A stretch of 46,872 bases of DNA. It comes from Actinomycetota bacterium (GTDB taxonomy: Bacteria; Actinomycetota; Acidimicrobiia; Acidimicrobiales; Ilumatobacteraceae). Under the pieces are notes generated by a model, which did no database searches, was not told the origin of the DNA, and saw only the letters and a list, made by a program, of their open reading frames with translations. Within the stretch, counting starts at the first letter, position 1, and each line of letters opens with the position of its first letter. The translations under genes and the position numbers were made by a program. Below are positions 1-46,872 of the stretch, piece after piece. The DNA is taken from positions 1 to 46,872 of the forward strand of contig JBJTYE010000156.1 in NCBI GenBank assembly GCA_046082625.1, given 5' to 3'.

Positions 1-801
1 ATCGAGGATTGCTTCGCGCTCGGCGCGCTCGGTGGGATAGCCGATGGGAAGGTCCAGATCTCGCCACGGCACACGTGGCAACTCCGACTGGGGCGGATCC
101 CAGGGATGATGAGGATCGGGAAAGCTCATCCAGCAGAACCAGTCGCGGTCGGCATCGAGCGAATCGAGCCAGGCGATGGTTCGGTCGGCGACCCAGTCGG
201 TGTGGTACCACTCCCGCGGAATCGGATTGTGGTGGACCTGGGGTGCGCCGGTGTCTCCACCTCCGGCCGCGTTGACCTGGAGTTCCTGATCAACCACTCG
301 ATAGAACATGCCGACCGCTTCGGGATGGTTCCTCAGGATCCATTGTGCGTAATGGAACGAGCCGGCGGCACCGTGCGTGGCGGTCTCCATGTGATCGAAC
401 CCGCGATGAAGATGACCGTCATGTGATTCCTGGTGTCGACCCGACACCGCCAACCGGTTCTCGGTGAATCGCAGGAACGGATCGAGAAAGGGTTCGAAGT
501 GGGCCTTTCCGATGAGAGCCGTCGCATAGCCGGCGTCGTGCAGAGTCGTGGCCACGCTCGGCGCGTCGATCGGCAGGGGAACCCCGTTCATCCAGACTCC
601 GTGGGTGGCCACGTGCTGTCCGGTGATCATGGTGGCCCGTGACGGCATGCAGACCACGCTCTGGGGATGGGCCCGTCGATAGTTGATACCGGTGGCCGCC
701 AACGCGTCGATGTGCGGAGTGCGGGCCACGGCCCCGCCGTTGCAGCCGAGAGCGTCGTAACGCTGTTGGTCGGTGGTGATGAAGAGGATCTTGCGTCCCA
801 T
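1..801 (-). CDS. Formylglycine-dependent sulfatase (arylsulfatase family); 3' end runs off the left edge
   Basis: Absent from the ORF track because there is no stop inside the window. My own reverse translation from ATG 801..799 gives MGRKILFITTDQQRYDALGCNGG...HPQSVVCMPSRATMITGQHV (C-x-P-x-R sulfatase signature) ...LIGKAHFEP. The frame stays open to nt 1. ATGA start/stop overlap with the upstream SRPBCC gene. Confidence 0.85.
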   Translation of the reverse strand, partial: MGRKILFITTDQQRYDALGCNGGAVARTPHIDALAATGINYRRAHPQSVVCMPSRATMITGQHVATHGVWMNGVPLPIDAPSVATTLHDAGYATALIGKAHFEPFLDPFLRFTENRLAVSGRHQESHDGHLHRGFDHMETATHGAAGSFHYAQWILRNHPEAVGMFYRVVDQELQVNAAGGGDTGAPQVHHNPIPREWYHTDWVADRTIAWLDSLDADRDWFCWMSFPDPHHPWDPPQSELPRVPWRDLDLPIGYPTERAEREAILD

Positions 802-1247
802 CAGGGTCTCCCTTTCGACATCAGGTCGCGCAGTGTCTCGAGGGCCTCGCCGGCGGCGCCACCGATGATGAGGGCCATCACGTCCGGACTCATGTCGGTG
901 CCATAGAGAACGCAGCACCGTCGATCTCCGTCAGGGATCACGTCCACCGTTCCGAGGTGCTGGGTGATGATGGGGTTGTTGACGATGCGGTACTGGAACC
1001 GACGCAGAACGTGGTCGAGGGTGACGATGTCCTCTTCGAATTGCAACCCGCTGGCGAGAGTGATCCACCGCTTGGGCCCTTCCACCCGATACGAGGTGAT
1101 CGGAAACCATTCGTGCAGCCGGGCCGGATCCCCCACCAGTTCCCACACCGCCTCGGCCGGGGAGTCGATGAACACATGGCGCCGCACCGTCCCCACCGCC
1201 CGGACTCTAGTTGCGGTCGACTCGATCGAGCCATCCACCGGTTCCAT
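801..1247 (-). CDS. SRPBCC (START / polyketide-cyclase-like) family protein
   Basis: 148-aa ORF of the typical small SRPBCC size, with the pattern FIDSPAEAVWELVGDPARLHEWFP. Its stop overlaps the sulfatase start. The start could be a few codons downstream. Confidence 0.6.
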   Translation of the reverse strand: MEPVDGSIESTATRVRAVGTVRRHVFIDSPAEAVWELVGDPARLHEWFPITSYRVEGPKRWITLASGLQFEEDIVTLDHVLRRFQYRIVNNPIITQHLGTVDVIPDGDRRCCVLYGTDMSPDVMALIIGGAAGEALETLRDLMSKGRP

Positions 1248-1280
1248 GGACTCGGCAGGTCGCCCATGTGCTAGAGAGAC

Positions 1281-3353
1281 ATGACCGGTGTCGTCTTCGG
1301 CGCCGCCGGGACGGGGGACAGCGATGGGGGCATCGTGACGGAGATGAATCGGATCCTGACATCCGGTCGTTCGTCGCTCGTCCAGTTGGCCCCGGCTCTC
1401 GGTCTGATCGCCGTCCAGTTGCTCTTCTTCGGAGTTCCGGCCGGCGCCTGGATGCGGGGCGCAGTCATCGGATTGCTGACGGCCCTTCTGGCCGTGGGCA
1501 TGGCGTTGGTCTATCGGGCCAACCGGGTGATCAACTTCGCTCAGGCGGACCTGGGTTTCGTTCCGACCGTTCTGGCCGTCGGCCTGATCGTGTTCTCCGG
1601 GATGCCCTACGCCTTCGGACTCGCCGTCGGATTGCTCGGCGCCATCGTGCTCGGCGCGGTGGTGGAGTTGGCCATCGTGAGGCGGTTCTCCCGATCACCG
1701 CGACTGGTTCTCACCGTCGCGACCATCGGCATCACCCAGTTGTTGGCGGTGCTGGCACTGCAGATCCCCGAACTCTGGGACGAAGCCGCCGCCTCCCAGC
1801 GCATTCCGGCGCCCTTCGACGCCAAATGGACCATCGGCTCGTTCATCTTGAACGCCAACGACTTCATGGCGGTGATCGTTGCACCCCTGGCCATGATCCT
1901 GGTCGGCCTCTTCCTGTCGCGGACCCGACTCGGGGCCGCGGTGCGGGCTTCGGCCGAACGAAGCGAGCGGGCCTCCCTGCTCGGTATTCCCGTCGGATGG
2001 CTGTCGACCGTGGTCTGGATGTTGGCGGCCGGATTGTCCTACCTCGCTTTGTTCCTGCGCGCCGGGATTCTTGGTGTGCCCCTCGGAAGCGCGCTGTCGC
2101 TCTCCACACTGGTGCTGGCCCTTGCGGCTTTGGTGATCGGACGGTTGCGGCACCTTCCGACCGTGGCCGCCGCCGCGGTCGCACTCGGAATCTTCGAGTA
2201 CGGCGTGCAATGGAATGCGTCGAGTCCGCTTCTCGTGGCCCCCTTCGTCGGCGCGGCGGTCATGATCGCGCTGCTCATGCAGCGGCGCAGTTCGGCTCGC
2301 TCTGACCAGGACGTCCAGATGTCATGGCGATTGGCCGACGAGGTGCGGGACGTTCCTGCCGATGTGGCTCGACTTCCATTGGTCCGGGTGCTTCGATGGG
2401 GAGGATGGGTCGTCGTGGCGGCGACCCTGGTGGTTCTGCCCCTGTGGTTGCGAACCGACCAGATCATCAAGGTCACCGCCATCGCCGTGTACGCCATCAT
2501 CGGAGTGTCGTTGGTGGTCCTCACCGGTTGGGCCGGACAGATCTCGCTCGGACAGTTCGGTTTCGTGGCCGTCGGCGCCGCCGTGAGTGCCAAGTGCACG
2601 TCCGCATGGGACATGGATCTCACCTTGTCGCTCCTGGTGGGCGGCGCCGCCGGAGCCGTTGCGGCCTTCGTCGTCGGACTTCCGGCTCTTCGCTTGCGCG
2701 GTCTGTACCTGGCGGTCACCACCTTGGTCTTCGCTCTGAGCATCACCTCGTGGCTGCTCAACGACCGTTTCTTCGCCTGGATTCCCCGTCGACGGCTCGA
2801 ACGACCACCCCTGCTCGGACGTGTCGACGTCTCGACTCCGGTGCGCTTCTACGTCTATTGCTTGGCGGTGTTGATCCTGGTCCTGGTGGCGGTTCGGGGC
2901 ATCCGACGCAGCCGGACCGGACGGGCCATCCTGGCCTTGCGCGACAACGAGCGGGCCGCGCTGTCCTATGCCGTTCCGGGAACGTCGGTGAAATTGACCG
3001 CCTTCGCCGTATCGGGAGCGATCGCCGGAGTCGGCGGCGGACTGTTCGCCCATCTGAATTTCAGTTTCGATCTGAGCAGTTATGGAGTGGGTCGCAGTCT
3101 GGACGTCTTCACCGCCTCCATCGTCGGCGGGTTGGGATCTTCGTTCGGTGCAGTTCTGGGAGCGGTGTATCTGCGGGGAGTGGAGTGGTTCGTGACCGCT
3201 GCCGAATGGCGGTTCCTGTCGTCGGGTGCGGGAGTGCTGGCCGTCTTGTTGATTCTTCCGGGAGGATTGGCCGCTCTCGTGTTCCGTCTGCGGGACGAGT
3301 CGATTCGCCGAGCCGTCGTCCGCTCGAGGAATGAAGGAGGACCGAATGAGTGA
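1281..3353 (+). CDS. HAAT-family (Liv-type) ABC transporter permease, fused LivH-LivM
   Basis: 690-aa polytopic ORF. The N half has the LivH-like ALVYRANRVINFAQADLG motif; the C half has the LivM-like VLTGWAGQISLGQFGFVAVGAAVSA motif. Precedes the cognate ATPase and binding-protein genes. Confidence 0.85.
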   Translation: MTGVVFGAAGTGDSDGGIVTEMNRILTSGRSSLVQLAPALGLIAVQLLFFGVPAGAWMRGAVIGLLTALLAVGMALVYRANRVINFAQADLGFVPTVLAVGLIVFSGMPYAFGLAVGLLGAIVLGAVVELAIVRRFSRSPRLVLTVATIGITQLLAVLALQIPELWDEAAASQRIPAPFDAKWTIGSFILNANDFMAVIVAPLAMILVGLFLSRTRLGAAVRASAERSERASLLGIPVGWLSTVVWMLAAGLSYLALFLRAGILGVPLGSALSLSTLVLALAALVIGRLRHLPTVAAAAVALGIFEYGVQWNASSPLLVAPFVGAAVMIALLMQRRSSARSDQDVQMSWRLADEVRDVPADVARLPLVRVLRWGGWVVVAATLVVLPLWLRTDQIIKVTAIAVYAIIGVSLVVLTGWAGQISLGQFGFVAVGAAVSAKCTSAWDMDLTLSLLVGGAAGAVAAFVVGLPALRLRGLYLAVTTLVFALSITSWLLNDRFFAWIPRRRLERPPLLGRVDVSTPVRFYVYCLAVLILVLVAVRGIRRSRTGRAILALRDNERAALSYAVPGTSVKLTAFAVSGAIAGVGGGLFAHLNFSFDLSSYGVGRSLDVFTASIVGGLGSSFGAVLGAVYLRGVEWFVTAAEWRFLSSGAGVLAVLLILPGGLAALVFRLRDESIRRAVVRSRNEGGPNE

Positions 3354-6288
3354 TCGCGGTCGGTGGTCCTCGGTGGTCCATCCGGTCCAGGCCTTGCGTC
3401 GCGCCTGTGGTGGCGAAGCGGCCTTTCCGCTGGTGGTGCTCTTCGGTCTCAACGCCGTGGACGAGTTGGATCGGGCGGCGTTCGGCATCCTTCTCCCCGA
3501 GATCCGCGACCATTTCGGCTTGGATCTGAGCACCATGCTCGGCCTGGTGGCCCTGGCGAGCGTGGCCGCTCTGGCCTTGCAGGTTCCCATCGCCCAGTGG
3601 GCGGATCGCTCCCGCCGCATTCCCTTGGTGGTGAGCGGAGCGCTGGTCTGGGCGATCTTTTCCGGACTGACCGGGCTCGCCACCGGGTTGATCGTTCTCA
3701 CCATCGCCCGCAGTGGCTCGTCCTTGGGCAAAGCGGTGATCGATCCGACCCACAATTCCTTGATCGCCGACTACTACCCGATCGAATCCCGCACCAAGGT
3801 GTACTCCATTCACAGAGCGGCCAATGCCGTGGGAAGTTTCCTCGGCCCTCTGGCCGCCGGCCTGCTGGCCTACTCGCTCGGCTGGCGGGCTCCGTTCCTG
3901 ATCTTCACCATCCCCACCGTGATCTTCGCGGTGCTGGCCTTGCGCCTGCGCGAGCCGATCCGCGGCCGCTGGGAACGCCTGGCCACGGGGGCGGCGGCCG
4001 AGATCGTGGACACCGAGGAAGCACCGCCTTCGTTCTCGGAGAGCTGGCGCACCGTGCACAAGGTTCGGTCGCTGAAGCGAGTCTGGTACAGCCTGCCGTT
4101 CCTGGCCACCGGACTGATCGGCTTCGTGACCTTGGCCTCGTTGCTGTACGAGCGCGAGTTCGGCCTGGACGAGCGGGCCCGCGGTGTGGCGGCCGCCATC
4201 GCCGAACCGTTCCAACTGGTCGGCCTGATCGTGGGATCGCGCTGGATCGCCAAGAAGTTCGCCGGCAACGTGGCCGGGCTGACCCGTGTGGGTGGGACGG
4301 TGGCCATCGCCGCCGCCGTGCTGTCGGCGGCGTTCGCGCTGGCCCCCAACATCGTGGTGGCCGTCGCCGTCAATTGCGTGATCTCGGCGGCTCTGGCCAT
4401 TCTCGCTCCGGCGATCTTCGCCAGCTTGTCCTTGGCCATCCCGCCGCGCGCCCGAGCCACGGGATTCTCCGTGGCGTCGCTGTGGGTGATTCCTGGATTG
4501 GGGGTCCTGCCGATCATCGGCTGGGTAGCGGACCAGTTCTCCATTCGCGTCGGCATGTTGGTGATGATTCCGCTGTTCATCATCGGCGGCCTCATTCAGC
4601 GTTCCATCGGCAACGTCATCGCCGATGACATCGCCCAGGTCTGGCAGTCGGCCGCCGCCCGGTCGGAAGCGGTCTACGAGCGCCGACAGGGACGATCGAA
4701 GCTCCTCATCATGCGGGCGGTTCACGCCGGCTACGACGACCGCATGGTGCTCGAAGGTATCGATCTCGATATCGAAGAGGGAGAGATCGTGGCACTGCTC
4801 GGCACCAACGGTGCCGGCAAGAGCACGCTTTTGAAGTGCATCAGCGGCGTGGTCGAAGCCGAACGGGGGGCCATCGTCTTCGATGGTCGCGATATCACCC
4901 ATGCTCCTCCGCACGAGATCGCCGCCCTCGGCATCGTGCAGATGCCCGGGGGAGCCGGAGTGTTCGGCTCCCTGACCGTCCGCGAGAACCTGGAACTGGC
5001 GGGATGGACGAATCGCCGGGATCCGGCCGGTGTGGTGGCCGCCCACGAAGAGGTCCTTCGTATGTTCCCGGTCCTGGCGACCCGCCTCGACGAGCCGGCG
5101 GCGAATCTGTCGGGGGGTCAGCAGCAGATGCTGGCGCTGTCGATGAGTTTCGTCATGCGGCCCCGGGTGCTCCTGGTGGACGAGCTGTCGTTGGGATTGG
5201 CCCCGGTGGTGGTCGGACAGATGCTTCCGGTCATCGAGCGGTTGGCGGCCGATGGAGTCACGGTGGTGCTCGTGGAGCAGAGTGTCAACGTGGCTCTGAC
5301 CATCGCCGAGCGGGCCTACTTCTTGGAACGAGGACGTATCCGATTCTCGGGCCCCACCGCGGAATTGCTGAACCGTCCGGACATTCTGCGATCCGTGTTC
5401 CTGTCCGGAGCCGATGCCGTAGGAGAGACTTCGTCGAGCGTCGGATCATCGTCGAAAGCGGATCACGACTCGACCTCGGTAGGTGATGGCGAAGTGGTTT
5501 TGCAGACCGACGAGATCGTGGCGTCCTTCGGCGGAATCAGGGCCGTGGATCGCGTGTCGATGTCGGTGCGGGCACGCGAAATCGTCGGGATCATCGGTCC
5601 GAACGGCGCCGGGAAGACCACGCTGTTCGATCTGGTGTCCGGGTTCACCGAGTCCCAGAGCGGACGGGTCCACATCGGCGGCCAGGACGTGTCCGGGCTC
5701 GGACCCCATGCTCGGGCCCGTGCCGGACTCGGTCGATCGTTCCAGGACGCGCGGCTCTTCCCGGAGATGACCGTGCGCGAAACCCTGGCGGTGGCCCTGG
5801 AGCGTTGGGTGACGAACAAGAGCGTGCTGGCCGCGGCCATGCACCTGCCCCCGGCATTCGATGCCGAGTCCGCTACGGCGACACGGGTCGACGATCTGAT
5901 CGAACTCATGGGACTGGGTGACGTCGCCACCAGGTTCGTGCGGGAACTCTCCACCGGGACGCGGCGGATCGTGGATCTGGCCTGTCTGGTGGCCCATCGA
6001 CCGAGCATCATCCTTTTGGACGAACCGTCGTCGGGCTTGGCTCAACGTGAAGTGGAGGCCTTGGCGCCGGTGGTGCGGAGATTGCGCACCGAGATGGGGT
6101 CGGCACTGGTCATCATCGAGCACGACATCCCGTTCGTGTCCTCGGTCTCCGATCGTTTGGTCGCTCTCGATCAGGGCCGGGTGATCGCCGATGGACGTCC
6201 GACCGACGTTCTCGCTCATCCGGTGGTGGTCGAGTCGTATCTCGGCACATCCAGTGCCGCAATCGCCCGGTCCGGGCAAGGGGGATAG
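3346..6288 (+). CDS. Fusion protein: MFS-like membrane domain + LivF-type NBD + LivG-type NBD
   Basis: Single uninterrupted ORF. Start moved to ATG 3346 (MSDRGR), which is preceded by AAGGAGG.
- N-terminal ~430 aa are multi-TM with the MFS motif-A-like WADRSRRIPLVVSG.
- NBD1 carries GTNGAGKST / LSGGQQQ / LLVDE.
- A Ser-rich linker follows.
- NBD2 carries GPNGAGKTT / LSTGTRR / ILLDEP and the LivG-like GLGRSFQDARLF. Confidence 0.85.
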   Translation: MSDRGRWSSVVHPVQALRRACGGEAAFPLVVLFGLNAVDELDRAAFGILLPEIRDHFGLDLSTMLGLVALASVAALALQVPIAQWADRSRRIPLVVSGALVWAIFSGLTGLATGLIVLTIARSGSSLGKAVIDPTHNSLIADYYPIESRTKVYSIHRAANAVGSFLGPLAAGLLAYSLGWRAPFLIFTIPTVIFAVLALRLREPIRGRWERLATGAAAEIVDTEEAPPSFSESWRTVHKVRSLKRVWYSLPFLATGLIGFVTLASLLYEREFGLDERARGVAAAIAEPFQLVGLIVGSRWIAKKFAGNVAGLTRVGGTVAIAAAVLSAAFALAPNIVVAVAVNCVISAALAILAPAIFASLSLAIPPRARATGFSVASLWVIPGLGVLPIIGWVADQFSIRVGMLVMIPLFIIGGLIQRSIGNVIADDIAQVWQSAAARSEAVYERRQGRSKLLIMRAVHAGYDDRMVLEGIDLDIEEGEIVALLGTNGAGKSTLLKCISGVVEAERGAIVFDGRDITHAPPHEIAALGIVQMPGGAGVFGSLTVRENLELAGWTNRRDPAGVVAAHEEVLRMFPVLATRLDEPAANLSGGQQQMLALSMSFVMRPRVLLVDELSLGLAPVVVGQMLPVIERLAADGVTVVLVEQSVNVALTIAERAYFLERGRIRFSGPTAELLNRPDILRSVFLSGADAVGETSSSVGSSSKADHDSTSVGDGEVVLQTDEIVASFGGIRAVDRVSMSVRAREIVGIIGPNGAGKTTLFDLVSGFTESQSGRVHIGGQDVSGLGPHARARAGLGRSFQDARLFPEMTVRETLAVALERWVTNKSVLAAAMHLPPAFDAESATATRVDDLIELMGLGDVATRFVRELSTGTRRIVDLACLVAHRPSIILLDEPSSGLAQREVEALAPVVRRLRTEMGSALVIIEHDIPFVSSVSDRLVALDQGRVIADGRPTDVLAHPVVVESYLGTSSAAIARSGQGG

Positions 6289-6290
6289 CC

Positions 6291-8009
6291 ATGCAACCAG
6301 CAAGCAGCACCGGTTCAGGATCCGGCACGTCCGGTTCGCTGAAGAAATGGGGACCACTGGCGGCCATCGCCGTGGTCGCCGCGGCGATCATCGCCGTCGT
6401 GGCCTCATCGGGGGGAGGCGATGACGAGGAGACCGCCGTGTCCAGTCCGGTGGCGTCGACCGAGGCGCCGACCGCGGACGGAGAGTGGCAGTATCCGCTG
6501 TCCTATCCCGAGGCCGAGGAATTGGGGATCGCCGAGACCATCGACTGGGGTGAACGATGCGACACCGAGCGCGGACGCCTGGCGGTGGTCGACTACTTCG
6601 CCCCGTTCTGCATGGCCCCTTTCGAAGGTGACAACGGAGGAGCGACTGCGACCGGAGTCACCGGTGACACCATCACCATCGTCCATTACCAGGGACCCGA
6701 CAACGATCCGGTCATCGCCTACATCACCGATGCCATCAAAGCCGATGACACCAACGCTCAGGAGTTCGACACCGTCGCCAACTTGCTGCCGTATTTCGAG
6801 CGGTACTACGAGTTCTACGGGCGCAAGGTCGAGATCGTGCGGTACGAGAGCACCGGCTTGGCCACCGATGAAGTCACGGCCCGAGCCGACGCCCAACGCA
6901 TCGCCGAGGAATACAGTCCCTTCGCCGTGGTCGGCGGACCGGCTCTGACCAACGCCTTCGCCGACGAACTCGCGGCTCGGGAAATCGTCTGCATCTCGTG
7001 TGGTGGAGGCAGTGCCGAGTGGTTCGCCGAACGCGATCCCTACGTCTGGGGGATCGACGGCAGTGCGGCCCAGAAGCAGGTCCACGTGGCCGAATTCATC
7101 GGCAAGCAGTTGGCCGGCAAGCCGGCCGTGCACGGGGGTGACGAATTCGTGGACACGGTCCGCAAGTTCGGGTACGTCTACGTGGAGGGAAGTTCGGAAT
7201 CCAAGGTCCTCGCCGATCAGATGGTGGAGCGACTGGATGCCGTCGGCGCCCGACCCGTCGAGGTGCTGCCCTATGTTCTCGATCCGGGGAGCATCCAGCA
7301 GACCGCATCCCAGATCATCGCCAAGTTGAAAGCGGCCGGGGTCACCACCGTGATCCTGTCCACCGACCCGGTGGCACCTCGTGACTTCACCCGTGAGGCC
7401 ACCGCCCAGGAATACTTCCCGGAATGGCTGGTCGCCGCGGCCACCCTCACCGACACCGTCGCCTTCGGGCGGTCCTACGATCAGCAGCAGTGGGCCCACG
7501 CCTTCGGCGTGACCAGCCTGGCGGCTCGTATCGATCCGGAGATCAGCGGCATCTACTCGGTCTACAAGTGGTTCACCGGGGAAGAACCACCAGCGAACGA
7601 GTCGATCGGGGTGTTCATGCCGGGCTTCCAGCTGCTCTTCTCGGCCCTGCAGAGCACCGGTCCGAATCTGACGCCTGACACCCTCGCCGCCGCGATCCGC
7701 GGCTTCGAGACGGTCAAGGCCATCACGCAACCCTGGCTCACCTGGGGGGACTGGGGCATCTGGGACACCGCCGACTACAACGGCATCGACGATGCCACGT
7801 TGTTCTGGTGGGATCCGGACGCCGAAGGACCGGACGAGGTGCGCAAGACCGGACGCGGCATGCTCGTCTATCCCGACGGCGGGAAGCGCTACCTGCCCGG
7901 TGAATGGGGAACCGAGGACCGACTCTTCATCGACGAGGGAGCCGTGAGTCTCTACACGACCCCTCCGCCGGGGGAGGAGCCGCCGAGTTATCCGAGTCCG
8001 GCGGGCTGA
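6291..8009 (+). CDS. ABC transporter substrate-binding protein (type I PBP, LivK-like), N-terminally TM-anchored
   Basis: 572-aa ORF starting 3 nt after the ATPase stop, with GGGGGA as a Shine-Dalgarno. N-terminus is KKWGPLAAIAVVAAAIIAVVASSGGGDDEE, a hydrophobic anchor with no lipobox Cys, followed by an acidic linker. Its position in the Liv-type operon supports the call. Confidence 0.7.
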   Translation: MQPASSTGSGSGTSGSLKKWGPLAAIAVVAAAIIAVVASSGGGDDEETAVSSPVASTEAPTADGEWQYPLSYPEAEELGIAETIDWGERCDTERGRLAVVDYFAPFCMAPFEGDNGGATATGVTGDTITIVHYQGPDNDPVIAYITDAIKADDTNAQEFDTVANLLPYFERYYEFYGRKVEIVRYESTGLATDEVTARADAQRIAEEYSPFAVVGGPALTNAFADELAAREIVCISCGGGSAEWFAERDPYVWGIDGSAAQKQVHVAEFIGKQLAGKPAVHGGDEFVDTVRKFGYVYVEGSSESKVLADQMVERLDAVGARPVEVLPYVLDPGSIQQTASQIIAKLKAAGVTTVILSTDPVAPRDFTREATAQEYFPEWLVAAATLTDTVAFGRSYDQQQWAHAFGVTSLAARIDPEISGIYSVYKWFTGEEPPANESIGVFMPGFQLLFSALQSTGPNLTPDTLAAAIRGFETVKAITQPWLTWGDWGIWDTADYNGIDDATLFWWDPDAEGPDEVRKTGRGMLVYPDGGKRYLPGEWGTEDRLFIDEGAVSLYTTPPPGEEPPSYPSPAG

Positions 8010-8677
8010 TCAGCGCCGTCGAGGCACCAATCGATCGGTTCCTGGCCGTGATCCGCGAGCGCCGCGTTGGCTCGGGAGAACGGCCGGGAACCGAAGAATC
8101 CATTGTGAGCCGACAACGGTGACGGATGGGCGGACTCGATGATGGTGTGGCGCGACGCGTCGATGAGGGTGCGCTTCTTGCGCGACGGTGCCCCCCACAA
8201 CATGAACACCACGTGATCGGACTTGGCGTCGACGCAGGAGATGACGCGGTCGGTGAAGCGTTCCCAGCCGCGCCCTTGATGCGATGCGGCGCGTCCGGCG
8301 GCCACCGTCAACGTGGTGTTCAGGAGCAGGACTCCGCGCCGGGCCCATTGTTCGAGACAGCCGTGATCGGGAATCGGACAGCCGAGATCGGTGTGCAGTT
8401 CCTGGAAGATGTTCCGCAACGAGGGCGGGGTCGAGACCCCGGGTCGCACCGAGAAGCACAACCCATGGGCTTGTCCGGGTCCGTGATACGGGTCCTGTCC
8501 GAGAACGACCACTCGGGTGGAGGCGTGCGACGTCAAGTGCAGTGCGGCGAAGACGTCCTCTCGCGGAGGGTGGACCGGACCATTGCGGCGTTCCTCGGCC
8601 ACGAAACTCTGAAGATCCTGCCAGTAGGGCTGATCGAACTCGGAGCGGAGCAACGGGTTCCAGTCCGTGGTGGGCAC
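7988..8677 (-). CDS. ung: Uracil-DNA glycosylase, family 1
   Basis: Near-canonical motifs [33 protein letters not shown] and [13 protein letters not shown]. Start placed at GTG 8677 ([10 protein letters not shown]), giving 229 aa like E. coli Ung. The track ORF extends to 8797, where it would run into the divergent gene. Confidence 0.93.
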   Translation of the reverse strand: [229 protein letters not shown]

Positions 8678-8736
8678 GACGACATTCTGGCGCGGTCGCC
8701 CCACCGGTGAGACCTCGGCCCAATAGCCTGCCGACC

Positions 8737-9741
8737 GTGGGCGACGCGCAGTGGAGGGGACGGAATCGGGTCCGGCTGGCGTCCCTGCCCACACCACTCG
8801 AGCTCGGTCCGACTCTTCCGAGCGGAGCCCGCCTGTGGATCAAACGCGATGATCTCACCGGCCTCGCACTCGGTGGCAACAAGGCGCGTAAGTTGGAGTT
8901 CCTGTGCGGTGAGGCCCGGGCCAACGACGCCAACTGCCTGATCACCGTCGGTGCGGGTCAATCGAATCATTGTCGGATGACGGCGGCGGCTGGAGCGTTG
9001 CTCGGGATGGAGACTCACGTCGTTCTCTCCGGAACGCGTCCGGCTCGATACGAGGGCAATCAACTGCTGTCCGATCTTCTCGGTGCTCATCAACACTTCA
9101 CCGGTGCCGAGCCGTCGCAGTGGGGACTCCTGGAGATCGCTCGCGACGAATTGACCGAGGAATTGACCGCTCAGGGGCTGCGACCGTATTCGATTCCCAT
9201 CGGTGGATCGACACCGGTGGGCGCACTCGGCTACGTGGCGGCCTTCGAGGAGATGATGGTGCAGTTCGATGAACAGGGCATCGCACCGCGGGCCGTGGTG
9301 GTGACATCGTCGAGCGGCGGAACGCACGCCGGTCTGGTTGCGGGCCGGGCCGCCTGGCGGCACGAACACGGCGGCCGCGATCTGCCGGAGGTGATCGCCA
9401 TCGGGGTGTCCAAAGGTGTGGTGGCCGGTCTGCCCGATGTGGCCGAACTGGCCCGGGAGGCCATGGCCCTCGCCGGTCTGGCGGGGGAGATCCGTCACGA
9501 TGACGTCGTGGTCGAAGCCCGCTGGCTGGGTCCGGACTATGCCGTGGCCACCGAGGAGTCGCGCGCCGCGCGGCGATGGGGAGCCGAACACGGCGCTCTC
9601 GTTCTCGATCAGGTGTACACGGCCAAGGGTTTCGCCGGACTGCTCGGTCTCGACGAATCCGGTCGGTGGAGTGGCACTGATGACGTCGTGTTCATCCACA
9701 CCGGCGGCTATCCGGAGATCTTCGTTCATCATGGATCGTGA
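8737..9741 (+). CDS. D-cysteine desulfhydrase / ACC deaminase family PLP-dependent enzyme
   Basis: LPTPLEL...IKRDDLTGLALGGNKARKLEFL (PLP-lysine motif), GAGQSNHCR and FIHTGG, collinear with E. coli DcyD. Start set to in-frame GTG 8737; the 151 upstream codons of the track ORF are antisense to ung. Confidence 0.85.
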   Translation: MGDAQWRGRNRVRLASLPTPLELGPTLPSGARLWIKRDDLTGLALGGNKARKLEFLCGEARANDANCLITVGAGQSNHCRMTAAAGALLGMETHVVLSGTRPARYEGNQLLSDLLGAHQHFTGAEPSQWGLLEIARDELTEELTAQGLRPYSIPIGGSTPVGALGYVAAFEEMMVQFDEQGIAPRAVVVTSSSGGTHAGLVAGRAAWRHEHGGRDLPEVIAIGVSKGVVAGLPDVAELAREAMALAGLAGEIRHDDVVVEARWLGPDYAVATEESRAARRWGAEHGALVLDQVYTAKGFAGLLGLDESGRWSGTDDVVFIHTGGYPEIFVHHGS

Positions 9742-10810
9742 CCTCACCGGTGCCGACGGGCGAGCCCTGTCCCGCGACACACTGGCGGTGGTGGCCGGGC
9801 GCCCGGGTGCCCCTGGCGATCCGCTCAACGAACCACTCGTCCTGGCGTCCAATTTCCGGGCCGGTCCGGAGTACGCCCGCACGCACGGGACCCGAACCTG
9901 GGAGGCCCTCGAAGACGCAGTCGGTGCACTCGAAGGTGGATCGTGCGTGTCCTATGCCAGCGGTTTGGCGGCGGCCCAGGCCATCGTCTTCGCCCTGCGA
10001 CCACGGTTGGTGGTGATTCCGGCGGTCAGTTATCTCGGTGTGCGATCGCTGCTGGCCGCGTCCGAGGATCGCGGTCACTTCGCCGTTCGGTATCTCGATT
10101 CCCTGGAACCCGACGCCGTGCGCCGGACCCTGGCGACTGACTGTGCCGATGCGGCCGGTGTGGTGTTGTGGTTGGAGTCTCCGGCCAATCCCACCCTCGA
10201 GCAGGCCGATCTCCCGGCACTGTGTGCTCTCGGAAACGAATTCGGTGTCGCCACGGTGGTGGACTCGACCTTCGCCTCGCCGGTGGCGCAGCAACCCCTC
10301 GCGTTCGGAGCCTCGGTGGTGATGCATTCGGGGACCAAGTTCATCGGCGGCCACAGTGATCTGTTGATGGGATTGGCGGTGGCCATCGATCCGGAGGTGC
10401 TCGCGGGTCTGCGCGAAGCCCGCACGTTGCAAGGAGCCACCCCGGGAGCCCTCGAAGCCTTCCTGGCGTTGCGCGGTCTGCGCACGTTGCCATTGCGCTA
10501 TCGGGCGGCCTCCGACAACGCTCGCTACCTGGCGGAGCGATTGGGCGCGCATCGGGCGGTCACCTGGGTCCGCCAGGTGGGGCCGATGGTCAGTTTCGTG
10601 GTGGAGGGAGGCGCGCCGGCAGCCGACGCCGTCTGCGATCGCGTGCGTCTGGCAGTGCCGGCCACCAGTCTCGGCGGAGTGGAAACCACCCTCGAGCGAC
10701 GGCAGAAGTATCCCGGCGACGCCGCCGTCGATCCCGGCCTCGTGCGGATGAGTGTGGGCATCGAGTCACCCGAGGACATCTGGGCCGATCTGATGCAGGC
10801 TCTCGCCTAG
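9731..10810 (+). CDS. Cys/Met-metabolism PLP enzyme (cystathionine gamma-synthase/lyase family)
   Basis: Starts at in-frame ATG 9731 (MDRDLTG), overlapping the previous stop by 11 nt. Motifs LESPANPTL, HSGTKFIGGHSDLLMG (PLP Lys) and SLGGVETTLE. Confidence 0.85.
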   Translation: MDRDLTGADGRALSRDTLAVVAGRPGAPGDPLNEPLVLASNFRAGPEYARTHGTRTWEALEDAVGALEGGSCVSYASGLAAAQAIVFALRPRLVVIPAVSYLGVRSLLAASEDRGHFAVRYLDSLEPDAVRRTLATDCADAAGVVLWLESPANPTLEQADLPALCALGNEFGVATVVDSTFASPVAQQPLAFGASVVMHSGTKFIGGHSDLLMGLAVAIDPEVLAGLREARTLQGATPGALEAFLALRGLRTLPLRYRAASDNARYLAERLGAHRAVTWVRQVGPMVSFVVEGGAPAADAVCDRVRLAVPATSLGGVETTLERRQKYPGDAAVDPGLVRMSVGIESPEDIWADLMQALA

Positions 10811-10854
10811 GTCGCGCCGACGTTCGGTGAGCCCGGAGCGTTAGCGTTCCGGTC

Positions 10855-11829
10855 ATGGGTGACTCGATCCTCGACGTCGATCTGCTGGCTTTCGAGCGAG
10901 GAGATCGGAACGCCCGGGCGGCCGTGGTCGACGGAGTCCGTCGCAGCCTGACCACCGGATTCGTCTACACGAGCAGCGATCTTTCCGACGATCTCCTCGA
11001 CACCGCCTACGGGATGCTGGTCGACTTTTTCTCACTCGACCAAGAGACCAAGCAGAAGTTCGTGGCTCCGGGTTCGCACGGCCAGACCGGGTACACGGGT
11101 CTGTTGGTCGAAACCGCGGCCAGCAGCGACAAACCCGACTGGAAGGAAATGCTCAACTGGGCGTCGCCGATTCCGTCGGGACATCCCCTGCGCCGCCGGT
11201 TCCCGGGTTCGTATCCCGATCAGTTGCTCCCCGATGCGGCGGTACCGGGAATCTCGAAGGTTCTGTACCAATTCCACGACGCCATCGCCGATCTTCAGAA
11301 GCGTTTCCTGCGGGTCATCGCCGTCGGCATCGGATGTCACGAGACATTCTTCGACGACATGGTCACCGATGGCCCGACGCTGACGCGGGCCATCCGGTAT
11401 CCCTCCATGAAGGATGCGCCGGCCGGCGGACACATCTGGGCCGGCGCCCATGGGGACATCAACCTCATCACCGCTCTGCCTCGGGCCTCGGCGCCGGGTC
11501 TGCAAGTGGAAGTGGACGGAGTGTGGGTGGACGCCATCCCACCGGACGGCAAGGTCATCATCAACACCGGCATCATGCTCGAACGTTTGACCAATGGCAT
11601 CCTGCCCGTGGGCTGGCATCGGGTCATCGCCTCGCCCGGATTCGAGGGTGAGCGCTACAGCGTGGTGCAGTTCTGCCATCCGCGTCCCTGGACCATGCTC
11701 GCTCCGGTACCGGCTTGCTGCACACCGGACAACCCGCCGCGCTTTTCCACCATCAGTGCCGCCGACGCCCTGGACGAGGTTCTGTATCAGATCAATCTCA
11801 TCGAGGACGCCCGGCGCGTGGCCGACTGA
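10855..11829 (+). CDS. 2-oxoglutarate/Fe(II)-dependent oxygenase (isopenicillin-N-synthase / ACC-oxidase-like)
   Basis: 324 aa. H-x-D in GAHGDINLITAL, distal His in VGWHRVIA, R-x-S in GERYSVVQF. The N-terminal non-haem dioxygenase region is also present. Confidence 0.8.
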   Translation: MGDSILDVDLLAFERGDRNARAAVVDGVRRSLTTGFVYTSSDLSDDLLDTAYGMLVDFFSLDQETKQKFVAPGSHGQTGYTGLLVETAASSDKPDWKEMLNWASPIPSGHPLRRRFPGSYPDQLLPDAAVPGISKVLYQFHDAIADLQKRFLRVIAVGIGCHETFFDDMVTDGPTLTRAIRYPSMKDAPAGGHIWAGAHGDINLITALPRASAPGLQVEVDGVWVDAIPPDGKVIINTGIMLERLTNGILPVGWHRVIASPGFEGERYSVVQFCHPRPWTMLAPVPACCTPDNPPRFSTISAADALDEVLYQINLIEDARRVAD

Positions 11830-11843
11830 TCCGTCGGAAATCG

Positions 11844-12785
11844 ATGATGGAGGATCAGGAGAGTCCCAAGCTTGCGACGCGAGAACTGGCTCTGGCGGTC
11901 GACATCGGCGGGACCAAGATGGCCGTGGGCCTGGTGACCCGCAAGGGTGAATTGCTCGACCGCGACATAGTGCGTACCGATGCCGACAAGAACGCCGTCG
12001 ATCTCTTCGAGAGTCTGCGGCAGATCATCGTGCGACAGATGGATCGGGCGGCGGAGCGTCACCGTGGACAGGTGGTGGTGGTGGGAATCGGCTCGGCCGG
12101 ACCCATCGAGACCGATTGCGCCACCATTTCACCTCTCAACATTCCGGCGTGGAAGGGTTTCCCGCTGCGTTCGCGAATCGCCGAGATCGTCGAGACTCCG
12201 GTGTTCGGCGATCTGGATGCCAAGGCTTTCGCTCTGGCCGAGGGCTGGTTGGGGGCGGCCCGTGGCGAGACCAATTTCGTGGGGATGGTGGTCAGCACCG
12301 GCGTCGGCGGAGGCATCGTGCTCGACGGACGACTTCTCGACGGGGCGTCGGGCAATGCCGGCCACATCGGCCACATCATCGTGAACCCGCAGGGAAATCG
12401 CTGCGGGTGCGGAGCGCGCGGCTGTCTGGAAGCCGAGGCATCGGGAACGGCCATCGCCGCCATCTCGGGCCGCTCGGCCACCGAACCCTCGTACGAGATC
12501 ATGCAGCGCACCGGACACATGGTCGGTCTGGCCGTGGCCAGTGTGTGCAATTTCTTCGATCTCCGTTTGGCGGTCGTCGGGGGATCGGTGGCACTCGGCT
12601 TCGGACCGACTTTCTTCCATGCCGCGCAGCTCACCCTCGATCGCCATTGTCGTCTGGCGTACTCCCGCGGGGCGCGGATCGTTCCCGCCCGACTCGGCGA
12701 TCAGAGTCCCTTGATCGGGGCCGCCGCCGTCGGATGGCGCCGGTTGAACCAGAGCGCCGAGACTCAACCGCCCAGCCAGCGGTAG
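11844..12785 (+). CDS. ROK family sugar kinase
   Basis: In-frame ATG 11844 (MMEDQESP). ATP-binding LAVDIGGTKMAVGLV and the ROK zinc motif GHIIVNPQGNRCGCGARGCLEAEASG. Confidence 0.85.
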   Translation: MMEDQESPKLATRELALAVDIGGTKMAVGLVTRKGELLDRDIVRTDADKNAVDLFESLRQIIVRQMDRAAERHRGQVVVVGIGSAGPIETDCATISPLNIPAWKGFPLRSRIAEIVETPVFGDLDAKAFALAEGWLGAARGETNFVGMVVSTGVGGGIVLDGRLLDGASGNAGHIGHIIVNPQGNRCGCGARGCLEAEASGTAIAAISGRSATEPSYEIMQRTGHMVGLAVASVCNFFDLRLAVVGGSVALGFGPTFFHAAQLTLDRHCRLAYSRGARIVPARLGDQSPLIGAAAVGWRRLNQSAETQPPSQR

Positions 12786-13882
12786 ATCCGCTCGGCTGGT
12801 CCTCGTCCGAGGCGATGATGCCACCAGGCGGCCGCGGCGATGGCCAGGATCCAGTAGCCGACAGCCACGAGCAGTGCCGCCCCCAGGCCGGTGGCCGTGA
12901 ACCATCCGAACCATTCCACGACTGCGTAGTAGAACAGGATGTGCCCGAGGTAGAGGCTGAGCGTCATCTGGCCGGCCCGTTGCAGCGGGCGCACCATCCG
13001 TGAACCTCGAAACGTCTCGGCCAGACGATTCAGCACCAGAACTGCAAGTACTGCGATTCCGGCGGTGCTCACGACGTAGAGCAGACCGCGACTGTTCGGA
13101 TCCATGGCGGTGAGCACGTTCATCAACGCGTCATCGCGCCGATCCCGAACAGCGGTGGCCAGACCGTAGGACATGGCTACCGCTCCGAGGGCCGCGACGG
13201 CGAGTGGACCGGGACGGCTGGTGAGGCGGGACCAGTTCCGTCCCATGATCATGCCGATGCAGAAGAAGGCCAACCACGGGCAGAGCGGATGGGTGTATCC
13301 GATGACGACGCGAAAGAAGAAGTCGCGGAGCGAATCGATCTCGGCCGGATTCATCCAGGCGGTGGAGAATCCGTCCAGTTCCCGTTGTCGTCGCCACGTG
13401 GCCACGCCCACGGCCGCCGCCGTGGCGACTGCAGCCAGCGCGGCCAGGTGACGACTCCGCAATCGGTACAAGACGGCGGCGCAGACGAAGTAGGCGCCGT
13501 AGTAGAAGAGAATGGTTCCGGGCCACGCTTCGTTCACGAAGTACCCGACGGCCAGCAGGAACAGGCCGCGCCGCACCAGGCGGGCGCCGTGGGGACGATC
13601 GCTGCTGGTGAGAAAGACCGCTGAGATCCCGGCGATGACCACGAACGTGGCGGCGAATCGGGTGGTGAGCACTCCGGTCCGGATGTCGAAGATGCGGTTC
13701 AGGAGGTCATCGGGCGGCGCGTCCGGACCGCGGAAGTTCATCATCCCGTGGTAATTCATGACCACCACGCCGATGAGAGCCACGGCTCGAGCGACATCGA
13801 GTCCGATGGTGCGCTCGCGACCCGACGAGGTCCGGCCGGCCGGCGGATGGTCGAACGGTGTCGTCGGATCGGAGGACGACAT
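12764..13882 (-). CDS. Integral membrane protein, DUF418/DUF1624 (YeiB / acyltransferase-3-like)
   Basis: Polytopic ORF with IGLDVARAVALIGVVVMNYHG near the N-terminus. Start set to ATG 13882, 11 nt after the alr-like stop. Family assignment is from memory of the motif only. Confidence 0.55.
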   Translation of the reverse strand: MSSSDPTTPFDHPPAGRTSSGRERTIGLDVARAVALIGVVVMNYHGMMNFRGPDAPPDDLLNRIFDIRTGVLTTRFAATFVVIAGISAVFLTSSDRPHGARLVRRGLFLLAVGYFVNEAWPGTILFYYGAYFVCAAVLYRLRSRHLAALAAVATAAAVGVATWRRQRELDGFSTAWMNPAEIDSLRDFFFRVVIGYTHPLCPWLAFFCIGMIMGRNWSRLTSRPGPLAVAALGAVAMSYGLATAVRDRRDDALMNVLTAMDPNSRGLLYVVSTAGIAVLAVLVLNRLAETFRGSRMVRPLQRAGQMTLSLYLGHILFYYAVVEWFGWFTATGLGAALLVAVGYWILAIAAAAWWHHRLGRGPAERIYRWLGG

Positions 13883-13893
13883 GGCAGTCGGAC

Positions 13894-14856
13894 TCAGGTC
13901 CACGCGATGCAGTCGACGGTGGTGGTGGTCAAGGGCCGCTGGACGTCGATCGAATCGCCGACGTCCGGAGCGGCCTCGGACTCGGGAACGAAGCACATCG
14001 ACGTGTGCATGTGGGGTGGCTCCACCAGGTCGAGCCGTCGTCGTCGGAAATGGAAGGGACTGCGTCCGTCGGACAGGGGAGTGACGCCGTGGGCCGATCC
14101 GCAGCCGACCATCACCAGGTAACCGTCACCGGACACCGCGGTGCCGCGATAGCCCACTGCGGTTCCGGCGCCGACCGCCACTCGATCGAGAACCTCGGCC
14201 CGGAGGGAGAACATCGACTTGTCGCCGTGCCAGAGCGCGGTCCCGAGGCGTAGATGCCAGTTCCGTGACGGGTGGGCGTCTCGCAAGGCGAGATAATCGT
14301 CCACATCGATGTGGCTCACCCAGATGGCCAGTTCGGGGTCGACGCCAGCGGCGTCCAATGATCCGACCAGCGTGTCGATCTCCTGTCGATGGTCGCCGCT
14401 GGTACCGGCCAGCGGGGGATGGATGGACATACCGGAGATCTGCAGATCGTGATCGCGACAAGCCGCCACGAGTGTCGGCGCGCGGTCGGCTTCGATGCCG
14501 TAGCGGTGCATGGACGAACGCACTTTGACCAGGACGCGGCGACCGGGTCGATCCGAAGCGGCGCGGACGTGGTCGGGCGAGCCCACGCTCAAGATGGCAT
14601 TGTCGCGCAGCGGAAACGGGAGATCCAAAGTGGGGGTGAGGACCACCGCCGAGTAATTGGAGGGGATGTCGGCCACTTCGTGGATGGTGCCGACGGCCAT
14701 GATCGGAGCGAGGGTGGCGGCGCGCTCGGCCAACCAGGCCCGTCCGAATCCGTAGCCGTTGCCCTTGACCACTGGGACCAGACCGGGGACCCGGGCGGCC
14801 AGGGTGTCCACGTGCCGGTTCCAGACCGCGGAGTCGACGGTCAAGGTCAAGGTCAC
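13894..14856 (-). CDS. Alanine racemase family PLP enzyme (short form)
   Basis: VPVVKGNGYGFG (PLP Lys, compare VVKANAYGHG) and the C-terminal barrel region AVGYRGTAVSGDGYLVMVGCGSAHGV. Start set to GTG 14856; the longer track ORF would overlap the divergent DUF4395 gene. Confidence 0.7.
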   Translation of the reverse strand: MTLTLTVDSAVWNRHVDTLAARVPGLVPVVKGNGYGFGRAWLAERAATLAPIMAVGTIHEVADIPSNYSAVVLTPTLDLPFPLRDNAILSVGSPDHVRAASDRPGRRVLVKVRSSMHRYGIEADRAPTLVAACRDHDLQISGMSIHPPLAGTSGDHRQEIDTLVGSLDAAGVDPELAIWVSHIDVDDYLALRDAHPSRNWHLRLGTALWHGDKSMFSLRAEVLDRVAVGAGTAVGYRGTAVSGDGYLVMVGCGSAHGVTPLSDGRSPFHFRRRRLDLVEPPHMHTSMCFVPESEAAPDVGDSIDVQRPLTTTTVDCIAWT

Positions 14857-14940
14857 GATCCGACGATACCCAGGGGTCGGACCGTCGCCGGGCCGAAAAT
14901 ACGACTTGTTGAGTCGGGAATTCTCCCCTAGCCTCACCCC

Positions 14941-15447
14941 ATGGCGCAACGTGACAAGACAGGCATCTTCGGCTTCCCAGCCACCGTCAACGAGGTCTCG
15001 GCCCGTCTGGTGGCCACCGGCGTGGTGGCTCAAGCCGCGCTGTTCCTGGTCTGGCGGCAGTGGTGGTTGCTCGTTCCCCTGGCCTACGGCTTCGTGGCTC
15101 GGGTGCTGTCCGGTCCCACCCTCAGTCCTCTCGGGCAGTTGGTGACCCGGGTGATCACACCTCGACTCGGTTTCGCCGAACGCATCGTTCCCGGACCGCC
15201 GAAGCGTTTCGCCCAGTCCATTGGAGCCGTCTTCTCGGTCGGCGCCCTGGTGGCCTGGGGACTCGGTTCGTCGACCGCGGCCGTGATCTTGATGCTCGGA
15301 CTGCTGGTGGCGGCCAGTCTCGAAGCCTTCGTCGGTTACTGCGTGGGCTGTGCGATCTTCGGCGTGCTGATGAAGACCGGCATCGTGCCCGAGTCGGTGT
15401 GCGAGGCCTGTCAGGACATCTCGCGCCGGTCACCCGTGCCGAGCTGA
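14941..15447 (+). CDS. DUF4395 domain-containing membrane protein
   Basis: 168 aa with four hydrophobic segments. Carries FGFPATVNEVSARLVA and the C-terminal FVGYCVGCAIF...CEAC typical of DUF4395 as I remember it. Confidence 0.65.
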   Translation: MAQRDKTGIFGFPATVNEVSARLVATGVVAQAALFLVWRQWWLLVPLAYGFVARVLSGPTLSPLGQLVTRVITPRLGFAERIVPGPPKRFAQSIGAVFSVGALVAWGLGSSTAAVILMLGLLVAASLEAFVGYCVGCAIFGVLMKTGIVPESVCEACQDISRRSPVPS

Positions 15448-16814
15448 GCGTCGCCGAGACGCGGTCGGATCACATCCAGGCGACGGGGGCGCGCGCCTCC
15501 GGTCCAGACTCCGGCTCCGTAGGCCAGGTCGTCGGACCAGCGCGCCAGCACGTAGGTCACCGGATCCAGGGTCGAACGTCGTTCGCGCCACTGCCACAAT
15601 CCGGGAAGGACCACGGCCGCCATCCACAGACGAGGTGCTCGACGGGTGACGAGGCCAGCCAGAGCGAGAAGAGGCCACCAGACCCGGGACATGGCGCGAG
15701 CCACGCTGCGTCCCGCCTGGAGATGACCCGCCGCCACCGTGTGGATGACGATGCGATCGATGCCGGACGTGTCCCGACCGAGTTCGCGTCCCAGAGATCG
15801 GCGTAGTCGGACCGCCGGCACGCCGGCGAGGATGCCGGCCACGACGGGGAATCCTCCGAGCAACGCGATCCAGGGCGCGGCGGTCCAAGCCGACCAGCGC
15901 AGTGGAGCCAGGGCTCCGGGGTGACGTTCTTCGAGAGGGGCCGCTGATGTCCCGTAGTGGAAGCGTTGTCGCCACATGTCCGGCCAGGTGGAGCGCGGGC
16001 GATGGTGGACGACCACGTCGGGTTCGTAACGACAGCGGACGCCGTCGGCATCGAACCGCCAGACGAGATCCACGTCCTCGCCGAAACGCAGACGCGCGTC
16101 GAATCCACCGTGCCGACGAAAATGCGCCGTTCGCACCATGATCACCGCGCTCGGGACGTAGGAGAGCCGACCGCCTCGGTGGAGTCGGGCCGGATGCGGC
16201 CCCATGTCGAGAGGCGAGTCGGTCATCTCGTAGCGAGCCAGAACGGACGCACCGGGGATCGAGGCGACCCGCGGGGCCACGAGACCCACCTGATGGTCGT
16301 CGAAATGTCCGAGCAATGGTGCCCACGTCTCGGCACCACCCGCCGGGATCACCACGTCGGCATCGATGAAGAGGATGAACTCGGTGTCGGCCAGAGCGGC
16401 TCCGGCATTGCGGGCCGCCGCCGGTCCGAGAGAAACATCGTGACGCAGGAAAGTCACGCCGTCACGCGCTGCGATGGGCGGTGAGGATCCATCGTCCACC
16501 ACCACGACCCGTGCGACCGGAGGCAGTGACGTCAACAGCTCGTCGAGATCGGGAGCGTCCCGGACGGGAAGGACCACCGTGACCTGGTCCAGGGAGGCCG
16601 AGTGATCGACGAAACGTTCGTGGATGGCGTCGGCTTTCAGAAGTCGGTCGAGAAGGGTTCGATGAATGTCGGACACGGGCGTCGACGACTCCAAGGCGTC
16701 GAGCAGCGGACGTGCTCGGGCCGTGAAGCGGAACATTCGCAGAGGCCAGCCGGCGAGCACCGTGTCGCGAGATCGCCACCAACTGGCGTCGACGATGAAG
16801 CGACGATCGCTCAT
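15411..16814 (-). CDS. mftF: Mycofactocin-system-type glycosyltransferase (MftF-like GT2 with C-terminal membrane domain)
   Basis: 467 aa in three parts:
- N-terminal ~90-aa pre-domain (VLAGWPLRMFRFTARARPLLDAL, compare the MftF GGSPxRLLRL pattern).
- GT2 core VTVVLPVRD...VVVVDDGS...GPAAARNAG...FIDADV.
- Hydrophobic C-terminal third.
ATGA overlap with the mftE-like gene. Confidence 0.7.
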   Translation of the reverse strand: MSDRRFIVDASWWRSRDTVLAGWPLRMFRFTARARPLLDALESSTPVSDIHRTLLDRLLKADAIHERFVDHSASLDQVTVVLPVRDAPDLDELLTSLPPVARVVVVDDGSSPPIAARDGVTFLRHDVSLGPAAARNAGAALADTEFILFIDADVVIPAGGAETWAPLLGHFDDHQVGLVAPRVASIPGASVLARYEMTDSPLDMGPHPARLHRGGRLSYVPSAVIMVRTAHFRRHGGFDARLRFGEDVDLVWRFDADGVRCRYEPDVVVHHRPRSTWPDMWRQRFHYGTSAAPLEERHPGALAPLRWSAWTAAPWIALLGGFPVVAGILAGVPAVRLRRSLGRELGRDTSGIDRIVIHTVAAGHLQAGRSVARAMSRVWWPLLALAGLVTRRAPRLWMAAVVLPGLWQWRERRSTLDPVTYVLARWSDDLAYGAGVWTGGARPRRLDVIRPRLGDAQLGTGDRREMS

Positions 16815-17455
16815 CGGATGTCGGGTCCGCCATCGATGGCGGCCAGCAGAGCGGACGTCCAGCGATCGAGCAGGGCCGATCCGATGGTGGCATCGGCCCC
16901 GCGAGGATCACCGAGGACGCCGGAGGGACTGACGGCCCGCAGTCCGTCGGTGCGCAGTCGGGACATGAGAGTCGAGATCGGTTCGCACACTCCGGCCCGG
17001 AGCAGGTCGACGCGCACCTGATCGGGGGCCAGGGCCAACATCACCGAGGTCTCGATCCGTCCGGCATGGGTGTCGCATTCGTCCTCGAGGGGAGGAGACC
17101 AGAATCGGACGTCGTGACCTTCGGCGCCGAGGGTGCGGCGTGCTCGATCGATGGCATCCGAGTTGCCGCCGTGCCCGTTGACGAAGAGCACCCGACGCGC
17201 CCACGTCGCCGAGCGGACGATCTCGATCATCAGCGCCGCCGTGGTCTCGGTCCCTGCCGACAGGGTCCCTGGAAATCCGGAATGCTCGCCACTGGCGGTC
17301 ACGGTGAGTGCCGGACCGAGGACGGCATCGGAACGGGTGGCGACGACGCGCCTCGCCAGTTCGGCGGCGATGCGGGTGTCGGTGTCGAAGGGCAGATGAG
17401 GACCGTGTTGCTCCCAGGAGCCGACGGGAACGACGAGGAGATCCCTGGAGCTCAC
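16811..17455 (-). CDS. mftE: Creatininase-family peptidase, MftE-like
   Basis: LLVVPVGSWEQHGPHLPFDTDTRIAAELARRV and FVNGHGGN...HAGRIETS. Start set to GTG 17455, a GTGA overlap with the etfB-like stop; the track start is 17473. Confidence 0.75.
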   Translation of the reverse strand: MSSRDLLVVPVGSWEQHGPHLPFDTDTRIAAELARRVVATRSDAVLGPALTVTASGEHSGFPGTLSAGTETTAALMIEIVRSATWARRVLFVNGHGGNSDAIDRARRTLGAEGHDVRFWSPPLEDECDTHAGRIETSVMLALAPDQVRVDLLRAGVCEPISTLMSRLRTDGLRAVSPSGVLGDPRGADATIGSALLDRWTSALLAAIDGGPDIR

Positions 17456-18252
17456 GGCTCGAGGTAGTTCCACTGGCGGAGTGCGGACACGATGCGCTCG
17501 GCCGCCGGACGCGGTTCCAGGTGGACCACTTCACCGTGACCTTTGGCGGCCGAGGTGTCGGTGACCATCCGGACTCGATCGAGGGCCCGATCGCCGCGCG
17601 GAGCCGGAACCACCCGGGCCCGAGGACGGAACGGCCGGGTGGTCCCGACCTCGACCACGGCCGGTGGGGCGGCGAGCGGCGGTTGGTCGACCGGAATCTC
17701 GGCCCGAGATGCGGTCATGGTGTCGCGCAGAGGGGCGCGTCGCAGTCGAGCCGTGGAACCCTCGACCGAGAGCACGGCCGGCCCGCGGATCTCGAGCACC
17801 TCGCGACGACCGCCATCCAAACGGCGTCTGACCCGCAGCGGATCGTCCGACCGTTCCGGGAGATCCACGGCGATCAATCCCAGGGCCTGGCCGTAGTCCA
17901 GCTCGGCGGCCAGGAAGGCCGGCACCGAACCCGAGCCGCGGTCGGACGAATAGTCACCGCACCAGACGAATCGGCAGTCCGCAACCGCCGATCGCAAGGC
18001 CGCCGCGACCGTGGCACTCGGGACGTCGGCATCGAGTTCGATGCGTCGAACCTCGTCGACTCCGACCGCCAGGGCCTCGCGCAGGACGGTGTCGGCGCCC
18101 ATCGGCCCGGCGGTGACGGCGCGCACCGTCTCGCCAGTGCGCGCCGCGGTGGTCAGGGCCAGTTCGAGTGCGGCCTGGTCGGCATAGGAGAGTTGTACGA
18201 ATCGCTCGTCGCGATCGTCACCGAGCGACCACTTCAGACAGACGGCGATCAT
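17452..18252 (-). CDS. fixA: Electron transfer flavoprotein beta subunit-like (FixA/EtfB)
   Basis: In-frame ATG 18252 (MIAVCLKW...), an ATGA overlap with the fixX stop. Carries GDYSSDRGSGSVPAFLAAELDYGQALGLIAVDL, typical of EtfB. Confidence 0.8.
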   Translation of the reverse strand: MIAVCLKWSLGDDRDERFVQLSYADQAALELALTTAARTGETVRAVTAGPMGADTVLREALAVGVDEVRRIELDADVPSATVAAALRSAVADCRFVWCGDYSSDRGSGSVPAFLAAELDYGQALGLIAVDLPERSDDPLRVRRRLDGGRREVLEIRGPAVLSVEGSTARLRRAPLRDTMTASRAEIPVDQPPLAAPPAVVEVGTTRPFRPRARVVPAPRGDRALDRVRMVTDTSAAKGHGEVVHLEPRPAAERIVSALRQWNYLEP

Positions 18253-18581
18253 GTGCGATGGAAGACGATGCCATATCCACCGTCGGGATAGGTCCAGGTG
18301 ATGGCACCGTCGCGGTTGCACACCATGTAGCAGGTGCCGCATTCGAAGCAGTTCTCGTAGTTGAAGAGAATGCCCCCGTCGCTCGTGGGGACGAACAGGT
18401 TGGCCGGGCAGGCCACCACGCATTCCCTGGTCGTGCAGCCCCGACAGGTGTCGCCGTTGACGGTGATATGTGCCCGCTCGTGGATGCGGAACTCGGCGGT
18501 CGACATCCGCTCGTCGAAGGGGATGGCGTTCCAGGTCGAATCGGATTCGATGCGGGCTCCCGTGGAGAACGTGTCCGTCAT
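18249..18581 (-). CDS. fixX: Ferredoxin-like protein FixX
   Basis: CRGCTTRECVVACPANLF...CFECGTCYMVC, with the small size typical of FixX. Start set to ATG 18581, an ATGA overlap with the fixC stop; ATG 18605 is the alternative. Confidence 0.85.
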   Translation of the reverse strand: MTDTFSTGARIESDSTWNAIPFDERMSTAEFRIHERAHITVNGDTCRGCTTRECVVACPANLFVPTSDGGILFNYENCFECGTCYMVCNRDGAITWTYPDGGYGIVFHRT

Positions 18582-19891
18582 CCGAAACCTCTCATTCCCG
18601 TCCATCCGTCGCGGATCAAGTGGCGCCAGGATATGCCAGCTCGTTTGCGCTCCTCGCGCAGGATGCGTCGAAGTCCGGGTTTGGGTCGCGGATTGTCCAC
18701 TCGGAACATGCGCTCCACCACCGAGGTGACGAATTGGGGATACGCGTGCTGCACCCGATCGGACAGGACGAGCCGGGGAATCTTGCGGAGCTTGCGGTGG
18801 TCCTCGAGGACGAAGGAGTTCTCGAGGAGAGACCTGTAGCCCGACAACCCGCGTCGGGACGTGTCACCAGCGGCGACGGCGGCGGCTGCGCTGCGTCCGG
18901 CGTACATGCCGCTCGCCATGGCGAAGTTCACTCCCTCGAGCCAGATACCGGCGGCCAGACACAGTGCGGCCGCGTCCCCGGCCACCAGCAGCCCATCGGC
19001 GACCATGGTGGGCATCATGTCGAGGCCGGCCTCGGGAATGACGTGGGCCGAGTACTCCAGGATCTCGGCCCCTTCCACCAGGGGCCTGATGGCCGGGTGA
19101 TCCTTGAGGCCGGCGATGATGGCCTCCGGTCGACGGGATTGGGCGGCCAGTTTGGGCAGCTTCAGGACCACTCCGAGGGAGATGGTGTCCAAGTTCGTGT
19201 AGATGAAGCCGCCGCCGTTCACTCCCGAGGTTCCCCCGAGGATCTCGATGTCGACGCCGTGATCGTCGCGGATTCCGAAGCGGTTCTCGATGACGTCTCG
19301 GGGCAGCGAGAGCGTCTCTTTGACTCCGAGCGTGTAGTTGGCCGCGTCGGTCGACGGATACAGGCCGGCCTCCTTGGCGAGGAAGCTGTTGACACCGTCG
19401 CAGGCGATGACCACTTCGGCGGTGAGATCGCCGTCGGGACGATCGGTGCGGACTCCGGCGACCCGTCCGGCCTCGTCGCGAAGCAGGGAGGTCACGGTCG
19501 TGGCACAGATGAGTTCCGCTCCAGCCTCCACTGCTCGTTGTGCCAGCCAATGGTCGAAGTCGGGTCGGTAGGCCGTGGCTCCGTTGTAGGGCGGCCGCGA
19601 CCAATTCTCGCTGCGGTAGTCGATGTTCAAGGCCCCGGTTTCGGAGAGCAACATGGTGGATCGGCGGACCACCCAGCGCTGCACCGGAGCCGTCGTCCAC
19701 CAGTTCGGCACCAGCTCATCGAGGACTCGCGGGTAGACGACTCCGCCATACATGTTCTTCGAACCCGGGAACGGTCCGCGTTCGATGAGGATGACCCGCT
19801 TGCCGGCCTGTGCTGCGGCGATGGCCGCACAGGAGCCGGCAGGCCCGGCACCCACGACGATGACGTCGGCATCCTTCGCAGGAGTGTTCAC
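18578..19891 (-). CDS. fixC: FAD-dependent oxidoreductase FixC (ETF-quinone-oxidoreductase-like)
   Basis: DVIVVGAGPAGSCAAIAAAQAGKRVILIERG dinucleotide fold, 437 aa. GTG start in a GTGA overlap with the fixB stop. Confidence 0.85.
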   Translation of the reverse strand: MNTPAKDADVIVVGAGPAGSCAAIAAAQAGKRVILIERGPFPGSKNMYGGVVYPRVLDELVPNWWTTAPVQRWVVRRSTMLLSETGALNIDYRSENWSRPPYNGATAYRPDFDHWLAQRAVEAGAELICATTVTSLLRDEAGRVAGVRTDRPDGDLTAEVVIACDGVNSFLAKEAGLYPSTDAANYTLGVKETLSLPRDVIENRFGIRDDHGVDIEILGGTSGVNGGGFIYTNLDTISLGVVLKLPKLAAQSRRPEAIIAGLKDHPAIRPLVEGAEILEYSAHVIPEAGLDMMPTMVADGLLVAGDAAALCLAAGIWLEGVNFAMASGMYAGRSAAAAVAAGDTSRRGLSGYRSLLENSFVLEDHRKLRKIPRLVLSDRVQHAYPQFVTSVVERMFRVDNPRPKPGLRRILREERKRAGISWRHLIRDGWTGMRGFG

Positions 19892-20832
19892 GAGTCCGCA
19901 TCCGATCCGAGCATCTCGGCGAGTTCGTCGAGAACCAGATTGGCATCGGCCACGATCGCCAGATCCGACATCTGCATCATCGGGCAGTGAGCGTCGGTGT
20001 TGACGCTGAGGATGTGATCGGGTCGTCCGAGGCCGCTGGTGTGCTGGACCGCTCCACTGATTCCGAAGGACAGATACAAGCGCGGATTCACCACCACTCC
20101 GGTGGTTCCGATCTGGCGGTCGTGGGTGGCCCAGCCGCGATCGGTGATCACGCGGGTGACCCCCATCGAGGCGTCGAGGGATTGCGCCACGCGATCGAGA
20201 ATCGTGAAAGTCTCGGCCGACTGCAGCCCGGCTCCTCCGCCCACGATGCGTCGGGCCTCGGACAGATCCATGGTGGCGGCGTCGGGCGGAAGCACCTCGG
20301 TGGTCACCACCGAGGAGGCGGCCTCGATCGAGGGGACGAGGGCTGGTAGTTCGGTGATCAGCGCCGGCGCGTCACGATGGTCGACACCTCGACAGCCCAC
20401 CTGCAACGTGCACACCGCCGGACCGGTGAGGGGGAGATCCGCGATCTGCAGTCCGCCGCCTCGAGTGACGCTCACGGCGTCGGAGTCCACGGCGACTGCT
20501 CCGCTGTGCAACGGGCGCCCGAGTCGGTGGGCCAGGATCGGGGCCAGATCCCGTCCGTCGGGGCTGGCGGGAAGGATGACGGTGTCGTCGATGCGCCCGG
20601 CGGCTTCGAGGGCTCCGACCACAGCGGTCGTCAACGCGGCAACGGACGGCCAGGAGTCGTCGGGGGACGGACCCACCTCGAGGGTCCAGATACGCGTCGC
20701 CACCCCGGACAGGATTTCGGCGGCGCGGCCCGTCCCGGACCCCACCAGCGCGATGTCACCACCGGCTTCACAGACCGCTTCTTCGGCCCCGGCCGGCACC
20801 GAACCGGAACGAATGAGGGCGACCGCGATCAT
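19888..20832 (-). CDS. fixB: Electron transfer flavoprotein alpha subunit-like (FixB/EtfA)
   Basis: C-terminal FAD motif PRLYLSFGISGAVQHTSGL and IVGGGAGL; 314 aa. Confidence 0.85.
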   Translation of the reverse strand: MIAVALIRSGSVPAGAEEAVCEAGGDIALVGSGTGRAAEILSGVATRIWTLEVGPSPDDSWPSVAALTTAVVGALEAAGRIDDTVILPASPDGRDLAPILAHRLGRPLHSGAVAVDSDAVSVTRGGGLQIADLPLTGPAVCTLQVGCRGVDHRDAPALITELPALVPSIEAASSVVTTEVLPPDAATMDLSEARRIVGGGAGLQSAETFTILDRVAQSLDASMGVTRVITDRGWATHDRQIGTTGVVVNPRLYLSFGISGAVQHTSGLGRPDHILSVNTDAHCPMMQMSDLAIVADANLVLDELAEMLGSDADS

Positions 20833-20907
20833 GCTCGCTCAGATTACGTCCGTCAGCCCTGGCCGGCACCGTTCGAGCCGGCATCACTCGGGCCGAGGCG
20901 AGCGCAA

Positions 20908-21279
20908 CTACCGCTGTCCGAGCGTCTTCTCGATGGACTTCAGTTGTTCGACCACCCGGTCCGTTTCGGTGCGATGTTCATGGACCAGTCGCACCAGCCA
21001 GAAGCGCAGAAAGCGGGCCATCGAGTAGCGCACGAAGAGCGCCGTCCCGGCGATCACCAACGCCAGGCCGATCAAGGTTCCAGTAGCCAGAAAGGCCACC
21101 TGATCGCCGGTGTCGCTGGTGCCGCTGGCCTGGAATCCGCCGAAGATCGCCAGGCCCACACCGGCCAGCAGGGCCACGACCCCGAGCACCAGGAGCAATC
21201 GCTCGCGATCGGCGCGCGCCCCGCGCAACTTCATCTCGGCGATCTCTTCGGTGAAGGTCTGGATTCGGTCTTCGTTCAT
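20908..21279 (-). CDS. Small membrane protein, unknown function (2 predicted TM helices)
   Basis: 123-aa ORF with a charged N-terminus, two hydrophobic stretches (LLLVLGVVALLAGVGLAIFGGF; LATGTLIGLALVIAGTALFV) and a charged C-terminal helix. No motif recognised. Lies 75 nt upstream of fixB on the same strand. Confidence 0.5.
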   Translation of the reverse strand: MNEDRIQTFTEEIAEMKLRGARADRERLLLVLGVVALLAGVGLAIFGGFQASGTSDTGDQVAFLATGTLIGLALVIAGTALFVRYSMARFLRFWLVRLVHEHRTETDRVVEQLKSIEKTLGQR

Positions 21280-21375
21280 GGTCCTGTTCGTTTCCGAGTG
21301 ATGATGCGGGCCGCACGGGACGGGTGGTGGTCACGGTAGCCCAAATCCCGTCCACCCAAGATGGTGAGGTGTCCG

Positions 21376-22080
21376 TCAGGGGCCGAGGTAGGCCCCAGCC
21401 AGTACATCGTCGCCGATGTCGGCGGCTCGTCCGGTGACCTGGACGCGACCCTGGGCGATCAGGACGGCCTGATCGGCGATTCCGAGCACGGTGCGCGCGA
21501 ACTGCTCGACGACGAGGACCGACACACCATGGGCGGCGATGGCGGCCACTTGTTCGTAGAGTTCGGCCACCACGATCGGGGCCAGCCCCATGGACAATTC
21601 GTCGAGCAGCAGGACGGCAGGGTCGGTGGCCAGCGCCCGGGCGAGCGAGAGCATCTGCTGCTCACCTCCCGACAAGGTGCCGGCCAGTTGTTGCCGTCGC
21701 TCGGCGAGTCGGGGGAAGCGTTCGTAGGTCCGTTCTTCGATCTCGTTCAGTCGTCGACCCATGTAGGTGGCCATCAACAGGTTCTCGCGCACCGTGAGAT
21801 TGGGAAACACGCCGCGACCTTCGGGAATGGTGCACAGTCCGGCCCTGGCCAGTGCATGGGCCGATGCGCCGGTGACATCGCGTCCGGCCACGACGATGTG
21901 TCCTGAGGTCGGCTTGAGCAGTCCGCTCAGCACTTTGATGGTGGTGCTCTTGCCTGCGCCATTGGGTCCGAGAAGGGCGACGACTTCACCGGTGTTCAAA
22001 GTCAGGTCCACCCCGTGCAGTACTTCGATGGTTCCGTATCCGGCGTGGATGCCGCGCAGCTGGAGAATCGGAGCGTTCAT
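21376..22080 (-). CDS. HAAT-family ABC transporter ATP-binding protein (LivF-type)
   Basis: GPNGAGKST, LSGGEQQML, LLLDELS and IPEGRGVFPNLTVRENL. ATGA overlap with the upstream LivG-type gene. Confidence 0.9.
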   Translation of the reverse strand: MNAPILQLRGIHAGYGTIEVLHGVDLTLNTGEVVALLGPNGAGKSTTIKVLSGLLKPTSGHIVVAGRDVTGASAHALARAGLCTIPEGRGVFPNLTVRENLLMATYMGRRLNEIEERTYERFPRLAERRQQLAGTLSGGEQQMLSLARALATDPAVLLLDELSMGLAPIVVAELYEQVAAIAAHGVSVLVVEQFARTVLGIADQAVLIAQGRVQVTGRAADIGDDVLAGAYLGP

Positions 22081-22787
22081 GAAGCCCCCAGGTACGCCGA
22101 GAGCACGAGCGGGTTCTCCTTGATGGCCGATGGTGTCCCGTGGGCGATGATGACTCCCAGGTCGAGAACGAAGATCTCGTCGCAGACCCGCATCACCAGT
22201 CCCACATCGTGCTCCACCAGGAGAACGCCCAGACCTTCGGCCGCCAAGGCGCGCAAGAGGGCTCCGAGATGTTCGGTCTCGGCCTCGTCGAGTCCCGAGG
22301 CCGGTTCGTCGAGCAGAAGCAGTCGGGGTCTGGTGGCCAGCGCGCGGGCGATCTCGACCAGACGCGCCGAGCCGGTCGGCAGATCCCCGGCCGTGCGGTC
22401 GGCGAGATCGGCGATTCCCACCCGTTCCAGGATCGAGTTCACCCAGGTCTTCGTATCGGGTACCCGCGCCAGTTCCGCTGCCACGCGCACGTTGTCCCGT
22501 ACCGACAGTGATCCGAAGAGTTCGAGTCGTTGGAAGGTACGGGCCACGCCGAGTCGAGCTCGTCTATGGGGGGAGATGTGGGTCACGTCGTTTCCGTCGA
22601 TCGACACCGATCCGGAGGTCGGTACCTGGATGCCGCTGATGACGTTGAACAAGGTCGTCTTGCCTGCACCATTGGGGCCGATCAGTCCGGTCACCAGTCC
22701 GGCAGGAACGGAGATCGCCACACCCCCCAGGGCCATGACACCGCCGAAGCGAACTCTGACGTCGTGGGTTTCGAGCAACGCCGTCAC
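22077..22787 (-). CDS. HAAT-family ABC transporter ATP-binding protein (LivG-type)
   Basis: The last 236 codons of track ORF 22077..24116, from GTG 22787 (VTALLETHDV), a GTGA overlap with the permease stop. Motifs FGGVMALGGV, GPNGAGKTTLFN, RTFQRLELF and LLLDEPASG. Confidence 0.9.
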   Translation of the reverse strand: MTALLETHDVRVRFGGVMALGGVAISVPAGLVTGLIGPNGAGKTTLFNVISGIQVPTSGSVSIDGNDVTHISPHRRARLGVARTFQRLELFGSLSVRDNVRVAAELARVPDTKTWVNSILERVGIADLADRTAGDLPTGSARLVEIARALATRPRLLLLDEPASGLDEAETEHLGALLRALAAEGLGVLLVEHDVGLVMRVCDEIFVLDLGVIIAHGTPSAIKENPLVLSAYLGAS

Positions 22788-25057
22788 AACGTGACCCCCA
22801 GACGACGTTCGGCCAAGGTGATCTCGGCGTCGCTGAAGGGTTCGGCGAGTCCGACGAGGTCGGGTGAGTCGCGATGCAGACGCGGGGCGGTTTCCAGCGT
22901 CCGCCTCGCTCCGAGGCCGAACACGGCGATCAGGAAGATCATGGCGATGAGCCGTTGTCCGGTGGCATCGAGAGCGGTCGCCCAATCGACGCCCGCGGCG
23001 ACCACGAGTCCGATGACGAGCAGGGCCGTGGCCGTGATCCGTCGGCGCGGGGAACCGCTGGTGAGATCGACCAGATTCGGTGTCACCGCCAGGAACCAGA
23101 ACATGGCTGCGACGAAGAACGACCAGTGGGAGATGATCTCGAGAGCGTTCAAGGCCCAGATTCCGATGCCACCGAGGGCCGACGCCGCCAGCAGGGACCA
23201 GCGTCCCTGAAGGGAGCGGAAGTTGTCGGCGGTTTGCGAGGCCGCTCCACTGGGATTGCGGCCGAGGGTCACGCCGATGAGACCCGGCCCGACCTTGGTC
23301 CAATTCCTGACCGAGGGGACCACGGTGGCCAGCACCGAGTTCCCGCCCAGCAGGAAGCCGCCGAACAATGCTCCCGCGACAGTCCCCACTCCACCGACCA
23401 CGGCCAAGAGAACGAGCGGAAGACTCTGCATGAAGTCGAACTGCTGCGGACTCACTTTGTCGCCGGCCAACGCGCCGGCGATGGCCGCGATGCCGGCCGA
23501 GATGGCGAAGGCCAGAACCTTGGCCCGGGTCAGACTCATGCCCAACGTTGCCGCCGCAGCCGGCGAGTCCTTCAGAGCGATCAGTTGACGTCCCAGTCGG
23601 CTGCGACGCAGTGCCACGACGCCGAGACCGAGCAGCGAGAAAGCGCAGGCCGCCAGGATCAGTCGGCCTCGCGGACTGTCGATGGTGATCAATGGCAGGT
23701 CCAACACCGGCACGTCGATGTTCCCGGTCTGGAACGTCTGACGTTGGTTGAACACCAACTTGGTCACCAACACGGCGAAGGCTGCGGTGGACAAAGCCAA
23801 ATAGATCCCCGAGAGGCGGAGAGCCGGAAGTGCCACCACGGCACCCACCACGGCCACGATGGCCACGGCCGCTGCCAAGGTGAGCAGGTTCCCGTCCCCG
23901 GGAAGTTTGGACATGGCGATGGCTCCGAGTCCGGTGAAGGTGAGCGGTGCCAGGGACATCTGACCGGCGTAACCAGTGAGGGGCACCAGGGAGAGCGCGG
24001 CGATGGCGAAGGTGAAGGCGTTCAACAGCAACAAGGTGTTGGAGCGCGTGAGCATTCCGGAGATCCCGACGGTGGCCACCACCAACGCCACTGCGCCGAG
24101 CACTGCCGTACTCCATTCGGGAACGCGATTCTCTTCGCGAAAGCGGGCGGTGCCGGTGCGCAGACGGGTCTGGGGCCGCGTCAAGAGGGCGATGAAGAGC
24201 ACGATGGTGGGAATCGAGGCCCGTAGTCCGGACAGTCCGAAGCCGAACACGCTCTGCGGGAACCAGGTCTCGTCCGAGAGCATCAGGTAGTAGGCATCGA
24301 GCAGTCCGAGCAGTGCGGCCCCGAGGAAGGTGAGCGGCAGGTTGCGGAGCCGTCCGATGATCGCTGCGGCGTAGGCATTGATCACCAGCAGCACCAAGGG
24401 CTCGATGTTGAGTTGCTGCTCCCCGGCCAAGAGGATGCCGGCCAGTCCGGCCAGGCAGGCACTAGTGGCCCAGGCGAACATGGCCACGTGATCGGGCCGA
24501 GCACCGTTCAACTCGACCAGATTGCGATCGTCGACCACGGCTCGCATGGCCACGCCCATGCGGGTCCGGAACAGCACCAGTCGCAAGAAGACGGCCACCA
24601 ACACGGCACAGCCGAAGGTGATCAGCTTGTGCCAACTCACGTTGACGCCCCCGAGGGATACGATGTTGCCGTCGAAGAACTTGAGGAATGCCGTGCGGCT
24701 GGCATCGCTCGGCCAGATCCAATTGGCCAACCCGACCATGAAGGCGAAGAGCGCGACCGTCACCGAAAGGCGCACCACTTCAGTCGTGCCTTGGAGGCCG
24801 CGCATCACCAGACGTTCGGTGAGCATGCCGAACAGAGGGCAGAGCACGAAGAGCGTGATGATCAGCGCCAGAGGTGCCGGAACTCCCCAGTCGAAACGCA
24901 ATTGCCAGTAGGTGAAGGCCGCCAACATCCCGGTGGCACCGTGGGCGAGATTGAAGATGCCCGAGGTGGTGTAGGTGACCACCAATCCGCTGGCGACCAC
25001 GGCATAGATGGCCCCAGTCGACAGCCCGATGATGGTGAACGTCAGGAGTTCCTGCAT
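22784..25057 (-). CDS. HAAT-family ABC permease, fused LivH-LivM
   Basis: 757-aa polytopic ORF. N-terminus is MQELLTFTIIGLSTGAIYAVVASGLVVTYTTSGIFNLAHG (LivH). The C half is LivM-like (LVPLTGYAGQMSLAPLTFTGLGA). Confidence 0.88.
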   Translation of the reverse strand: MQELLTFTIIGLSTGAIYAVVASGLVVTYTTSGIFNLAHGATGMLAAFTYWQLRFDWGVPAPLALIITLFVLCPLFGMLTERLVMRGLQGTTEVVRLSVTVALFAFMVGLANWIWPSDASRTAFLKFFDGNIVSLGGVNVSWHKLITFGCAVLVAVFLRLVLFRTRMGVAMRAVVDDRNLVELNGARPDHVAMFAWATSACLAGLAGILLAGEQQLNIEPLVLLVINAYAAAIIGRLRNLPLTFLGAALLGLLDAYYLMLSDETWFPQSVFGFGLSGLRASIPTIVLFIALLTRPQTRLRTGTARFREENRVPEWSTAVLGAVALVVATVGISGMLTRSNTLLLLNAFTFAIAALSLVPLTGYAGQMSLAPLTFTGLGAIAMSKLPGDGNLLTLAAAVAIVAVVGAVVALPALRLSGIYLALSTAAFAVLVTKLVFNQRQTFQTGNIDVPVLDLPLITIDSPRGRLILAACAFSLLGLGVVALRRSRLGRQLIALKDSPAAAATLGMSLTRAKVLAFAISAGIAAIAGALAGDKVSPQQFDFMQSLPLVLLAVVGGVGTVAGALFGGFLLGGNSVLATVVPSVRNWTKVGPGLIGVTLGRNPSGAASQTADNFRSLQGRWSLLAASALGGIGIWALNALEIISHWSFFVAAMFWFLAVTPNLVDLTSGSPRRRITATALLVIGLVVAAGVDWATALDATGQRLIAMIFLIAVFGLGARRTLETAPRLHRDSPDLVGLAEPFSDAEITLAERRLGVTL

Positions 25058-25100
25058 CGGTCAGCCGATCCGAACCTTCATGACGGGACCGCGTTCGCGA

Positions 25101-26558
25101 TCAATTGGGTCGCGACGGATCGACTCCGTTCGTCACATCGCCGAAATCACCGGTGATTTGCACCACACCAGCCGGATCGCAGTGCCATCCGTTGCCGTTG
25201 TCGTCGGCGGAGCCGATCTCGGGGAACAGGCGCGTCCATGTGCCGTTGCGGACTTCCATGATGATGGTGCAGGGAGGCGGAACGTTGGCCGACGGGTTGG
25301 TCTCGGCGTGCAATCCACCGCCGGTCCAGGAACTGATCTGCTTGCCCTGGGCCAGAACGCATTCACGCTCCAGCACGTTGCCATTGGCATCGAGGCAGGC
25401 ATTGGCGGCCGTGACGAACAAGAGCATGGCCGACGTCGTCTGCAGACCGAGACCGGCGATGCGGCCTTCGGGGTTGTAGGTCGCCATCATGTCCAAGTAG
25501 TCGGTCATGGCCGGGAAGTCGGCGGCTTCCTCGAAGGGTGCGTACATGGTGCGAACTTTGAAGCCCTCGGTGGCCTCGGCGTTGCCGGGAGCGACCATGT
25601 CGGCGCTATAGAAGTTGGCATCGTTGAGGACGAGTTCGGGGACGTAGCCGACCTCGCGCATGGCCTTGTACAGCAGGATCAGATTGCCGGGTTCACCGAC
25701 GAAGGACATGGCGGTGATGTTCTCGGACTTCAACTTCTGGGCAAAGGGAGCCCAGTTGGCTTCGCCCGCCGGGTTGTACGAGATCATGGTCGGTTCGCCG
25801 AATCCGCCCACTGCGTCCATGGTGGCCGCCAACTGATCGGCGACGCTCTTGGTGGTCAAGAAGTCGCCGTAGAAGATGGCGACCTTCTTGATCTGCTCCG
25901 GGTAGTTGTTCTTGGCCCAGATCAACCAGGTGGCCGGCTTGTCGTTGGCCGGGTTGGGGATGGGCTGGACCTTGCCATTGGCCATGGCCGCTGCCGCCGT
26001 CACGGTGTAGCCGGCGAAGGAGACCATGCCGCACTCGTGGAAACGCGGGTACATCTGGTCGTCGAAGACCCATCCACCGCCGACCATGGCGAAGACCTCG
26101 CTGCAAGCCTGTTCGATGGCCGGAGGCACGTTGAACAATTTGCCATCGAGGTCGACGATCTCGATCGGAAGACCGCGTACTCCGCCTTGTTCGTTGCACC
26201 ACTCGGCGAAGGCTCGGGCGGCATCGAGCATTTCGATGGTCAGCCCGGGCACTGCCTCGTAGCCGTGATCGCTGGCGGCACCCAACTTCAGAGTCGGTCC
26301 ACCGTTCTGGCCATCGGCGATGGTGGGAACGCCGGCTTCGGTGGCCGGACCGCATGGACTCGGCAGGTCACCGAACAAAGTTCCACTCGGGGCATCGGTC
26401 GTGTCGGGAGCTTCGGTCGAGGACGTCTCCGGAGCAGTGGTGTCGCCCGCCGAAGTGCTCGACGAATCTTCGCGGTTGGAGCACCCGGCTGCGGCCGCCA
26501 GGGCCACGATGCCGATGATCCCCACTGAACGACGGACTGATCGACGGAAACTCCCCAT
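25101..26558 (-). CDS. ABC transporter substrate-binding lipoprotein (LivK-like type I PBP)
   Basis: Signal peptide with a lipobox-like VALAAAAGCSN, then a Ser/Thr/Glu/Asp linker. First gene of the SBP-permease-LivG-LivF operon. Paralogous to the partial ORF at 46036..46872. Confidence 0.8.
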   Translation of the reverse strand: MGSFRRSVRRSVGIIGIVALAAAAGCSNREDSSSTSAGDTTAPETSSTEAPDTTDAPSGTLFGDLPSPCGPATEAGVPTIADGQNGGPTLKLGAASDHGYEAVPGLTIEMLDAARAFAEWCNEQGGVRGLPIEIVDLDGKLFNVPPAIEQACSEVFAMVGGGWVFDDQMYPRFHECGMVSFAGYTVTAAAAMANGKVQPIPNPANDKPATWLIWAKNNYPEQIKKVAIFYGDFLTTKSVADQLAATMDAVGGFGEPTMISYNPAGEANWAPFAQKLKSENITAMSFVGEPGNLILLYKAMREVGYVPELVLNDANFYSADMVAPGNAEATEGFKVRTMYAPFEEAADFPAMTDYLDMMATYNPEGRIAGLGLQTTSAMLLFVTAANACLDANGNVLERECVLAQGKQISSWTGGGLHAETNPSANVPPPCTIIMEVRNGTWTRLFPEIGSADDNGNGWHCDPAGVVQITGDFGDVTNGVDPSRPN

Positions 26559-26642
26559 GACGCCCCCCTCAGGTCACGACGAGCCCTCCGGCTCGTTGCC
26601 GGAACACTAGCAACGGCGACCACGCGAGCAGAAGGGGGCTTT

Positions 26643-26668
26643 CGCTCGCACACGTGCCGCTGCGAGCG
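26643..26668. promoter_or_regulatory. Perfect 8-bp inverted repeat with a 10-nt spacer (candidate operator or leader hairpin)
   Basis: CGCTCGCA-cacgtgccgc-TGCGAGCG. It lies in the 161-bp divergent intergenic region between the SBP lipoprotein gene and the first DUF35 gene. The spacer begins with the palindrome CACGTG. Confidence 0.35.
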
Positions 26669-26719
26669 GGACGCGTCTGCGAATAGGACACCCTGTTCGA
26701 GGCGTGATAGGAAATTCAC

Positions 26720-27208
26720 GTGGCCGAGCAGTCGAATTGGTCCAGGGAGGACGGCACATTCGTCGCTCCGCTGGTGGTGTCGTATCCCTACAGTCGAACG
26801 GTCGGGACGCAGTTGTCCCGGTTCTTCACCTCGCTGATGGAGGGTCGTCTCGAAGGCACCCGCGGCAGTGACGGGCGGGTGTACTTCCCGCCGGCCGAAT
26901 TCGATCCGCTGACGGGGGACCGGTTGACCGACTGGGTGAGCCTCTCCGAAGAGGGAAGCGTCACCAGTTGGACGTGGCAGGCCCTGCCCGAAGAGGGGCA
27001 TCCGCTGGACCGAGCCTTCGCCTGGGCGCTCGTGGTTCTCGACGGCGCCGATGTTCCGGTATTGCACGCAGTCGATGCCGGCGACCCGACTCGGATCGCC
27101 ACCGGATCCCGGGTGCGGGTCCGTTGGGCCGAGGAGAGAACCGGCGGTATGACCGACATCGCCTGTTTCGATCTCCTGGAAAGCGGAAAGGCTGGTGGCG
27201 GATCATGA
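26720..27208 (+). CDS. DUF35 OB-fold protein (Zn-ribbon cysteines absent)
   Basis: 162 aa with a GTG start. GRVYFPPAEFDPLTGDRL sits where DUF35 proteins carry CxxC...CxxC, followed by an OB-fold-like C half. ATGA overlap with the next DUF35 gene. Confidence 0.7.
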   Translation: MAEQSNWSREDGTFVAPLVVSYPYSRTVGTQLSRFFTSLMEGRLEGTRGSDGRVYFPPAEFDPLTGDRLTDWVSLSEEGSVTSWTWQALPEEGHPLDRAFAWALVVLDGADVPVLHAVDAGDPTRIATGSRVRVRWAEERTGGMTDIACFDLLESGKAGGGS

Positions 27209-27702
27209 GTGAGGCCGACGGAATCGTTCGATTGCGACAGCCCATCGCCGTGACCTATCGATGGTCAGCGGGACCCAATGCGTCCAGTCATCTCGAGGGG
27301 CTGATCGACGGCCGCTTGATCGGCAAGCGCTGTCCCTCGTGCACTCTCGTCTACTTCCCTCCCCGCAACGGTGTGTGTCCGAAGTGCGCACGCAATCTTG
27401 GTGAAGACGTCGAAGTCGGGCCGAAAGGAACCATCACCACGTTCTGCGTGGTGAACGTGCCCTTCCTCGGCCAGAAGATCAAGCTGCCCTACGTGGCCGC
27501 CCAGATCCTGCTCGACGGCGCCGACATCTCGATGCAGCACCTCATCCAGGAATGCGAAGCCAGTGACGTGCGGATCGGCATGCGGGTGGAGCCGGTGTGG
27601 AGGGACCGCAGCGAATGGGGTCCGACGTTGGAGAGCATTCAGCATTTCCGTCCCACCGGTGAACCGGACCGGGACCTGGGTCAGGAATCGGGAGCCAGCT
27701 GA
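27205..27702 (+). CDS. DUF35 OB-fold protein with intact rubredoxin-like Zn ribbon
   Basis: In-frame ATG 27205 (MSEADGIV). GKRCPSCTLVYFPPRNGVCPKCAR provides the CxxC...CxxC, followed by an OB-fold region. Its stop shares 1 nt with the next start (TGATG). Confidence 0.8.
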   Translation: MSEADGIVRLRQPIAVTYRWSAGPNASSHLEGLIDGRLIGKRCPSCTLVYFPPRNGVCPKCARNLGEDVEVGPKGTITTFCVVNVPFLGQKIKLPYVAAQILLDGADISMQHLIQECEASDVRIGMRVEPVWRDRSEWGPTLESIQHFRPTGEPDRDLGQESGAS

Positions 27703-28781
27703 TGGCACGCACATCGCGACGCGACGTGGCCATCGTGGCCACCGCGCAACGTCCGTACGAGATCGGCAGCAGTTTCACCTCCGTGGAGCTGCTCCTCCCG
27801 GTGATCGAACAGGCCATCGTGGCCGCTGGCGTGAATCGCACGGACGTCGACTTCTGGTGCCACGGAAGTTGCGACTACATGAGCGGACAGCCCTTCAGCT
27901 TCGTGGCGGCCGTCGACGCCATCGGAGCCTGGCCGCCGATCGTGGAAAGTCACGTGGAGGCCGACGGTGCACTGGCCCTCTACGAGGCCTGGGTCAAGAT
28001 CCAGACCGGTGAAGCGGACCTGGCGGTGGTGTTCTCCAACGGCAAGACCACCTCGGGTCCCATCGATCGGATCCTGACCCTGCAGGCCGATCCGTACTTC
28101 GTGGCCCCACTGTGGCCCGGATACACGGCCATGGCGGGACTCCAAGCGCGGCTGTGTTTGGAGAGCGGTGTGGTCAGCGAACGGGCCATGGCCGAGGTGG
28201 CACTTCGCAGCCACCAGGACGCCCGCACCAACCCGATCGCCAATGCGCACGGAGGCCTGCTGTCGGCGACCTCGGTGGACGACCTGTTGTCTCGACCGTT
28301 CACCATGGATCCCTTGCGCCGCCACGACTGCGGCATTCCGGTCGATGGAGCCAATGCGGTGGTCCTGGCCGCCGGTGAGACGGCCCGACGCCTGAGTGAG
28401 CGACCGGCCTGGATCCGCGGTATCGACCACCGCATCGACACCCAGCGTCTCGGAGCCCGGTCGATGACCACCAGTGATTCGGCGCGCATCGCCGCGGCCC
28501 GTGCCGGCGCGGGTGACGACCGTATCGACGTGGCCGAACTCCACGCTCCGTATTCGCATCAAGAACTGCTGTTGCGCTCGGCCATGGGAATCGGCGAGGC
28601 CACGCGAGTCAATCCGAGCGGCGGTGCCTTGGTGGCCAATCCGGCCATGGCCGCTGGTCTGGCCCGTTTCGCCGAGGCCGCCGAGCGCATCATGTCCGGA
28701 GATGCCGATCGGGCGTTGGCTCACTGCACGAGTGGTCCGTGTCTGCAACAGAACCTGGTCTGCGTCATGGAAGGTGAGTGA
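27702..28781 (+). CDS. Thiolase-fold protein, SCP-x/Ltp type, non-canonical active site
   Basis: 359 aa. DVAIVATAQRPY..., VNPSGGALVANPAMAAG (Asn where thiolases have His) and HVEADGALALYEAW where SCP-x thiolases have NNNCATGSTALF, so no Cys nucleophile. Confidence 0.75.
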   Translation: MARTSRRDVAIVATAQRPYEIGSSFTSVELLLPVIEQAIVAAGVNRTDVDFWCHGSCDYMSGQPFSFVAAVDAIGAWPPIVESHVEADGALALYEAWVKIQTGEADLAVVFSNGKTTSGPIDRILTLQADPYFVAPLWPGYTAMAGLQARLCLESGVVSERAMAEVALRSHQDARTNPIANAHGGLLSATSVDDLLSRPFTMDPLRRHDCGIPVDGANAVVLAAGETARRLSERPAWIRGIDHRIDTQRLGARSMTTSDSARIAAARAGAGDDRIDVAELHAPYSHQELLLRSAMGIGEATRVNPSGGALVANPAMAAGLARFAEAAERIMSGDADRALAHCTSGPCLQQNLVCVMEGE

Positions 28782-28782
28782 C

Positions 28783-29940
28783 ATGTCCGAACGTTGTGCG
28801 GTCGTCGGAGTCGGTCAGACCAAGCACTCGGCCTGTCGGGCCGATGTCTCGATCGCCGGTCTGGTGCGCGAGGCCGTGGACCGGGCCTTGTCCGATGCCG
28901 GAATCACCATGGCCGATGTCGACGCCATCGTCATCGGCAAGGCTCCCGACATGTTGGAGGGTGTGGTGATGCCGGAACTGTGGCTGGCCGATGCCCTGGC
29001 TGCTCATGGCAAGCCGGTCTTCCGCGTGCACACCGCCGGTTCGGTGGGTGGTTCGACCGCCATCGTGGCCGCGCAACACGTCATGGCCGGGATCCACGGC
29101 ACGGTGCTGACACTCGGTTTCGAGAAACAGAGCGACGGCAATGCCATGTGGGCACTCAGCGTGCCCATTCCCTTCGGGATGCCGGTGCATGCAGGAGCCG
29201 GCGGCTACTTCTCGCCGATCGTGCGCGGTTACATCAAGCGATCGGGAGCCCCGTCCCACATCGGTGCGATGGTGGCGGTGAAGGACCGGACCAATGCTTG
29301 CAAGAATCCGTATGCCCATCTGCACGAACCAGACTGGACTTTGGAGAAGGCTCTCGAGACCCCGATGCTCTGGGATCCCATTCGCTTCATCGAAACGTGC
29401 CCCTCGAGCGACGGGGCCATGGCACTGGTCCTGATGAGCGAGGAGCGGGCCGATCGTCATGCCGGCCCCAAGGCCTGGGTTCACGCCACGTCGATGCGCA
29501 GCGAGCCCACGGCATTCGCCGGACGCGAACAGGTCAGTCCGCGGGCCGGTGAGATGTGCGCCGAGGATCTGTGGCGCAAGGGCGGCATCACCAATCCGGC
29601 TGAACAGATCGACGTGGCCGAGATCTACGTTCCCTTCGCCTGGTTCGAACCGATGTGGTTGGAGAACTTGGGCTTCGCGCCGCGGAATCAGGGATGGCGC
29701 ATGGTCGAGGACGGCGCGACCGAGATGACCGGGTCGCTCCCGATCAATCCCTCCGGCGGTGTCATGTCCACCAATCCCATCGGCGCCTCGGGCATGATCC
29801 GTTTCGGTGAGGCGGCCATGCAGGTCATGGGCAAGGCCGGTGAACATCAGATCGATGGGGCTCGCCGCGCTGTCGGCCACGCCTACGGCGGCGGGAGTCA
29901 ATTCTTCGCCATGTGGCTGGTGTCCTCCGACAAGCCCTGA
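28783..29940 (+). CDS. Thiolase-fold protein, SCP-x/Ltp type, non-canonical active site
   Basis: In-frame ATG 28783 (MSERCAVVGVGQTKH), 385 aa. HTAGSVGGSTAIVAAQHVMAG...LGFEKQ has Ser at the nucleophile position, and INPSGGVMSTNPIGASG has Asn for His. Confidence 0.78.
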   Translation: MSERCAVVGVGQTKHSACRADVSIAGLVREAVDRALSDAGITMADVDAIVIGKAPDMLEGVVMPELWLADALAAHGKPVFRVHTAGSVGGSTAIVAAQHVMAGIHGTVLTLGFEKQSDGNAMWALSVPIPFGMPVHAGAGGYFSPIVRGYIKRSGAPSHIGAMVAVKDRTNACKNPYAHLHEPDWTLEKALETPMLWDPIRFIETCPSSDGAMALVLMSEERADRHAGPKAWVHATSMRSEPTAFAGREQVSPRAGEMCAEDLWRKGGITNPAEQIDVAEIYVPFAWFEPMWLENLGFAPRNQGWRMVEDGATEMTGSLPINPSGGVMSTNPIGASGMIRFGEAAMQVMGKAGEHQIDGARRAVGHAYGGGSQFFAMWLVSSDKP

Positions 29941-29955
29941 CGTCGGGCTTCCCAG

Positions 29956-30756
29956 TCAGGTGCGCGTCCACACCGCCGGACGCTTCTCGGCGAAAGCCCG
30001 CGGACCCTCCTTGGAGTCGTTGGTGGAGAAGATCGGCCAACCGATTTCGAATTCGCGTGCCAGGCCCTGTGTCTCGTCGAGTCCGGCGGTCTCCTGGACC
30101 GATTTCAGAATGGCTTCGACCGCCAGGGGACCATTGGCGCAGATGAGATCGGCCAGTTCCCGGGCCTTGTCGAGTGCTCCGCCATCGGGCACCACGTGTC
30201 CGATGAGTCCGATGGACTTGGCCTCGGCGGCCGTGTAGGCCCGCGCCGTCAAGAGCATCTCGAGTGCATTCGTGTAGCCGATCTGACGCGGGAGTCGGAC
30301 GGTGCTTCCCCCGACCGGGAACAATCCGCGTCGGGCCTCGAAGACTCCGAACGTGGCACTTTCTCCGGCGACGCGGATGTGCGTGGCCTGCAGGATCTCG
30401 GTGCCACCGGCCACGGCGTATCCCTCGACTGCGGCGATCAACGGCTTGTGCAGTCGGTAGTGGCGCAGCAAGGCCTTCCAGTGGAGATCCGGATCAGCCG
30501 CCCATCGTTCTTGATAGGGATTGGGACCCGAATCGCCACCGGCTCGGGCCTTCAGATCCATCCCGGTGCAGAAGGAACCTCCCGATCCGGTGAGGATCGC
30601 GCAGCGCAGATCGTCGTCCTCGTTGAGACGCACCCACGCGTCGGCCAAGCCGACGATCATCGCCGGGCTGAGGGCGTTCTTGGCCTCCGGACGGTTCATG
30701 GTGACGATCAAGGTGTGACCGTGCTGTTCGACGCGGAGATGTTCGGTGCCCGACAT
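29956..30756 (-). CDS. Enoyl-CoA hydratase/isomerase (crotonase) family protein
   Basis: LIVTMNRPEAKNAL...AILTGSGGSFCTGMDLK...AAVEGYAVAGG; 266 aa. Confidence 0.9.
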   Translation of the reverse strand: MSGTEHLRVEQHGHTLIVTMNRPEAKNALSPAMIVGLADAWVRLNEDDDLRCAILTGSGGSFCTGMDLKARAGGDSGPNPYQERWAADPDLHWKALLRHYRLHKPLIAAVEGYAVAGGTEILQATHIRVAGESATFGVFEARRGLFPVGGSTVRLPRQIGYTNALEMLLTARAYTAAEAKSIGLIGHVVPDGGALDKARELADLICANGPLAVEAILKSVQETAGLDETQGLAREFEIGWPIFSTNDSKEGPRAFAEKRPAVWTRT

Positions 30757-30795
30757 GATGAGTTGCCGTCCTTCCTTGGCCCAGTGGTGCTCACA

Positions 30796-30807
30796 TGTGC
30801 TAGCACA
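30796..30807. promoter_or_regulatory. Perfect 12-bp palindrome TGTGCTAGCACA (candidate operator)
   Basis: Located in the 56-bp divergent intergenic region between the crotonase (start 30756) and the acyl-CoA synthetase (start 30813). A half-site-like GTGCTCAC sits immediately upstream. Confidence 0.45.
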
Positions 30808-30812
30808 CAGGT

Positions 30813-32384
30813 ATGACGGCCTCCACCTTCAACCTCGCCGACCTCTTCGAAGCCGCGGCCGACGAGTGGCCGGACCGTCAATACATCATCGACGAACGGA
30901 CGTCGCGGACCTTCTCCGAGATGGATGGTCGGGCCAACCAGTTGGCCCATCATCTGCGAGCCAATGGCGTGCGGCCCGGCGATCATGTCGGTATCTACGC
31001 CCTCAATCGCGTGGAATGGGTCGAAGCACTGTGGGCCATCTTCAAGATCCGAGCGGTATGGATCAACATCAACTACCGCTACGTCGAGGACGAGTTGGCC
31101 TACCTGTTCGGCAATGCCGATCTCACTTATCTCATTGTGGAGCCCGAGTTCGCCGAACGCGCCCGAGCGGTGGCGCGGGATCTTCCGCAACTGGTCATCG
31201 GACCGGAGTACGAAGCGGCCCTGGCCGCCCAGAGCACCACTCGCGACTTTCCGGCGCGATCCGATGACGATCTCTACATCCTCTTCACCGGAGGGACGAC
31301 CGGTATGCCCAAGGGGGTCGTCTGGCGTCACGCCGACGTGGTGATGGCCCTCGGCGGAGGAATCGACATCACCACCAACACCAGAGTCGCCGGCCCTGAG
31401 GGTTTCGTGGAGAAGGGACGCAATGGCTTCCCGCTGGTCTCCTACCCGCTACCACCTCTCATGCACGGTGCCTCGCAGTGGAGTGTCATGTCCCAGAGTT
31501 TCATCGGCAACCGGGTGGTGCTGCGGGCCAAGTTCGATCCGGCCGATGCCTGGAAGACCATCGATGAGGAGAAGGCCAATCTCATCATGATCACCGGTGA
31601 TGCCATGGCTCGCCCTCTGCTCGACTACATCGCCGAACATCGCGCCGACTTCGACCTGTCCAGTCTGTTCGCCGTCAGTTCGAGTGCCGTCCTGTTCTCG
31701 CAGACCTGCAAGGAGCAGTTCCTGGAGCTCTTTCCGAATCTGGTCATCACCGACGCCGTGGGTTCGAGCGAGGGCGGGGCCAACGGCATCACCATGGTCG
31801 GCAAAGGAGTGACCATGAAGGGCGGCGGCCCGACGGTCAAGGCGGCTCTCGATTCGGTGGTGCTCGGCGACGATCTGCGACCGGTGAAGCCCGGAGAAAC
31901 CGGACGGCTGGCCCGCACTGGGAACATTCCGTTGCGCTACCACAAGGATCCGGACAAGACGGCCGCCACGTTCGTCACCGGTCCCGATGGAACGCGGTAT
32001 TCGATTCCTGGAGACTTCGCCAAACTCGAAGAGGACGGTTCGATCACCCTCATCGGCCGCGGCTCGGTGTGCATCAATTCGGGAGGAGAGAAGATCTTCC
32101 CCGAAGAAGTGGAGAACGCTCTCAAGGCGCATCCCGAGGTCTTCGACGCCGTGGTCGTCGGAGTCCCCGACGAACGCTGGGGCGAACGGGTGGCAGCGGT
32201 CGTGCAGCCGCGACCCGGGCGGGTTCCGACCCTCGAGAGCATCCAGGAGCACTGCCGACAGCACGTGGCGGGCTACAAGGTTCCCCGCCAGCTCACCCTG
32301 GTGGATCTCATGGTGCGATCCCCGGCGGGCAAGAGCGACTACCGGTGGGCCAAGGAACGAGCCGTGTCCGACGCCGCCTCATGA
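30813..32384 (+). CDS. Acyl-CoA synthetase (AMP-forming, FadD-type)
   Basis: AMP-binding motif I ILFTGGTTGMPKGVVW. Also GDFAKLEEDGSITLIGRGS...INSGGEKIFPEEVE and a C-terminal K in GKSDY; 523 aa. Confidence 0.9.
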   Translation: MTASTFNLADLFEAAADEWPDRQYIIDERTSRTFSEMDGRANQLAHHLRANGVRPGDHVGIYALNRVEWVEALWAIFKIRAVWININYRYVEDELAYLFGNADLTYLIVEPEFAERARAVARDLPQLVIGPEYEAALAAQSTTRDFPARSDDDLYILFTGGTTGMPKGVVWRHADVVMALGGGIDITTNTRVAGPEGFVEKGRNGFPLVSYPLPPLMHGASQWSVMSQSFIGNRVVLRAKFDPADAWKTIDEEKANLIMITGDAMARPLLDYIAEHRADFDLSSLFAVSSSAVLFSQTCKEQFLELFPNLVITDAVGSSEGGANGITMVGKGVTMKGGGPTVKAALDSVVLGDDLRPVKPGETGRLARTGNIPLRYHKDPDKTAATFVTGPDGTRYSIPGDFAKLEEDGSITLIGRGSVCINSGGEKIFPEEVENALKAHPEVFDAVVVGVPDERWGERVAAVVQPRPGRVPTLESIQEHCRQHVAGYKVPRQLTLVDLMVRSPAGKSDYRWAKERAVSDAAS

Positions 32385-33484
32385 GCGGTCCGCTGGCGGG
32401 AGTTCGCGTCGTCGAACTCGTCGGTCAGGGACCCGGGCCGTACGGCGCCATGATCCTGGCGGACCTGGGTGCCGACGTCGTCGCCGTCGATCGACCCGAG
32501 ACCGCGGCCCGCGTCGACGCATCGCGTCGTGCCACCAATCCCATGATGCGCGGGAAACGCAGTGTGGCCCTCGATCTGAAGGACGCCGGAGATCTGGATC
32601 GGCTGCGGGCCTTGACGGATCGAGCCGACGTCCTCATCGATCCGTTTCGTCCGGGGGTGTGCGAGCGGCTCGGTATCGGCCCCGAGGATCTGTGCCTCCG
32701 AAACGAACGACTCGTCTACACCCGGATGACCGGTTGGGGCCAGGACGGTCCGTGGGCCCGCCGGGCCGGCCACGACATCGACTACATCGCACTTTCCGGT
32801 GCTCTGCACCTCATCGGGTACGAAGGTCAGCCGCCGACCATGCCCATCAATCTGCTCGGAGACTTCGCCGGAGGTGGTCTGGTGCTGGCCATGGGAGTGG
32901 CCAGCGCCCTCGTCGAACGTCAGGGCAGCGGGCGCGGTCAGGTGGTGGACGTGGCCATGGTGGACGGAGCGGCGATGATCCTCGGTCCCTTCTTCGCGGC
33001 GGCCGCCAACGGGTTCTGGGGGCCGCGCGGCACCAATCACTTGGACGGGGGCAACCACTACTACAACGTGTATCGCACCGCCGACGATCGGTGGATGGCG
33101 GTCGGAGCCATCGAGCCCCAGTTCTACGCCGAGTTGGTCGAGCGCCTGGGAGTCGTCGACGACGAAGTGCTCGGTGTGGCGAGACAGAACGATCGCGCGA
33201 ACTGGGCGGCGGCCAAGGTGCGGATGGCGGAGATCTTCGCCGGTCGCACACGTCGGGAGTGGGAGGACGTCTTCGCCGAGTCCGACGCCTGTGTCGCACC
33301 GGTGTTGGAACCGACCGAGGTGGCCAGCCACCCGCACACCGCGCACCGAGCGGTGACGGTCGAGATCAATGGGGTTCTGCAGGCCCAGGCCGCGCCGCGG
33401 TTCTCCCGGTCACCAGCGGTCGCGGGAGTTCCGACCCATCCCGGTGAACATCGGGTGGACGACGTCCTGACGTCCTGGGCCTGA
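32381..33484 (+). CDS. Family III CoA-transferase, alpha-methylacyl-CoA racemase-like
   Basis: In-frame ATG 32381, an ATGA overlap with the previous stop. LAGVRVVELVGQGPGPYGAMILADLGADVVAVDRP and GHDIDYIALSGAL (compare AMACR GHDINYLALSGVL). Confidence 0.85.
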   Translation: MSGPLAGVRVVELVGQGPGPYGAMILADLGADVVAVDRPETAARVDASRRATNPMMRGKRSVALDLKDAGDLDRLRALTDRADVLIDPFRPGVCERLGIGPEDLCLRNERLVYTRMTGWGQDGPWARRAGHDIDYIALSGALHLIGYEGQPPTMPINLLGDFAGGGLVLAMGVASALVERQGSGRGQVVDVAMVDGAAMILGPFFAAAANGFWGPRGTNHLDGGNHYYNVYRTADDRWMAVGAIEPQFYAELVERLGVVDDEVLGVARQNDRANWAAAKVRMAEIFAGRTRREWEDVFAESDACVAPVLEPTEVASHPHTAHRAVTVEINGVLQAQAAPRFSRSPAVAGVPTHPGEHRVDDVLTSWA

Positions 33485-33517
33485 CTCGCGTCGGCGAAAA
33501 CTGACTCGCGTCGGCGA
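33481..33517. repeat. Tandem direct repeat, 2 x CTGACTCGCGTCGGCGA with a 20-bp period
   Basis: Copy 1 spans 33481-33497 and contains the TGA stop of the CoA-transferase. Copy 2 spans 33501-33517. A related copy, (G)AACTCGCGTCAGCGG, is at about 36702-36717. Confidence 0.8.
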
Positions 33518-33691
33518 CATTCGATCAGGAATCGTGTTCAGTCGTTCGGGACATTCGTATCGATTGCATCGGACGATCGAAGGAAAGATGACCACTTGCT
33601 TTCGATATTCGGGCCGTTATCGGTATTCTCGTTCCGATGTCGAACGAGCGCGTTGGACTTCCCGAGTGATGAAGCGCAAAGGTGAACACAG

Positions 33692-35311
33692 GTGGCTGGA
33701 ACTACCGCTTACACGAATCTGAAGCCGCGCGATGTGTCACGGTTTCTGGCTCAAGCGACCTTCGGTCCCAACAGTGCCGAGATCACTCGAGTCCAGAGGA
33801 TCGGGTACGGAGCTTGGTTCGACGAGCAGTTCGGTCTTTCGGCACAGACCGCCCATCAGCAGTACCTGGACACAGTGATCGGGGCTGGTACGTCACCGTC
33901 CGACAGCCATGTGGCGAACACGTTCTGGAAGCAGGCGACGATCGGAAGTGACCAGCTTCGACAGCGAGTCGCTTTCGCGCTCTCGCAGATCTTCGTGGTC
34001 TCCCTGCAGGACTCCACTGTGGCGCAGTTCCGCCGAGGGGTGGCCTCGTACCTGGACATGCTCGGGCGCGAGGCGTTCGGTACCTATCGTTCGCTGATCG
34101 AGTCGGTGGCTCGGCACCCGATGATGGGGATCTACTTGTCGCATTTGGCGAACCAGAAGGAAGACCCCACCCGCAATCGCGTCCCCGACCAGAACTTCTC
34201 TCGCGAGATCATGCAATTGATGTCGATCGGACTCTATGAATTGCAGCCTGACGGAACGCAACGACTGGTGTCCGGTCAACCGGTGGAGACCTACACCAAC
34301 GACGACATCGTCGGGTTGTCGAGGGTCTTCACCGGGTTCAGTTGGGCTGGTCCGGACAAGATCAACGACCGTTTCTTCGGTCGGTCGAGTGCCCGCGACC
34401 CGAACCGTGACATCCTGCCGATGCAGTCGTATCCCCAGTATCACTCGATCTCGGAGAAGCGCTTCCTCGGTACGGTGATTCCGGCGGGATCCACCAATGC
34501 CGATGCCGACCTCGCCGTGGCCCTGGACCGGCTCGCCGCCCACCCGAACGTCGGTCCGTTTCTCGGCCGGCAACTCATCCAGAGGCTCGTGACCAGTAAT
34601 CCGTCACCGGCCTACGTGGGCAGGGTGACCGCGGCGTTCGATGCCGGCCGATACACCTCGGGCACCTGGACGATCGGCAGCGGGGTTCGCGGTGACCTGA
34701 GGGCCACCATCGCGGCGGTGCTGCTCGATCGAGATGCCCGGGCGATGCCGAGTCTCAACAATCCGAACTTCGGGCGAGTCCGCGAACCAGTGCTGCGGCT
34801 GGCCAATTGGATGCGGGCGTTCACCGCCACGTCGGCGTCGGGTAACTATTTGCTCGGAACGACTGACGATCCGGCGACTTCGCTCGGGCAGTCGCCCATG
34901 CGCTCACCGTCCGTCTTCAATTTCTACCGTCCGGGTTATGTGCCGCCGAACACCGGCATCGCCTCGGCGGGGCTGGTGGCACCGGAAATGCAGATCATCA
35001 CCGAGACCAGTGTGATCGGGTACTCGAACTTCATGCGCAATGCCATGTCGAACGGTGTCGGCACCAACCGCGACATCCAGCCCGACTACACCACGGCACT
35101 GTCCCTCGCCACGAAGCCCGACGGCCTCGTGAACCATCTGGACTTGCTGCTCACCTTCGGCACGATGAGTTCTGCGACACGTACTCTCATCCGTGATGCC
35201 GTGTCCACGATCGCGCTCCCGTCGACGAATCAGGCCACGGCGCGACGCAATCGGGTCATGCTCGCGGCGCTGTGCGTGATGTCTTCCCCCGACTACCTCG
35301 TGCAGAAGTGA
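33692..35311 (+). CDS. DUF1800 domain-containing protein
   Basis: 539 aa. SRFLAQATFGPNSAEI, RQRVAFALSQIFVVS and REIMQLMSIGLYELQPDGT match the DUF1800 pattern as I remember it. Paired with a DUF1501 gene, as is usual. Confidence 0.75.
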   Translation: MAGTTAYTNLKPRDVSRFLAQATFGPNSAEITRVQRIGYGAWFDEQFGLSAQTAHQQYLDTVIGAGTSPSDSHVANTFWKQATIGSDQLRQRVAFALSQIFVVSLQDSTVAQFRRGVASYLDMLGREAFGTYRSLIESVARHPMMGIYLSHLANQKEDPTRNRVPDQNFSREIMQLMSIGLYELQPDGTQRLVSGQPVETYTNDDIVGLSRVFTGFSWAGPDKINDRFFGRSSARDPNRDILPMQSYPQYHSISEKRFLGTVIPAGSTNADADLAVALDRLAAHPNVGPFLGRQLIQRLVTSNPSPAYVGRVTAAFDAGRYTSGTWTIGSGVRGDLRATIAAVLLDRDARAMPSLNNPNFGRVREPVLRLANWMRAFTATSASGNYLLGTTDDPATSLGQSPMRSPSVFNFYRPGYVPPNTGIASAGLVAPEMQIITETSVIGYSNFMRNAMSNGVGTNRDIQPDYTTALSLATKPDGLVNHLDLLLTFGTMSSATRTLIRDAVSTIALPSTNQATARRNRVMLAALCVMSSPDYLVQK

Positions 35312-35318
35312 GAGAACT

Positions 35319-36689
35319 ATGACTTCCCCCTTCACCCGTCGTGAGTTCCTCAAGCGCAGCGCGTCTCTGACGATCGCCGGTGCCGCTGGGCCTTTCGCTC
35401 TCAATCTCGCCTCCATCGGCGCCGCTGCAGCGCAGACCGGCGGATATCGAGCCTTGGTCTGTTTGTTCCTCTACGGAGGGAACGACCACACCAACATGGT
35501 CGTGCCCTACGATTCGGCCTCGTACACCGAGTATCAGACTGCCCGGCCGACGATCGCGTTGGCCCGCGAGAGTCTCACGTCGCTCGGACCGGTGGCATCA
35601 CAGGGCGGACGCGAATTCGCGCTTCACCCCTCGCTCGCCGCCACTCGGCAGCTCTATCTGGACGGCAAGGCCGCCGTGGTGGCCAATGTCGGGCCCCTCA
35701 TCGTTCCGACCACGGCAGCCCAGTACCGTGCCAAGTCGGTCCCGCTCCCTCCCAAGTTGTTCTCTCACAACGACCAGCAGTCGGCGTGGCAGGCCTATGC
35801 GGCGAGCGGCGAGGGCGTTCGAACCGGCTGGGGTGGAACCATCGGCGATCAGCTGTCCGCCCAGAATTCGACCACGGCATTCACCTGTATCTCGGCCAGC
35901 GGCAATGCAGTGTGGCTGTCGGGCCGATCCATGGTCCAGTACCAAGTGAGCACCTCGGGCGCACTGACCATGAATGCCATCACGGGGACTCTCTACGGTT
36001 CGGCTGCCGCAACCACCTACTACCGGAACCTCGTGACCGCCTCCAGTACGAACCTTTTCGAGAACGAACTCGGTGTCGTCAACCGGAGATCGATCCAGAC
36101 CAATGAACTGCTTCGTTCGGGACTTCCGGCCTCGACGATCTTCACCACTCCGGTCCCTGCCAACAACTCGCTGGCCGCGCAGCTCCACGTCGTCGCTCGC
36201 ATGATCGCGGGCCAAGCCGCTCTCGGAACGTCGCGTCAGGTGTTCCTGGTCAGCCTTGGTGGATTCGACCACCACGATGATTTGCTCAACTTGCAGGCAG
36301 CGCGTCTGTCCACCATCGATGGAGCGGTCTCGGCGTTCTGGTCGTGGCTCGGCGAGATCAACCGTCAGAACGACGTCACACTCTTCACTGCCAGCGACTT
36401 CGGCCGGACGTTGACCAGTAACGGCGATGGATCCGACCATGGCTGGGGTTCCCACCAAATCGTGCTCGGCGGTGGAGTCGCCGGCGGCACCATCCTTGGC
36501 GACTTCCCTCCGACTGCGTATGGAACCGCTTGCGACGTGGGTCAAGGCAACCTCGTGCCAACCATCTCGGTCGACCAATACGCCGCCACTCTCGCTCAGT
36601 GGCTCGGCGTCGATGACGGCAACATGGCCACGGTCCTGCCGAACATCGGCAACTTCGACACTCGGTACTTGCCCCTGTACTCCGCCTGA
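35319..36689 (+). CDS. DUF1501 domain-containing protein (sulfatase-like fold), Tat-exported
   Basis: Consensus twin-arginine signal MTSPFTRREFLKRSASLTIAGAA...AAAQ. Also GGNDHTNMVVP and SDFGRTLTSNGDGSDHGWG; 456 aa. Confidence 0.78.
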   Translation: MTSPFTRREFLKRSASLTIAGAAGPFALNLASIGAAAAQTGGYRALVCLFLYGGNDHTNMVVPYDSASYTEYQTARPTIALARESLTSLGPVASQGGREFALHPSLAATRQLYLDGKAAVVANVGPLIVPTTAAQYRAKSVPLPPKLFSHNDQQSAWQAYAASGEGVRTGWGGTIGDQLSAQNSTTAFTCISASGNAVWLSGRSMVQYQVSTSGALTMNAITGTLYGSAAATTYYRNLVTASSTNLFENELGVVNRRSIQTNELLRSGLPASTIFTTPVPANNSLAAQLHVVARMIAGQAALGTSRQVFLVSLGGFDHHDDLLNLQAARLSTIDGAVSAFWSWLGEINRQNDVTLFTASDFGRTLTSNGDGSDHGWGSHQIVLGGGVAGGTILGDFPPTAYGTACDVGQGNLVPTISVDQYAATLAQWLGVDDGNMATVLPNIGNFDTRYLPLYSA

Positions 36690-36707
36690 GTTCGCGAAGA
36701 CGAACTC
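36688..36707. terminator. Hairpin between convergent genes (possible bidirectional terminator)
   Basis: GAGTTCG-cgaaga-CGAACTC: 7-bp stem, 6-nt loop. It fills the 21-nt gap between the DUF1501 stop (36689) and the SDR stop (36711). No U-tract on either strand. Confidence 0.3.
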
Positions 36708-36710
36708 GCG

Positions 36711-37577
36711 TCAGCGGCAGATCGTTGCGCCGTCGACCACCAGTGACTCGCCACACACGAAACTGGCGCGATCACTGGACAGCCATACGGCGGCTTCGGC
36801 GATCTCGGCCGGATCTCCGAGTTGTCCGCGACCGATGCCGCGGCTGACCATCTTCTCGATGTTCGGGTCGCCGTTGATGAAGTTCTCGATCATCGGGGTG
36901 CGCGTGGTCCCAGGAAGGATGGCGTTCACCCTCACCCCTTTGGCGGCGTACTCCTGGGCCGCGCACTTGGTGAGTCCGAGGACTCCGTGCTTGGCGGCCG
37001 TGTAGTGGGGAAGACCGGGAGCGGCCACCACTCCGGCCCCCGACGAGATGTTGACGATCGATCCGAATCCCTGGGCGGCCATCACACCGAGTTCGTACTT
37101 GAGGCACAGAAAGACGCTGGTGAGGTTCACGTCGATCATGGTCTTCCACTCCGAGAGCGGGAGATCGATGAAGGAACCGAAGCGCCCGCTGATCCCGGCG
37201 TTGTTCACGGCGCAGTCCAGACGGCCGTACCAGTCGATGGCCGTGCGGACGCAGGCGTCCACGTCGGACTCCTTGGTGACATCGGCCGCCACGGCGATGG
37301 CCTCGCCGCCCTTTTCCTGGATGGCCTGGACCACGGCCTGGGCTGATGACATGTCGATGTCGCAGACGACCACGGCGGCTCCCTCGCTGGCGAAGAGTCG
37401 AGCGATGGCCTCGCCGATACCGCGTCCGGCTCCGGTGACCAGCGCCACCTTGCCCTCGGTCAATCCGAAGCGCAACGGGAAGGCAGCGCGCACCATCTCC
37501 TCGGTCTGCTCACCGGCCACCGGCCAAGGGATTCCGGACGGGGTCGGGTCGATGTTTCCTGCTGCCACATCGTTCAC
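36711..37577 (-). CDS. SDR family oxidoreductase
   Basis: KVALVTGAGRGIGEAIA, NNAG and SSGAG...YTAAKHGVLGLTK (Y-x3-K); 288 aa from GTG 37577. The ~35-aa N-terminal extension may be shorter if the start is instead the ATG giving MVRAAF. Confidence 0.88.
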   Translation of the reverse strand: MNDVAAGNIDPTPSGIPWPVAGEQTEEMVRAAFPLRFGLTEGKVALVTGAGRGIGEAIARLFASEGAAVVVCDIDMSSAQAVVQAIQEKGGEAIAVAADVTKESDVDACVRTAIDWYGRLDCAVNNAGISGRFGSFIDLPLSEWKTMIDVNLTSVFLCLKYELGVMAAQGFGSIVNISSGAGVVAAPGLPHYTAAKHGVLGLTKCAAQEYAAKGVRVNAILPGTTRTPMIENFINGDPNIEKMVSRGIGRGQLGDPAEIAEAAVWLSSDRASFVCGESLVVDGATICR

Positions 37578-37680
37578 CGTAGTGTCTGGCCGCCGACGAA
37601 AAGCGTCATTGGTTCCGGTGAGACGTGTGACGATCGCTCTGATGGATGGCGACGCGTGACCGGCCGTCTACGGTGGCATC

Positions 37681-38145
37681 ATGAACGCCGCGGCCGACGC
37701 AACGGCTCTGTCGAATCTGTTGCACCGCTACGCCGAACTGGTCGACGGCGGCGACTTCGACGGTGTCGGAGCGCTCTTCGAGAGGGCTCGGGTGTTCATG
37801 TCCGGACCAGATGGAGAAGCGCTGTCAGGACCGGTGGCGGCTGCCATCATGCGCCGGTTCGTCCGGCTCCACGACGGCCTCCCGCGGACGCGTCACATCG
37901 TCACCAACACCGTCATCGAGGTGGATGCGGACCGTCGCACCGCCGCGACGCGTTCGTATTACACGGTGCTGCAGATCCTGGCCGCACCGCTGATCATCGT
38001 CACCGGTCGCTATCACGACCGTTTCGCTCGCGACGGGGCGTCGGACGAGTGGTACTTCACCGAACGCATCATCCACGTGGATGCGGTCGGCGACGTTTCG
38101 GGACATCTGGTGCAGAATCTTCCGGTCACCGAGGAGAAGCGGTGA
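37681..38145 (+). CDS. SnoaL-like / NTF2-fold protein
   Basis: 154 aa. LSNLLHRYAELVDGGDFDGVGALF, then RHIVTNTVIEVD...GRYHDRFARDG..WYFTERI, typical of the SnoaL_4-like fold. Confidence 0.7.
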   Translation: MNAAADATALSNLLHRYAELVDGGDFDGVGALFERARVFMSGPDGEALSGPVAAAIMRRFVRLHDGLPRTRHIVTNTVIEVDADRRTAATRSYYTVLQILAAPLIIVTGRYHDRFARDGASDEWYFTERIIHVDAVGDVSGHLVQNLPVTEEKR

Positions 38146-38684
38146 CTCTCTCCTTGGTCGGTCGGGGACCGTTGATCGATCGGCTCCGGGAGTCGGTGTC
38201 GGCCGACGTTCGCAGTGCCGTGATCGTGCCGGCCATCGACGGCACCGCCGTAGCCGTCCAGGATCTCGACGACGAGCGGATCCAGTTCCTCTTCGAGGAT
38301 CCGATGACCGAGGTGATCACGGCCTGTCAGCAGGCCTTCCACGATGGCTGCCGGCGGGTGGTGATCGTGGTGCCCACCACGGCCATGTCGGGCGGATCGC
38401 ACTACGCCGCCACCGCCGCCCTGGCCGAAGCGGCGCGCATCCTGGTGAAGTCGGCCGCCCGGCAGTGGGGAGCGCAGGGTGTGACGGTGAATGCCGTGGC
38501 CGTCGAACCCCGGTGGTTCGGCATCGATCCCGAGGTGGCCGGTCCGGTGTCCATCGCCGCACCGGCACTCGGTGCACCGGGGGTTCTCTTCGACCCGTCG
38601 CCGGTGGTGACCTGGTTGTGCAGCGATGCCGCCGGTACCACGACCGGGCAGACGATCGTGTGCGACGGTGGATCGTGGATGTGA
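38142..38684 (+). CDS. Truncated, catalytically degenerate SDR-like protein (pseudo-SDR)
   Basis: 180 aa from GTG 38142, a GTGA overlap with the SnoaL stop. The C half is clearly SDR (GVTVNAVAVEP...WLCSDAAGTTTGQTIVCDGGSWM). The glycine-rich motif is degenerate (LVGRGPLIDRL), and the Y-x3-K site reads HYAATA, with no Lys. Confidence 0.65.
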   Translation: MTLSLVGRGPLIDRLRESVSADVRSAVIVPAIDGTAVAVQDLDDERIQFLFEDPMTEVITACQQAFHDGCRRVVIVVPTTAMSGGSHYAATAALAEAARILVKSAARQWGAQGVTVNAVAVEPRWFGIDPEVAGPVSIAAPALGAPGVLFDPSPVVTWLCSDAAGTTTGQTIVCDGGSWM

Positions 38685-39460
38685 GCGGCCGATTGCGCGA
38701 TCGCGTGGCGATCATCACCGGTGCCGGTCAGGGAGTCGGTGAGGGTATCGCCCGCCGTTTGGCCGCCGAAGGTGCCCGCGTGGTCATCGCCGCCCGTCGC
38801 GCCGAGACCGGAGAACCAGTGGCCGAGTCGATCCGCGATTCCGGTGGCGCGGCGATCTGCATCGTCACCGACGTCGCCGACTCGGGATCCATCCAGTCCT
38901 GTGTGGATCTCACCGTGGAACGTTTCGGCGGCCTCGACATCATGGTGCACAACGCCTTCACCGGTGGTCGCCCCCATCGGTTGGAGGATGCGGATCTGGC
39001 CAAGCACTGGTCCGACATGTCGCGTACCGCGGTGTGGGCCAGCCTGATCTGCGCTCGCGCCGCCCACCCCCATCTGGTGGCGGCATCGGCCCGTCATGGT
39101 TCGGGGCGGCTCATCCTGGTGACCTCGCCGTCGGGGGTGGAGGGAAGTGCCAACATCCCGCTCTACTCGCCGGCCAAAGCGGCCCAGCGGGCCATCGCCA
39201 AGAGTCTGGCCCGGGAGTGGGGTCCCCACGGCGTGACCGTGAATTGTCTGGGACCGGTGGCCGCCAGCCCGGCTCTGGTCCGGGCCTTCGAGAAGAATCC
39301 GGCGCTGAAGGACGCGATCGAGGCCCGCACGCCGCTCGGTCGGGTCGGGGATGTCACCGCCGACATCGGATCGGTGGCTCTGTTCCTCGCCAGCGACGAT
39401 GCCGGCTTCGTCTCCGGACAGACGGTGATCTGCGACGGGGGTTCCTTCCTCGGTCTCTGA
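38681..39460 (+). CDS. SDR family oxidoreductase
   Basis: GTG 38681, a GTGA overlap with the previous stop. VAIITGAGQGVGEGIA, HNAF, SPSG...YSPAKAAQRAIAKS and SGQTVICDGGSF; 259 aa. Confidence 0.88.
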   Translation: MSGRLRDRVAIITGAGQGVGEGIARRLAAEGARVVIAARRAETGEPVAESIRDSGGAAICIVTDVADSGSIQSCVDLTVERFGGLDIMVHNAFTGGRPHRLEDADLAKHWSDMSRTAVWASLICARAAHPHLVAASARHGSGRLILVTSPSGVEGSANIPLYSPAKAAQRAIAKSLAREWGPHGVTVNCLGPVAASPALVRAFEKNPALKDAIEARTPLGRVGDVTADIGSVALFLASDDAGFVSGQTVICDGGSFLGL

Positions 39461-39567
39461 CCGCCACTTTCGGATTCGACGGCGTATGGGGAAGAATGCT
39501 CGTGCTCCTCACCGCGAGGGGTGGATCCGGACGCAGGTTCCGGACGACGACACGATTCGGGGGAACG

Positions 39568-39915
39568 ATGATCCGACTGGTCACCTTGCTCAAGCGCAAA
39601 CCGGGAATGACCCACGACGAGTTCCTCGACTACTGGTTCAACACTCACGGTCCGCTCATCGCCGGTTGTTCGGCCGCCAACTACGTACGGCGCTACGAAC
39701 AGCATCCCGCGTCATGGCCGCCGGCCGGGAGCCGTCAACCCGAACCGCCGTTCGACGGTGTGACCATCCAGGTGTTCGATTCGGTCGACGACTTCATGAA
39801 GCACATGTCGGAACCTGATTTCCCCCAGGTCATGGAGGACACCGAGAAGTTCCTCGACTCGTCGGCCCTGCACTGGATCCTGACCGACGAGCCGAATCTC
39901 GTCATCGGTTCATGA
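39568..39915 (+). CDS. EthD domain-containing protein
   Basis: In-frame ATG 39568. MIRLVTLLKRKPGMTHDEFLDYWFNTHGPL, 115 aa, the typical EthD size and N-terminus. Confidence 0.75.
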   Translation: MIRLVTLLKRKPGMTHDEFLDYWFNTHGPLIAGCSAANYVRRYEQHPASWPPAGSRQPEPPFDGVTIQVFDSVDDFMKHMSEPDFPQVMEDTEKFLDSSALHWILTDEPNLVIGS

Positions 39916-39926
39916 CCTGAGTCCAG

Positions 39927-40559
39927 GTGAACGGTGTTCCGGCCCTGATCGGGCGCCACGTGGCGCTGGAACCACTGTCGTTCCTGCACGTGGACGAGCT
40001 GGTGTCGGCGGCCGCCGAGGATCGACGGTCCTACGACTTCACCCATGTTCCGGACGGGACCGAGGAGATGACCCGTTACGTCGGGATGCTCCTCACCCAA
40101 CGCGATGCCGGACTGGTCAAGCCGTACGCCCAGCGGGAGATGGATGCGGAAGGTTCACCCGGCCGGCTGGTGGGGTGTACGCGCTTCATGGAACTCCGGC
40201 ATCCGTTCGGCCGGGGACTGCCCGGCGATCCGTATCCCGATGAAGTGGAGATCGGCGGGACTTGGCTGGCCGCTTCGGTGCAGCGCACGGCGATCAATAC
40301 CGAAGCCAAGCTGCTCATGTTGACCCAGGCCTTCGAGGTCTGGGGCGCAGGGCGCGTGGCGATCTGCACCGATGCCCGCAACGACGTGAGCCGACGCGCC
40401 ATCGAGCGACTCGGAGCGACCTATGAGGGCACTCTCCGGTCGCACCGGCCGAGTCACGTTCGCAGCGAAGGCGGAACGCTCAGGGATTCGGCGATGTACT
40501 CGATCGTCTCCCGTGAATGGCCCGCCATTCGTCAGCGACTGGTGGACTTGTTGGCCTGA
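39927..40559 (+). CDS. GNAT family N-acetyltransferase (RimJ/RimL-like)
   Basis: 210 aa. [65 protein letters not shown] is the acetyl-CoA binding core pattern. Confidence 0.8.
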
Positions 40560-40615
40560 ACGCGACCCTCTACAGTCGTCTGGTCACCGGGTGCGAGAAC
40601 GATTTGGGGGACGGC

Positions 40616-41410
40616 GTGAAGAAGTATCCGATCGAACTGGGAACGCTGCTGTTCACCATGGTCGAACCCCACAAGGGTCACGAGGTGGAATACAACCGAT
40701 GGTACGAGCGGGATCACTTCTACGGCGGATGCCTGGTGGGTGCCTACACCTTCGCTGGCGATCGCTTCGTGGCCACCAGGGATCTGAAGGCCCTGCGCTA
40801 TCCGGTCGATTCACCCATGACCCCGGATCCGAGCATCGGTTCGTATCTGGCCATTTATTGGGTGCTGAAAGGACATCACGACGATTGGAACCGTTGGAGC
40901 GTCGATACGGTGAAGAACCTGCACGCCACCGGGCGCATGTTCGCCGAGCGGACCCACATCCACACCCAGCTCTACGACAACCAATGGTCGATGACCAGGA
41001 CCGAGAACACCACGAACATCGAATTGGCCCTCGACCGCAACTACCCGGGCATCGTGGTCAACGTCGGCGAATTGAACGACGGTGTCACCCATGCCGACAT
41101 GAGTCGCTGGATGCAGGAGTCCTGGGCGCCCGAGGCCTTCGCCTCATCGTGGGGTCCGGACGTCTTCAACTACGCCACCCTGCTTCCGCTGTTGGACGAC
41201 GCGCCGCCCGATGTGCCGCGGGTTCCCCGGGCCGATCAGCGCTTCTTGCAGATCCACTTCGTCGACCACGACCCGACCGCGGACTGGTCCAATGGCTACG
41301 GACGGTTCGGCGCCGATCTCGAGTCGAGCGGACTGGCCCGTCACCTCTGGACCAGCCCGTTCAAGAACACGGTGTTCGGGACCGACACGTACACCGACCA
41401 ACTGTGGTGA
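40616..41410 (+). CDS. Hypothetical protein, possibly a tandem EthD/DUF4286-like alpha+beta barrel
   Basis: In-frame GTG 40616 preceded by GGGGGA; 264 aa. The N-terminus LLFTMVEPHKGHEVEYNRWYERDHF resembles the x-E-F/Y-N-x-W-Y-x-x-x-H start of EthD/DUF4286-type domains. Nothing else recognised. Confidence 0.45.
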   Translation: MKKYPIELGTLLFTMVEPHKGHEVEYNRWYERDHFYGGCLVGAYTFAGDRFVATRDLKALRYPVDSPMTPDPSIGSYLAIYWVLKGHHDDWNRWSVDTVKNLHATGRMFAERTHIHTQLYDNQWSMTRTENTTNIELALDRNYPGIVVNVGELNDGVTHADMSRWMQESWAPEAFASSWGPDVFNYATLLPLLDDAPPDVPRVPRADQRFLQIHFVDHDPTADWSNGYGRFGADLESSGLARHLWTSPFKNTVFGTDTYTDQLW

Positions 41411-41420
41411 GATGAGGAAC

Positions 41421-42362
41421 ATGTCCGCGAACGAACCCCGCATCACCGGCCGCCGCATCCTGGTCACCGGCGTCACCGGATGGGTGGCCGGACCACTGGC
41501 CCAGTCCCTGGCCGCAGACGGCAACACCGTCTTCGGAGCGGCCCGTTTCGCCGACCCGTCGACGCGTGCACCGTGGGAGGCAGCCGGAGTCACTCCCGTC
41601 AGCATCGATCTGGAGAAGGGCCGACTCGACGAGGTGCCTCACGATCTGGACATGGTGCTGCACTTCGCCGTGGCCAAGAGCAGTTCTTTCGAGCAGGCCT
41701 TCGCCGCCAACGCCTACGGCAGTGCCGATCTCTTGGAGACCGCCGCCCAGCGGAGTTCGTCGTTGTCCTTCTTCCATTGCTCGTCGACGGCGGTGTACGA
41801 ACCCAAGGATCACGAACCTCGTCGCGAGACCGATCTTCTCGGCGACAGTCACCGGCCGATGCCCGGTATGCCGACGTACAGCATTTCCAAGATCGCCGGC
41901 GAAGTCCTGGTGACCCACACCGCCAAGCGGCTGGGAGTTCCGGCAGTCATCGCCCGACTGAACGTGCCCTACGGCGACACCTACGGCTGGATGGCCTTCC
42001 ATCTGATGATGATGGAGCGCGGAATTCCGGTTCCGGTGCACGTGAATCAGCCCACGTCCTACACGCCGATCCACGCCGAGGACATCGCCCGCAGCATTCC
42101 CTACCTTCTGGAGTTCGCCAAGGATCCGGCCGAGATCGTCAACTGGGGCGGCGATCAGATCGTGTCGATCGAGGACTGGTGCGAGGAGATGGGACGACTC
42201 ACCGGTCTCACACCCGAGTTCAATCCCACGACTGCGACCATCGCCTCGATCGTGCCCGACCTGACCAAGTTGCACGAGGCCGGCTTCGCCACCCGGATCG
42301 ACTGGCGGGACGGCATCCGCCGCCAGGTGGCCCACATGCGGCCCGATCTTCTGAAGAACTGA
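41421..42362 (+). CDS. NAD-dependent epimerase/dehydratase family protein
   Basis: In-frame ATG 41421 preceded by GAGGAA. ILVTGVTGWVAGPLAQSL (GxxGxxG) and the extended-SDR catalytic PTYSISKIAGE (Y-x3-K). Confidence 0.85.
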   Translation: MSANEPRITGRRILVTGVTGWVAGPLAQSLAADGNTVFGAARFADPSTRAPWEAAGVTPVSIDLEKGRLDEVPHDLDMVLHFAVAKSSSFEQAFAANAYGSADLLETAAQRSSSLSFFHCSSTAVYEPKDHEPRRETDLLGDSHRPMPGMPTYSISKIAGEVLVTHTAKRLGVPAVIARLNVPYGDTYGWMAFHLMMMERGIPVPVHVNQPTSYTPIHAEDIARSIPYLLEFAKDPAEIVNWGGDQIVSIEDWCEEMGRLTGLTPEFNPTTATIASIVPDLTKLHEAGFATRIDWRDGIRRQVAHMRPDLLKN

Positions 42363-42379
42363 CGTCGCTCACCGGACTC

Positions 42380-43459
42380 TCAGCGACCGAACTGGTCGTA
42401 GAGCATGGCTTTGTGCATGATGAGATCTTCGGGATCCTCGGGCATCTCGCGATTGCCGTAGGCGACTTCGCGCAGTGACGTGCGGATGGCGATGGCGGCG
42501 AAACGCAGGCTGGCGAAGTGGATGTACCAATCCAGATCGGCGATCTCCTGGCCGCCAGCGGCGACGTAAGCCTCGACCACGTCATCGGCTCGGCAGAACT
42601 CCGGAAAGCCCGGCAACTGGAAGACGTCGGCCAGCGACTGGAAGAAGCGGTGCATGAAGATCAGCCAGCCCACGTCCACTCCGGCCGGCCCGACGTTGAC
42701 CATCTCCCAGTCGAGAACGGCCGTCGGCACCAACCCGTCGACGAGCACGTTGCCGGGTCGCGCGTCCCCCCAATTGAGAACGACTCGCCCAGGATCCCGC
42801 GGTGGCGCAGCCGCCAGTCGGTCCAGAGCGTGTTCGATGATCGGCAGGCGCAGATCGCCGCGGGCCCAGTCGTAGTACGCCCTTTGTTCGGCCAGCAATC
42901 GTTCGATGGGCGGACTCGAACGATCGGGGAGGAACGACAGGTCGATCCCGTCCTCGGCGGCGATGTCGAGATCGATGGCGTGAATCCGCGCCTGCAGCCG
43001 GGCCACCACCCGAGTGAGTTCGCGCTGTTCCTCGACCGAGAACTGATCCATGTACGAGCCACCGAAGACGTACGGCGGCATGTCGGGAAGTGCTCGTCCT
43101 CCGACCCGCTTCATGACCAGGAACGGGGACCCCAGGATCGAAGCGTTGCGCTCCACGAAGAGCACATCGGGAACCGGCACGGTGCTGCATTCGGCCACCA
43201 GCGCCATGGCCTGGGCCTGGGCTGCGAGGTCGTAGATCGGGAACACCGGCCAATCCTCCATGTCCGGGGCCAGTCGCACCACGATCTGGCGCGAGGCGTG
43301 TCCGTCGTCCAAGGTCATGAGCAGCGTTTCACTGCTCATCCCGGTGCCCTCGGGGATGGCCACATCGGCGATGCGCGCCGTTGAACCGATGCGGGCGGAG
43401 AACCAGGGTTCGAGGGTGCGAGCCAGGTCCTCGGGATTGCGTTTCGACGGCAGGGGCAT
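42380..43459 (-). CDS. Phosphotransferase family protein (APH/choline-kinase-like)
   Basis: 359 aa. VVLNWGDARPGNVLVDG (catalytic loop) and AVLDWEMV (DxE/DFG-equivalent). Confidence 0.8.
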   Translation of the reverse strand: MPLPSKRNPEDLARTLEPWFSARIGSTARIADVAIPEGTGMSSETLLMTLDDGHASRQIVVRLAPDMEDWPVFPIYDLAAQAQAMALVAECSTVPVPDVLFVERNASILGSPFLVMKRVGGRALPDMPPYVFGGSYMDQFSVEEQRELTRVVARLQARIHAIDLDIAAEDGIDLSFLPDRSSPPIERLLAEQRAYYDWARGDLRLPIIEHALDRLAAAPPRDPGRVVLNWGDARPGNVLVDGLVPTAVLDWEMVNVGPAGVDVGWLIFMHRFFQSLADVFQLPGFPEFCRADDVVEAYVAAGGQEIADLDWYIHFASLRFAAIAIRTSLREVAYGNREMPEDPEDLIMHKAMLYDQFGR

Positions 43460-43460
43460 C

Positions 43461-43886
43461 TCAGGCCGGCTTCACGTAGACCAGTTGCTCGAAACGATCG
43501 TGCAAGCGCCAACCGGCGGACGTGCGTCGAACTTGATCGACGTACCACCCGCTGGCCTGCATGTAGGTGGGTGCACCACCCTCGGCGCCAGGGATACGCA
43601 TGGTCATGGTGTAGATCGAACGCACCTTGGCCGTGTCGGCGTCCACGAAGTCGATGGTGACGTTTCCGCCCGAAGAGAGCGAGACGTCGAAGCCGGCCAT
43701 CATCGTCGAGAACGTCTTGGCGGCCTCGGCCGGGGATCCGACCGGACCGCCGGCCGTCGAGTAGTCGACGTGGGCATCGGCGGTGAAGACCGCCGTCCAG
43801 GCGGTCCAATCGCGGTCGACGAGGGCCCACGAGTAGCGGGCCAGAAGATCGGCGATGAGTGCACGGTCGAGTGCTTCGTTGGTCAT
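43461..43886 (-). CDS. SnoaL-like / NTF2-fold protein
   Basis: 141 aa. IADLLARYSWALVDRDWTAWTAVFTADAHVDY...GWYVDQVRRTSAGWRLHDR. Ends 1 nt before the phosphotransferase start. Confidence 0.7.
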   Translation of the reverse strand: MTNEALDRALIADLLARYSWALVDRDWTAWTAVFTADAHVDYSTAGGPVGSPAEAAKTFSTMMAGFDVSLSSGGNVTIDFVDADTAKVRSIYTMTMRIPGAEGGAPTYMQASGWYVDQVRRTSAGWRLHDRFEQLVYVKPA

Positions 43887-43959
43887 GATTCTCCCGGTTG
43901 ATCGTCGCTGCCAGCATAAACCGCCGGGTCCGCGCCGACATCGGTGGCAGACTGGACCG

Positions 43960-46035
43960 ATGTCGAAATCACCCGGTGCGCGTCTGATTCTCGGGACCTG
44001 TCATCACGACTGCCCGGATTCCTGCGGGTGGACGGTGGAGGTGGAGGCCGGAGTGGCGGTGAAGATGTCCGGGAATCCGGCACACCCGTATTCCCGCGGC
44101 GAACTGTGTCCCAAGGTCAACCGCTTCGTCGATCGGGTGTACGCCCCGGAACGTCTGCTCCACCCGTTGATCCGCACCGGTCCGAAAGGCACGGGGACCT
44201 TTCGTCCGGCCACGTGGGACGAGGCCTTGGCCACGGTGGCCGAGCGGGTGCAAGTGGTGGTCTCCGAACATGGCGGTGAGGCCGTCCTGCCCTGGGGGAG
44301 CGCCGGGACGCAGGGTCTCATCCAGATGAATTCCTTGGATCGGCGCTTCTTCGCCCGTCTCGGGTCCTCCCGCCAGATCGATTCCCTCTGCGGAGCCACC
44401 GCCAAGGCCGGCACGGCCCTGACCACCGGCACCCCCTTGTGTGCCGATCCCATGGACATCGTCCACGCCCGACTGATCCTGCTGTGGGGGACCAACACGC
44501 GCCTGACCAATCGCCATCTGTGGCCCTTCATCGAAGAGGCTCGGGCCAAGGGGGCCAAGGTGGTGGTGATCGATCCGCTACGCACCATCACCGCCTCGGC
44601 GGCCGATCAATTCATCCAACCTCTGCCCGGGACCGATGTGGCCTTGATGCTGGCCATGCTGCACGTCCTCATCCGCGAGGATCTGCTCGACCGGGACTAC
44701 ATCGCCTCGTACACCGAGGGATTCGACGACCTGCGTCGGCACGTCCAGGACTGGACACCGGAACGAGCTGCCGAGATCTGTCGAGTTCCCTCGAAGGCGA
44801 TCGAGAACTTGGCCATCGAATACGGGACCGTGCGACCGACGTTCATCCGCACGCTCATCGGAGCCGAACATCACGAGCACGGAGCCATGTTCTTTCGGAC
44901 GCTCAGTTGTCTGCCGCTGCTCACCGGAGCATGGCGCGAACGTGGCGGCGGGTACGCCCGCAGCGTCGGCTCCTACAACGATGCCAACGTCGACGATTCG
45001 GTCTTCGATGCCCCACACCTGGCCGGTGGACGCGCCCGACGCGGTCTGAGCATGAATCGCCTGGGCCAGGTGCTCACCGATCCCGACCTCGACCCACGGG
45101 TCCATGTGCTGTTCGTCTACAACGGAAATCCGCTGGTGACCGCGCCCAATGCCGAACTCATCCGTCAGGGATTGCAGCGCGAGGACCTCTTCACCGTGGT
45201 CTCGGAACAGTTCATGACCGATACGGCCCGATACGCCGATGTGATCTTCCCGGCCACGACCCAGATCGAGCATCTCGACGTGGTCCCGTCATGGGGACAC
45301 CTCTATCTCGGGTGGAACGAACCCGCCATCGAACCCCGCGGTGAAAGCGTGTCCAATACCGAGTTGTGGCGGCGGTTGGCCCGGGCCATGGGCTTCACCG
45401 AACCCGAACTGTTCGAGGACGACGAATCGCTGGTCCGCAGTGCGCTGCACGACCTGGACGTCGAGGCCCTGCGACGTGACGGCTTCGTGCGACTCTCCTT
45501 GCCCGAGGATCTGCGGCCCTTCGCCACCGGCGGATTCCCGACGTCCAGCGGCAAGGCCCGCTTCGCCGATCCGGATCTGGCCACTCTCGGCCTGCCGTCG
45601 TTGCCCACCTACACCGATTCACGTGAGGGCCCACGGGGCGACGACGGGTCGAGGAGCCGTTTCCCACTCAGTCTCATGTCGCCCAAGACCCATCTGCGGT
45701 TCCTGAACTCGTCGTACTCGCATCTGCAGCATCATGTCGGTGCCGAGGGAGAGATCTACTGCGAGCTCGACTCCGCCGATGCCGCGGTTCGCGGGATCGG
45801 CGACGGTGACCGCGTGCGGGTCTGGAACGATCGCGGGTCGCTCGAGATGGTGGCACGCGTGCCACCCGCCGAGGAGCGGCGAGTGCGACCGGGTGTGGTG
45901 TCGGTGCCCTTCGGATGGGTGGGGGGCCGCACCGCCGATGGCCGGACGGTGAACGGACTGACCAATGATCGGGCCGCCGATCACGGAGGCGGCGTGGCCT
46001 TCTACGACACCTTGGTGGAAGTGTCGAAGATCTGA
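43960..46035 (+). CDS. Molybdopterin (bis-MGD) oxidoreductase, MopB superfamily, cytoplasmic stand-alone form
   Basis: In-frame ATG 43960 (MSKSPGARLILGTCHHDCPDSCGW...ELCPKV, the N-terminal Fe-S Cys cluster). ILLWGTN, VVVIDPLRT and PLPGTDVALMLAM, plus a C-terminal beta-barrel domain (GDRVRVWNDRGS). No RR signal. Confidence 0.85.
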   Translation: MSKSPGARLILGTCHHDCPDSCGWTVEVEAGVAVKMSGNPAHPYSRGELCPKVNRFVDRVYAPERLLHPLIRTGPKGTGTFRPATWDEALATVAERVQVVVSEHGGEAVLPWGSAGTQGLIQMNSLDRRFFARLGSSRQIDSLCGATAKAGTALTTGTPLCADPMDIVHARLILLWGTNTRLTNRHLWPFIEEARAKGAKVVVIDPLRTITASAADQFIQPLPGTDVALMLAMLHVLIREDLLDRDYIASYTEGFDDLRRHVQDWTPERAAEICRVPSKAIENLAIEYGTVRPTFIRTLIGAEHHEHGAMFFRTLSCLPLLTGAWRERGGGYARSVGSYNDANVDDSVFDAPHLAGGRARRGLSMNRLGQVLTDPDLDPRVHVLFVYNGNPLVTAPNAELIRQGLQREDLFTVVSEQFMTDTARYADVIFPATTQIEHLDVVPSWGHLYLGWNEPAIEPRGESVSNTELWRRLARAMGFTEPELFEDDESLVRSALHDLDVEALRRDGFVRLSLPEDLRPFATGGFPTSSGKARFADPDLATLGLPSLPTYTDSREGPRGDDGSRSRFPLSLMSPKTHLRFLNSSYSHLQHHVGAEGEIYCELDSADAAVRGIGDGDRVRVWNDRGSLEMVARVPPAEERRVRPGVVSVPFGWVGGRTADGRTVNGLTNDRAADHGGGVAFYDTLVEVSKI

Positions 46036-46872
46036 CTACTGCGGCAACTTGCCGAGGCTGGCGTCTCCGTAGTCGCCCTCGAGTTGCACGACCGTGCTCG
46101 GGTCGCAGGCCCAGCCGGTATCGGTGAGCTCGGCGGTGGGGACGAGAGCCAGGTCGGCGTCGGTGGGCTCCAGAGGCGGATAGAGGCGGGTGAAGGCCCC
46201 GTCCACCACGTGGATGATCTGGTAACACGGACTCGGATCATTGGTGCCCGGGCTGGAGGGTGCGTGCAGACCTCCGCCGGTCCAATCGGTGACCGTCGAA
46301 GCAGTGGACATGACACAGACGCGGGTGAGGACGCCACCGTTCGCAGCGATGCAGTCCCGGGCTGCTCGAGCGAAGAGTAGGAACGCCGAGGTCGACTGCA
46401 TGCCCAATCCGGCGACCTTGCCCGAGGGGTTGTAGGTGGCCATCATGTCCAAGTAGTCCCGCACCGCCGGAACTCGGTCAGCTTCTTCGAAGAGGGAGAA
46501 CGCCGTGCGGACCACCACACCCTCGGCACTCGTGCCGGCTCGGGTGAGGAGGATCTCGGCGTAGAAGCCGGCGTCGTTCATGATCAAGTTCGGTCGGTAG
46601 CCCACTTCGTCCATGGCCTTCAACAATTGGGCCAGCACTTCGGGCACCCCGACGAAGCTCATGGCCTTGACGCCGCTGCTCTTCAGGCGCAGCACGATCG
46701 GCGCCCAACTGGTCTCGCCGGTCGGATTGAAGGGAATGCGGTCCACCACGTTCACACCGCCGAGTTTCTCGGCGATCTCCACGTACTGGCGCTCCACGAT
46801 CTGGGAGGTGAGCAGATCGGCGTAGACGGTGGCATAGGCCTGCATGTCCTCAGGGGCCGTGGCCACCGCCCA
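46036..46872 (-). CDS. ABC transporter substrate-binding protein (LivK-like); 5' end beyond the right edge
   Basis: The frame is open to the window end. Collinear with and clearly similar to the C-terminal two thirds of the SBP at 25101..26558 (DYLDMMATYNP.G..AGLG.Q.TSA.LLF, WTGGGLHA, CDP..VVQ..GD.GD). Its stop abuts the Mo-enzyme stop with no spacer. Confidence 0.8.
   Translation of the reverse strand, partial: WAVATAPEDMQAYATVYADLLTSQIVERQYVEIAEKLGGVNVVDRIPFNPTGETSWAPIVLRLKSSGVKAMSFVGVPEVLAQLLKAMDEVGYRPNLIMNDAGFYAEILLTRAGTSAEGVVVRTAFSLFEEADRVPAVRDYLDMMATYNPSGKVAGLGMQSTSAFLLFARAARDCIAANGGVLTRVCVMSTASTVTDWTGGGLHAPSSPGTNDPSPCYQIIHVVDGAFTRLYPPLEPTDADLALVPTAELTDTGWACDPSTVVQLEGDYGDASLGKLPQ

Follow-up and report, generated by a model that had tools for sequence, protein, structure and literature searches.

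Relation to described transport systems

No transporter superfamilies are larger than the ABC (primary) and MFS (secondary) transporters, which are generally regarded as alternative answers to one problem. Accessory or regulatory domains are known on importer ATPases, such as the C-terminal domains of MalK and MetN and the SBP-like domain of NrtC/CmpC, and fusions also occur among MFS proteins, including LplT-Aas. A Sensor Kinase-MFS fusion family (TC 2.A.1.34) has been listed (PMC3924187), and a paper on CmpABCD is available (PMC13287603). In a paper on TAXI-GltS, the SBP-recruiting families are given as ABC, TTT, and TRAP, and MFS is unmentioned (PMC12344293).

The window analyzed here, a stretch of 46,872 nucleotides from a freshwater actinobacterium of the class Acidimicrobiia (Ilumatobacteraceae), contained an operon in which ABC and MFS components are covalently joined and in which the stretch containing the connector between them is constant in length. 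The ABC part resembled LivJ/K-LivHMGF of E. coli (HAAT, TC 3.A.1.4) in its BPD_transp_2 permease domains, a LivG-type NBD with a BCA_ABC_TP_C tail, a LivF-type NBD with an H-loop Gln, and a type-I LivJ-fold binding protein (SBPa), the last recognized by its Foldseek fold. On the other hand, it differed from the E. coli system by the addition of a 12-TM MFS domain N-terminal of LivF, by the presence of LivF and LivG on one chain (F then G), and by the fusion of LivH with LivM. SBPa also differed in being TM-anchored and too divergent for Pfam; the protein itself had no Pfam match, and its homologs at 62-85% identity carried PF13458. All scores stayed well short of the NCBIfam Liv equivalog cutoffs (score/cutoff: LivG, 301.9/362; LivF, 249.8/441; LivM, 82.6/366; LivH, 46.6/379), and the Q-loop region of NBD1 contained an invariant PGG, in contrast to PEG in the LivF encoded elsewhere in the window. 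Judged from its sequence, the fusion system is a distinct subfamily, not a Liv orthologue. The initial annotation had rightly contrasted it with the second Liv operon of the window (21376..26558, minus strand), in which LivF and LivG are separate, LivHM is fused, the SBP is of the Peripla_BP_6 type, and no MFS is encoded. Assignment to the urea transporter UrtBCDE was rejected, because the permease and the SBP failed the Urt models and SBPa was not UrtA-like (score/cutoff: UrtE, 308/285.8; UrtD, 301/304; UrtB, 66/250; UrtC, 62/296); the UrtE score was discounted because it is the sum of two NBD stretches.

The MFS module shared the 12-TM fold and motif A with Spinster proteins (HnSpns, 6E8J/6E9C; human SPNS1/SPNS2), which gave both the best structural match (E 8e-14, 22% identity) and the best PDB sequence match (6e8j, E 1e-14, N-terminal half only). 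However, identity was just 16-22%, and Spinsters carry lipids or lysolipids as stand-alone proteins, with neither an NBD fusion nor an SBP partner. The subfamily assignment is loose, because DgoT, VMAT2, and MdfA scored almost equally. As in MalK, MetN, and NrtC, the extra domain is located on the NBD chain and could modulate ATPase activity; those domains are soluble, C-terminal, and cytoplasmic, whereas here a whole membrane transporter is N-terminal. The Sensor Kinase-MFS family and LplT-Aas likewise link an MFS permease covalently to a cytoplasmic enzyme or signaling module, but neither joins an MFS to ABC NBDs inside a complete ABC importer operon.

Operon organization and authenticity of the fusion gene

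The coordinates of the operon and its features are listed in Table 1. The two BPD_transp_2 domains of LivHM agree with the earlier reading of this gene as a fused LivH-LivM permease, and the protein is the predicted membrane translocator of the ABC part. LivHM showed weak matches to LivH, LivM, and UrtB/C, all far under the equivalog cutoffs, and a PDB sequence search found no match for it. The livHM stop codon (TGA, 3351-3353) overlaps the ATG of the fusion gene by 8 nt (ATGAGTGA), SBPa begins 2 nt past the fusion stop (TAG-cc-ATG), and the operon contains no further NBD gene. The three translationally coupled genes are predicted to encode one machine, in which LivHM is powered by the usual asymmetric NBD heterodimer, here putatively formed by LivF and LivG as parts of a single chain. 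The fusion protein is the predicted energizing subunit of a distinct, Acidimicrobiia-centered subfamily of Liv-type (HAAT) ABC importers.

Table 1. Coordinates of the genes, protein domains, and translation signal in the MFS-ABC operon.
Feature	Position	Strand	Description
livHM, fused LivH-LivM permease	1281..3353	+	690 aa; two BPD_transp_2 stretches, E 1.9e-52
Shine-Dalgarno-like GAAGGAGG	3333..3340	+	core AAGGAGG 3334-3340; 5 nt before ATG 3346; read from sequence
MFS-LivF-LivG fusion gene	3346..6288	+	980 aa; stop TAG 6286-6288; uninterrupted ORF
MFS module	3346..4617	+	aa 1-424; 12 TM helices, N and C termini cytoplasmic
Connector	4618..4701	+	aa 425-452; cytoplasmic helix aa 425-444, from TM12 to first NBD1 strand (AF2 model)
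NBD1, LivF-type ATPase	4702..5415	+	aa 453-690; NCBIfam UrtE/LivF-like match
Ser-rich inter-NBD linker	5416..5496	+	aa 691-717
NBD2, LivG-type ATPase	5497..6285	+	aa 718-980; NCBIfam LivG/UrtD-like match and BCA_ABC_TP_C tail
SBPa, LivJ-fold binding protein	6291..8009	+	572 aa; N-terminal TM anchor

SBPa, the third gene of the operon, had been overlooked in the initial annotation. Its TM anchor is followed by a low-complexity tether (approximately aa 40-65) and a type-I (LivJ/LivK-like) two-lobe fold, and the protein also has a Cys-rich N-terminal part and a beta-rich C-terminal part. The AF2 model (pLDDT 78) matched LivJ/LivK-type SBPs best in Foldseek (e.g., 3hut, 1z15, and 4q6b; E ~1e-14). 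A PDB sequence search found no match for SBPa, which is 12-16% identical to solved SBPs for amino acids, aromatic acids, or fatty acids. The flanking genes (a sulfatase and an SRPBCC protein here; GH2 and LacI at the divergent locus L083; ROK, a NagA-like amidohydrolase, and SIS at the split locus L084) gave no recurring theme as a substrate clue across the loci compared. The substrate need not be a branched-chain amino acid.

Translation of the fusion gene gave 980 codons with a single terminal stop and no internal stops. The longest version of the ORF begins at ATG 3331, but ATG 3346 is the likelier start because the Shine-Dalgarno-like GAAGGAGG sits 5 nt upstream of it. Contigs of four runs from four studies spanned positions 3000-6600 with substitutions only and zero gaps. 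Both the translation and these contigs agree with the earlier description of the ORF as uninterrupted and without frame change, also at 4600-4700 and 5400-5500, where an assembly or frameshift error had been considered; this agreement is at the contig level. More than 120 full-length homologs (972-995 aa, 76-97% identity) from independent MAGs had the same domain set. Population variants over the fusion ORF were 20 synonymous vs. 3 non-synonymous, and those of the MFS part 13 synonymous vs. 1 non-synonymous. The codon-position bias and the synonymous excess extended over the entire ORF. The gene at 3346..6288 is genuine, and the fusion is real. An artifact, in which separate MFS, livF, and livG genes were joined by a frameshift in sequencing or assembly or by an overlooked stop, has a negligible probability: some public LivHM-MFS "fusions" do resemble frameshift products of error-prone assemblies (L086), but this explanation is refuted at the contig level by the gap-free contigs, and the hundreds of independent full-length copies, an MFS-NBD1 junction free of any indel in 122 sequences, and the coding signal throughout the ORF all argue against it. 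The fusion gene was not found in any RNA run searched, and a promoter and terminator scan of 700-8900 gave nothing exceeding shuffled expectation.

Domain architecture and family distribution

From its N terminus, the fusion protein begins with a 12-TM MFS domain, which a helical connector joins to a LivF-type NBD; a LivG-type NBD follows after a Ser-rich linker. Pfam assigned MFS_1 to aa 33-379 (E 2e-38; 132.5 bits vs. a cutoff of 33.4), followed by two ABC_tran domains and BCA_ABC_TP_C (PF12399; aa 945-968, 30 bits vs. a cutoff of 25.5). This assignment bears out the initial annotation, which had proposed an MFS-like region followed by LivF- and LivG-type domains; its N-terminal region is far above the MFS_1 cutoff, and all of the motifs it had quoted were found in the 980-aa translation. 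In the first half of the protein these are WADRSRRIP (aa 85-93), GTNGAGKST (486-494), LSGGQQQ (588-594), and LLVDE (609-613), and in the second half the Ser-rich stretch (approximately 696-704), GPNGAGKTT (751-759), LSTGTRR (868-874), and ILLDEP (889-894).

NBD1 (LivF/UrtE-like over aa 456-674) was 44% identical to the separate LivF of the second operon, and its nearest solved structure was 1ji0 (E 7.5e-55). In addition to Walker A, LSGGQQQ, and LLVDE, it contained the Q-loop region VQMPGG (531-536) and VEQS (643-646), in which Gln replaces the H-loop His. NBD2 (LivG/UrtD-like over aa 718-968) was 41% identical to the LivG of the second operon and contained, besides Walker A and ILLDEP, the Q-loop RSFQD (797-801) and IEHD (924-927); its signature LSTGTRR is degenerate, and that of the second-operon LivG is equally so. 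The motifs of both NBDs were invariant or nearly so in 122 sequences. The two junctions of the chain behaved differently. The 62 residues from TM12 to the Walker A of NBD1 showed zero indels in 122 family members, and the connector (56% identity in the distant set) was conserved at the level of the domains, whereas the F-G linker varied freely: its identity across the family was 12-15%, and the distance from the end of NBD1 to the Walker A of NBD2, which includes the linker, ranged from 47 to 92 residues. In this comparison the Ser-rich linker behaves as a flexible tether.

Both hydropathy and the AF2 model of the MFS module (pLDDT 88, pTM 0.85) gave 12 TM helices in two six-helix bundles with a central cytoplasmic loop. 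Foldseek ranked the bacterial Spinster homolog 6e9c/6e8j best, followed by DgoT, SPNS2, VMAT2, and MdfA, and TM-scores vs. the top-ranked solved MFS carriers were 0.64-0.76. The model of the N-terminal 424 residues is that of an intact 12-TM MFS domain with a predicted fold nearest to Spinster-type transporters. In 69 sequences, the residues N36, D39, E40, and D42 of a TM1 signature (N36-x-x-D39-E40-x-D42), motif A (D87-R88..R91, TM2/TM3), motif B (R122..G128, TM4), and P366 and R370 of a C-domain echo of motif A (P366-P-R-x-R370) were invariant, and P134-T-H-N-S-L-x-x-D142-Y-Y formed a further family signature. Identity in the MFS part was 52% in the distant set (63 and 57% for the two NBDs) and 76% in the near set (79 and 70%); the MFS domain is conserved at about the level of the NBDs. 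With its conserved conformational-cycle motifs, the MFS domain looks functional.

The operon (LivHM, MFS-F-G, and SBPa) recurred in genomes of Ilumatobacteraceae and of other Acidimicrobiia, as well as in metagenomes from soil and water. A genome locus scan with a 7-sequence MFS alignment gave, as its best 80 loci, members at 69-90% identity in Ilumatobacteraceae/Acidimicrobiia. Of the 72 genome loci in which the MFS-F-G ORF was intact, 70 had HM upstream, and SBPa was located downstream in all 59 genome loci with room for it and in 41 of 43 such metagenome loci. The most divergent fused member (L083) kept the fused operon order at 31% MFS identity, but with two SBPa paralogues placed upstream instead, and had lost the TM1 acidic cluster; in this lineage the MFS may have a different or non-transport role. 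Split forms were also identified, one with MFS-F and a separate G alongside HM and SBPa (L084) and another with an F-G fusion and a separate MFS (L085). LivHM-MFS "fusions" (P0294, P0361, and others) were rejected, as the downstream ABC genes at L086 were fragmented, which is typical of a frameshifted assembly.

By these homologs, the MFS-F-G architecture is a large Acidimicrobiia-centered family, common (more than 120 homologs) yet uncharacterized. The initial annotation knew of no characterized ABC system of this kind, and none was found in the literature, among solved structures, or in NCBIfam: the literature searched described neither an MFS fused to LivF/LivG nor an MFS linked to an SBP, the PDB contained no solved homolog of the fusion, and NCBIfam had no model specific to the architecture. 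Purifying selection has maintained the fusion throughout a class whose members abound in lakes, rivers, soils, and engineered waters. Thousands of these proteins currently carry the label "MFS transporter," and others among them "branched-chain amino acid transport ATP-binding protein"; either name conceals one half of the protein.

Possible roles of the MFS domain

At some loci, the MFS and SBPa are encoded with no ABC genes nearby. In a standalone-MFS clade, SBPa was located immediately downstream in six of seven informative loci, and an IS30-type transposase took its place in the seventh. None of the six MFS and SBPa loci contained HM, F, or G within flanks of up to 9 kb; these loci are on contig pieces of at most 19 kb, and the genomes of this clade could carry LivHM and F-G at other positions. 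The standalone MFS grouped with that of one fused operon (L101; 98% bootstrap, 64% identity) in a tree whose deep topology had 33% bootstrap, and the standalone SBPa was likewise nearest to the L101 SBPa (59-63% identity), so the two genes were inherited as a pair. An SBP gene that directly adjoins the gene of a secondary carrier, away from any ATPase gene, is reminiscent of TRAP, TTT, and the recently described TAXI-GltS systems. However, the likeness lies in the gene arrangement only; the MFS carrier fold and the LivJ type I SBP fold are both unrelated to those systems, and neither a DctQM, TctAB, or GltS component nor a DctP-, TAXI-, or TctC-type SBP was present.

Orphan MFS members retained every signature residue, which argues that the MFS domain may work by itself. 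Nine conserved residues were located on the outer face according to the helix order of the model (D39, E40, D42, P51, R54, W180, R181, R279, and D396), and they were equally conserved in orphan MFS proteins with no SBPa or ABC neighbor; they may have a substrate, proton, or gating role rather than form an SBP docking site. Motif conservation, purifying selection, and lasting standalone homologs point to solute transport by the MFS module, which probably acts as a second path or gate that is driven by a gradient.

The best explanation overall is that the MFS module is an obligatory, working part of a Liv-type importer and is tied to the SBP, a reading that we consider evenly balanced. The mechanism that could underlie it is proposed tentatively. 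The MFS module would provide a working translocation path driven by an ion gradient, or would at the least be a rocker-switch that substrate occupies, and would functionally belong with SBPa. A single tethered SBPa would then serve both the ATP-driven LivHM route and the secondary MFS route, and the rigid connector from TM12 to NBD1 would let both routes sense each other's state, resulting in cross-regulation or gating. A bolder and rather improbable extension is that the MFS module depends on the binding protein and would represent a further class of SBP-dependent secondary carriers beside TRAP, TTT, and TAXI-GltS, and its fused form an allosterically coupled hybrid uptake machine; in such a primary/secondary hybrid, the tethered LivJ-fold SBP would feed the ATP-driven LivHM path and the gradient-driven MFS path, which would be coupled via the rigid TM12-LivF connector. 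If the MFS truly cooperates with the SBP or the ATPases, nutrient uptake would have a new way of coupling to energy or of being regulated, and a concrete, testable account of substrate scavenging by slow-growing, low-nutrient Acidimicrobiia would follow.

Alternatively, the fusion could serve co-expression only, with an independent secondary transporter (e.g., one that takes a related nutrient, works as a low-affinity route, or exports a by-product) welded to the ATPases for stoichiometry and co-localization and with neither SBP dependence nor allosteric cross-talk. The canonical MFS fold and the intact signature of the orphan proteins are in agreement with this role, and the covalent link is dispensable since split and orphan forms exist. 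It nevertheless seems rather unlikely: the length from TM12 to Walker A is fixed and the connector is conserved like the domains, beside a freely varying F-G linker, and the MFS and SBPa are adjacent and co-inherited in a clade with no ABC genes nearby.

A sensor, gate, or transceptor is a further alternative: the MFS would no longer transport but would bind substrate or respond to pmf or lipid and regulate LivF/LivG via the rigid connector, much like the regulatory domains that MalK, MetN, and NrtC carry as fusions. The conserved connector of fixed length into NBD1, the presence of one MFS for each NBD pair, and the retention of the fusion in L083 despite the lost TM1 acidic cluster are consistent with such a function. 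We regard it as unlikely, since the transport-cycle motifs A and B are invariant and the MFS would lack anything to regulate in the clades with only MFS and SBPa or with an orphan MFS. Of the two active roles suggested in the initial annotation, the second translocation path is thus favored over the pure sensor by the clade with no ABC genes in its flanks and by the orphan MFS with every signature residue.

The membrane tether suggested at the same time, a decayed MFS fold that only holds the NBD pair beside LivHM, is very unlikely: ABC systems tolerate many accessory fusions and a short connector would keep the NBDs at the membrane, but importer NBDs need no anchors, the MFS is conserved about as much as the NBDs with invariant polar intramembrane and motif residues (including motifs A and B), its population variants are overwhelmingly synonymous (13:1), and standalone MFS homologs persist.

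Structure of the fusion gene and its operon

Translation of the fusion gene yielded 980 codons with a single, terminal stop, as the initial annotation had described, and all motifs quoted there were found at their positions. The longest ORF starts at ATG 3331; a Shine-Dalgarno sequence (AAGGAGG, 3333-3340) lies 5 nt upstream of ATG 3346, which is therefore the likely start, as previously chosen. Pfam assigned MFS_1 to aa 33-379 (E 2e-38; 132 bits vs. a cutoff of 33.4), as well as two ABC_tran domains and the LivG-specific tail BCA_ABC_TP_C (aa 945-968). Based on NCBIfam and direct alignment, the first nucleotide-binding domain (NBD1, aa 453-690) was LivF-type and the second (NBD2, aa 718-980) was LivG-type, with 44 and 41% identity to the LivF and LivG of the second Liv operon of the window, respectively. 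The proposed order of an MFS-like part, LivF and LivG was borne out. The H-loop His of NBD1 was replaced (VEQS), and the NBD2 signature was degenerate (LSTGTRR), as in the LivG of the second operon (LPTGSAR); the pair shows the usual Liv asymmetry of one consensus and one degenerate site.

The upstream LivHM gene encodes two BPD_transp_2 domains (Pfam), in agreement with the fused LivH-LivM permease annotated earlier, and its stop overlaps the ATG of the fusion by 8 nt (ATGAGTGA). The SBPa gene, which was absent from the initial annotation, begins 2 nt past the TAG of the fusion. The SBPa sequence itself had no match in Pfam or NCBIfam; Peripla_BP_6 is present in its homologues (62-85% identity), some of which bear the name of ABC substrate-binding protein (SBP). 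In its AlphaFold model (pLDDT 78), an N-terminal TM helix is followed by a disordered tether and then by a two-lobe alpha/beta core, for which the top PDB structure matches were LivJ/LivK-type binding proteins (E about 1e-14, 12-16% identity). The LivHM/MFS-LivF-LivG/SBPa operon encodes a complete Liv-type importer in which no other chain than the fusion bears NBDs; therefore, LivF-LivG must power LivHM. The second operon is the ordinary contrast that had been proposed, with a classical SBP, LivHM, LivG, and LivF set and no MFS. The LivH-LivM fusion is common to both operons, and the MFS and the LivF-LivG fusion occur in the first only.

The operon is limited downstream by a convergent uracil-DNA-glycosylase (UDG) gene and flanked on its 5' side by a divergent sulfatase and SRPBCC/Polyketide_cyc2 pair. 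The pair was kept in two related loci (L001 and L002) at 81% identity and was missing from distant loci. It could hint at sulfated substrates; the gene neighbourhoods of the importer differ among loci, and SBPa is too divergent for the substrate to be read off. The longest ORFs of the UDG family and PALP genes overlap in the window. In L001, which is syntenic, the corresponding calls are 222 and 337 aa long and do not overlap, which puts the true start of PALP probably near 8760; over-extension is likewise probable for the ORF of Cys_Met_Meta_PP (L001 counterpart, 381 aa).

Coordinates of the two Liv-type operons and other genes in the window
Feature	Position	Strand	Remarks
Sulfatase and SRPBCC/Polyketide_cyc2	1..1247	-	Sulfatase cut at window start
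LivHM	1281..3353		Upstream of fusion
MFS-LivF-LivG fusion	3346..6288	+	980 aa
SBPa	6291..8009		572 aa
UDG family	7988..8797	-	Longest ORF
PALP	8284..9741	+	Longest ORF; D-cysteine desulfhydrase/cysteate sulfo-lyase-like
Cys_Met_Meta_PP	9416..10810		
Second operon, LivF	21376..22080	-	
Second operon, LivG	22077..~22850	-	
Second operon, LivHM	22784..25057	-	Fused
Second operon, SBP	25101..26558	-	Peripla_BP_6
DUF1800 and DUF1501	33692..36689	+	Adjoining genes
Third binding protein	46036..46866	-	Peripla_BP_6-type; truncated by window end

Authenticity and distribution of the family

An artefact that merged separate genes into the fusion ORF was refuted at the contig level. Its Pfam set recurred in over 120 proteins (972-995 aa, 76-97% identity) from independent MAGs and metagenomes, and the exact sequence was found in runs of seven studies, at least 20 in number, from freshwater, drinking water, and wastewater. 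Contigs from four runs, each of a different study, crossed 3000-6600 free of gaps and joints and differed by substitutions alone. Within the fusion ORF, 20 of 23 variant sites were synonymous, including 13 synonymous vs. one non-synonymous in the MFS part.

A search of 1.8 billion representative proteins with the MFS domain alone gave 326 matches below 1e-30. Among the best 150 of these, to which architectures were assigned using the window's own domains, were MFS-LivF-LivG proteins (913-1036 aa, in about 20 clusters with identity as low as 31%), MFS-LivF proteins (678-755 aa), and standalone MFS proteins (420-470 aa). At least 569 stretches in species-representative genomes encoded relatives, and the best 80 were all from Ilumatobacteraceae or Acidimicrobiia MAGs; the protein searches named Ilumatobacteraceae, Acidimicrobiales, Acidimicrobiia, Microthrixaceae, and Actinomycetota, as well as one Acidobacteria MAG. 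In the 169 fetched loci, the fusion was a single ORF in 72 of 80 genome loci and 52 metagenome loci, with LivHM upstream in 70 and 44, and SBPa downstream in 59/59 and 41/43 of those with contig room, respectively. The operon is a class-wide variant of the Liv-type ABC importer, and more general than the initial annotation had thought.

Other arrangements were also detected. The arrangement was still seen in the fused member that has diverged most (L083; 31% identity in the MFS), where two SBPa-like genes are followed by LivHM and MFS-LivF-LivG. One split form (L084) comprised SBPa, LivHM, MFS-LivF, and a separate LivG, and another (L085) a LivF-LivG fusion and a separate MFS. Single LivHM-MFS ORFs (L086 8001..11435; L039 1443..4580) were rejected as a fourth architecture, as a frameshift from error-prone assembly is likelier; the downstream ABC genes of L086 are fragmented, so its ORF looks like such an artefact. 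Five freshwater MAG records that carry the operon at 78-85% identity (L015, L020, L028, L039, and L044) are labelled “Bifidobacterium breve” or “uncultured Bifidobacterium,” and these labels look wrong. A 1.57-Mb contig (JAESFX010000001.1; L116 and L133) contained both a full operon and an orphan MFS paralogue.

Conservation and attachment of the MFS module

The N-terminal domain is a genuine MFS domain. AlphaFold modelling of aa 1-445 (pLDDT 88, pTM 0.85) gave 12 TM helices, with a central loop and a C-terminal helix (aa 425-444) on the cytoplasmic side. Its nearest structural neighbours were a bacterial Spinster homologue (6e9c/6e8j), followed by E. coli DgoT, human SPNS2/SPNS1, VMAT2, and MdfA (TM-scores of 0.64-0.76), and the PDB sequence search was concordant; yet identity to these nearest, Spinster-type carriers was only about 20%. 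Across 69 MFS sequences of all architectures, motif A (D87, R88, R91) with its counterpart in the C-domain (P366, R370), motif B (R122, G128), a TM1 cluster (N36, D39, E40, D42), and P134, H136, S138, D142, and Y144 were invariant.

Per-domain identity among 122 full-length fusion sequences was 52% (distant set) and 76% (near set) for the MFS, 56 and 73% for the connector helix between TM12 and NBD1, 63 and 79% for NBD1, 57 and 70% for NBD2, and 12 and 15% for the Ser-rich linker between the NBDs. The distance from the end of TM12 to Walker A was 62 residues without indels in 122/122 sequences, and the length of the stretch containing the Ser-rich linker ranged between 47 and 92 residues. The Walker A and B, signature, and H-loop motifs were all invariant or nearly so. 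The MFS module is intact and rigidly attached to NBD1. The NBD1 Q-loop region reads VQMPGG (4936..4953, aa 531-536), of which PGG is invariant in the 122 members; the LivF of the second operon has PEG, and PGG is a change specific to this family, located at the interface that couples NBD and TMD.

A clade of standalone MFS proteins (P0468-like; 47-48% identity to the window MFS) had an SBPa-family gene immediately downstream, with LivHM, LivF, and LivG absent from flanks of up to 9 kb on contig pieces of 19 kb or less, in six of seven informative loci. At the seventh (L100 1283..2434), an IS30-type transposase lay directly downstream of the MFS, at the relatives' SBPa spot. In a neighbour-joining tree, whose deep branching order was poorly supported, this clade was sister to the fused operon L101 (98% bootstrap, 64% identity), and its SBPa was likewise nearest to that of L101 (59-63 vs. 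35-44% to others); therefore, the pair was inherited together. Fused forms occupy the surrounding branches, which suggests that the locus lost its ABC genes or that they were relocated.

Relation to known transporters and possible mechanism

The importer with the MFS is predicted to work like the HAAT/Liv ABC importers, to which it belongs as a divergent member. Its proteins scored below the NCBIfam equivalog cutoffs for all Liv and Urt models other than UrtE, and the UrtE pass was discounted because two NBDs inflated the score. The accessory domains of the importer ATPases MalK, MetN, and NrtC/CmpC are soluble and C-terminal, and known MFS fusions are with kinases or acyltransferases. The MFS-LivF-LivG architecture was not found in the literature, solved structures, or curated family models, consistent with the earlier statement that no such characterised ABC system was known; a TCDB or InterPro entry may exist, and JGI automatic annotation names already display the architecture. 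SBP-dependent secondary carriers include TRAP, TTT, and a new TAXI-GltS class, and a 2025 paper names ABC, TTT, and TRAP as SBP-recruiting families with MFS unmentioned (PMC12344293). It is very likely that these proteins form a real and conserved subfamily of Liv-type importers that bears an MFS and is so far uncharacterised.

The MFS module may be a functioning rocker-switch transporter, in view of its motifs, its selection pattern, and the fact that standalone and orphan forms persist. Its co-inheritance with SBPa in relatives without nearby ABC genes points to a functional tie to SBPa, and the invariant connector length to a mechanical tie to LivF. In the preferred model, the membrane-tethered SBP would serve two paths, LivHM driven by ATP and the MFS driven by a gradient, which would communicate by way of the connector. 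This hybrid uptake mechanism is put forward tentatively, at somewhat less than even chances, and an SBP-dependent MFS inside a hybrid primary/secondary transporter is considered rather unlikely.

One rival explanation is that the MFS is an independent transporter, fused for co-expression only: orphan members (L089, L116, and L117) had no SBPa or ABC neighbours and kept every signature residue, and the connector of fixed length is set against it. Outer-face MFS residues were conserved alike in SBPa-linked and orphan members, a comparison that does not discriminate. Another rival is a non-transporting sensor or gate, to be weighed against the invariant motifs; in L083 (8001..11111), the TM1 residues N36/D39/E40/D42 were Y/F/Q/E and motifs A and B were kept, so that its MFS may use another coupling ion or substrate, or may be non-transporting. 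A passive anchor is disfavoured for a module with so many invariant residues. As to the SBP that the hybrid mechanism would share, two or three tandem SBPa paralogues stood beside one LivHM/MFS-LivF-LivG set in L114, L123, L141, L161, L162, and L083 (1662..5716), which suggests several ligands per transporter.

Follow-up and report, generated by a model that had tools for sequence, protein, structure and literature searches.

Six minus-strand genes in the 46.9-kb stretch of DNA analyzed here (the window) were interpreted as forming the distal half of the mycofactocin system of an uncultured, Ilumatobacteraceae-like member of the Acidimicrobiia, in which an electron transfer flavoprotein (ETF) acting with FixC- and FixX-like proteins (ETF-FixCX) would pass mycofactocin electrons to menaquinone (probability, roughly 0.7). 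The ORF list of the window contained six minus-strand ORFs (19888-20832, 18578-19891, 18249-18605, 17452-18423, 16811-17473, and 15411-16814), and 4-nt start/stop overlaps were found at all five junctions (GTGA at 19888-19891, ATGA at 18578-18581, ATGA at 18249-18252, GTGA at 17452-17455, and ATGA at 16811-16814), exactly where the preliminary description had placed them. Starts at these overlaps, rather than the first ORF starts, agreed with homologues, and the EtfB family consensus (MTIAVCLKW) began at the 18252 start. The genes of the unit and its neighbors were as follows.

20908..21279, minus strand: 123-aa protein, predicted to span the membrane with two helices, 75 nt upstream of etfA (ORF list; common to the syntenic locus L004)
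19888..20832, minus strand: etfA (fixB-like), mycofactocin-associated ETF alpha, 314 aa (NF038209, PF00766)
18578..19891, minus strand: FAD-dependent ETF:quinone oxidoreductase subunit of the fixC type, 437 aa (7koe_C match, GAGPAG)
18249..18581, minus strand: fixX, ferredoxin-like, 110 aa (7koe_D match, two 4Fe-4S cysteine motifs)
17452..18252, minus strand: etfB (fixA-like), mycofactocin-associated ETF beta, 266 aa (TIGR04503)
16811..17455, minus strand: mftE, mycofactocin peptidase of the creatininase family, 214 aa counted from the overlapped GTG (TIGR03964)
15411..16814, minus strand: mftF, mycofactocin GT2 glycosyltransferase, 467 aa (TIGR03965)
14941..15447, plus strand: DUF4395 gene, convergent with mftF, whose 3' end it overlaps (Pfam DUF4395 at this position in relatives)
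13894..15033, minus strand: Ala_racemase_N-like gene, codirectional with the unit and downstream of it (PF01168 in relatives)

The two distal ORFs, described beforehand as MftE- and MftF-like, both scored above the trusted cutoffs of the NCBIfam equivalog models (TIGR03964, 255.1 bits versus a cutoff of 172; TIGR03965, 369.1 bits versus a cutoff of 280, covering model positions 14 to 465 of 467), and on these sequence grounds both are true equivalogs of MftE and MftF. Against the generic creatininase model TIGR04448, MftE scored only 84 bits, below that model's cutoff of 235. The creatininase-family motif GSWEQHGPHLPFDTDTRIA was found in the translation, as were ExHGxHLPxxTD, GHGGN, and HAGxxET, and MftF contained a DAD (DxD) motif within FIDADV. 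Identity to relatives was 49 to 63% for MftE and 37 to 57% for MftF, comparable to that of the ETF subunits and with no sign of decay or divergence.

EtfA matched NF038209 (mft_etfA; 330.6 bits versus a cutoff of 240) and the FAD-binding domain PF00766 (100 bits), and EtfB passed TIGR04503 (mft_etfB) by a small margin (213 bits versus a cutoff of 200). NCBIfam names these two models "mycofactocin-associated electron transfer flavoprotein" alpha and beta; the link between ETF and mycofactocin is therefore not new, contrary to what the preliminary description had implied. No paper linking mycofactocin with ETF or mentioning the NF038209/TIGR04503 family was found in the literature searched. The EtfB family comprised 337 representative clusters at an E value of ≤1e-30 in a 50%-identity protein library. 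Among solved ETFs, EtfA scored about equally against bifurcating and nonbifurcating members (98 and 97 bits), a comparison that does not tell whether the ETF of the window is bifurcating, and the best solved match of EtfB was the ETF of Methylophilus trimethylamine dehydrogenase (PDB 1O94), at a weak 45 bits.

Among proteins of solved structure, FixC and FixX came closest to the corresponding Thermotoga maritima subunits (7koe_C, 256 bits; 7koe_D, 56.6 bits), which belong to the menaquinone-reducing EtfABCX complex (PMC10734219). Both proteins fell below E. coli-type cutoffs (for FixC, 338 bits against PRK10015 versus a cutoff of 466). FixC carried an N-terminal GAGPAG motif, and its gene was better conserved than any other in the block (69 to 84% identity to relatives); FixX, whose gene is flanked by an ATGA overlap at each end, carried CxxCxxxxCxxxCP and CxxCxxCxxxC motifs. 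The window thus shares all four subunit types, including a FixX with two 4Fe-4S motifs, with the FixABCX/EtfABCX systems of T. maritima (7KOE) and Azotobacter, but the order is B-C-X-A (etfA-fixC-fixX-etfB) rather than the canonical A-B-C-X, as had been noted for the window and as relatives bore out. The ETF subunits also diverge from those systems (EtfB, 38.7 bits to 7koe_A), the electron donor is probably not NADH, and the window has no nitrogen-fixation context.

A genome scan confirmed 413 relatives of EtfB; the 80 best of these, from 80 species-level genomes and all within the Acidimicrobiia, were retained. Among these, the order etfA-fixC-fixX-etfB was found in all 65 loci reaching far enough, and mftE and mftF lay downstream in 72 of 80; seven of the other eight hit a contig edge within 4.6 kb of etfB. 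The adjacency of Fix/ETF genes to a creatininase/GT2 pair is accordingly not unique to the window, and none of the outcomes that the preliminary description had listed as fatal to it, among them family scores below trusted cutoffs, was observed. The block was retained although EtfB of the relatives was only 45 to 68% identical to that of the window and the flanks upstream of etfA were wholly different. Overlaps of 4 nt were possible at the etfA/fixC (39 of 68 related loci), fixC/fixX (47/74), fixX/etfB (18/80), etfB/mftE (25/73), and mftE/mftF (42/66) junctions, and called genes of relatives had the same overlaps (etfB/mftE in L004; fixC/fixX in L001). The DUF4395 gene followed mftF in nearly all loci extending that far. 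The position of the Ala_racemase_N-like gene (a weak alanine racemase match, 29.5 bits; true start probably downstream of 15033) was also conserved, and both are conserved neighbors whose membership in the system is unproven. No family match was found for the 123-aa membrane protein; a 122-aa gene without a Pfam hit occupied the same position in L004.

The two mycofactocin genes had been called orphans, and within this contig they are: none of mftA, -B, -C, -D, -G, or -R was present in the window, which includes 26 kb on the upstream side of the unit and 15 kb on the downstream side. No window ORF ended in GVY, no CxxxCxxC motif occurred in window ORFs of at least 100 aa, tblastn searches of the window with MftA, MftB, MftC, OYE1, and OYE2 of a relative gave no matches, and NCBIfam scans of about 30 other window ORFs returned no mycofactocin family above its cutoff. 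The term does not hold for relatives, in which mftA-mftB-mftC and two mycofactocin-system FadH/OYE flavoenzymes were encoded 7 to 11 kb upstream of etfA. MftC or OYE1 was encoded within 10 kb upstream in seven loci, and complete super-loci (L001, L008 to L010, L064, and L078) had members passing TIGR03969, TIGR03967, TIGR03962, TIGR03996, TIGR03997, and TIGR03989. On one 36,864-bp contig (L047, identical to L091), mftC ended 11.2 kb before etfA, and a 3.57-Mb contig (L109) had the same extended layout. The reciprocal half, mftABC-OYE1-plsY with no mftE or mftF within 10 kb, was found in L006 and L092. The window falls in the minority of loci (19 of 65) in which the linkage of mftABC to the etfA block is broken, and its orphan appearance probably reflects a split locus and a contig boundary. 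The usual layout of the clade is one super-locus of 15 to 20 kb, comprising two mycofactocin-type Zn alcohol dehydrogenases, mftA, mftB, mftC, FadH/OYE oxidoreductase 1, plsY, FadH/OYE oxidoreductase 2, a DedA protein, and etfA-fixC-fixX-etfB-mftE-mftF. A rearrangement would have separated its halves in the lineage of the window, so mftABC most likely lie elsewhere in this genome. MftC, MftF, and MftA agreed perfectly across genomes in Haft's survey (PMC3023750); loss is possible, since the published genome of Herbiconiux sp. L3-i23 keeps mftF but has lost mftB, mftC, and mftE.

Compared with the mycobacterial mftA-B-C-D-E-F(-G) cluster, the window shares the MftE and MftF equivalogs, and relatives add mftA (C-terminal IDGMCGVY), mftB, mftC, and Zn alcohol dehydrogenases. 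In contrast to that cluster, neither mftD nor mftG was seen near the locus across the clade, and FadH/OYE oxidoreductases and ETF-FixCX lie between mftC and mftE. MftE is the peptidase that acts on the precursor once MftC has processed it, freeing the modified C-terminal core, and MftF is the glycosyltransferase that adds the sugar chain. In the proposed scheme, mycofactocin-dependent dehydrogenases would produce reduced mycofactocin, which may be reoxidized directly at the ETF, a dedicated extra pair, or via the FadH/OYE iron-sulfur flavoenzymes. From ETF-FAD, electrons would travel through FixX and FixC, the putative membrane-facing quinone reductase partner, to menaquinone. The FadH/OYE enzymes of relatives, which are not encoded in the window, share the FMN and 4Fe-4S superfamily of trimethylamine dehydrogenase (184 and 106 bits) but are closer matches to 2-naphthoyl-CoA reductase and 2,4-dienoyl-CoA reductase. 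Together with the EtfB match to the 1O94 ETF, this kinship suggests, by analogy, a dehydrogenase-to-ETF relay. The wiring of mycofactocin to the quinone pool through a Fix/ETF module, raised in the preliminary description, is energetically plausible (PMFT/PMFTH2, -255 mV; menaquinone, -74 mV; PMC11778925), the step being downhill. The function, including the electron donor of the ETF and the direction in which electrons flow, is inferred.

The module could instead be a bifurcating or reverse system, like FixABCX of nitrogen fixers, that supplies low-potential reductant (ferredoxin or flavodoxin) to MftC or reduces mycofactocin. The kinship of FixC and FixX to subunits of a bifurcating complex (PMC10734219), the near-equal EtfA scores, and the radical-SAM enzyme encoded in the same locus of relatives favor this reading. 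We consider it unlikely, as the window module is parted from mftC yet overlaps mftE/mftF, MftC works in mycobacteria without such a module, and bifurcation from mycofactocinol (-255 mV) to ferredoxin (about -450 mV; PMC10734219) and menaquinone (-74 mV) would be close to thermoneutral.

Recruitment of the MftE and MftF homologues and the ETF to a substrate other than mycofactocin, with mftABC lost or never present, was the other option raised beforehand; it would fit the absence of mftA/B/C/D over 46.9 kb and the occurrence of mftF without mftC in Herbiconiux. No support for it was found, and it is highly improbable given the end-to-end matches of both proteins to their equivalog models, the orthologues sharing a locus with mftABC in relatives, their undiminished conservation, and the perfect co-occurrence in Haft's survey. 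Slightly less credence still was given to a functionally meaningless adjacency in which ETF-FixCX serves an unrelated dehydrogenase, as in fatty-acid or steroid side-chain oxidation. Since all 80 sampled loci came from one bacterial class, part of the conservation could be inherited synteny; in 26 of 73 loci, etfB and mftE lay more than 1 kb apart, with unrelated genes (e.g., an MFS efflux pump and a TetR regulator) in between, and acyl-CoA metabolism genes lay 6 to 11 kb upstream in the window. Against this stand the persistence of the block at low EtfB identity between changing flanks, the 25 loci with an etfB-mftE overlap, and the family models that NCBI curators built on mycofactocin association. 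An ordinary ETF alpha gene is separately present in the relative L006, which indicates that the mycofactocin-associated EtfA is an extra, dedicated paralogue.

The interpretation offered in the preliminary description was partly supported. At the family level the window proteins do not differ from NF038209/TIGR04503, score above the cutoffs, and directly adjoin mycofactocin genes; the six-gene unit is an ordinary new example of a catalogued module, a dedicated ETF set joined to the last two mycofactocin genes. In mycobacteria, the GMC flavoenzyme MftG, a mycofactocinol dehydrogenase, has the role proposed here, reoxidizing mycofactocinol and feeding the respiratory chain (PMC11778925). The protein families are unrelated and the likeness would be one of functional analogy only; no GMC motif was present in the window or in any fetched locus. 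MftC is present and MftG absent in four complete Acidimicrobiia genomes (Ilumatobacter coccineus, Iamia sp., and two Aquihabitans; PMC11778925 supplement). ETF-FixCX most likely feeds menaquinone with electrons from reduced mycofactocin and would thereby stand in for MftG.

Six ORFs were found on the minus strand between positions 20832 and 15411 of the window, and the ORF listing and the reading of the junctions agreed exactly with the six ORFs and five overlap coordinates of the preliminary description. The junctions read, in order along the minus strand, GTGA, ATGA, ATGA, GTGA, and ATGA (n = 5), with etfB and mftE sharing 4 nt. The ORFs for fixX, etfB, and mftE each have a first possible start upstream of the overlapped one; the overlapped starts agree better with the homologues, the start at 18252 matching the consensus start of the EtfB family (MTIAVCLKW) and the same overlaps being present in called genes of relatives. 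Across related loci, a 4-nt overlap was possible at etfA/fixC (39/68), fixC/fixX (47/74), fixX/etfB (18/80), etfB/mftE (25/73), and mftE/mftF (42/66), which argues that the tight packing is a family trait and not chance. A 123-aa predicted two-helix membrane protein without a family match is encoded 75 nt upstream of etfA (20908 to 21279), a position conserved in L004, a locus fetched from a related bacterium.

Products of the minus-strand block (20832 down to 15411), with bit scores against NCBIfam curated cut-offs
etfA, minus strand: mycofactocin-associated ETF alpha (NF038209), 330.6 bits, cut-off 240
fixC, minus strand: FixC-like protein, 338 bits against a cut-off of 466 and 320.5 against 610, below both FixC models
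fixX, minus strand: FixX-like protein, 50.1 bits, FixX cut-off of 166 not reached
etfB, minus strand: mycofactocin-associated ETF beta (TIGR04503), 213 bits, cut-off 200
mftE, minus strand: MftE (TIGR03964), 255.1 bits, cut-off 172
mftF, minus strand: MftF (TIGR03965), 369.1 bits, cut-off 280, model positions 14 to 465 of 467 covered

The family models thus bear out the earlier naming of the last two genes as mftE and mftF, two genes whose part in mycofactocin maturation is established. Against TIGR04448, the model for generic creatininases, mftE scored 84 bits, under the cut-off of 235, and the MftE metal-site motifs were present. Identities to relatives were 49 to 63% for MftE and 37 to 57% for MftF, in line with those of the ETF subunits; the MftF sequence of the window had no exact match on record. 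All four Fix/Etf subunit types (EtfA, EtfB, FixC, and FixX) are encoded, the same set as in FixABCX/EtfABCX, although the NCBIfam models for FixC and FixX, which were built around enterobacterial proteins, were not satisfied. Among solved structures, the FixC-like and FixX-like proteins were closest to the FixC (7koe_C, 256 bits) and FixX (7koe_D) subunits of Thermotoga maritima EtfABCX, and the translated FixX contained eight cysteines and two 4Fe-4S cluster motifs.

Both ETF subunits pass the cut-offs of the NCBIfam mycofactocin-associated pair and adjoin mycofactocin genes; the locus is a new metagenomic instance of that pair with MftE and MftF and no new kind of system. The link between an ETF and mycofactocin, inferred in the preliminary description, was already recorded in these curated models and would be visible at once to a specialist through NCBI annotation. 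The nearest EtfB relatives belonged to MAGs of Ilumatobacteraceae and other Acidimicrobiia, several carrying the NCBI name mycofactocin-associated ETF beta subunit, and the EtfB family comprised 337 clusters at an E value of ≤1e-30 in the protein cluster library. Compared to the textbook mycobacterial cluster, the Fix-like genes here stand in B-C-X-A order, mftD and mftG are absent near the locus in this clade, and the locus is split in the lineage of the window.

A genome scan with the EtfB alignment, taking one genome per GTDB species, yielded at least 413 confirmed relatives, and gene order was mapped by tblastn in the loci of the best 80, all of them Acidimicrobiia-type MAGs. Within this sample, the order etfA-fixC-fixX-etfB was found in 65/65 loci reaching far enough, and mftE/mftF lay downstream of etfB in 72/80 loci, so the adjacency of fix and mftEF genes recurs beyond this genome. 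Seven of the eight loci without mftE/mftF stop within 4.6 kb of etfB; L068 was the sole locus in the sample with 10 kb past etfB but no mftE/mftF. In this locus, from an Ilumatobacter sp. MAG (REDU01000083.1), the mycofactocin system may be arranged differently. In 26/73 loci, unrelated genes spanning >1 kb stood between etfB and mftE (insertions of 1 to 5 kb), as in L003:10745-13052, where a DHA2-family MFS efflux pump and a TetR regulator are inserted; the TetR gene was considered as MftR and rejected. Almost everywhere, mftF was followed by a convergent DUF4395 gene and an Ala_racemase_N-like gene (window positions 13894 to 15447, and likewise placed in about 65 related loci), which may be members of the system or merely conserved neighbors.

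The remaining ORFs of the window, about 30 of which were scanned, were interrogated for other mycofactocin genes. No ORF ended in GVY, GIY, or C[GA][VI]Y as expected for MftA, no ORF of ≥100 aa contained CxxxCxxC, and tblastn of the window with MftA, MftB, MftC, and the mycofactocin-system FadH/OYE oxidoreductases 1 and 2 (OYE1 and OYE2) of one relative was without a match for any of the five. MftD had no family match among the scanned ORFs, and its SNHGxRQ motif was absent from the window and from all 90 fetched loci scanned (L001 to L090), with no mftD in any Acidimicrobiia mycofactocin locus among them; MftD was already described as not universal by Haft 2011 (PMC3023750). The window and all fetched loci lacked both PROSITE GMC patterns, which would mark MftG. 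ORF scans, motif searches, and tblastn thus agree that none of mftA, mftB, mftC, mftD, mftG, and mftR is present, and the designation of mftE/mftF as orphans is correct inside the 46.9 kb; it does not extend to relatives, which carry mftABC upstream of the same block. The scanned ORFs encoded two Liv-type ABC transporters, uracil-DNA glycosylase, cystathionine lyase, thiolase or lipid-transfer proteins, an EchA19-like hydratase, an acyl-CoA synthetase, and a molybdopterin oxidoreductase. A short-chain dehydrogenase (SDR) at 36711 to 37577 was rejected as a mycofactocin-coupled SDR (TIGR03971, 198 bits; cut-off, 300) and is an ordinary SDR. The genes at 26720 to 32384 (ChsH2/Ltp-type thiolase-like proteins, an EchA19-like enoyl-CoA hydratase, and a PRK07798-type acyl-CoA synthetase) resemble steroid or branched-lipid side-chain oxidation genes and adjoin a Liv-type ABC transporter, a flank shared with L004.

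In relatives, MftB and MftC were encoded 7 to 11 kb upstream of etfA, and an MftA precursor ending in IDGxCGVY was found in L006 to L010, L064, and L078. The full super-locus was seen in L008 to L010 (found via MftC) and in L001/L041, L064, and L078 (found via EtfB). It starts with two TIGR03989 zinc alcohol dehydrogenases, MftA (ending in IDGMCGVY), MftB, and MftC, continues with OYE1 (TIGR03996), plsY and an SDR, OYE2 (TIGR03997), and a DedA protein, and ends with etfA-fixC-fixX-etfB-mftE-mftF, every mycofactocin family scoring above its cut-off. OYE1, an FMN-binding protein, directly follows mftC in L008 (11128 to 13014), L064, L078, L091, and L109, with a 1-nt overlap of the two genes in L008, and might be a candidate stand-in for MftD. 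Both plsY (L008:14412-15017) and the gene for the DedA-family membrane protein sit within the super-locus. A 580-aa protein on a 177-kb contig (P0510) was called as an MftC-PlsY fusion (PF04055 and PF02660), which may be genuine or a gene-call artifact.

Upstream classes among the 65 loci that include etfA, scored on a 10-kb flank
Class 1: MftC or OYE1 inside the 10-kb flank, 7/65 loci
Class 2: upstream flank with OYE2 or DedA, not long enough to include mftC, 39/65 loci
Class 3, the class of the window: none of MftC, OYE1, OYE2, and DedA, 19/65 loci

In class 2, the two halves are arguably still linked: directly in L047 and L091, which are one 36,864-bp contig with the end of mftC 11.2 kb before etfA, and by shared synteny in L109 (3.57-Mb contig), where the same extended layout ends in DedA and DUF3291-acetyltransferase genes, the pair found directly upstream of etfA in L003. 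Class 3 has its upstream ABC-transporter flank in common with L004. The reciprocal half of a split mycofactocin locus exists in L006 and L092, where unrelated genes come after mftABC-OYE1-plsY and no mftE/F lies within 10 kb. EtfB of L004 and an unlinked-type MftC came from the same ENA series (ERZ171751xx) and never from the same sample.

These observations bear on whether the genome of the window retains mftABC or whether MftE/MftF homologues and the ETF act there on a non-mycofactocin substrate, mftABC having been lost or never present. Loss is also possible given a published exception, Herbiconiux sp. L3-i23, in which mftF was kept and mftB, mftC, and mftE were lost. The perfect agreement of MftC, MftF, and MftA across genomes reported by Haft (PMC3023750), the intact, equivalog-level MftE and MftF with identities in line with those of the ETF subunits, and the reciprocal half of the split locus together point to mftABC very probably lying elsewhere in the genome. 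The window is an illustration that splitting of the mycofactocin locus can occur.

The redox cofactor mycofactocin is derived from a peptide, and its recycling is known only in mycobacteria, via MftG. MftG is absent from 25% of MftC-encoding genomes, and which factor, if any, replaces it was left as an open question (Graca et al. 2025, PMC11778925); genomes tabulated there as positive for MftC and negative for MftG include Ilumatobacter coccineus, Iamia sp. SCSIO 61187, and two Aquihabitans genomes. We propose, with a probability of about 0.4, that in Acidimicrobiia and perhaps other MftG-less lineages EtfAB-FixCX is the missing route, re-oxidizing mycofactocinol and passing the electrons to menaquinone. 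This role is suggested by such MftG-less genomes, together with the lack of GMC motifs in the fetched loci, and by the complex of the best solved FixC/FixX relatives, which reduces menaquinone (PMC10734219); transfer from mycofactocinol (−255 mV) to menaquinone (−74 mV) is downhill (PMC11778925). The likeness of ETF-FixCX to MftG is a proposed functional analogy only, the window being without GMC motifs.

ETFs usually accept electrons from a partner dehydrogenase, and trimethylamine dehydrogenase is a classical ETF donor. The FadH/OYE enzymes of the super-locus fall within the FMN and 4Fe-4S superfamily that includes trimethylamine dehydrogenase, and the best solved match of EtfB, a weak one, was the ETF partner of that enzyme. 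By analogy, these iron-sulfur flavoenzymes could be mycofactocin:ETF oxidoreductases that would relay electrons to the ETF. The ETF may instead run in a bifurcating or reverse mode, for example, supplying low-potential electrons for MftC; the ETF sequences matched solved bifurcating and non-bifurcating ETFs equally weakly, with no discrimination between the two. An ordinary EtfA gene (PF01012 and PF00766, 320 aa) lies near the mftABC locus in L006 (20680 to 21137), indicating a housekeeping ETF in these bacteria besides the mycofactocin-associated one.

No paper linking mycofactocin with "electron transfer flavoprotein" or "ETF" was found in the literature searched, nor was an ETF paper found among the matches listed for "mycofactocin-associated," so the module appears to be named in a database but unstudied. 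At least 72 species-level genomes of Acidimicrobiia keep it, in many cases with translational coupling to mftE/mftF; the window contributes one further instance only. The ETF-FixCX module is a concrete, testable candidate for MftG-independent mycofactocin recycling and, if the proposed role is true, would answer the question posed by Graca et al. 2025 of what replaces MftG in a quarter (25%) of MftC-encoding genomes.
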